Source: an uncultured archaeon (GTDB lineage Archaea; Asgardarchaeota; Thorarchaeia; Thorarchaeales; CAZPUN01). Taken from it: a stretch of DNA of 32,000 bases. Below the pieces are notes generated by a model, which worked only from the letters and a program-made list of their open reading frames with translations, searched no databases and was not told the DNA's origin. Positions 1 through 32,000 of this stretch are shown here, in pieces (the first letter of the stretch is position 1; every line of letters begins with the position of its first letter). The translations under genes and the position numbers were made by a program. The DNA lies in the NCBI GenBank assembly GCA_964589775.1, contig CAZPUN010000056.1, positions 17,533-49,532 of the forward strand. Direction: 5' to 3'.

Positions 1-28
1 TAAAAAAGAGAATATAATAAAAAGACCA

Positions 29-1327
29 CTAATTTCCTTCTTGGGTGCCATTAGAAAATATTTCTCGTAATTCATCGATATTCCTATTCGGCAGAAAACT
101 TCGGAACTTCAATATAATCAATATAATCGTATTGAGTATAATGATTATCAACAGAAGAATTGGACCACCATAAAGGGCATAGATGATTGAACTTGGCAGC
201 GGTGCCATAAGCATAAATGCGTTATATAAAACCGAAGTCACACCCATCATACTGGAAACGCTTTTTGATGGGATTGTCTTTCTAACATAAGCGTTTAGAG
301 CCGTTGCCCAGAGAATATCGTTCAAGGATTTTGTTGAAATTCCAATGAATGCAGTAGATACAATTACAGATAGTCCAGGAGTCAATGCATCCAAGATGTG
401 AACAATGTTAATAGGTACAATATATTCATAATATTGGCTTAAATACAAAAGTAGCATAGTCACAGGCATAAAGGAATATATTAGGACTATGGTCTTGTGA
501 CTGCCATGTTTATCAAAGAATCGCCCGACTTTTAAATTCAAAGGAACCGAAATTAACAAGGTAATCATGAGCATTACGTTTATTGAGCCAATAGAGAACC
601 CAAGTGCTTCATTTACATAAAATAGATTCACATATCGATAGATTCCATCACTAATTCCGTCGATCAGCAGAACAAGTATGAAAACCGGAAATGCCGTCAG
701 CAGGACCTTAAATGTGATTTTGTATTGTTGAATGAAGTCCACCAGTACAGATTCTTTAAGCTTTTCAGCTCGCCCGCCAGAATCTAGAAAAACAAAACGC
801 ACCACAGAATTAAGTAAATACGAAACTCCGGTTAATATAAACATGAGTTGTGCTGCTTGAACGAAAGGTAGCCCAAAGTTTAGAAAGAGCCCAAATAGAG
901 CAAGCCCCAATAGACTGAACGCCCGTCCTGCCATATACAGGCCCATTCCAATTCCACTTAACTCACGGGGTAGATTATCAAGCATATATGCAGCGGAACC
1001 TGAAGCAAACAAGGTTGTAGCAGATAGGAAGATAATTCCTAGAACGATAAATAGCATATTATTACTGAAGCCAAATATCAGATATCCAATTCCTGCAGAA
1101 ACATATGTCAAAACTGTAAGATTTTTTCGATTTAGACGATCCCCTAGATATCCGCTAAAAAATCGCCCGATAAAACTAGTCCCGCGTGCGAAAGTGAAAA
1201 CAACACCAATCATAATGTAGCTTAATCCGATATCTCGAAAGTATAGCGTAAAATAAGAAGACACTCCCGAGAAAATAAATACAAGCCAGTTCGTATAGAG
1301 GATGATTTTGAAATTTTTGTTCGACAA
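29..1327 (-). CDS. MFS transporter
   Basis: About 12 hydrophobic segments. MFS motif A in loop 2-3 (GYLGDRLNRK) and its repeat in loop 8-9 (GRFFDKHGSHK). TTG start. Confidence 0.9.
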   Translation of the reverse strand: MSNKNFKIILYTNWLVFIFSGVSSYFTLYFRDIGLSYIMIGVVFTFARGTSFIGRFFSGYLGDRLNRKNLTVLTYVSAGIGYLIFGFSNNMLFIVLGIIFLSATTLFASGSAAYMLDNLPRELSGIGMGLYMAGRAFSLLGLALFGLFLNFGLPFVQAAQLMFILTGVSYLLNSVVRFVFLDSGGRAEKLKESVLVDFIQQYKITFKVLLTAFPVFILVLLIDGISDGIYRYVNLFYVNEALGFSIGSINVMLMITLLISVPLNLKVGRFFDKHGSHKTIVLIYSFMPVTMLLLYLSQYYEYIVPINIVHILDALTPGLSVIVSTAFIGISTKSLNDILWATALNAYVRKTIPSKSVSSMMGVTSVLYNAFMLMAPLPSSIIYALYGGPILLLIIIILNTIILIILKFRSFLPNRNIDELREIFSNGTQEGN

Positions 1328-1411
1328 AAGAGTACTTATGTTCTGTCTTAGACTTATATTGAGTACCCCCCGTTAATGTAATTGTGATTAAAATATAGTT
1401 CAAGAAAATAT

Positions 1412-3274
1412 TTAAATGTTTTTTAATGCTTTTTTAGTTTCTTCCAGTAGCTCACCATAAAGATTCACGGAAGTAATTAGGGAAGTGTTTAGTGCCTTGT
1501 AATTCCTTTTCAGATAATAAAAAAGACTATTAAACACAAAGAAGCCAACCTTTAAACGAAGACTCTTCAATACGTCATATTCAAGTTCATAGCTGATGTC
1601 CAGAACATTCGAACCAACTTCTGAAATACCAATATGTAGTGCCATCAAGTTCAAATCTATCTCTGCAATTTCAAGTATGATTAATCCATATACATATTTT
1701 TCCTCCTGACTTAAAATATCGATCTCTTTAGAGATACCATAGACCGCCTCCAATAGTTCGGTTATTTCTGAAAGAGACGTGTCAAGCTCCTCAAGATCCG
1801 TATCATAAATCTCATTTAATATACCAGTATGTTTGACTATCCGAAGACCCCATAGCAATATGTTAAGATTCTGAAGATTTCGGTTCTTCACTATCAATTT
1901 CAATTTTTCAACAAATTCGAGTATCAATAATTTGACTTCGTTTGATTCCTTTTTGGATTTCATTGTGCGAATATAAATTTCTAACCCTTGTATCTTTATT
2001 GAGTAGTATGTCGCTTGTGCATCTTTCTCATCCACATAGCCTTTGGCTTTTTCATACAGATACTTTGCATAACTTAAGCTGTTTTCGTCTCCAAAGCTTT
2101 CAAAGACAATCGCAATTTTTTCAAGTACTTCCGGCAAATCATCCAAGTTAGTCTGAACTTTTAAGTCTCGTATGATATCCACCATTGGCATTATTTTATC
2201 GAGTAAATTTATCCTCAAGGATATTGTCGAAATAAGCATTGGAGGTGCTCCTGTAAGTTCATCAAGATGAATTTCCTTCGGCAGCATTCCGGTAAGTTTA
2301 TCAGTCCACTTCTTAATCCATTCAGTTAAAATTTTAATACCCTCTATGAGACTTTCTTCATCGCCAATCTTTGTGAGAGTGACTCCCATTTTCATCTGAA
2401 TATCTTCGCCAGTAGAACTATCTTCACCATAGAGTTCTTTAGCTAAATTTGCCGCAAGTTCGTAATAATGGATTGCCTGCCTCATATTTTCAGGGTCCGG
2501 CGATTTCGCCAAGTATTCTCCTGTTTCGCCATATATGCTTAGTTTTAATTTCTTGCCCTTTTCAGTATTTGGAAGATACTCCATTTGCTCGATTAGGTGC
2601 GTTAGAATTTCTTCAATGCCATCGGTTATATTTTTCTCTTTAATGAGTTGAATGTGCTTAAGGTATAATTCGAACCAGAGCTCAGGAGACTCCTTTACAT
2701 CAAGATATTTTTCAGCTTCTTTTAGAACGCGAATGGATAAACGGGCGTTTCCAATATCTTTCAAATTCGTAGATAAGTTGATCAAACTCTTTATTGCTTC
2801 AATTTTATCAATACTTGCTTCTCCATTCCAGAGAAGATACCAGCCAGATAGTAGTTTTTCCAGTAAATAATCCTGAGTATGTGTCAGCCCATACTGGGCA
2901 CTCAATTTAATGAGTTGTTCCAGTAGATTTACAGATGCTGCGATGGTTTCAAGCTCATCCTTGTCTCTTGGAGGCGGCGTATTCACCATATCAAACGAAT
3001 TACTTATTTTGATGGCTACAAGCTTGGACAAATTAAAATAATCTTCAGAAATGGACACGAACGCATTTAGCAAGTTTGAACTTATCTCGCTTAGTTCTTT
3101 TAAGGTCTTAAGGTCCGAAATAGGTACTTTATGCAGCTCTATGAATTTAATTAGGAGACTACGTGCAGTGCTAATCTTCTTGTTTCGAGTTCTGAATGCC
3201 TTTAGATTTTTATGGAACTCATCTAAATCCAGCTTGTCTTCAAGAAACATAACCATCAGATTTTCTAAACTCAT
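1412..3274 (-). CDS. TPR-like all-alpha helical repeat protein
   Basis: Repeated helical units such as DPENMRQAIHYYELAANLAKELYG, GDEESLIEGIKIL and GDENSLSYAKYLYEKA. No catalytic motif recognised. The ATG lies 1 nt after the stop of the M28 gene. Confidence 0.7.
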   Translation of the reverse strand: MSLENLMVMFLEDKLDLDEFHKNLKAFRTRNKKISTARSLLIKFIELHKVPISDLKTLKELSEISSNLLNAFVSISEDYFNLSKLVAIKISNSFDMVNTPPPRDKDELETIAASVNLLEQLIKLSAQYGLTHTQDYLLEKLLSGWYLLWNGEASIDKIEAIKSLINLSTNLKDIGNARLSIRVLKEAEKYLDVKESPELWFELYLKHIQLIKEKNITDGIEEILTHLIEQMEYLPNTEKGKKLKLSIYGETGEYLAKSPDPENMRQAIHYYELAANLAKELYGEDSSTGEDIQMKMGVTLTKIGDEESLIEGIKILTEWIKKWTDKLTGMLPKEIHLDELTGAPPMLISTISLRINLLDKIMPMVDIIRDLKVQTNLDDLPEVLEKIAIVFESFGDENSLSYAKYLYEKAKGYVDEKDAQATYYSIKIQGLEIYIRTMKSKKESNEVKLLILEFVEKLKLIVKNRNLQNLNILLWGLRIVKHTGILNEIYDTDLEELDTSLSEITELLEAVYGISKEIDILSQEEKYVYGLIILEIAEIDLNLMALHIGISEVGSNVLDISYELEYDVLKSLRLKVGFFVFNSLFYYLKRNYKALNTSLITSVNLYGELLEETKKALKNI

Positions 3275-3275
3275 T

Positions 3276-4277
3276 CTATGATCTCCGTTTCGCTAAATAT
3301 ACAATCACAGGGATTGGTAATATAACCGCTCCAACCAAGATTAGAATATCCACTGGAAATTCTGGTTCATAAACAAATGTTATGCCCTTATAATATTTGA
3401 GGAATGACTCAATGGTCCGCCCGACAATTTCTAAACTGGTCGCACTACAATGCTCAGGCGTATCTTGTAGCGTGTGCCAATATGGATAGTCGAAATCAAT
3501 TATGTCTACGGCAGGCAAGCCTAATGCCAGAAACGGACGATGATCATCAAGCATTGAATATCCAGTCCGATTCTGAAACACATCACCATACCCTAAATGC
3601 CCTGCAATACCCCAAATCGTATCAACAAGCGACTTTGTAGAATAACCCTCTCGCGGTATGTTCAGATCAGCATCACCTATCATATCAAGAATAATAACCG
3701 CCGTAGTACGATTTTTCTCGCTTTCACTCATCGATTGCGCATAGTGTTCACTACCGATACACCATGGCCAGTTATTCACATTCCCGGAATCTTCCGCATC
3801 AAAAAATACAAACTTCACCGACTCTGCAACATCGTTCGATAATATGCGGGCTAATTCTAACATCACGGCAACTCCACTGGCACCATCATTCGCACCTAGA
3901 ATAGGCTTGTCCCTGTTCCCAGGATCTGGATCATGATCCGCAACAGGCCGTGTGTCATAATGAGCACCTATAAGCACAGACGCATTTTCACTCTTCGTCG
4001 CAATTATGTTTACAAGATTTACACCCATGTATGTCCAGTTCTGAAAACGAACAGTCCAATTCCAAGACTCTAATAACCCCTTTATGTATCCGCGAGTTTG
4101 CTCTAATGCAACACTACCAGGCGGACGAGGCCCAAAATCACATTGCCCAGTGAGAAATCCAAATGCGGAATTACCGTCAAACTTGAGATCCTCTTGCTCG
4201 AACCCGCTTGCCATAACCGATGCCGAAAATAGTGGCACCAGAAATAATAGCAGAAATAAACTTACGTAAATTTTCAT
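3276..4277 (-). CDS. M28 family metallopeptidase / glutaminyl-cyclase-like, secreted and C-terminally membrane-anchored
   Basis: Motifs GAHYDTR, GANDGASGVAVMLELAR, FFDAED, DMIGD, DDHRPF and YWHTLQDT. Start moved from 4355 to ATG 4277 (MKIYVSLFLLLFLVP..., a signal peptide). C-terminal TM helix followed by basic tail KRRS. Confidence 0.9.
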   Translation of the reverse strand: MKIYVSLFLLLFLVPLFSASVMASGFEQEDLKFDGNSAFGFLTGQCDFGPRPPGSVALEQTRGYIKGLLESWNWTVRFQNWTYMGVNLVNIIATKSENASVLIGAHYDTRPVADHDPDPGNRDKPILGANDGASGVAVMLELARILSNDVAESVKFVFFDAEDSGNVNNWPWCIGSEHYAQSMSESEKNRTTAVIILDMIGDADLNIPREGYSTKSLVDTIWGIAGHLGYGDVFQNRTGYSMLDDHRPFLALGLPAVDIIDFDYPYWHTLQDTPEHCSATSLEIVGRTIESFLKYYKGITFVYEPEFPVDILILVGAVILPIPVIVYLAKRRS

Positions 4278-4511
4278 GCAATAGATTATCGCAGATACAA
4301 ATATAAATAATTTCATCCAGAAAATGAAAAAGGCTCCTAACGAAATATAACACAAACAATTCTAATTTTTCTAATGAATGATTTGTACTTATTTGGTCAT
4401 TTTTATTTCGCATTTTTTCTAAATATCGAAAAGAGTTTTTATTGGTTTACTCCTGTCAGGCTCAAAAATTTTGTTTATAGAGAAGAGTGTAAAAAATAAT
4501 AAGAATTATGA

Positions 4512-7500
4512 TTAATTGAATAGATCTGATGTGGATACATTGAAGATTTCATCTGATTTTATATCTTTAGTAATGTTATTAGATTCAATACGAATCATAT
4601 TAAGTATTTGATTAATACCCTTATTTTTCAATGAAGATTCATCACGTTTTTCTAATAGAATCTTACGAATTGCATTTTTTACTTCTTCATCAGAAAAAAT
4701 TTCTCGGGCTATTTTCATATTTTTAGATAAATCAAATAATAACATAATAATATTATTGAAAGAGTTTTCTTTTAATATTATTCTAATTGCATTTTTTACT
4801 TCTTCATCATAAAAAATTTCGTATGCTAAGTTTTCATCAATATAACATAAATTAAAATATATTGTGCCAATTATCATTGCTTCTTTCTCAGATTTCAGTA
4901 CAGACTTTATTTCGGATTTATTATTCTCAATAATCTTTCTTGCAAATTCGTTATCGATTTCACTCAAAATAGATAGTAATTTTCCTATAATTTCGCCATT
5001 TTTCTCATTTATTATAAGTTTAATATGATCTATAATATCTCTATCTTGAAGAATTTTACGAGCTAATGTATTATCAATATAACTCAAAATGGATAAGAAA
5101 TTGATTAAAAATCGTTTCATATTTTCAGAGTCATTTAGTATATACTTCTTGCTCTTTTTATATATTTTAACTAATAAATTCTTATTTCTTGTATATACAA
5201 CAGCATTTAGTATATATATAATAGATTGAAACTCAACTTTCTCTAAGTTTAATTCAATACGCTCCATTATATTTTCCAAAATGTTAGGCATATTTTTACC
5301 TAAAATATAGATAGTCTCGCTTACATCATTAATGTTATTATTAGCAATTATATTACAAAGAAATTGAGTAAAACTTGCCAATTCAACTGATTTTCCATAT
5401 TGATGCGTCTTCGTAATAATTTCATTAAAATATGGAATATATTTTATACTTACTCTAGGATCATTATCTAAATAATTTTCTATAACAATTTTTACAAGTT
5501 CTTCTAAACTAAACAACGATTTTAAATCATTTATTCTATCAAAATATTCGGGTTCGGTACAATCAATTAGTCTAAGATAAGTCATGGCAATTTTTGGATG
5601 TGATATAGATATCAATCTTTCACTATTTCTTTTTTTATAAGATAAATTCAAATACCTCTCAGAAAATTCAGCATATTTTATTAAATTTTCAATGGGTTTT
5701 TCAAAGTCCATTATTTCGAAATCTTTGGATTTTAGCTGCTTTAATAAAAAGTCATATGTAATTGGAATTTTATATTGTGAAAAATATGAGACAACGGCAA
5801 TTGGTGCATAATATTCATACAACTTGTCATTGATATCCGGATCTATTTTTTCAAGATATTTTTGGATTGCAGTACATAGTGGAGCATCAAAAACTTTTGG
5901 ATCATTACTTCTAAGATAGTTATGAATATAAAAGCTCATTATTGTTAAATTATATTCTTTACTATCAATTTTATATTTAATTTTCAATTTTTTAAGAATT
6001 TTAGACAATATATCATAGTAATTTTGTTCTACATGTAATTCATATTTGTTGAGTACTGATTTATCTAAAGATCCCTTTTTTTGCCCATAGGTTGATCCAT
6101 CTAAGCGATTATTCACTAGTCTATTATTTAACTTTTCAAAATAACTTAAACTCTCCTTGCGCAATAAATAAATGCTGTAAATCAATTTATTTGATATAAC
6201 ATTTTTAATAAAATCATCAATTTTTTCAATTGGAATTAATTGAATGTCATCAATAAAAATGACAAATTCAAAATATTTCCATTTTAAGATTTGGGTTATT
6301 TTCATAAATTCATCAAATTTAGATCTTATATCCGATGCACGGTATAGAAATACAGGAATACCCTCTAGCCATTTTTCAAACACTAATTTCAGTGCAAGAG
6401 TTGTTTTTCCACTTCCAGACTCTCCTATGATAAATAACGGTTTGTGTTCATTGATTTTATTTTTTACATTAGGATAGTCATACGAATCTACTACATAACC
6501 ATCGGCAAAATCTACAGGTGTTGGAAATACTCTCATAATCTTTGATTCAAGTTCTAATGCCCAAGTTTGCTCATTTAGAGGATATCGAGGCAACATGTAT
6601 TTTAGTAAATCATTTTCAAGATATTTTGTTAATATTTCAAAAGACTTTTCTATAAAAATTTCATAATTTGCAATAATTGATACAGTCATTTCATATTCAT
6701 TGGAATATACCTCTTTTAAACGTTTAATTCTATTGAGGTAAAAGCTCACAAAATATGGATTCTTCAACAGTCCCAAATTTGAACCAATTTTATATTCTTT
6801 TAGCAAACGATTTTTGAATTCATTATCTTGGTTTTCAATAAAGGAATATAAATCCTTAGTGTTATTATCAATAAAATCAAACATAACTATGAATGGCACA
6901 AAATTCTTTTTGATCTCATTTGGACCCTCACGGGATATCACAATTAATTTTATTTTCCCATCTTTGGCAAAATCTATTAGCTTTCCAAAACCCCAAAGGG
7001 AATACAACTTTAAATATGATAGATTCTTAGCATCTAGAAATACCACTGCATCCTTTATTTCGTCTATATTATAAATTGTCTGTTCATTCTCTTTATTATA
7101 TATTTCAATGAATTTGTCTGTTGGATTCGTTACTTTTTCAAAATCGTCAGGTTCAAAAAAGAAATAGACCTTTTGGGGATACTTTTTATGAACCTCTTTC
7201 AGTTCATCATTAAATTTATCAGAATTTTTCAGAACGAGAAATGCTTTGAAGGCTGCAAAAGACTTTCCAGAGAGCGGTGGGCCAGACATCCATATAAAAT
7301 TATATCGTTTAATAAGATCAATCAAGTTCGCAACATTATCATTTTCAATCAGTTCTTCCTGAGATGGAAATCTAATATGATTACTATAATATTTAATTAA
7401 TTCTTGCTTAGTTTTTATTCTAAGAACATCTGAAACTTCACTTATATTTGTATTTATTTTCGAGATATTTCGGTTAATATCCTCAATTTGCTCTTTGACT

Positions 7501-7958
7501 TCATTTAGGCTTTTATTCAGATTACTAAATACAACATCAATTTCAAATTTGATGGCCCTAATTTCCTTCGACTCCGATTTAGAAACAACTTCAGAAATGA
7601 TTTCCTTTATTGTCGATTGAAATTCTCCACTTTTGAAATATTCTGCAAATGATTTTTCATGAAATATTACATCATAAATTTTATCGGATATTATTGTTGA
7701 ACCTACATTATTAGAGAACCATTCTACAATATTATCAACGTAACGTAGAGGGTCATCAGATTTAGAAAGTTTCTTTATTGATTCTAGGATAGAGTCTGGA
7801 ATAATGTATGTGAAGAATGGTAAGCTTGTAGGATTCATCAAAATAAAGCCAACAGCAATAAGTCCTTTTATTATTTTTTTACCTTCTGATTTTATAGTTT
7901 TTATACTTTTAGAGAATATGCCCTTAAAAATAGATTTTATTGATTTTAGATTCACCAT
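4512..7958 (-). CDS. Large tandem double P-loop (STAND-like) NTPase with C-terminal helical repeats, paralog A
   Basis: First domain: Walker A GPPLSGKS (~7260-7283), Walker B VVFLDAK, ISR sensor-like motif. Second domain: Walker A GESGSGKTT (~6399-6426), Walker B FVIFIDDIQ. N-terminal coiled coil and C-terminal ~39-aa repeats. GAGGG RBS upstream. Very AT-rich. Confidence 0.85.
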   Translation of the reverse strand: MVNLKSIKSIFKGIFSKSIKTIKSEGKKIIKGLIAVGFILMNPTSLPFFTYIIPDSILESIKKLSKSDDPLRYVDNIVEWFSNNVGSTIISDKIYDVIFHEKSFAEYFKSGEFQSTIKEIISEVVSKSESKEIRAIKFEIDVVFSNLNKSLNEVKEQIEDINRNISKINTNISEVSDVLRIKTKQELIKYYSNHIRFPSQEELIENDNVANLIDLIKRYNFIWMSGPPLSGKSFAAFKAFLVLKNSDKFNDELKEVHKKYPQKVYFFFEPDDFEKVTNPTDKFIEIYNKENEQTIYNIDEIKDAVVFLDAKNLSYLKLYSLWGFGKLIDFAKDGKIKLIVISREGPNEIKKNFVPFIVMFDFIDNNTKDLYSFIENQDNEFKNRLLKEYKIGSNLGLLKNPYFVSFYLNRIKRLKEVYSNEYEMTVSIIANYEIFIEKSFEILTKYLENDLLKYMLPRYPLNEQTWALELESKIMRVFPTPVDFADGYVVDSYDYPNVKNKINEHKPLFIIGESGSGKTTLALKLVFEKWLEGIPVFLYRASDIRSKFDEFMKITQILKWKYFEFVIFIDDIQLIPIEKIDDFIKNVISNKLIYSIYLLRKESLSYFEKLNNRLVNNRLDGSTYGQKKGSLDKSVLNKYELHVEQNYYDILSKILKKLKIKYKIDSKEYNLTIMSFYIHNYLRSNDPKVFDAPLCTAIQKYLEKIDPDINDKLYEYYAPIAVVSYFSQYKIPITYDFLLKQLKSKDFEIMDFEKPIENLIKYAEFSERYLNLSYKKRNSERLISISHPKIAMTYLRLIDCTEPEYFDRINDLKSLFSLEELVKIVIENYLDNDPRVSIKYIPYFNEIITKTHQYGKSVELASFTQFLCNIIANNNINDVSETIYILGKNMPNILENIMERIELNLEKVEFQSIIYILNAVVYTRNKNLLVKIYKKSKKYILNDSENMKRFLINFLSILSYIDNTLARKILQDRDIIDHIKLIINEKNGEIIGKLLSILSEIDNEFARKIIENNKSEIKSVLKSEKEAMIIGTIYFNLCYIDENLAYEIFYDEEVKNAIRIILKENSFNNIIMLLFDLSKNMKIAREIFSDEEVKNAIRKILLEKRDESSLKNKGINQILNMIRIESNNITKDIKSDEIFNVSTSDLFN
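4668..4820. repeat. Intragenic direct repeat of 36 nt (4668-4703 and 4785-4820, 35/36 identical, period 117 nt)
   Basis: aattgcattttttacttcttcatca(g/t)aaaaaatttc occurs twice and encodes EIF(Y/S)DEEVKNAI in consecutive helical repeats. Confidence 0.9.
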
Positions 7959-8065
7959 GAAGCCCTCATTATGCGTTTATAAAATATAATAAAATTCAAC
8001 TATGATATAAGTTTTATTCAAAAAATTCCAAATAGTTCAAAAAATAAGAAAAATGAAATAAATCT

Positions 8066-9133
8066 TTATATTTCCCAGAAGAATTTTCCGTTCTCTTGAA
8101 TTACTTCGCCATCTGCGATGATTTTACCCGGTTTCATTGTTTTGACTATGTCGACATGGACTGCGCTCTTATTGGTTCCACCGCACTGTGGGTATGCGTT
8201 TCCGAGTGCGAGATGGATCGTATCTCCGATTTTTTCGTCGAACAGCATATTAAGAGTGAAACGTTTTATTCCACGATTTGTGCCAATACCGATTTCACCC
8301 AGTCGTTTTGCGCCAGGGTCGATATTAAGAATTTTTTCGAGCATTTCTTCGCCTTTTTCTGCAGAGAATTCAACAACTTCACCCTTTTCAAATTTGAGCC
8401 TGACGCCTTGGATCTCAACACCATTAAATAGGAATGGAATATCAAAGTACACTTTACCTTCGACTGTTGTTTCGATTGGACTTGTGAAAACTTCTCCAGA
8501 AGGAAGATTATGCTTTGCTGTTGAAGCCACCCATGTTCTGCCTTCGACACTTGCAGTAATGTCGGTTTCAACGCCGATAATACGGATTTGTTTTTTGCCG
8601 TCGAGTTTAGCTTTCAATTTGAGCATATTTTCAGATTCTTTCTCCCAATCAAGTAGCGTGGCACCATAGACGAAGTCCTGATAATCAGAAAGGCTCATGT
8701 TAGCTTGCTGGGCAAGAGCATTATTTGGATGTACTGTAAGACTCCAGCGTTTGGGTAGAATTACTTCTCGCATTTTTTCGAGAGCCTTATTTCGCTTCAT
8801 AATCTTTTCAGATGGAACACCAGAAAGCCCTTTTGTATTTTCAGGAGAGCGAATATTAATTATGACATCACTCTTTTCGAGCAGTGCGTAATAGTGTTCA
8901 GGAAAGATATCCAGAAATTCATCAGGAGCGGAGTCGTAATAGGCCTTGGACATTTCCTGAGTGTTGAGCAGAACTATTGCACTTCCGCCTTTCTTAGCAA
9001 CCCATTTCACGGTCTCAAGTGCCAATGGGTATCCATCAAGAGACGTATTGATAACAACCATATCGCCTTTCTTTACTTCGGTGGACCATTCAACCAAAAT
9101 ACGAGCATGTTCAGAGACTCGAGGATCAACCAT
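8066..9133 (-). CDS. M29 family aminopeptidase (AmpS/PepS/aminopeptidase T-like)
   Basis: Motifs NLPSGEVFTSP, GEIGIG, FDEKIGDTIHLALGNAY and NKSAVHVD. Confidence 0.95.
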   Translation of the reverse strand: MVDPRVSEHARILVEWSTEVKKGDMVVINTSLDGYPLALETVKWVAKKGGSAIVLLNTQEMSKAYYDSAPDEFLDIFPEHYYALLEKSDVIINIRSPENTKGLSGVPSEKIMKRNKALEKMREVILPKRWSLTVHPNNALAQQANMSLSDYQDFVYGATLLDWEKESENMLKLKAKLDGKKQIRIIGVETDITASVEGRTWVASTAKHNLPSGEVFTSPIETTVEGKVYFDIPFLFNGVEIQGVRLKFEKGEVVEFSAEKGEEMLEKILNIDPGAKRLGEIGIGTNRGIKRFTLNMLFDEKIGDTIHLALGNAYPQCGGTNKSAVHVDIVKTMKPGKIIADGEVIQENGKFFWEI

Positions 9134-9317
9134 AATGTTACACCAATTCGAAAAACAGAAGAATACTACTTAAGTTTATTGAAATAAAAGCGAACGAGCA
9201 AATCCACAGATCGAAAGGTTTCAATATTACAAAAAATCAAAGTACGGATGGTGCTAGAAATTCTTAAATTAATGTCTGCGCATGAACAATAACAAAATAG
9301 GATAAGAGGTCTTATTT

Positions 9318-11225
9318 TTGAAAATAAAAGAAGAGGATGTTGAAAAGGTAATAAAACCGATTCCGCCTTCATTATTGCCCGGACCTATTGCGAAATTCAC
9401 TGTTTATGCAATTATTATTGATGGCAACCATGTCTATACCGGGTCATCTGCAGGCTCAATTAAAGTTTGGGAAAAGAATAGCTGGAGGCTAATTCGATCA
9501 ATATATGCCCATGAATCTGAAATTATTATTACACTCGCTTTAGACGATAAATATCTGTACTCTGCCGCTCTGGACGGCACTGTTAAGGTGTGGGATAAAA
9601 AAACACTCCAATTAATCTCAACGCTGAAACATTCTACAAGTGTATGGGCTGTGGCGGTGGATGATGAAAGTGTTTACGTTGGCACAGATGAAAATACTGT
9701 AACAGTCTGGAAAAAAGAAAGATGGATACATGCTACGAGCCTCTACGGTCTTCGCTTGGGAGCAAATTCAATTGCTCTTGATGATGACCACATTTACGCT
9801 GGATCCAACGATGGAAGCGTATTTGTGTGGGATAAAAAAGATGGAGAGATCGTTAAAATCTTAAAACATACAGATATTGTCAAGAAAGTCGTCGTAGACG
9901 AAAAATATGTTTATGCTTCTGCTATGAATGGTACCGTAATAATCTGGAAAAAAGATAAGTGGAAGAAGAAAGCTGTACTAGAAGCTCATAAGGGGTCTGT
10001 GGAAGCACTCGGAATTGATGAGAACTATATCTATACCGCGGGTAGTGATACTCAAGTAAAAGTCTGGAAAAAAGACAAATGGAAGGAAGTAGTAGCTCTA
10101 TCAGGACATACTGAACCAATCTATTCAATTGCAGTGGACGATAATTTTGTGTATTCAGGCTCGAGCGATAATTCTATTCGCATTTGGGAGAAAAACACAT
10201 GGAAGGAACTTGTCAGCGTAGAGGGGCATTCCCAACCAATTTACGATATCGCACTAGATGAATCATTCATTTATACGGGATCTTCGGACAAAACAATTAG
10301 AATTTGGGATAAATCCCATTTCAATCAACAAGCTATCCTGCAAGATGTAAATTGCATTTGTGCAATCGCAGTTGATTCTGATACGATTTATACTGGCTCA
10401 GAACATGGAAATATACGAATATGGAACAAAAAGGCACTAAGAAGCAAAGAGAACATCCAAGGACATATGGACGAAGTGATGGATGTCACAGTTGATGAGA
10501 AGTATATCTATTCGGCTTCCAAGGATACAACTATCAAAATTTGGGATAAAAGAACATTATCTGAAATTAAAATGATCAATGCCCACAAATATACCGTGAG
10601 AAAACTTGCTCTAGATGAGCATTACGTGTATTCCTGCTCTGATGATGGATTCGTTAAGGTATGGGAAAAAGAAACGTGGAACCAGATTTACGTAATGGAA
10701 CATAAAGATAAAGTAATCGACATTACAGAAGATGATGAATACATATATGTAGCATCAGAAGATAACATCTATGTATGGGAAAAAGGTTCATGGAAAATGA
10801 TCCATACCATAAAATGTTCAGGAAACGTCCGGGCTGTGCATATAGATGGTAAATTTCTTATTGCTATTGTTGATAACTACATCACTGCATGGAACAAAAA
10901 ATCAGGCGAGAACGTAATAAAAATTCCGTGTAAGTTTGGTTATCCATTAAATATCATAAGCGATGAGAAATACCTTTATGCAACAACTACACTAGGCAAC
11001 ATTAAAGCTATTCCGAAATGGATTCTTACGGGAAATCAATATGAACTTCAAGAGTTTCTAAAAGAACAAGCAGATATTTACAAGAATCTAAAATGTCGAA
11101 ACTATATTGATTCCTATTGGTACAAGTGGTATAGAACATTATGCGAATTCTTAAGAAAGGAGATTAAATGTGAAGAAATACAAAATTTGCTGCAGGAATG
11201 CCTTGAAAAAAGAATGTACGGATAA
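9318..11225 (+). CDS. WD40 repeat protein (~14 repeats, probable double beta-propeller) with short C-terminal helical domain
   Basis: Regular ~40-aa repeats of the form (G/A)H...V..h.hDD.YhYSGS.D..hKhW(D/E/K)K. TTG start preceded by GAGGT. Confidence 0.95.
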   Translation: MKIKEEDVEKVIKPIPPSLLPGPIAKFTVYAIIIDGNHVYTGSSAGSIKVWEKNSWRLIRSIYAHESEIIITLALDDKYLYSAALDGTVKVWDKKTLQLISTLKHSTSVWAVAVDDESVYVGTDENTVTVWKKERWIHATSLYGLRLGANSIALDDDHIYAGSNDGSVFVWDKKDGEIVKILKHTDIVKKVVVDEKYVYASAMNGTVIIWKKDKWKKKAVLEAHKGSVEALGIDENYIYTAGSDTQVKVWKKDKWKEVVALSGHTEPIYSIAVDDNFVYSGSSDNSIRIWEKNTWKELVSVEGHSQPIYDIALDESFIYTGSSDKTIRIWDKSHFNQQAILQDVNCICAIAVDSDTIYTGSEHGNIRIWNKKALRSKENIQGHMDEVMDVTVDEKYIYSASKDTTIKIWDKRTLSEIKMINAHKYTVRKLALDEHYVYSCSDDGFVKVWEKETWNQIYVMEHKDKVIDITEDDEYIYVASEDNIYVWEKGSWKMIHTIKCSGNVRAVHIDGKFLIAIVDNYITAWNKKSGENVIKIPCKFGYPLNIISDEKYLYATTTLGNIKAIPKWILTGNQYELQEFLKEQADIYKNLKCRNYIDSYWYKWYRTLCEFLRKEIKCEEIQNLLQECLEKRMYG

Positions 11226-11960
11226 TTAATTCATAGTTTTAGCATAATTTCTTAAGAATTCTTCAAATTCCTTAATAGGTCTGACTCTGGAAACGAATTG
11301 GTGAAAATCATCTTTAGTTCCATAATTTTTTATATACGATTTTACAAGATCACGATATTTTTTAGGGTCTGTGACAAAAGTGATATCAATAACGTGATGC
11401 AATATGTATCTATTTTTATCGCTTTTTAATTCACTATCTTTATCAGTAGTTATAAATATCACTATGAATTTTTGATTTTTTTTCGTTTTTTCTAATTCTC
11501 GTTTCCAAAATGCAGTTTCTGTTAATCTTTCGCGTAAGCTAGTTTTACAGGAAATAATTGCGTTTATGATTTGAGTCTTTTTATCAATAAGAAGTATATC
11601 TACATCTGGATAAATAATGTCCCAATTTTCAATAGCAATTTGATTTTTATATTTATTTAGATCAATATTAATTAATACATCAATTTTATTTTGTAATTGG
11701 TTTTTTATTATTATTTGCATAATATATTTAAACACTGCATATTCATACAAAGCCCCTTTGCAGGATTTCCACGCCTGATCTCTACTTCTTTCTTTGTCAT
11801 AATAGTTATTGAGCAGGGCTCTTAATTTATCTTCAGAAATAATATTAAAAGTCTCAATTGCCTTTAAGTAATCTCCATTATGTTCGCTTTCAACTATTTT
11901 ATCATAATGATTTTTCAGGAGCTCATAAATTATTCTTTTACATTTATGTCCTTGGGACAT
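11226..11960 (-). CDS. Type II restriction endonuclease, BsaWI-like (CCGG family, PD-(D/E)XK)
   Basis: PDVD...ISCKTSLRER signature of the CCGG-family enzymes, plus N-terminal QAWKSCKGALYE. Lies directly downstream of a DNA methyltransferase. Confidence 0.85.
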   Translation of the reverse strand: MSQGHKCKRIIYELLKNHYDKIVESEHNGDYLKAIETFNIISEDKLRALLNNYYDKERSRDQAWKSCKGALYEYAVFKYIMQIIIKNQLQNKIDVLINIDLNKYKNQIAIENWDIIYPDVDILLIDKKTQIINAIISCKTSLRERLTETAFWKRELEKTKKNQKFIVIFITTDKDSELKSDKNRYILHHVIDITFVTDPKKYRDLVKSYIKNYGTKDDFHQFVSRVRPIKEFEEFLRNYAKTMN

Positions 11961-11966
11961 TTTATA

Positions 11967-12794
11967 TCACTCATTCAATAGTTTTAATTGATAGATATTT
12001 CCTTCATTTATGATCCGATTCTTAGCAATTTCACAATATTTTTTATCGATTTCAACACCGATTCCTTTTCTATTTAACATAGCACATGCTACAAGCGTTG
12101 TACAGCTTCCAGCAAATGGATCAAGAATTGTATCACCGACAAAACTAAATAATTTAATACATCTTTTTGGAAGTTCTACGGGAAATGGTGCGGGATGCCC
12201 TACTCTTTTTTTGCTTTCACCAGAGAATGTCCAAACACCACGAGTCCATTCCATGAATTCATCTCGCGTGATATCTGAAACGCCATTATTTAATTTCTTC
12301 CATACTTCTTTGTAAAAAACGACAATAACTTCTACTGGTGCAATTACATACGGAGCTTTTGCACTGAGCCACGAACCCCACGCAGTTCTTCTTGAGATAT
12401 TACCTTCATTCCAAATAATTGTCGAGAAGTATTTCCAACCAACTTCCTTTGCAATTCTTACAACATCAGCGTAAACACTCTGAAATCCAGCTCCTTTTCG
12501 CCCTTTACTTTTGTCTAACGGTATATTTAAACAGAAGCGACCGTCCGGTTTCGCTAGCTCTAATGCTTTTGATAGCCATTTCTCAGTAAACTCGAGATAT
12601 TTTTCATATGGCAGGTCATCTTTAAACGAATTGTAATGTATATCTACATTATATGGTGGCGAGGTGATTATTAAATCTATAGAGTTTTTAGGTATCAAGT
12701 TCGTTGTTAGAAAATCATCATTTATGATAATGAGATTATCTTTCCAATTAAAATAAATACCATTATTTACTTCATTCATTTTAAGATCATCCAT
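11967..12794 (-). CDS. Beta-class N4-cytosine (N4/N6) DNA methyltransferase, cognate to the adjacent REase
   Basis: Motif IV TSPPY precedes motif I DPFAGSCTT, with HPAPFP between them. The IIWNEGNISRRTAWGSWLSAKAPY block recalls CCGG-type m4C MTases such as H. pylori HP0263 (recognised from memory). Confidence 0.93.
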   Translation of the reverse strand: MDDLKMNEVNNGIYFNWKDNLIIINDDFLTTNLIPKNSIDLIITSPPYNVDIHYNSFKDDLPYEKYLEFTEKWLSKALELAKPDGRFCLNIPLDKSKGRKGAGFQSVYADVVRIAKEVGWKYFSTIIWNEGNISRRTAWGSWLSAKAPYVIAPVEVIVVFYKEVWKKLNNGVSDITRDEFMEWTRGVWTFSGESKKRVGHPAPFPVELPKRCIKLFSFVGDTILDPFAGSCTTLVACAMLNRKGIGVEIDKKYCEIAKNRIINEGNIYQLKLLNE

Positions 12795-13044
12795 TCAATT
12801 CTTAATTAATTTAATTTAATAAATTTGCTGTGAAGATTCTTTGTATCGTAATCATATATTTTTGAGAATTCCTTCGTATAATATGCACATCTTATTCAAA
12901 AATAATTCACAACAGAAATTAACAAATAAATTTCTATAACCAATTCATATAGTTTCTATAATTTCAAAAAGATTCGAAAAACTCTTTAGTTCTTGCTATT
13001 TAATAACAATTATAATAATTTTAGTTTATGAGGGATAACATACA

Positions 13045-15207
13045 ATGCTCGCGTTCAGGCGTTCTATTAAGCCAATATTAATCATGTTGATTCTTCTACA
13101 GCCTGCTTCTCTTATTTCGCTCCATATAAATTCAAATAATTTGAAAGATACGCATTTCACAAATGTGAATGAAAAGGTCTTCGCTATTTCAATACATAAA
13201 GATTTGGCAGGAATAGATGAAAGATGGCCAATCGGGGCTCGAATTGTCGGAATGCCTTTTGAAGAACAGACTGAAGAATCTATCAATAGAACACTAGATA
13301 CTTTAAAATCCCAATATGTAAATACAATAGATTATGATATAGATTTGGGAAATAATTATGATACATTTATTGATCCATCGCTTGCAGTTCAGTTAACAGA
13401 ACGAGTGGTCCGATTAGCGCATGCACGAGGAATCAAAGTTTTCGAATATGTGCCGGGTTTTGAGATGATTACACATAATGCAAGTTCAACGAATCATACA
13501 GTATTCAAGGAGCATCCAGATTGGGTACAGCGAGATATTAACGGACGCCCAGCGATATTTAATTCATCATATGCATTCTGGATTGTTGAGGACGATGAAG
13601 ACACATGGGTGACACCACTTGCCCCGGAATGGCGAGCGATGTATATGAATTATGTAAGGAACATAACTTCAGCAGGTGTAGATGCGATTTATATTGATAT
13701 TCCGTACTGGATGACGCACTTTGAAGGATGGGAGGATTCATGGGCATCCTTTGATAATTATACAGTTGCAGAATTTACACGTCGGACGGGATTACAGCCG
13801 CCGGAGAATTTCTCTATGGACAATGAGGCATTCCTGCAATGGATACGATTTAGAAAGGACGTAATTACTGAATTCATTCGAGACGTAAAATCGAATATAA
13901 CTGCAATAAATCCAGATGTGAAGCTGATAATTGAGAATTATCCATCGTTTAGGGATTGTTCGCGAATGGGAGCGGATCCTTATGAGATATTGAAATATGC
14001 AGATGGCATTGCTCATGAATACGCACTGTACGAAAAGTATCAGACCTCAAACTATACAAAATTTGACTGGCTGAATTTCATAGCAGGTCTTAAAATTATT
14101 CAGGCAATAGATGGAGACAAAAACGGTTGGATTCTTTCGTATCCTGATACGCCTAAAGATTCTGTAATATTAGCAGCTTCAGATGTGTTTATGGGCAGGT
14201 CCTTCTGGGAACTTAAAGAACCGTACATGTCCGGAACTGTCGGATTGGATTACCGAACTGCAGTATTCAAGTGGATATCACAATATTCGGATATCTTATA
14301 TGGAAAGTGGCATGTCATAGATCCAGTCTATGTATACTTTTCTCCAAATTCTCGGGATATGCTTGCACCATTTGAAGATCATTATTCTGTTAATCAAGGC
14401 GATAGCGACCATTTACTCGAAACACTTGGAATCATAATCATGCTCCTGCAGAACCATATCCCATTTGAAGTAGTAACTCCGCGAGACTTTACAAAACTCA
14501 CACAAGGAATCTTGATTCTTCCCAATGTGGAAGCTATGAGTAATACCGAAATTCAGAACATTAAGACATTCGCAAGTAATGGTAAAGTCATAGCGATCGC
14601 AAACACATCTTTGTACGATGAATTTGGACATGAACTCCCTGATTTTGCATTAGCCGAACAATTCGGTACTTCCTATGCAGATACCGTTAAGGAAGTTGTA
14701 AATGGAAACTGGATTTATCATCGGGATTTCATAGGCATTCCATATATGGAGTATATTGATAACGGATCTGATTCATATATTACTCACAAAGAGGATATTC
14801 TGAAATTACTACAACTTGCGAACTATACGCCAATCGTTAATACAAACGCTTCGGATTTTACAGTCATAACACCATACACAAATGGAACGCATACACTTAT
14901 CAATGCAATAAATTACAATGGTCAATTTTATGAAAATATCCAAATAGTCAGACAGAACGTATTTTATGAACTGGAAAACAAAACTTTCGAATTTGAGATA
15001 GATCTTGCGAAGTTATTAGTTTCATATAATGATGAAATCCATGAAATTCCATTTATTGGATATGATTGGGCGGATATTATCATACCAACCTCAGGAACGC
15101 ATCCGGGAACTAATGAAGAGTCAAAATGGTGGGATATTGTAATAATAGCATCTGGAGCTATCATAGGAGTTATAGTCATAGTAATCATAAAGAAAAAATA
15201 TAAATGA
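13045..15207 (+). CDS. Surface-anchored glycoside hydrolase-like protein (TIM barrel, GHL6/GHL10/GH42-like, with a GATase-like trimerisation domain)
   Basis: Signal peptide. AHARGIKV, HPDWVQRDING, GVDAIYID and FLQWIRFRKDVITEF in the barrel region; IPFEVV and ILILPNVEAMS in the GATase-like domain. C-terminal TM helix and KKKYK tail. Many N-x-S/T sequons. Confidence 0.75.
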   Translation: MLAFRRSIKPILIMLILLQPASLISLHINSNNLKDTHFTNVNEKVFAISIHKDLAGIDERWPIGARIVGMPFEEQTEESINRTLDTLKSQYVNTIDYDIDLGNNYDTFIDPSLAVQLTERVVRLAHARGIKVFEYVPGFEMITHNASSTNHTVFKEHPDWVQRDINGRPAIFNSSYAFWIVEDDEDTWVTPLAPEWRAMYMNYVRNITSAGVDAIYIDIPYWMTHFEGWEDSWASFDNYTVAEFTRRTGLQPPENFSMDNEAFLQWIRFRKDVITEFIRDVKSNITAINPDVKLIIENYPSFRDCSRMGADPYEILKYADGIAHEYALYEKYQTSNYTKFDWLNFIAGLKIIQAIDGDKNGWILSYPDTPKDSVILAASDVFMGRSFWELKEPYMSGTVGLDYRTAVFKWISQYSDILYGKWHVIDPVYVYFSPNSRDMLAPFEDHYSVNQGDSDHLLETLGIIIMLLQNHIPFEVVTPRDFTKLTQGILILPNVEAMSNTEIQNIKTFASNGKVIAIANTSLYDEFGHELPDFALAEQFGTSYADTVKEVVNGNWIYHRDFIGIPYMEYIDNGSDSYITHKEDILKLLQLANYTPIVNTNASDFTVITPYTNGTHTLINAINYNGQFYENIQIVRQNVFYELENKTFEFEIDLAKLLVSYNDEIHEIPFIGYDWADIIIPTSGTHPGTNEESKWWDIVIIASGAIIGVIVIVIIKKKYK

Positions 15208-15217
15208 CCTCTTGCGT

Positions 15218-15230
15218 CTTTTTCTTTTTT
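15218..15230 (+). terminator. Oligo-T archaeal intrinsic terminator candidate
   Basis: tttttctttttt run about 10 nt after the GH-like stop codon. Confidence 0.4.
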
Positions 15231-15312
15231 ATTATACAGTTTGCTTCTGTTTATTGATTATTTGTTTAGTACATGCGATATTATTTGTATTTTACACATT
15301 TAAAAAGAAAAA

Positions 15313-18300
15313 TCATGAAGATACGAATGCTGCAACCTCAGGATCAATCTCATGAATTTTTGATATTAGAATCGCAGTTTCCTTACTTTTTGGATTCTCT
15401 AAAATTTTTTGCCGCAGAATTTCCTTTATTTTTCGATTATTTATGAGTTTTCGAGTTAGATATGGATTATAAAATCTTGCAAATTCGTAAAGATAGATAA
15501 TTTCCGAGATATTCGAGTTCTTCAGAATAATAGAGAATTGGTTTAGCTTGTACTTTATGAATCGCGTATTGAAAACATAATTCAATCGAAAACCAATGAA
15601 TAATTCAATCAATGTATCAAGGGGCGTATTCCCATCGATCATCTTCAATATGAATTTAATTGTTTGACGATTAACGGCTATGAAATTTTTGGGAGCAGAT
15701 ATACTCGCAATATAAATAAAGTAAGATAATGCCGTAATTATATTCTTATTCGGATATTTATATCTAATAAATTTCAAAAAAAAGATATATGACCTAACAG
15801 CATTTAAGAAATATCTACTACGAAAATCAGTATTTGCCAAATGGACAAGATATTCATAGGATTTTGCAGGCTCGTTTATGATTTTTTCATAAATGAAATA
15901 ACAATAGTTAAATGAAAGTCTATCAATAATTTTCTTCAGCTTTTCTATATTCGGAATATCAAAATAGTTCAAACTATGAAGGTATGTCTCTGCAAGTTTG
16001 GATTCTTGTATTGTGAGATACTTCAAACCATTGCCTTTATCAATTAAGTGCAATTCATTCAATTTTACCAATTGCAATATGATGTTAGTAGCACTCTCAA
16101 ATCCGTTTGTTTCCAAGACATATTCCACATAGTCCCAAAGCACTGGAGTTTTACGTTTAGCAAATTCAGCAACTATGGCAAGCACAACAATTATTTCATT
16201 TACACTTTTAATATTTCCAGCATTCATAACTAGTTTTAAATGCTCATAGACAATTTTATGGGGCTCAAATTTGAATACCTCAGTATTTTGATTTTGCAAA
16301 TAATGTTCCAAGTAAATTTTTGCGAGACTGAGATTATTTGAAATTGATTTTGTAAATGAATCAATATACGCATCAGGAATTTCTAAATGTTCAATTAGAT
16401 GCTCTGCAATTTTATCTATACAAACTTCTTGCGATATTTCCACAATCTTACCAAGATCAATCGGATAGGATTCCCATGCTAGTTTCAATAACTTGAACGT
16501 TATAAAATATCGCTTTTGATTTTTAATCACGTACTTATACACATCCTGAAGAGCTTTCCAAGCCTTTTTTGTCATAGTTAGAATCGCATAATGATTTCCC
16601 TGTTTTATTGCCATAATGAGTCTAAACAGATCCATTGTAGGGATTAGATGAATATCGTCTACAAACAGAGATACACGTATCGATAACCAATTTGATAATT
16701 GCAAAAGCTCTACAATTTCTTTGACTTCTTCATGTTTATCTGATGGCTGATATATGAATGTAAAATTTCCTTGTGCCCATTTTTCAAGTATGAGCCTTGC
16801 TGCAAGTGTAGTTTTACCCGTTCCGGAATCACCTACTATGAACAATAAGTTATTTTGCTCAAATTCTCGCTGAAATTGAATATAGTCGTCGGTTTCAAAA
16901 ATTCTACCTTTTGCATAATCAATCGGAGTGGGAAACACTCTCAGGTATTCGGGTTCTGATTCGCTGAGCCATGTTTCATTGTTCGATTGAAAATTATCAA
17001 TTGATATTTTATTAATTATGGCTTTAACATTAGAGTGTTCAAACATGGTGCCAATAAATGGATTAGAACTCTTGAGAAACTTTCCATAGGCACTTAATAT
17101 AGAGAGTTCTTTGGATTTGAGATCATTTTGGATTATCGCTCGTACGCGATTTAAGTAATACTTTGTGAAAAAGCCATTTTTAAGAAGCCCGAAGAATTTC
17201 GCTAGTTCATATTGCTCCGAGAGCTTTTGCTTTTTGTATTCATCCTTAACCTTCTTAAGAAAGGTCTGAAACATAATCGAGCTGTATTCAATGTAATTGT
17301 TGTCCAAAAAGTATGTAATTGGGTATTCATGGTGCGCATCTGGATATTGTTGTGATAGAATAATTAGACGAATCTTTCCATCGTTCGCAAGCATTACCAA
17401 ATCTGCTAATTCACTATTTAAAATATCTTTTAATGTTAAATTCTTACCATCTATAAAAACAATCGCATTTTCTATTTCATTAATTTGTTCTATTTTATTG
17501 CTATTTAAGGAATTGTAGGTTATGATAAAATCATTTAATGGGTCCCATATTTTTGATGACGTATTTGGCTCCAAAAAGTAATAAACGTAGTTTTCAAAAG
17601 ATAGATAACCAGTCTTACGCATCATGTAAAATAATTGGACGCCTGTAAAAGTTTTACCGCAAAGAGGAGTACCATAGATCCAAACGAAATTTTGCTTTTC
17701 AACAAGATACATAATCTTACTAATATTATGAATTAAATTGGGACCCTTAATAGTATCATTTTCGATAATGAGATCTTCAGAGTCTGGAATACGCAGATGA
17801 GCAGACATATATTCATTGTTCTTAAGATATTCTTGAATCTTAGAATACTCGTACGTTTCCTTTAACACATTATGAATTTCGCATACATTCTTTTTTACAC
17901 GATTTATTGTCTTTATGACTTCTTTGATGGAACTATCCATTATTGATTCAAGATCATTTGATGTCAGTTTGCGATTTTCAAATATGTTTATCAAAATTTT
18001 CTTGATTTCGAACAAATCGCTATCAACAAGATTAGATATGTAGTCCATAGTGTTTATGGTAAGGTCTAATAGAATTATTTCAGTCCTGACATTACAACAC
18101 TGATTTTCTTCAATGGGGTCATCGCATTTACAATCTGAAAGAGCAGCAAGTGCAAATTCAAATTTGGAGGTAATAACGGATTCATGAACATCATTCAAAA
18201 ACAAGATTCCAAGACAAAGTGAGATTTTCGAGAAGTATTCAATTCTTTCATTTATAAACTCGAAATCAAAATTATTTAGCCATTCATTCACAAGGTTCCT

Positions 18301-18336
18301 AAAAGTACCGAGAGACACGGGGTCCTGCAAATTCAT
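15313..18336 (-). CDS. Large tandem double P-loop (STAND-like) NTPase, paralog B
   Basis: First domain: Walker A GTPLCGKT (~17650-17673), Walker B AIVFIDGK. Second domain: RVFPTPIDY leader, Walker A GDSGTGKTT (~16807-16833), Walker B LFVDDIH. Colinear with 4512..7958. GAGGT RBS upstream. Confidence 0.85.
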   Translation of the reverse strand: MNLQDPVSLGTFRNLVNEWLNNFDFEFINERIEYFSKISLCLGILFLNDVHESVITSKFEFALAALSDCKCDDPIEENQCCNVRTEIILLDLTINTMDYISNLVDSDLFEIKKILINIFENRKLTSNDLESIMDSSIKEVIKTINRVKKNVCEIHNVLKETYEYSKIQEYLKNNEYMSAHLRIPDSEDLIIENDTIKGPNLIHNISKIMYLVEKQNFVWIYGTPLCGKTFTGVQLFYMMRKTGYLSFENYVYYFLEPNTSSKIWDPLNDFIITYNSLNSNKIEQINEIENAIVFIDGKNLTLKDILNSELADLVMLANDGKIRLIILSQQYPDAHHEYPITYFLDNNYIEYSSIMFQTFLKKVKDEYKKQKLSEQYELAKFFGLLKNGFFTKYYLNRVRAIIQNDLKSKELSILSAYGKFLKSSNPFIGTMFEHSNVKAIINKISIDNFQSNNETWLSESEPEYLRVFPTPIDYAKGRIFETDDYIQFQREFEQNNLLFIVGDSGTGKTTLAARLILEKWAQGNFTFIYQPSDKHEEVKEIVELLQLSNWLSIRVSLFVDDIHLIPTMDLFRLIMAIKQGNHYAILTMTKKAWKALQDVYKYVIKNQKRYFITFKLLKLAWESYPIDLGKIVEISQEVCIDKIAEHLIEHLEIPDAYIDSFTKSISNNLSLAKIYLEHYLQNQNTEVFKFEPHKIVYEHLKLVMNAGNIKSVNEIIVVLAIVAEFAKRKTPVLWDYVEYVLETNGFESATNIILQLVKLNELHLIDKGNGLKYLTIQESKLAETYLHSLNYFDIPNIEKLKKIIDRLSFNYCYFIYEKIINEPAKSYEYLVHLANTDFRSRYFLNAVRSYIFFLKFIRYKYPNKNIITALSYFIYIASISAPKNFIAVNRQTIKFILKMIDGNTPLDTLIELFIGFRLNYVFNTRFIKYKLNQFSIILKNSNISEIIYLYEFARFYNPYLTRKLINNRKIKEILRQKILENPKSKETAILISKIHEIDPEVAAFVSS

Positions 18337-18544
18337 TGGAAGACCTCATAAATAGAAGTTTTGCCAAATCTAATTAGATTGTTTTTTAAGTTTTGTGCAT
18401 TTTGATTTAGTTTGATCGCATAATAATGAAAACAACACAATAATTCTTCAGAATTTTGATAATTTAGACTTTTGACATAAGTTTCGCCTGAACATGTATT
18501 AAATATGAAAAAATACATTAATCCGTTTGACAATTTTAATCAAT

Positions 18545-19666
18545 ATGAGAGAAGTTCCATTTATTTATTCTGACAATCTGTTGAAATATTTGCTCTCGCC
18601 TAGTCACCCTTTTAATCCGAAAAGGTGGAAAATTGTTTATCAAATGTACAAATTCACAACTGAGGCATATCCCGACCTGCCTACGAAGCTCGTAGAGCCA
18701 CGAATAGCAAAGCGAGAAGAAATCGAGCTTGTACATGATCCTGCCTATGTTTCATTCGTAGAAGAGAAAAGCCGCCAAGGATTTGGATTTCTAGATTATG
18801 GAGATACGCCTGTATCATTCACACTATATGAAGGCGCGAGATATTCATATGGAGGTTCGCTAACTGCAGTAGACCTCATCAAAGAAGGTGCATCAATAGT
18901 TGTATCAATTGGTGGAGGGCTACATCATGCTCGTAGAGACCGAGCGGCGGGATTTTGTGTCTTTAACGATGTTGCAGGAGCAGCAAAATACGCACAGAAA
19001 TTGGGATTCAAAAAAGTAGCAATTGTTGACATTGATGCGCATCATGGAGATGGTACTCAATATATATTAGGATCTGACCCGACTACACTAAAAATTTCGT
19101 TCCATGAAAGTGGTAGGTATCTATATCCAGGAACAGGGTTTCCAGACGAGATTGGCATTGGTGATGGAAAGGGCTTCACAATTAATTTTCCATATCTGCC
19201 ATCTGCAACTGATAGTGATTTTATTCTCGCATTTGATAAAATTGTTCCTACGGCATTGCGAGAGTTCAAGCCGGACTTGATATTAGTTCAGAGTGGAGTT
19301 GATTCACACAAAAGGGATCCACTAACCCATGTTCAGTTCTCAAATAATGTACATATCCATGCGGCTTCACAACTGATTGACCTTGCAAAAAATCTTTCAG
19401 GAGGACGAATCGCCTTCTTGGGCGGAGGCGGCTATAATTATGAAGTAGTTTCTCGAACGTGGGTTTATTTCCTTGCTCTGGCGTCAGATTTCGAGATGGA
19501 AAAAGTTCCGAAGGATTGGGCAGGATATATCAGCAATTTTGGATTCGTGGCGAATGAAACATATCGGGATAAACAACCTCAGCCGACCAAGATTGCGCGA
19601 GCACATATTGAAACATTAAAAGAGCTAAAGGAGAATGTCCCGCTCCTATCCGAAATGGAAATTTAA
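18545..19666 (+). CDS. acuC: Zn-dependent histone deacetylase family protein (AcuC / class I HDAC-like)
   Basis: HPFNPKR, GDTP, GGGLHHA, GFCVFND, DIDAHHGDG, YPGTG, GVDSHKRDPL and GGGGY. ATG 18545 preferred over TTG 18527. Confidence 0.93.
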   Translation: MREVPFIYSDNLLKYLLSPSHPFNPKRWKIVYQMYKFTTEAYPDLPTKLVEPRIAKREEIELVHDPAYVSFVEEKSRQGFGFLDYGDTPVSFTLYEGARYSYGGSLTAVDLIKEGASIVVSIGGGLHHARRDRAAGFCVFNDVAGAAKYAQKLGFKKVAIVDIDAHHGDGTQYILGSDPTTLKISFHESGRYLYPGTGFPDEIGIGDGKGFTINFPYLPSATDSDFILAFDKIVPTALREFKPDLILVQSGVDSHKRDPLTHVQFSNNVHIHAASQLIDLAKNLSGGRIAFLGGGGYNYEVVSRTWVYFLALASDFEMEKVPKDWAGYISNFGFVANETYRDKQPQPTKIARAHIETLKELKENVPLLSEMEI

Positions 19667-19702
19667 TGGGACATTCTTATTTTTATTTTCTCTTGATCCT
19701 TT

Positions 19703-21013
19703 TTATATTCCGAGCATTATTGTAATAAACAAATATATACTCGATACGGTCATGTAGATAAAGCCCATTGCAACACCAGCTTTTGCCCATTCCTTAAATG
19801 TAATCGTGGCTCCAGCTCGTTTTGCCATGTTAAATGCGATTATGGTGCTAGGACTGCCAAAGTGAGTGAAGACTGCACCCAAATTCGCTGCAAGAATCAA
19901 TGCTCGCCAATATGAGAATGCTGAAAATCCAGTCTGAGCAATCAAATCTTCGATGACTGGAACCATCATTGTGGCAAGCGTTATATCATCTACGATGGAA
20001 GAAGTTATTCCCATGATCCAGAGGGTAGAAATGACTGAGAAGACTTCATTTCCACTGGCAAGTGAAACAAGAATATCCGCCAATATAGAGAGAGCTCCAA
20101 CATGTATCAATCCTTCGACCATTACGAATAGGCCCATGAAGAAGAATATACTCGCCCATTCTACCTTATGAAGCACATGTTCAGGGTCTACACCACTGAG
20201 TACAAGCATAAGAATTGCTCCGACAATGGACACTGCATCCAAATAAGGTATTGTCACAAATCCAATTATGATGAGTGTAAATAGAATCGTAGTGCGATAA
20301 AACAATGATTTATCGGTGACTACTGAGCTCTCATCAAAGAGCATAATCCGTTTTAGGTTCTCTTCCTTGATTTCACCAAGACTATTACGATATAAGAATG
20401 CCAGATAACCAGCGGTAATCGCAATCATAACGAAGCCGATAGGGGCAAACATTACAAAGTAATCTGAAAACGTGAGATTTGCAGCCTCTCCAACCAACAA
20501 GTTGGGAACAGCACTGACCAATAATGGAATTCCACCAGCTTTTGTAGCTACGGCTTCAGACACCAGAAACGGCACAGGGTCCAAATCAAGAGACCTGCAG
20601 GTGGTTAATGTCAAGACACCAATGATCAACAGAGCCGTAATATTCTCGAGTAGACTGGATAATACAGCAGTAAGCACCGTGAACATCATGAGCAATTTCA
20701 TTGGCGAACTCGCAAATGCCTTCACAGCTTTAATCGTAATATATTGGAATAGTCCCGAAGTTTTTACAACTTCTACAGTTATCATCATACCCAGTATAAC
20801 TGCAATAACGGATAGGTCGATCCACGGACTTGCCTCTCCTACACCTATAATTACGTCAAATGTCAGCCCATCAGTGATCGCAAGATACATGAACATCAAA
20901 GCAGCTCCTGAAAGAGCAGCCACAGTTTTATGAATTGTTTCAGTCGCTATGAGTATGATTGACATAGTAAATATTAATACCGTTATTATAACCTGTGCCG
21001 TCATTTTTATCAC
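19703..21013 (-). CDS. ArsB/NhaD (IT superfamily, P-protein/SLC13-like) transporter, copy 1
   Basis: Multi-TM protein with ILGMMITV...SGLFQY, LSSLLENIT, VEWASIFFFMGLFVMVEGL and ITFKEW. Confidence 0.88.
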   Translation of the reverse strand: MIKMTAQVIITVLIFTMSIILIATETIHKTVAALSGAALMFMYLAITDGLTFDVIIGVGEASPWIDLSVIAVILGMMITVEVVKTSGLFQYITIKAVKAFASSPMKLLMMFTVLTAVLSSLLENITALLIIGVLTLTTCRSLDLDPVPFLVSEAVATKAGGIPLLVSAVPNLLVGEAANLTFSDYFVMFAPIGFVMIAITAGYLAFLYRNSLGEIKEENLKRIMLFDESSVVTDKSLFYRTTILFTLIIIGFVTIPYLDAVSIVGAILMLVLSGVDPEHVLHKVEWASIFFFMGLFVMVEGLIHVGALSILADILVSLASGNEVFSVISTLWIMGITSSIVDDITLATMMVPVIEDLIAQTGFSAFSYWRALILAANLGAVFTHFGSPSTIIAFNMAKRAGATITFKEWAKAGVAMGFIYMTVSSIYLFITIMLGI

Positions 21014-21138
21014 GCCCCTTCGACCTTTTTTTTAATAATAGCCTAATTTCAACTGAGTAGAGTTCATATACTCGAAATATTGAACAAAATTATTGCTTCT
21101 TGCTTATAATAAGAAAATATATTAAAAAATATTATGAA

Positions 21139-22437
21139 TTAGCCAAGCATTATCAAAATAGCAACGTATATACTCGAAATTACAAGGTAAATTATACCCA
21201 TAGATATTCCCGCACGTGCCCATTCCTTGAATGAAATCGGAGTTCCTGCTCGCTCCGCCATACCGAATGCTACAATCGTACTCGGGCTGCCGAATGTGGT
21301 AAATACCGCACCAAGATTTGTACCAAGTATTAAAGCGGTCCAGAAGGGCATTGAGGAGAATCCTGTTTGTATGATCATATCATTAATTACAGGAACCATC
21401 ATAGTCGCAAGAGCAATGTCATTAATTATGGATGAGGTCACACCTACAATCCAAAGTGTTGAAATTACAGAAAGCATTTGGTTTCCTCTACCGATCATAA
21501 TCATTAATTCTGCGAGTAGTTCAAGAGCACCGGAATAGATCAATCCCTCAACCATTATAAACAAACCAATGAAGAAGAAAATACTATCCCATTCGATCTT
21601 TTTAAGGACATGCTCGGGTTCTGAACCACTTAAAATTATCATCATAATGGCACCGATTATCGCTACGGCGTCTAATTGCGGTATAGTTACAAAGCCAATG
21701 ATAATGACTACAAACAAAATGGATGTTCTATAGAACAATTTCTTATCTGCAACAACAGAACTTTCATCAAAGAGCATAATCCGTTTTAGATTCTCTTCCT
21801 TGATTTCGCCGAGCTTTCCTTTATAGATGAAACTCAGATATAATGCAGTTATGAAAATCATAAAGAAACCAATGGGTGCAAATTGAATAAAATATTCAGC
21901 AAACGTGAGATTTGCTGCCTTGCCCACAAGCAGGTTTGCTACTGCACTGACCAATAATGGAATACCGCCAGCCTTAGTAGCAATAGCTTCAGACACCAGA
22001 AACGGCACAGGGTTCAGGTCTAGTGAGCGGCATGTCGTTAGTGTAAGAACACCTATGATTAATAATGCAGTAATATTCTCAAGAAGACTAGATAAAATTG
22101 CGGTCAGCACCGTGAACATCATGAGCAATTTCATCGGCGAACTCGCAAATGCTTTCACAGCTTTAATCGTAATATATTGAAAGAGTCCGGATGTCTTAAC
22201 AACTTCTACGGTAATCATCATTCCAAGGATAACCGTGATAACAGACATATCGATCCATGGACTGCTTTCACCAACACCTAATATCTGTTCAAAAGAAATA
22301 CCCTCAGTCTGGGCGAGATATATAAACATTAAAGATGCTCCGCCTAGTGATGCGATGGTCTTATTAACTAGTTCGGTTGCTATTAGTAATATTGAGACTC
22401 CAAAGATCAATACGACAATTAATATTTCGGCGGACAT
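21139..22437 (-). CDS. ArsB/NhaD (IT superfamily) transporter, copy 2 (tandem paralog)
   Basis: Same motifs as copy 1 and colinear with it. Several near-identical DNA blocks at offset 1433. Confidence 0.88.
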   Translation of the reverse strand: MSAEILIVVLIFGVSILLIATELVNKTIASLGGASLMFIYLAQTEGISFEQILGVGESSPWIDMSVITVILGMMITVEVVKTSGLFQYITIKAVKAFASSPMKLLMMFTVLTAILSSLLENITALLIIGVLTLTTCRSLDLNPVPFLVSEAIATKAGGIPLLVSAVANLLVGKAANLTFAEYFIQFAPIGFFMIFITALYLSFIYKGKLGEIKEENLKRIMLFDESSVVADKKLFYRTSILFVVIIIGFVTIPQLDAVAIIGAIMMIILSGSEPEHVLKKIEWDSIFFFIGLFIMVEGLIYSGALELLAELMIMIGRGNQMLSVISTLWIVGVTSSIINDIALATMMVPVINDMIIQTGFSSMPFWTALILGTNLGAVFTTFGSPSTIVAFGMAERAGTPISFKEWARAGISMGIIYLVISSIYVAILIMLG

Positions 22438-22629
22438 CTTGATTCATCAACTCTTATCAATTCAATACACATTTTTATTTATCAATTTATTTATTTTAAT
22501 ACTATATTTTCAAAACGGACATAAAACCATATTGGTTAATTTTTAGTTCTTAAATCTTTATCATTTATAAGGAAATAAAACATATTTCCAAATAGAATAT
22601 TTCAAAATTTAAACGAATGGTGATTATTA

Positions 22630-23298
22630 TTGACACTAAGTACATGTCTGGTCGATTTGCATGGTACGCTTGTATATTTGAAGAATCCAATAGATTACCT
22701 TGCAATTTCCGACCATCTATTAAAAAATGGTTATGAAGTTTATCCGCAAGAGCTTGAGGCTGCGCTTAATTTTGTCAAAATTATAGATTATCCAAGATTG
22801 GACCTTAAAGATTGGACAAGCTATCTACGTAAAGCATTATGGAGATTAAATGTAATAATTGATGATGAAACACTAAACGATATCGTAGAGAAAATCAAAC
22901 CGGAATTTGAGCTGTATGATGATGCAGCAGAATTTCTTAAAAAAATTAAAGATGCCGAATTCAAAATCGGCGTCGTGACAACTATTGCAGAATTTAGATT
23001 CACAGACACGATTTCACCTGTTAAAGAATTCATCGATGGCGTTTTTACTGGAAGTTCGTGCAAATGTGACAAATCAAATCCGAAATTGTATTTACATGCA
23101 TTAAAAGAATTAGGTTCAAAACCAGAACAAGCCGTGATAATCGGAGATGAACCACTCGTAGATATTTATATACCTCATCGACTTGGATTGAAAACCGTTC
23201 TCTTAAATAGAAATGGAGACCTCCCTGAGATCCGAGAGGCTGACGGCATCGTACGCGACTTAAGAGAAGGCGCAGAACTAATAATAAAAATAAGATAG
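22630..23298 (+). CDS. HAD-superfamily hydrolase
   Basis: Motif I variant DLHGTL, motif II VVTT, motif III K in DKSNPKLY, motif IV IGDEPLVD. GGTGA RBS before TTG. Confidence 0.88.
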   Translation: MTLSTCLVDLHGTLVYLKNPIDYLAISDHLLKNGYEVYPQELEAALNFVKIIDYPRLDLKDWTSYLRKALWRLNVIIDDETLNDIVEKIKPEFELYDDAAEFLKKIKDAEFKIGVVTTIAEFRFTDTISPVKEFIDGVFTGSSCKCDKSNPKLYLHALKELGSKPEQAVIIGDEPLVDIYIPHRLGLKTVLLNRNGDLPEIREADGIVRDLREGAELIIKIR

Positions 23299-23311
23299 AA
23301 GAGAGGATTAT

Positions 23312-23935
23312 CTATTCTTCTGTCAAAATCACTCTAGCAGGAGCTCCATCTCCGTTTCGGATTTTTAGCGGTAAGCCAATAAATGAATATATGCCTTCGC
23401 CCACGCTTTCTAAATCGAGTACTTCGAAAATAGGAATTCCTGCAGAAAGCAAGATCTTATGAACCGTGAGATCGCCATCGTAAGGCTCAATCGAAAGCCC
23501 ATCAATTCCTACTGCTTTGATGCCACATTTGACTAAATATTCTGCGGCTTCCTTTGTAAGTGCAATATACTCCTTTCTGAAAATTCCAGACTTTAGATAA
23601 TTTATTTCGCCCGTCTTTAATAGGATAATTTCATCTTGAGCTGGACTGTACTTTTCTAGGTCCGCCTTGGTGATATGAGTCGATTTTTCAAATTTGAGAA
23701 CGCGAGCCCGTCCGATTAATCGTTCTAAAGGAACACCCGTAACGTCTGTACCGTTCAGCAAAACATGTTTTGGAGCATCCATGTGAGTCGAAGTGTGTGT
23801 GGTTATTCTTAATCGCAATAGTGAGTAGGAATCCTTTTCAATTGTACGATATTGCTCAAATTCAGGACGTGGATCTCCAGGATAAACGAGTGTATCCTCA
23901 GAAAGTTCAACGGAAATGTCTATTATGGATTTCAT
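23312..23935 (-). CDS. Cyclase family protein / kynurenine formamidase-like
   Basis: YPGDP, HTSTHMDAPKH, VGIDGLSIE, HKILL and LPLKI..GDGAPARV. Confidence 0.92.
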   Translation of the reverse strand: MKSIIDISVELSEDTLVYPGDPRPEFEQYRTIEKDSYSLLRLRITTHTSTHMDAPKHVLLNGTDVTGVPLERLIGRARVLKFEKSTHITKADLEKYSPAQDEIILLKTGEINYLKSGIFRKEYIALTKEAAEYLVKCGIKAVGIDGLSIEPYDGDLTVHKILLSAGIPIFEVLDLESVGEGIYSFIGLPLKIRNGDGAPARVILTEE

Positions 23936-24112
23936 ATGTAGAGTATATTTCTGAAGATATATTAATGTTCATAAATGTATGAAAAATCATTTTCGGCATC
24001 TTAGCCATTTGAAAAATTAAAGCGCAATGTCATTTTTCAAAAGATTCCTCATATTATTTTTGTGTATTATCAATAATTCTTTTAAGCAAAATAACGTTGT
24101 TATATCCGACTG

Positions 24113-25207
24113 GTGATTCCTTTGAATCAACGAATTGTCCTACTGGCAAACAAAATCTACAACGAAAAATTATTGCTAATATTGACAATATTACTAGTGA
24201 TTACGTCTATGGCTCTACAGAGAATCCCCAACTATTCATATAATGATGCTCATGTCCTTTTTGTCCTGTTAGTTTTTCTCGTCATAATAAAGGGACTTGA
24301 GAAAAATGGATTCATATCGTTCATATCCACAAGATTCGAACACGGCGGCTATATCACATTAAAATTGATCATTCTTACAGCGATCCTATCAATGTTCATC
24401 ACAAATGATATCGCATTGCTCTCTATCGTGCCATTCACTCTGTCTTTAAATATCGATAATAAAATGGATGTCATAATAGTAGAAACTCTCGTGGCTAACG
24501 GGGCTTCCGCTCTAACACCATTTGGAAATCCACAAAACCTGTTCATATATTTCTATTACCATATTAACTTCTACGACTTTGTCATAACAATGTTCCCATT
24601 ATTGGTATTCACACTCAGCGTTGCAATTATCATGCTACGAAAATCCTTGAAACTAAAAGGCAAAGAACCAAAATATAAACCATATATTAAAGAAAAAAGA
24701 GAATCCGCCCTCTATGTTGCTTTCTTCATAATGTTCATACTCTCTGTCCTTGACCTCCTGCCATTATATATCGGAATAATTCCCCTTGCATATGCTCTTA
24801 TCTTCGATAGAGAAGCATTACACGTCGACTATGCACTCTTGCTTATCTTCATCGCATTTTTTGGCCTCACAGATAATATAATATTCGTTTTAGAAATAAA
24901 ACTCGAATCATCATTGCTCGTCTTCCTTGCTTCTGCTTTAACTAGTCAAGCAATTAGTAATGTACCCTCGGCACTCCTGTTCGTCGATTTCACAAACAAT
25001 TGGAAAGCACTCCTGTGGGGCGTGAGCGTTGGTGGCTTCGGAAACCTAATAGCGTCTCTCGCAAACCTGATCTCTTATCGCCTATATGTACGCAAATTAG
25101 ATAACCGTAGGGAATACTTGATAAAATTCCACAAAATAGGTTATACCGTACTTGTACTCGCAATATTGCTGTTCTACATTCTATTCTCCATTTTTCCAAT
25201 TTTCTAA
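24113..25207 (+). CDS. YbiR-like ArsB/NhaD/SLC13 anion permease
   Basis: SMFITNDIAL, ANGASALTPFGNPQNLFIY, VDYALL, SQAISNVP and GGFGNLIASLANLI. The true start may be TTG 24122, which follows a GGTGA RBS. Confidence 0.88.
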   Translation: MIPLNQRIVLLANKIYNEKLLLILTILLVITSMALQRIPNYSYNDAHVLFVLLVFLVIIKGLEKNGFISFISTRFEHGGYITLKLIILTAILSMFITNDIALLSIVPFTLSLNIDNKMDVIIVETLVANGASALTPFGNPQNLFIYFYYHINFYDFVITMFPLLVFTLSVAIIMLRKSLKLKGKEPKYKPYIKEKRESALYVAFFIMFILSVLDLLPLYIGIIPLAYALIFDREALHVDYALLLIFIAFFGLTDNIIFVLEIKLESSLLVFLASALTSQAISNVPSALLFVDFTNNWKALLWGVSVGGFGNLIASLANLISYRLYVRKLDNRREYLIKFHKIGYTVLVLAILLFYILFSIFPIF

Positions 25208-25355
25208 ATCCACTTTATTCCTCAATTCTTCATGTGATCCAAAAATTCTTTTATTAAAATCAATAATTCTTCTTAATTGTCCAAAAGACCAATAATTCAT
25301 TATTAAAAGAAGGAAAGAAAATTCCATTGTTTTTTATTTTTAAATTAACACAGTT

Positions 25356-25372
25356 TAGAAAGACTTATATAT
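25356..25372 (+). promoter_or_regulatory. BRE + TATA box candidate for the ArsR-like operon
   Basis: agaaaga-cttatata in the intergenic region upstream of the ArsR-like gene. Confidence 0.4.
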
Positions 25373-25445
25373 TTTTGTAGTATAACTACAATATAATGTA
25401 GAAAATATGCATATATTGTTCTACTTGTACATGAAGGTGTATATA

Positions 25446-26213
25446 ATGGATGACGAACTGAAAAAATTACGGGAAGAAATTGAAAAAATGCGAAAGGAAA
25501 TCGAAGAACTAAGGCAGGAAAGACAGCAGGGCCGCGAGCGTCCCCCCAAGACGATTCCACGTCGAATTCCACGTCATCGGATGAACATTGACGAAGATGA
25601 CATTGGACTGGATCCTGATTGGGGAGAAGCTCTACGTGAGTCGATCATGGAGACGATTCGGGCAGCATTTGATGGTATGAATAGAGCAATTTCGATGCAA
25701 ATTCGCGGTCCTCCGGTACGGATTAGTGCTCGAGGCATTCCCAGACCGCCGCCTCCCCCAGGACCTGTTGAGGATCGTATACCTCGAAGGATTGTTCGAG
25801 TGTCACCTACGGAACTTGTAAAAGTGATAGCACCGTTAGCTAGTCCTGAGCGATTGAAGATTTTGCTAACCTTGGATAAATATTCATTAGGTTTTTCAGA
25901 GATAAGCGAAGAGACAGGATTGAAGGGTGGCCAGCTTAAACTTCATTTAGATAAATTACTAGAGATCGGATACATAATTCAGGAGCGAGTGAGAGGCAGA
26001 TATTTAGTATCGATGAATGGACGATTAGCTCTGAGATTAGTTTCAATGCTATATCGGAGTGTAGTTTCTGCAGGATTCTTAGAGGACACAGAGGGAAAAA
26101 TTAAGGAAGAAGAGTCAAATATTGAAGGCGACATGCAAGAAGGGATAAATGTGGATATTGATACGCCAGACGAAGAACATGAAGGGGATAATTATGATAC
26201 AGGAGTTGATTAA
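25446..26213 (+). CDS. ArsR-type winged-helix regulator with N-terminal coiled coil and polyproline linker
   Basis: PLASPERLKILLTL...FSEISEETGLKGGQLKLHLDKLLEIGYI.....GRY. Start moved to ATG 25446, after an AGGTG RBS. Confidence 0.85.
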   Translation: MDDELKKLREEIEKMRKEIEELRQERQQGRERPPKTIPRRIPRHRMNIDEDDIGLDPDWGEALRESIMETIRAAFDGMNRAISMQIRGPPVRISARGIPRPPPPPGPVEDRIPRRIVRVSPTELVKVIAPLASPERLKILLTLDKYSLGFSEISEETGLKGGQLKLHLDKLLEIGYIIQERVRGRYLVSMNGRLALRLVSMLYRSVVSAGFLEDTEGKIKEEESNIEGDMQEGINVDIDTPDEEHEGDNYDTGVD

Positions 26214-26214
26214 C

Positions 26215-26817
26215 ATGGTGCAGCTAGAGATCTCTGAAATTCAGGTAAGCCCAGAGATATTCGAACTATCTGAAAATGTCGAATGGATGAACATGAATTC
26301 AAAGGTTATTATCGAAAAGGGCACAGTGTGGTCACCGCTCATTGTAGATGGAACACAGGTAGGTATTGCATATAGTGGAAAAATTGATTTCATAATTGAT
26401 GCAATAATTGAGACCATAGATGGCGCGATAGGTTCAACGATCGATGACACACTTGAAGGGCTAGGAATCGCTATTGGAAGCTTGGACCAAATTAAAGAGC
26501 GGTCTAAGAAACTGATAGAAAAATCCGAATACACAATGGCATTTGAAACGATGCTCGAACTATTACAGGAAAAGAAATCCACAATCGATATAAACTTCGA
26601 CGATCCGTTTCATTTCTCAGTGATTGATAGACAGATGAAGCATATCTTCGCATCAACAAGAGTTTCTACGGTGTACATTAAGCACAGGCAAGTACTAACA
26701 CTCACAAAAACAAAAATGACACGAATTTCCGAAGATGGCATCCTTATTGCAAAACGATATGGCAAGATAATTCGAATCCAAAAGCGTATGGTTCCATGGC
26801 ATTTACAATATCTCTAA
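26215..26817 (+). CDS. Hypothetical beta-rich protein, translationally coupled to the regulator
   Basis: Open frame. ATG 26215 follows an AGGAG RBS and lies 1 nt after the regulator's stop. No motif recognised. Confidence 0.65.
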   Translation: MVQLEISEIQVSPEIFELSENVEWMNMNSKVIIEKGTVWSPLIVDGTQVGIAYSGKIDFIIDAIIETIDGAIGSTIDDTLEGLGIAIGSLDQIKERSKKLIEKSEYTMAFETMLELLQEKKSTIDINFDDPFHFSVIDRQMKHIFASTRVSTVYIKHRQVLTLTKTKMTRISEDGILIAKRYGKIIRIQKRMVPWHLQYL

Positions 26818-26871
26818 ACAAAAGATAACCTAATTTTTTAATTTTTATTTTTAATTGTAATTGCTTTAATT

Positions 26872-26921
26872 CTGACATACTCTCACGACTGAAGATAGTA
26901 GGCTTTCTGCCCATGTCTTTC
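26872..26921 (-). mobile_element. Degenerate IS200/IS605-type miniature element (PATE-like single hairpin)
   Basis: Minus strand reads TTAC|GAAAGACATGGGCAG AAAG CCTACTATC-TTCA-GTCGTGAG AGTATGTCAG: TTAC target, AAAG guide at +16..+19, a decayed CCCACGAC-TTCA-GTCGTGGG hairpin, and a 10-nt tail ending TCAG. Confidence 0.65.
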
Positions 26922-26981
26922 GTAAAAGGAAAAAATAAGAAATATTGATTTTTTTAAAAATAAAAAAGGAAAATCGATGAC

Positions 26982-28535
26982 TTATTTTTCATCAACTATT
27001 TCGGGCACGTTTTTAATGTCCAAGTCGGGAATTACAGTTGGGAAAGCGATGACTTCCTTCAGTGAGATTTCGTCTGCGAGAACCATTGCTACTCGTTCGA
27101 TTCCGTATCCGAGTCCTCCAGTGGGCGGCATGCCGTATTCGAGCGAACGTATGAAATCTTTGTCCATTGGCATGTATTCGAGTTCTTCTTTACCCTTAAC
27201 TTTCGATAATTTCTTACGTAGTTCTTCTTCTTCCTTAAACCGCTTATACTGTTCGATTGGGTCGTTCAACTCGGTATAAGCATTACAGAATTCCATACCT
27301 GCGAGGAATCCTTCGAATCGCTCTACGAACCCGGGCAGGTCCGGAGACTCTTTTGCAAGTGGAGTTATATCTTTTGGATAATGTGTGATGAAAGTAGGCT
27401 GGACGATATGAGGCAATACAAATTTATCGAATAGCTCTTCGAGGATCTTTCCCTTACGTTCTTCATCAATTCCGTTTTCCAAAGCAACTTTTCGTAATTC
27501 TTCATCTGATAGAGACAACACGTCGATTCCGGAATACTCCTTAATCGCATCGACCATTCGTATGCGTTTCCAAGGAGGTCTGAAGTTAATTTCCTTACCT
27601 TGATATGTGATCGTATCCTTACCAAAGATCTCCTTGACCATTTCATAGGTCATATTCTCAGTAAGTTCCATAATATCATTAAAGTCTGCATACGCCCAGT
27701 ATAGTTCAATTTGAGTGAATTCCGGATTATGAGTGGCATCAACATCCTCGTTTCTAAAACATTTCGAGAACTCAAATACGCGTTCGATACCACCAACAAT
27801 TAATCGTTTCAAATATAGTTCGGGTGAAATTCTCAGATACATATCGATGTCCAAATAGTGGTGATGTGTTTTGAATGGTCTTGCAAATGCTCCGCCGTAT
27901 ATGGGCTGCAAAGTTGGAGTAATAACCTCAAGGAATTTTCGCTCCACGAGAAATCTCTTTGCTACTTCCAGCATCTTTCCAACTATATACATATTCATGC
28001 GAGCCTTGGGATTCATAATAAAGTCGAGATAACGTTGCTTGTATCGCTTCTCAATATCCTTTAACCCGAACCATTCACTGGGCAATGGCCTTAAATTCTT
28101 AGCTAAGACATAAAATTCCTCAACCCAGATGGATAGTTCGCCCTTATGAGTTCGAAATATATGACCTTTGACTCCCAAGATATCGCCTACGTTTACTCGC
28201 TTTTTGTAAATCTTGTACAAATCTGGACCTAACGTATCATGCTTGAAATATAGCTGGATCTTGCCAGAAACATCCTCAATGTGTGCGAAACCAGCCTTTC
28301 CATGCACACGTTTGGACCTGACTCTTCCCGCTACTGAAACTTTCTTATCTTCTAAATTTTCTCCAGTTTCAAGATATTCGTATTCCTTAATCACAAGCTC
28401 AATATCGGTTTTCTCAAACTTTCTAATTTTAAAGGGGTCCATGCCCTTTTCTTGCAGGTCCCTGAGCTCTCTATATCTGTCCTTTATGACAACAGTCTCT
28501 GGGGGACCAGTCCGGTTCTGCTGTGTGGGAGTCAT
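26982..28535 (-). CDS. lysS: Lysine--tRNA ligase, class II
   Basis: OB-fold (VAGRVRSKRVHGKAGF), QRYLDF, YGGAFARPFKTHH, YLRISPELYLKRL, motif 2 FRNED...HNPEFT, NAYTELNDP and motif 3 YGMPPTGGLGYGIERVAM. Confidence 0.98.
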   Translation of the reverse strand: MTPTQQNRTGPPETVVIKDRYRELRDLQEKGMDPFKIRKFEKTDIELVIKEYEYLETGENLEDKKVSVAGRVRSKRVHGKAGFAHIEDVSGKIQLYFKHDTLGPDLYKIYKKRVNVGDILGVKGHIFRTHKGELSIWVEEFYVLAKNLRPLPSEWFGLKDIEKRYKQRYLDFIMNPKARMNMYIVGKMLEVAKRFLVERKFLEVITPTLQPIYGGAFARPFKTHHHYLDIDMYLRISPELYLKRLIVGGIERVFEFSKCFRNEDVDATHNPEFTQIELYWAYADFNDIMELTENMTYEMVKEIFGKDTITYQGKEINFRPPWKRIRMVDAIKEYSGIDVLSLSDEELRKVALENGIDEERKGKILEELFDKFVLPHIVQPTFITHYPKDITPLAKESPDLPGFVERFEGFLAGMEFCNAYTELNDPIEQYKRFKEEEELRKKLSKVKGKEELEYMPMDKDFIRSLEYGMPPTGGLGYGIERVAMVLADEISLKEVIAFPTVIPDLDIKNVPEIVDEK

Positions 28536-28556
28536 GATTGGGACTATTCATTTCTC

Positions 28557-28573
28557 AAATATTAAGCTTTTCG
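28557..28573 (-). promoter_or_regulatory. BRE + TATA box of lysS (near-leaderless transcript)
   Basis: Minus strand CGAAAAG-CTTAATAT lies about 24-30 nt upstream of the lysS ATG. Confidence 0.55.
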
Positions 28574-28656
28574 AATAAGCCGTAGAGTATTTGTAATGTG
28601 AATGTATGATGTTTAATAATTCAATTAAAAAAATGAGCAAAAGATCGAAATTGTTC

Positions 28657-29760
28657 CTAATGTGGAGCGATTTCGAATACGTATTTGAAAACATTGTTCA
28701 CTACTGAATTGATTTGAGTGTCTTGAACCTCGTTCAGTTCATTTTCCTTGTAAGACTTCAAGAATGAGTCTACAAATGAATTAAATGAATCACGTATTGT
28801 AAATGTGGATCTATTCGTAATTAACACGAACATAAGGTCGTTTACGATCTTTATCAACATTACGCGATCTTTGAGATGTACTTCATTTATCTGAATCATT
28901 TTACCAAAAATCGTAGAGAGAAATGAATGAATTGAAGACAATCCAGCAGCCGCTAAAATTGAGGCGGTTGTAGATTCTTCAGTATCATATTTTGGAAATG
29001 AATATGAATAGATAGGCTCTCCAGCTAGTGTTGCTACAATTAATTTTCGGGGCTGTGAAGATGTCCCGAATAAAATATAGGGGTTCTTGATTACGGCTAA
29101 TGCGTCAATTGTAAGGGAAAAGCCAGTAATAACATAAGTTGCAAAGCCTTTTGTAATGTATAGGACCGGCGATTTGGTAATAATAAGAGCAATATAATTT
29201 CCGACCATAGCAACTGGAGAGATGACTAATCCGGTAAATGCAGCAATGAATAGAAGCTTAGACGCAATATCAGCTTTAGAGCCTTTTGCAGTTTTCATAA
29301 CGTCCCAAACTGCTGGAAGATACCACACACCGGCAAGAATAGCAAGCAGATATTGGACAATTAAAATACGAAAATCGACACCAACTGCTAAAGCATCACC
29401 ATTACTTAAAACCATAATTGTACTTTGACCGACCATAATTTCAGCAAATATTCCAACGATCCATAATGTAGGAAATATGAACATGGTACGTCTGCGAATA
29501 GTTTCAAAACGTAGCGCATCTGCAAACATTGCTAAGAACATTAATCCAGTAATAGCGAAAATATAACCCATACGATAGTAAAGGTCTTGTGCCATAATAT
29601 TGCCCTGAAACGCAAAGAAAGCCCATAGTCCAAAACTTAAAGTTGCCAGAAATATTGGCATAGAAGGCAAAATCTTTCGCTTCCAGCCAGCATACCCAAT
29701 TATGGCAGCTGTTATCAATTCCATTATTGCAGAGATAAATTGAAACAAAGCAATCAACAT
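28657..29760 (-). CDS. 7TM membrane protein fused to a C-terminal longin-like domain
   Basis: Seven hydrophobic helices with a beta-hairpin-like loop after TM4. The C-terminal IVATLAGEPIYSYSF...LAAAGLSSIHSFL...INEVHLKDRVMLI...FVLIT...FVDSF follows the longin beta-beta-alpha-beta-beta-beta-alpha pattern. Start moved to ATG 29760. Confidence 0.75.
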   Translation of the reverse strand: MLIALFQFISAIMELITAAIIGYAGWKRKILPSMPIFLATLSFGLWAFFAFQGNIMAQDLYYRMGYIFAITGLMFLAMFADALRFETIRRRTMFIFPTLWIVGIFAEIMVGQSTIMVLSNGDALAVGVDFRILIVQYLLAILAGVWYLPAVWDVMKTAKGSKADIASKLLFIAAFTGLVISPVAMVGNYIALIITKSPVLYITKGFATYVITGFSLTIDALAVIKNPYILFGTSSQPRKLIVATLAGEPIYSYSFPKYDTEESTTASILAAAGLSSIHSFLSTIFGKMIQINEVHLKDRVMLIKIVNDLMFVLITNRSTFTIRDSFNSFVDSFLKSYKENELNEVQDTQINSVVNNVFKYVFEIAPH

Positions 29761-29761
29761 T

Positions 29762-30832
29762 TTAGGCTTCCTCCTGTGTTGCAATTGCAAAACTAAACAT
29801 CTTTTTAATTAAAACATCACCTATTTTCTCTGTAGTACTTCGATCATTTTTGACAAACGCTGAAAATGTCTCTGTGAAATGCTCTAGTGCTAATCTCAAT
29901 GACTGGGTTGCCCTCTTCGTAAAGAGTGCATAAATAATATTCTCTTTTGCAGTCGCCAGCATAATTCTATCTGAAAATACAACATCTTCCAAGTCACTTG
30001 TAGATTCTAAAATTTCATAGACCATGGTTGCAAGTCCTCGTAGCCCACGGGAAATCATCGAATAATCAACATCAGATTCTTTTTCAAAGGAGTAGGCATA
30101 CAATAATTCGCCATCTTTATCTATTACTAGTAATTCATCGGGTTTAGCAGAAATTATAAACGCTAAAGTATCGTCATTGTAAAATACAAAGAATAGAATT
30201 AAACCTCCGATTCCGATAACTAGCAGAGAAGGCCCATTCAGATAGTAGAAATAATCAAAGTTCAACGGAGCAAAAAGCATTACTATAAAATCATTAATTA
30301 TGAATGAAAGGAAGAATCCAAGTTCTAAAAGATAATATGAAATGCTTCGGATTTTTTCCTTCTTTTGTATCGAGTAAATAATGTAAATAAAACTAATTAT
30401 AACAATAGAGGACAATAAGCCCGTAGATCCTTCGATACGAACATCAACTGAATATAATATGAAATCATCACCAATTAATTTGCCGAACGATGTATGTGGA
30501 AGTACAATTCCCGAAATAGTTACTGCAAGCAGCAATGAATATAGCAACACATATTCCAATTTTGTATCTTCTTTTCGATAATATTCTGAAAACATAGCTG
30601 CAAATACTAAGCCGATTCCCGAAAAGAAATATCCAATTTCATATAATAAAGTACTTTGCATTAAATTTCCCAATGCTGAAAACAGAGCCCACAATGCTAA
30701 AAGCGCAAATGAGCTTCCCAATAAATAAAAGACATAGGCTTTATTTTTGATACCAAGACTAATAATTCCAAATGATGCCCCAAATAATAAAACAGTGGAA
30801 ATTATCTGAATCGGAAATAGACTTCCTGTCAT
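29762..30832 (-). CDS. 7TM membrane protein fused to a C-terminal longin-like domain (paralog)
   Basis: Seven TM segments, then LLVIDKDGELLYAYSF...MISRGLRGLATMV...LEDVVFSDRIML...YALFT...LEHFTETF. Confidence 0.75.
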   Translation of the reverse strand: MTGSLFPIQIISTVLLFGASFGIISLGIKNKAYVFYLLGSSFALLALWALFSALGNLMQSTLLYEIGYFFSGIGLVFAAMFSEYYRKEDTKLEYVLLYSLLLAVTISGIVLPHTSFGKLIGDDFILYSVDVRIEGSTGLLSSIVIISFIYIIYSIQKKEKIRSISYYLLELGFFLSFIINDFIVMLFAPLNFDYFYYLNGPSLLVIGIGGLILFFVFYNDDTLAFIISAKPDELLVIDKDGELLYAYSFEKESDVDYSMISRGLRGLATMVYEILESTSDLEDVVFSDRIMLATAKENIIYALFTKRATQSLRLALEHFTETFSAFVKNDRSTTEKIGDVLIKKMFSFAIATQEEA

Positions 30833-31029
30833 ATTATTTCACAATCCTCTAATTAATGATTCCCGAATTTTTTTGACCTGCTTTTTGTTATTGTATAAAA
30901 TAAATTTGGTTTTGCCTTTTAAAAATTTGCAATTTAAGTCCAAAAATATAACAGGACAAACACAACAGTTCGACATAATAAATGTTAAAAGACAAAAAAA
31001 TCTACTAGATATATCTAGAGGAATTATCA

Positions 31030-31464
31030 ATGATAGACAATAATACATTCTTCATACAAAACCTTGACATACACATGGAGGAAGTATTTGATATCTTAAA
31101 AAATGTCATCGTCTATGAACGATATCTTCCCAGCTTTGATGATTTCAAAGATCTGTTGTACAACGCAGTCATTTGGAATGGGCAGGATTTTGAAGGCTTT
31201 AAGGAAATAATTGAAAAACTTGAAATTAAAATGGTATATTCCATATCATTGACTGGTTCACAACTGGGTATAACAATTCCGGGTCATGAAGATAGTGTCG
31301 GAATATTCGCCATCTACTTTGAATTTAACGACCTAGTCCATATTTATCTCAGATTTTCTGATTGGGCTTTTGAATTCTCTGAGGAAATATTCGGAAAAGA
31401 CGAGATCCGCGATATTTTTGATGAAGAAGACCTGATGGACATGCCAGATGATGATTTCATCTAA
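31030..31464 (+). CDS. Hypothetical acidic protein
   Basis: 144-aa ORF with a GAGGA RBS and an acidic tail. No motif recognised. Confidence 0.6.
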   Translation: MIDNNTFFIQNLDIHMEEVFDILKNVIVYERYLPSFDDFKDLLYNAVIWNGQDFEGFKEIIEKLEIKMVYSISLTGSQLGITIPGHEDSVGIFAIYFEFNDLVHIYLRFSDWAFEFSEEIFGKDEIRDIFDEEDLMDMPDDDFI

Positions 31465-31636
31465 GTCCTATCCTTAATATTTTTACGGTTCATTAAGTCA
31501 AATTAATTTTTAGTGCTCAACGGAAAAAATATTATAATTCGACTGTCTGGGAATAAACTTTTTCACTAAGATTGACTCCATAATTTTAAATTTAAAAAAT
31601 TATTCTATATAATAGAAAAATCTTCAGAAATATATG

Positions 31637-31653
31637 AAAATCTTTATATTAAT
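31637..31653 (+). promoter_or_regulatory. BRE + TATA box candidate
   Basis: gaaaat-ctttatatt about 35-40 nt upstream of ATG 31684. Confidence 0.45.
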
Positions 31654-31683
31654 TCAAAAATAATTTAACTTGGGGAATATCTC

Positions 31684-32000
31684 ATGACAATTACCGATAA
31701 GGATTCAAATTACCATCATGAAGACAAAAAACAATACGATAAGAAAAAAATATTACAAGATGTGATAGAACTCATAAAGTCAGACCCCGACTTACGCCTG
31801 GAATTAAAAGAAGCATTACTACACGATGACCTAACCAGATTCGATCAAATTATGTTAGAAATTAAAAAACTAAGAGAAGATTTCCAAAAACAAACAGAAC
31901 AAAGCAATAAAAAATTAGAAACATTCGAAAAGCGTATGGAGGAAATGCGAGAAGACTTCAATAAGCAATTCGAAGCTTTTTCACAACGATTAGATAACTT
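31684..32000 (+). CDS. Partial coiled-coil protein, possibly DUF3782/PaREP-like (truncated by window end)
   Basis: My translation is MTITDKDSNYHHEDKKQYDKKKILQDVIELIKSDPDLRLELKEALLHDDLTRFDQIMLEIKKLREDFQKQTEQSNKKLETFEKRMEEMREDFNKQFEAFSQRLDN. There is no stop before 32000, and GGGGA precedes the ATG. Confidence 0.75.
   Translation, partial: MTITDKDSNYHHEDKKQYDKKKILQDVIELIKSDPDLRLELKEALLHDDLTRFDQIMLEIKKLREDFQKQTEQSNKKLETFEKRMEEMREDFNKQFEAFSQRLDN

Follow-up and report, generated by a model that had tools for sequence, protein, structure and literature searches.

The window, a stretch of 32,000 nucleotides from an Asgard archaeon, encodes in gene A a protein with two nucleotide-binding units in tandem. 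We read this protein, with a probability of somewhat more than one half (about 55%), as a single-protein antiviral sensor of the STAND (Avs/NLR) type, from an Asgard family not described before, in which an extra, truncated P-loop would serve as a built-in assembly or threshold module. The domain order (Table 1), the fold and family of the second unit (unit 2), the conservation pattern of both nucleotide sites and the recurrence of the layout in three lineages are direct observations. The host genome (2.16 Mb, 97% complete), whose reads come from a hydrothermal vent metagenome, encodes a profilin and a Sec23/24 trunk protein.

Gene A recurs in two further assemblies, one allele deviating at residue 292, and among contigs from sequencing runs no trustworthy joint skipping the gene was seen. 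Its GC content is the fourth-lowest among 313 long ORFs (mean 36.2%, SD 3.6). A search of the genome for further copies of A and its paralog, gene B, showed that they are the only two; B is also present in the JGI contig L075. Both proteins align with 27% identity over 693 aa (E 3e-71), a region that comprises both P-loop units and leaves out the termini. Identity amounts to 32% in unit 1 and 29% in unit 2. The few bases that directly precede the start codons of the two genes (7959-7970 and 18337-18350) are similar as well and include a GAGG element resembling a ribosome site. All motifs quoted in the initial annotation are in place in gene A, and its claim of two P-loop units is borne out by both Walker A motifs (Table 1) and by nSTAND3 matches to two stretches in A and in B. 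Since the two P-loops are found at equivalent places in both paralogs and also in two further lineages, a chance occurrence is excluded.

Table 1. Coordinates of gene A, its domains, its paralog and relevant loci (positions of the window, unless a contig is given; residues are those of A).
Feature	Position	Strand	Remarks
Gene A, tandem-NTPase STAND protein, 1148 aa	4512..7958	-	single intact ORF, 26% GC
Cationic amphipathic N-terminal helix, residues 1-35	7854..7958	-	net +8; candidate membrane-acting effector, putative function
Helical N-terminal domain ending in coiled coil (about residues 143-180)	7404..7853	-	Pfam coiled-coil-type matches weak; helical in low-confidence model
Unit 1 NBD, residues 194-345	6924..7379	-	leader at residue 194
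Unit 1 Walker A, residues 226-233	7260-7283	-	
Unit 1 Walker B, residues 305-311	7026-7046	-	D309 then Ala, Lys; no second acid
Unit 1 strand 4 with R343, residues 339-344	6927-6944	-	
Helical region after unit 1, residues 346-470	6549..6923	-	probable HD1, then linker; pLDDT below 50
Unit 2 NBD, residues 471-640	6039..6548	-	leader at 475; sensor-1 R600
Unit 2 Walker A, residues 512-520	6399-6425	-	
Unit 2 Walker B, residues 567-573	6240-6260	-	D570, D571
Unit 2 HD1 and winged-helix domain (WHD), residues 641-800	5559..6038	-	carries the family's His787
C-terminal helical sensor	4512..5558	-	clearest 37-43-aa repeats at 4644-5123 (residues 946-1105)
Type II restriction-modification pair, BsaWI-like nuclease and N4/N6 methylase	11226..12794	-	between A and B
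Gene B, paralog, 1007 aa	15313..18336	-	both units present; N-terminus acidic with Cys cluster; C-terminus shorter than that of A
Baldrarchaeota tandem STAND	L010:10001-13864, L042:10001-14122, L076:227-4489		39-41-aa repeats, copy-variable, hypervariable
G373 tandem STAND, other Asgard class	L043:6527-9130	-	at least 4 frameshifts, mostly at homopolymer runs

The tandem layout was found in three Asgard lineages only, represented by no more than four independent sequences, namely A, B, a Candidatus Baldrarchaeota protein from the homolog cluster, and a protein of genome G373. Word-based homolog searches returned near-identical proteins only, pattern scans of the genome and of viral contigs yielded no new relatives, and a metagenome scan recovered paralog B and a Baldrarchaeota copy. 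In a profile search against 1.84 billion representatives, the only other tandem protein was the Baldrarchaeota one (P0005, alleles of 1287-1414 aa); the multi-stretch matches P0003, P0004, P0008 and P0009 proved to be repeated helicase or kinase-like P-loops rather than relatives. True matches of the unit-1 profile occur in only two of 400 Asgard genomes, many of which are incomplete, and its matches in G099 and G141 are McrB-like. The Baldrarchaeota protein has an unrelated N-terminus of 450 aa with a weak DUF4350 match. Its sensor consists of 3, 5 or 6 near-identical repeats, copy numbers that may partly reflect assembly artefacts; the repeats vary at few positions of one helix, a pattern known from fast-evolving NLR sensors. 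Two alleles show many codon differences across the tandem gene, against one and two such differences in a pair of genes upstream of it, and the further STAND and CHAT genes of the region are not the same in the two contigs. Near the G373 gene lie genes for a HepT-like RNase and a nucleotidyltransferase, along with a convergent pair of MoxR-like and vWA-like genes.

Unit 2 resembles an undescribed family of single-NTPase Asgard STAND proteins (L047-L057, L017, L018, L020, P0006). Its members, e.g., L047, L048, L049, L018 and P0006, have unit 2, the leader, the winged-helix His and variable termini in common with A. They differ in lacking unit 1, in the nuclease effectors of several members and in a Walker B that mostly reads Asp-Asn. 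The N-termini of this family are HNH, Mrr-like, membrane or helical, its sensors WD40, TPR, LRR or helical, and L056 holds tandem paralogs. A related STAND family (L068-L073, genomes G379-G381) begins almost at the NTPase, without an N-terminal effector, and in another Asgard genome a caspase-like domain is fused to a canonical nSTAND3 NTPase (L045:3-2456, minus strand).

The STAND/NLR layout proposed at first holds for A, which combines an NBD-HD1-WHD unit 2 with a repeat sensor and a variable N-terminus, the latter two flanking unit 2 as in STAND NTPases. An AlphaFold model of residues 186-830 is confident for unit 2, with five strands, a helical domain and a winged helix (pLDDT of HD1-WHD mostly 77-90); a single-sequence model of full-length A was unusable (pLDDT 38). 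Unit 2 is an ASCE P-loop NBD with Walker A and Walker B, and its sensor-1 residue is basic throughout, with Arg in A, Baldrarchaeota and G373 and Lys in B. Its profile matches the single-NTPase family of the same order at 99.4% over 193 columns. Pfam nSTAND3 (PF20720) scores 33.3 and 54.5 bits against a gathering cut-off of 27.2, with a model that is promiscuous and exceeds its cut-off in seven of 14 control genomes; canonical nSTAND3 proteins form a separate clade in our tree. The NACHT profile stays below its cut-off of 26.7 (15 and 19 bits), and none of the PADLOC Avs models and NCBIfam families matches A or B near cut-off. Structural comparison of the model, as suggested in the initial annotation, returned Avs5 (AVAST type 5; PaAvs5 9nc9, EfAvs5 9jap) as the best match to unit 2. 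Matches to Avs5, ORC, NRC2 and MalT span HD1-WHD, helped by the alignment used, and the Z scores of ORC/Cdc6 and clamp loaders lie within 1-2 units of that of Avs5.

KaiC, Cdc48, ABC and the named defence models gave no match. That A belongs to a known double-ring or two-domain ATPase family (KaiC, Cdc48/NSF, Clp, ABC) is barely conceivable: Foldseek whole-model matches do include NSF, p97 and ClpA, but at a TM of about 0.2 and an rmsd of about 20 A, KaiC scores 15 against a cut-off of 408 bits, and unit 2 is followed by a winged helix and a repeat sensor.

Unit 1 is likely a STAND domain, too, as judged from motifs, strand order and language-model features. Its model has four strands of the parallel type, arranged in ASCE order (pLDDT mostly 66-82), followed by a helical stretch of low confidence at 347-468 (pLDDT 32-50). 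The nearest ESM features are those of NACHT, nSTAND3 and NPHP3_N clusters (0.94-0.97). Pfam nSTAND3 matches unit 1 weakly in A (E 0.012) and above cut-off, over most of the profile, in Baldrarchaeota. The unit-1 profile matches unit 2 at 94%, equal to the McrB (96%), ABC (93%) and RadB-like (91%) controls, and hence profiles do not tell whether unit 1 is a STAND or belongs to another ASCE family. In the fold search with the A model, no match isolated unit 1, and a complex prediction for both units (score 0.02) gave no evidence either way. A similar Walker A in two short proteins of this genome prompted the idea that unit 1 is a small GTPase, which we rejected on account of its modelled strand order.

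The motifs of unit 1 were compared across all four tandem sequences. All have Gly-Lys-Ser/Thr, with Leu as the fourth P-loop residue, and the first Asp of Walker B, and none has an acid directly after this Asp. The initial claim that Walker B lacks the second acid in unit 1 of A and B, while unit 2 of A has Asp-Asp, is thus confirmed, and the pattern extends to the homologs (4/4). The sensor-1 Arg is present in A alone and replaced by Gln, Ser and Asp in the other three, in a register set by hand. An HD1-like Pro motif follows unit 1: when aligned with unit 1 of Baldrarchaeota and G373, Asn-Pro at 400-401 resembles the NACHT/NB-ARC HD1 motif. Within the roughly 65 aa between this motif and unit 2 (pLDDT below 50), no WHD motif or hairpin was seen. 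The division into one regulatory and one catalytic unit, proposed on the basis of Walker B, fared less well. Walker B by itself is a weak basis for it, as the second acid is also absent (Asp-Asn) in ten of 13 single-NTPase relatives, PaAvs5-1 works with one Walker B acid (10.1101/2025.07.08.663546), and EfAvs5 binds ATP without hydrolysis (PMC11897194). For the same reasons unit 2 may hydrolyse ATP or only bind it. The case for a degenerate unit 1 leans more on sensor-1, lost in three of four sequences, and on the absence of a recognisable winged helix.

No effector domain was recognised in A or B. The N-terminal helix of A has a hydrophobic moment of 0.63, within the top 3% of 769 N-termini in the genome (KD19 maximum 1.43), and a moderately hydrophobic stretch starts at residue 29; the helix matched no Pfam family and is missing from B, and the N-terminus of A matched none of those of the single-NTPase relatives. 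By analogy with plant CC-NLRs and MLKL, a clustered amphipathic helix could act on membranes. Unit 1 itself might instead be the effector or contribute to it, as an NTP-consuming enzyme that was recruited to the effector position and is activated by oligomerisation of unit 2. It takes the place of the HNH or Mrr-like nucleases of single-NTPase relatives, and Baldrarchaeota and G373 retain a second Asp two places after the first. We consider this unlikely, since A and B have no nearby second acid and every tandem protein carries a further variable N-terminal region ahead of unit 1. At the other end of A, the predicted C-terminal helical repeats turned out to be real: in the four units, five of six pairwise comparisons reach p<=0.003 against shuffles, and a 56-nt repeat recurs in the DNA at 117-nt spacing with 84% identity. 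They do not match the Baldrarchaeota repeats.

An internal duplication of one NTPase unit, as initially suggested, finds no support in our comparisons. BLAST gives no alignment of one half with the other (best E 3.8), and their profile match, confined to 63 columns of the Walker A region, is no better than that of controls; the hydrophobic-Arg-x-Pro leader, which precedes both units, also precedes single-NTPase relatives and is not tandem-specific. Our tree was built from 82 columns, anchored by hand, and its branches are long. In it, the unit-1 sequences form one group (support of 88/75 with the mixture model, 96/91 with LG), and those of unit 2 fall together with the single-NTPase proteins (88/90). 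A duplication within the lineage of the window is rejected (AU p 0.018), while an ancient one would be compatible with the data (p 0.12). Unit 1 may have arisen either by fusion of a separate P-loop or by ancient duplication followed by fast change. Unit 1 of Baldrarchaeota and that of G373 are clearly homologous (E 4e-11); homology of both to unit 1 of A and B is not significant beyond Walker A (E about 0.01 within one genome), so that two separate captures are possible.

Whatever its origin, unit 1 is maintained, as far as sequence comparison tells, for it is conserved between A and B as well as unit 2 is. This conservation and the intact P-loop in three lineages make it highly improbable that unit 1 is a decaying passenger without a role, despite the long branches in the tree and a ratio of 12 non-synonymous to 3 synonymous differences between Baldrarchaeota alleles in unit 1, compared to 9 to 8 in unit 2 (small numbers).

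Among known systems, Avs5 comes closest. Its NOD is annotated as nSTAND3, it shares the order of effector, NOD and helical sensor with A, and it functions with a non-canonical Walker B or with ATP binding in the absence of hydrolysis (PMC11897194, 10.1101/2025.07.08.663546). However, Avs5 has one NTPase and a SIR2 effector, whereas A has two P-loop units, no SIR2 and no PADLOC Avs match. SAMD9 (9zjr) likewise has one NTPase, with effector and sensor domains unlike those of A. Wheat WTN1 forms an active oligomer with two nucleotide-binding modules in one NLR; as a plant NB-ARC/LRR helper activated by a tandem kinase, it is convergent with A at most. Coupling of an active with a degenerate STAND is known from nSTAND2 two-gene and iSTAND ternary conflict systems (PMC8195603, PMC7159879). 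There, the partners are separate genes and the inactive copy, with eroded NTP-binding motifs, carries the effector; A is one chain and has kept the P-loop of unit 1. Inactive STANDs were proposed as nucleic-acid receptors (PMC8195603), and the pair of MoxR-like and vWA-like genes adjoining the G373 copy corresponds to iSTAND partners (PMC7159879), which would suit a unit 1 that acts as a second sensor for nucleic acids or nucleotides in a two-input gate. The intact Walker A of unit 1, an iSTAND Pfam match that stays below cut-off (E 0.008) and the absence of a MoxR-vWA pair among annotated neighbours of A, B and the Baldrarchaeota gene render such a gate, and membership of A in the iSTANDs, distinctly improbable. 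A literature search for prokaryotic tandem-STAND proteins found no description, one query being swamped by unrelated papers. The 659 domains in 656 seed proteins of PMC13581612 imply that a few two-domain STAND proteins exist. As far as the searchable literature shows, the tandem layout has not previously been described in archaea.

The antiviral role suggested in the initial annotation appears likely in its broad sense, i.e., as a role in defence. The restriction-modification pair is separated from A by 3.3 kb and from B by 2.5 kb; with six such methylases above cut-off in the genome, the chance of being within 5 kb of one is ~3% by our own arithmetic, and we regard this proximity as a single modest observation. 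The direct neighbours of A are housekeeping peptidases, which counts against a defence reading, and defensive STAND clades number 198 of 589, many others being non-defensive (PMC13581612). A signalling STAND outside defence or an ORC/Cdc6-like regulator is nevertheless rather unlikely in view of the nuclease effectors of the family, the hypervariable repeats of the Baldrarchaeota homolog, the patchy distribution and the frameshifted G373 copy; moreover, no C-terminal DNA-binding output domain was detected. Between A and the restriction-modification pair, a stand-alone 635-aa WD40 double propeller (9318-11225, plus strand) is a possible partner sensor. A 620-aa protein (1412-3274, minus strand), encoded two genes downstream of A in the same orientation, has only weak Sel1/TPR matches and no PADLOC match. 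The window further contains two tandem paralogous ArsB/NhaD-type transporter genes (19703-22437) and a class II (bacterial/eukaryotic-type) lysyl-tRNA synthetase (26982-28535, minus strand; above the NCBIfam cut-off), here encoded in an archaeon.

For A as an antiviral sensor we propose the following course, which, apart from the role of unit 1, is modelled on known STANDs. At rest, the C-terminal helical repeats would keep unit 2 closed on its nucleotide. Binding of a viral protein to the repeats would open unit 2 and lead to a ring or an Avs5-like filament. Unit 1 may bind Mg-NTP, probably without a normal switch cycle, and might act as a second module for assembly or threshold setting that is covalently attached, in effect the in-cis equivalent of pairing an active with an inactive STAND; this step is the most speculative one. 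As output, the N-terminal effectors would cluster, in A probably as amphipathic helices on the membrane, and the infected cell would stop.

More tentatively, the tandem proteins might represent an ancient Asgard NLR-like class with two nucleotide sites per chain, predating the split of at least three classes, in which the winged-helix-less unit 1 would provide a second oligomer tier or a nucleotide-set activation threshold. The common single-NTPase Asgard receptors might then derive from this class by loss of unit 1; in the tree, the unit-2 sequences of the tandem proteins branch outside the single-NTPase clade of this order (98/95 support). We consider this reading as a whole possible, though doubtful.

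Our analysis reveals a family of Asgard STAND proteins that includes nuclease effectors and repeat sensors undergoing diversification. The survey of Asgard defence in PMC11291487 covers NACHT-type NLRs, and we found no mention of Avs or AVAST in it. As PADLOC Avs models do not recognise this family, Asgard immune inventories are probably incomplete. STAND/NLR receptors almost always have one nucleotide switch per chain, and the conserved second P-loop departs from that. The tandem protein, found in the archaea closest to eukaryotes, thus offers a natural test of whether a second site tunes the activation threshold or the assembly of an NLR.

Follow-up and report, generated by a model that had tools for sequence, protein, structure and literature searches.

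Our analysis implies, with a probability that we put at about 0.6, that two paralogous genes of this Asgard-type archaeon, A and B, encode switch proteins of the NLR/Avs-like STAND kind, that B is the faster-evolving sister of A and that both are likely to serve in conflict or immunity. Switches of the STAND/NLR type occur in the immunity of bacteria, plants and animals alike, and no known prokaryotes are closer relatives of eukaryotes than the Asgard-type archaea. Both genes lie in the stretch of 32,000 nucleotides that was analysed as a whole (the window), and the features of B are listed together with gene A in Table 1. The paralogy of the two genes, their domain layout, their family membership, their rarity and the motif changes in B were observed directly.

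Table 1. Positions in the window of gene A, gene B and the parts of B
Feature	Position	Strand	Remarks
Gene A	4512..7958	-	paralog, 1148 aa
Gene B	15313..18336	-	intact ORF, 1007 aa, tandem-P-loop STAND NTPase
B leader	18337..18349	-	abuts ATG; SD-like GAGG at -11; 11-mer common with gene A leader, one mismatch
B N-terminal region, residues 1-130	17947..18336	-	predicted all-helical, low confidence
B Cys cluster C69, C71, C80, C81	18094..18132	-	B-specific; within insertion relative to A
B long helix/coiled-coil linker, residues 131-195	17752..17946	-	A-B alignment starts here; weak similarity, z 3.8
B D1, first P-loop domain, residues 196-345	17302..17751	-	best Pfam match nSTAND3, below cut-off
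B helical inter-domain region, residues 346-455	16972..17301	-	conserved between A and B
B D2, nSTAND3-type nucleotide-binding domain, residues 456-640	16417..16971	-
Codon T589 of B	16570..16572	-	strand tip, 28 residues past Walker B
B helical arm and predicted winged helix, residues 641-800	15937..16416	-	beta-hairpin 763-775
Codon E778 of B	16003..16005	-	at MHD-like histidine position
B C-terminal all-helical region, residues 801-1007	15316..15936	-	degenerate repeats; sensor position

Paralogy and uneven divergence

B is a genuine, strongly diverged paralog of A, with a core that is common to the two proteins and ends that are not. BLASTP aligns B131-793 with A145-807 at 27% identity (701 columns, E 3e-70), which bears out, over about 700 residues, the proposal of the earlier note that B is a second, diverged copy with a double P-loop core; every colinear block listed there is present in the BLASTP and the MAFFT alignments alike. 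Regional similarity, expressed as z scores of shuffle tests, is 37 for the D1 region, 38 for D2 and 11 for the helical arm, and falls to 2.6 in the C-terminal region, a marginal likeness that 3 of 300 shuffles equalled. The N-terminal regions, which had been described as impossible to align by eye over some 130 residues, indeed give z -0.03 (A1-144 against B1-130) and at most 1.3 under every alternative scoring scheme. Divergence is thus non-uniform along the pair.

The ends differ in composition and length as well. The cysteine cluster noticed in the N-terminus of B is real: four cysteines within 15 residues occurred in 23 of 20,000 shuffles of B, and the first cysteine of A does not come before residue 695. 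The region after the arm was correctly judged to be shorter in B, with 207 residues against 333 in A. The repeats of A are clear, about 39-40 aa each between roughly residues 944 and 1120; the periodicity of B is weak, though its last unit is similar to the ~39-aa repeat of A.

In a tree built on D2 and the arm, A and B group as sisters (support 100/99), the next branch (90/89) is the metagenomic relative P0006, and the end branch of B is longer than that of A (1.78 vs 0.98). B is therefore the faster-evolving sister of A and arose by duplication within this archaeal lineage. It could be argued that such a gene is a decaying duplicate under relaxed constraint and on its way to loss: its branch is the longer one, two usually conserved residues are gone, and a metagenome contig of 99.88% identity shows four differences, every one of which changes an amino acid of B and which cluster at B591-680. 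However, four non-synonymous changes out of four are not significant alone (about three quarters of random changes are non-synonymous by our own estimate), the 3-kb reading frame is unbroken in a gene of 31.5% GC, an SD-like leader stands at the usual distance, and B keeps intact its two Walker A motifs, the DD of Walker B and most of the motifs of the family. Thus we consider decay very unlikely.

The leader sequences quoted in the earlier note for A and B are present, and the resemblance itself needs a more modest reading, as the shared 11-mer is best understood as an SD-like GAGG with a few extra matches. With one degenerate position it occurs four times in the 2.16-Mb genome, against about 1.3 times expected by chance (own estimate), and its GAGG core sits where this genome usually places its Shine-Dalgarno-like GAGG, which is found before about 21% of the ORFs of at least 200 aa with a peak at -11 to -13. 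An 8-mer shared by A and B about 50-60 nt upstream was rejected as being at chance level for AT-rich DNA, again by estimate.

Domain architecture

Both proteins belong to the nSTAND3 family: PF20720 matches B with 54.5 bits and A with 33.3 bits, the cut-off being 27.2. This model is unspecific, since it has matches in all 14 control genomes; all ten of the nearest named ESM Atlas clusters carry nSTAND3 or nSTAND5. B has several of the features by which the STAND superfamily is recognised. These are a P-loop in which Walker A follows the pattern GxxxxGK[ST] and Walker B the pattern hhhhD[DE], a NOD that is completed in the predicted structure by a helical domain and a winged helix behind the nucleotide-binding domain, and a C-terminal repeat region together with a variable N-terminal region. 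D2 has its pre-P-loop motif at 466-477, and its Walker A (502-509, with lysine K508) and Walker B DD (560-561) are intact. D1 retains Walker A (222-229, with lysine K228) and a Walker B with a single aspartate (Asp 296) followed by glycine, and the tip of its sensor-1 strand is without arginine.

The best Pfam match of D1 taken alone is nSTAND3 in P0006, B and A alike (28.5, 22.7 and 15.9 bits), the match of P0006 spanning model positions 5-152 of 155. Because D1 as well as D2 is best matched by nSTAND3, the two domains seem to have come from the duplication of an nSTAND3 unit in tandem, a reading that leans mainly on these D1 matches; profile-profile similarity between D1 and D2 is confined to 30-38 columns around the P-loop.

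The structure of B was modelled by AF2 from a 12-row alignment (mean pLDDT 62, with values of 70-88 in the greater part of D1, D2 and the arm); a single-sequence model with pLDDT 39 was set aside. Aligned by structure, the 12-row model is closest to Avs5, with a margin of only about 2 Z units over generic AAA+ chains, which score about 10, on a model of moderate confidence. Foldseek with the whole model placed SAMD9/SAMD9L on top (E 1.4e-8, about 900 columns), and the core profile, searched against the sequences of the PDB, gave matches at the level of the P-loop only. The PADLOC model mad8 (mads_8, PDLC04140) matches B with 33 bits (E 1.1e-8, model positions 23-129 of 314) and A with 15.7 bits, both matches being weak and limited to the P-loop region.

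The residues 1-130 of B occupy the position of a STAND effector. They resemble neither A nor P0006 to any detectable degree and match no Pfam family, and neither Pfam nor N-terminal scans recognised an effector domain in the N-terminus of A or B. SIR2 was absent from B in Pfam searches up to E 1 and in scans of the N-terminus; what precedes the NOD is a P-loop domain.

Rarity and relatives

When 1.84 billion representative proteins were searched exhaustively by profile, the double-P-loop layout turned up in A and B and otherwise in a single metagenome lineage, that of P0006 and its close relative P0012. In a survey of 400 genomes of the phylum the D2 profile was present in 25 and the double core in this genome only, and a scan of genome contigs with the core alignment gave no relatives beyond the source genome. 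The genome itself (96.75% complete) holds exactly two copies. The copy count proposed in the earlier note thus gives two copies and a patchy spread, and a single-copy, universally conserved family was not what emerged. The same note had likened the genes to a diversifying family of the NLR-repertoire type. Its variable ends are borne out by the N-termini of the relatives and by the repeats of P0006 and P0012; the repertoire is not, given two copies here and no double layout in any other of the 400 phylum genomes. A and B are two diverging members of a small family whose ends vary, and not an NLR repertoire.

The N-termini of A, B and P0006 show no recognisable relationship to one another. P0006 has strong C-terminal repeats and is about 94% identical to P0012 over the core; the main difference between the two is two extra C-terminal repeat units of ~40 aa, besides short indels elsewhere. 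Within the same order of archaea, nSTAND3-like proteins with a single NTPase (L009, L010, L013, L016, L034, L080-L085; P0007) share with A and B the pre-P-loop motif, Walker A and Walker B, and they carry the TT/SR arginine, the helical arm, the MHD-like histidine and variable N-termini as in the family. Some of those N-termini are Mrr-like or HNH-like, neither match reaching the Pfam cut-off; others are transmembrane or helical. Unlike A and B, these proteins have one Walker A only, and the double-P-loop proteins form a clade of their own.

Lost switch residues

The data on two alignment columns set B apart from its family. In the column of the sensor-1 TT/SR arginine 11 of 12 aligned members, including A (R600), have arginine, and B has T589. 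This is the position of R438 in PaAvs5-1 and R453 in EfAvs5. The former lies 28 residues past Walker B and its replacement by alanine abolishes defence; the latter is described as the TT/SR arginine, which reads the gamma-phosphate in ZAR1 and Apaf-1 (PMC11897194; 10.1101/2025.07.08.663546). The lysines K590 and K591 directly after T589 might be stand-ins for the absent arginine. The second column would, judged by its position after the wing hairpin, be that of the MHD histidine of the winged helix: it holds histidine in five of six informative members (A H787, P0006 and three single-NTPase relatives), and in B it holds E778. Both replacements, taken with the cysteine cluster in a new N-terminus, suggest that the nucleotide switch of B is probably tuned differently from that of A.

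Such asymmetry recalls the paired NLRs of plants, in which one partner often has degenerate motifs. It could be that A, with all canonical switch residues, is an executor, that B senses or restrains, and that the two form mixed oligomers. Only in B are both the TT/SR arginine and the MHD-like histidine replaced, and its branch is the longer one; this is compatible with such a division but is no evidence of binding. Both genes have been kept as intact ORFs on the same strand, 7.4 kb apart. However, they are neither adjacent nor head-to-head, five unrelated genes lie between them, and the adjacent, co-inherited arrangement of paired NLRs is absent here; the P0006 locus holds one copy within 20 kb, and no second genome with both copies appeared among the 400 phylum genomes or the 1.84 billion proteins. 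We therefore regard a sensor/helper relation as unlikely. Its fullest form, an archaeal counterpart of paired NLRs in which a motif-complete tandem-NBD executor A and a motif-degenerate partner B, with a Cys-cluster N-terminus and a repeat arm of its own, would make one mixed oligomeric switch with D1 gating assembly, we hold to be more doubtful still. If it were true, neither a division of labour of the sensor/helper type nor a tandem-NBD receptor would have been shown before outside eukaryotes, and the host would be an Asgard-type archaeon.

Proposed mechanism and comparison with known systems

As STAND switches A and B have the following layout. A lineage-specific region, predicted to be helical, stands where STAND proteins carry their effector. 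It is followed by D1, a cut-down nSTAND3-type P-loop domain in which the lysine of Walker A and a single aspartate of Walker B remain and a second acidic residue is missing, and then by a helical linker, a complete predicted nSTAND3 NOD (D2, helical domain, winged helix) and, at the C-terminus, an array of helical repeats. If the analogy to Avs5, Apaf-1 and plant NLRs holds, the repeat arm would keep the protein closed and bind a trigger, ATP binding at D2 would then lead to oligomerisation, and oligomerisation would gather the N-terminal regions for action. The existence of a trigger, an activity of the effector, a role for D1 and a function in defence are all inferred. For D1 itself, nucleotide binding without turnover is probable, and the domain may be a regulatory or assembly module at the place where Avs5 and SAMD9/9L have a Sir2-like domain. 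SAMD9L is reported to bind nucleotide, with turnover below detection (10.64898/2026.02.01.703102).

The Avs5 proteins of AVAST type 5 (PaAvs5-1, EfAvs5; PDB 9nc9, 9jap; PMC11897194; 10.1101/2025.07.08.663546) are the best structural matches to D2. Like B they have an nSTAND3-type NOD, and like A and B they have an alpha/beta domain directly N-terminal of it and a C-terminal sensor arm of helical repeats. In A and the relatives, but not in B, the TT/SR arginine is at the same distance from Walker B as in Avs5; B is without the arginine that is essential in PaAvs5-1. The N-terminal SIR2 NADase effector of Avs5 is missing, a second P-loop domain being in its place, and unlike Avs5 both A and B have an extra helical N-terminus of ~130-200 residues. 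The host is moreover an archaeon, and for A and B an antiviral activity is a prediction.

SAMD9/SAMD9L (PDB 9zjs, 9zjr; 10.64898/2026.02.01.703102) is the top whole-model match, with a TM-score of only about 0.2, and thus its domains are arranged differently from those of B. It also has SAM, AlbA and OB domains, which A and B have not, and its upstream domain is Sir2-like and not a P-loop.

Tandem NB-ARC plant NLRs (wheat WTN1, 10.1101/2024.08.30.610185) resemble A and B in having two nucleotide-binding domains in one STAND receptor. As NB-ARC and nSTAND3 are different NTPase families, the tandem layout is of independent origin. Paired sensor/helper NLRs are similar in that paralogous receptors show unequal motif conservation, an analogy drawn from the literature only; the plant pairs are usually adjacent, unlike A and B. 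The papers that we consulted give no description of a tandem nSTAND3 layout in prokaryotes, and the closest published parallel found was the tandem NB-ARC of the wheat NLR.

The pair is a natural experiment in which a common core comes once with all nucleotide-sensing residues and once without two of them and with a different head and tail. Comparison of A and B could reveal the function of the additional ATPase domain, and also to what extent a STAND switch can do without its TT/SR arginine and MHD-like histidine. Until some activity is demonstrated, the practical value is modest.

Genomic context and likely role

The role of A and B is most likely conflict or immunity directed against viruses or mobile elements. 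We draw this from the patchy spread of the family, from the nuclease-like or transmembrane N-termini of the relatives, from the low GC of A (26.1%, 0.7th percentile of genome ORFs) and B (12th percentile), from the CHAT/C25 protease gene that adjoins P0006, from the change in repeat number between P0006 and P0012, and from a type II restriction-modification pair that lies between A and B. Against it we count the lack of a recognised effector, the weak mad8 match, the mostly ordinary metabolic genes in the neighbourhood, the small Avs5 margin, the moderate confidence of the model, the unspecific PF20720 and the restriction of D1-D2 similarity to the P-loop.

Some of these points would fit a non-immune switch, with A and B as regulatory or scaffolding ATPases in a cell process and with variable ends for different partners. 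The unrecognised effector and the chiefly metabolic neighbours agree with it, as do the absence of direct or inverted repeats flanking A or B, of an integrase around either gene and of a tRNA gene in the window, and a published survey of prokaryotic STANDs found defence and non-defence clades interspersed. However, extreme rarity with a patchy spread, atypical GC, nuclease-like or membrane N-termini in the relatives and a repeat number that differs between near-identical relatives are traits of accessory conflict genes and not of core regulators. Such a cellular role is therefore improbable in our view, and a conflict or immunity function is preferred.

Gene B is monocistronic, with a GHL10-like gene convergent to it and an HDAC gene divergent from it. 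The M29 peptidase gene of the window is conserved in 24 of 25 genomes of the same order; six of these M29 loci were fetched, and apart from one CitMHS no other gene of the window was found alongside. Gene order is not conserved across such a distance, this genome being the only one in its family.

Two further observations concern the placement of this genome, of which the first was of no help and the second supports the Asgard assignment. The LysRS gene of the window has its best matches in DPANN archaea and bacteria. A profilin match at the Pfam cut-off is present in this genome and absent from all 14 control genomes.

Paralogy and Uneven Divergence of A and B

Our data indicate that B is a diverged paralog of A, the other double-P-loop gene of the window: residues 131-793 of B pair with residues 145-807 of A at 27% identity (BLASTP, E 3e-70), and every colinear block quoted in the earlier note is present in both the BLASTP and the MAFFT alignments. 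The divergence of the two proteins is far from uniform (shuffle z from -0.03 to 38). The regions of the first and second P-loop domains (D1 and D2) reach z 37 and z 38, the helical arm after D2 z 11 and the C-terminal region z 2.6, whereas similarity of the N-terminal ~130 residues was not detected (z -0.03 against shuffles, and at most z 1.3 with softer matrices, lower gap costs or global alignment). The notion that the ends differ while the core is conserved holds, and so do two features of the ends that had been pointed out by eye. The cysteine cluster at the N-terminus of B (C69, C71, C80 and C81) is non-random, being equalled by 23 of 20,000 shuffles, and a counterpart was not found in A; the region after the arm is shorter in B (207 residues) than in A (333 residues). 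The C-terminal part of A contains clear repeats of ~39-40 aa and that of B a weak periodicity.

Table. Coordinates of the features discussed
Feature	Position	Strand	Length	Remarks
A ORF	4512-7958	-	1148 aa	
WD40 protein gene	9318-11225		635 aa	between A and the restriction-modification pair
Type II restriction-modification pair	11226-12794			BsaWI-like endonuclease and N4/N6 methyltransferase; between A and B
B ORF	15313-18336	-	1007 aa	
D1 of B	B residues 196-345			Walker A with lysine; Walker B with one Asp, then Gly or Ala
CitMHS/ArsB-type transporter paralogs (three)	19703-25207	two -, one +		
Class II LysRS gene	26982-28535			

The tree of D2 and the arm groups A with B as sisters (support 100/99), and P0006, a 1287-aa protein encoded on a metagenome contig, branches next (90/89). 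This topology argues that the pair arose by duplication in this lineage, with B as the faster-changing copy (end branches of 1.78 for B and 0.98 for A). The leaders of the two genes are also alike, as had been claimed: the quoted sequences are correct and an 11-mer is common to both. It occurs four times in the genome, with ~1.3 occurrences expected by chance (our own estimate), and its GAGG core sits at the site of the Shine-Dalgarno-like GAGG of about one fifth of the genome's long ORFs. We read the 11-mer as a putative ribosome-binding site with a few extra matches, which the duplication may have left behind. Beyond the leader, the upstream DNA of A and B aligns no better than chance.

STAND Identity of the P-loop Domains

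D2 is matched by Pfam nSTAND3 (PF20720) with 54.5 bits in B and 33.3 bits in A at a cut-off of 27.2 bits, the model being of low specificity, with matches in 14 of 14 control genomes. NPHP3_N, nSTAND5, NACHT and NB-ARC match more weakly, and the closest named clusters of the ESM Atlas are bacterial nSTAND3 and nSTAND5 proteins. The structure of B was predicted from a 12-row alignment (mean pLDDT 62; 70-88 across the greater part of D1, D2 and the arm), and Foldseek ranked SAMD9 first, followed by tandem AAA+ motors and NLRs. Downstream of D2 the model contains a helical domain and then a helix/beta-hairpin/helix unit, a predicted domain order that is the NOD layout. The architecture of Avs5 antiviral proteins is SIR2, nSTAND3 and helical repeats (PMC11897194, 10.1101/2025.07.08.663546).

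When D1 is searched alone, nSTAND3 is the top Pfam match in A, B and P0006 alike, and the match of P0006 is above the cut-off (28.5 bits) and covers nearly the whole model (positions 5-152 of 155). Profile-profile comparison of D1 with D2 recovered only 30-38 columns about the P-loop, at ~90% probability. As judged from sequence, D1 most likely originated as a tandem copy of the nSTAND3 domain and has since degenerated. Walker B of D1 is followed by a third strand with a non-conserved tip residue, and the single acidic residue in Walker B suggests nucleotide binding rather than hydrolysis.

Putative Nucleotide-Sensing Positions of B

An arginine occupies the strand tip 28 residues past Walker B in 11 of 12 members of the family; in B the residue is Thr589, with two lysines after it. 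This site corresponds to R438 of PaAvs5-1, the replacement of which by alanine abolishes defence, and to R453 of EfAvs5, described as the TT/SR arginine, which in ZAR1 and Apaf-1 reads the gamma-phosphate (PMC11897194, 10.1101/2025.07.08.663546). Past the wing hairpin a histidine is present in five of the six informative members, including A (H787), and B has Glu778; by position, this column would be the counterpart of the MHD histidine in NB-ARC proteins. B retains the lysine of each Walker A and the DD of Walker B. Such retention, together with the replaced arginine and histidine, suggests that nucleotide binding is probably preserved in B but that the nucleotide is read differently.

B also varies between close copies. 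JGI metagenome contig Ga0256914_1022210 matches positions 16200-19575 at 99.88% identity. It differs at four positions only, each of them an amino-acid change in B (K591R, A595S, E677K and L680S), and the four span 268 bp (16298-16565, codons 591-680); codons 1-590, the intergenic spacer and the HDAC gene show no differences. K591R lies two residues past the missing TT/SR arginine. Clustering of this kind by chance is unlikely (~0.002 by our rough estimate), and four changes are too few to argue for selection.

Rarity, Relatives and Possible Role

We searched 1.84 billion representative proteins exhaustively with HMMER, using a profile of the A/B core; 10 hits reached E <=0.001, and of these only A, B and P0006 have both P-loops. 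Of 400 genomes of the phylum, 25 were hit, over D2 and the arm only, and the full core was matched in the source genome alone. Scans of genomes and metagenome contigs added two loci, one that matches part of B at 99.88% identity and a distant single-NTPase relative. The proposed NLR-like repertoire is therefore not borne out: the source genome (completeness 96.75%) carries two copies and no more, the others of the 400 genomes searched have none with the full core, and the family is very small.

The picture of a switch core that is conserved while its ends vary is true of the A/B pair and of the wider family. The long relatives have one Walker A apiece, and the single-NTPase relatives have in common the pre-P-loop motif, Walker A and B, the arginine at the tip of the next strand and the histidine past the wing hairpin. 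Their N-termini are Mrr-like or HNH-like (below the Pfam cut-off, with the expected residues seen by eye), carry one or two transmembrane helices, or are plain helical regions. One same-order genome (G015) encodes two such relatives with unlike N-termini, L083 (C79) and L085 (C174), one Mrr-like and the other HNH-like, both below the Pfam cut-off. P0006 and P0012, a second metagenome protein, are ~94% identical over the core; the main difference is two extra ~40-aa units in the C-terminal array, which is highly self-similar, and short indels occur elsewhere. Such a change in repeat number is of the kind seen in fast-evolving receptor arms. Theirs is the only other double-P-loop lineage found, and the gene (L037, 8001-11864) adjoins a CHAT/C25 protease gene and lies directly 3' of a wHTH-type gene.

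We consider a defence role the most likely one for A and B. They may act as a sensor and its helper, for which the asymmetry of their motifs is suggestive; however, the two genes do not form a linked pair, and we regard this arrangement as improbable.

Genomic Setting

B is monocistronic, flanked by a GHL10-like gene and the HDAC gene, and its GC content is 31.5% (12th percentile). The GC content of A is 26.1% (0.7th percentile), and its flanking M29 and M28 peptidase genes have ~42%, so that A looks like an insertion. Flanking repeats, tRNA and integrase were looked for at A and B and none were seen that would assign either gene to a mobile element, and in the same-order comparison of the A locus synteny was lost. 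In the restriction-modification pair, the endonuclease gene has 26.5% GC (0.8th percentile) and the methyltransferase gene 34.7%. The WD40 protein matches the PADLOC candidate-system model HEAT-ARM_XIII (E 2e-24), probably via its repeats alone. The three transporter paralogs lie close together, the two on the minus strand being adjacent. In a pattern-based genome scan, the top matches of the LysRS were DPANN archaea and bacteria at 47-54% identity, a result that may stem from the way the scan works or from transfer of the gene.
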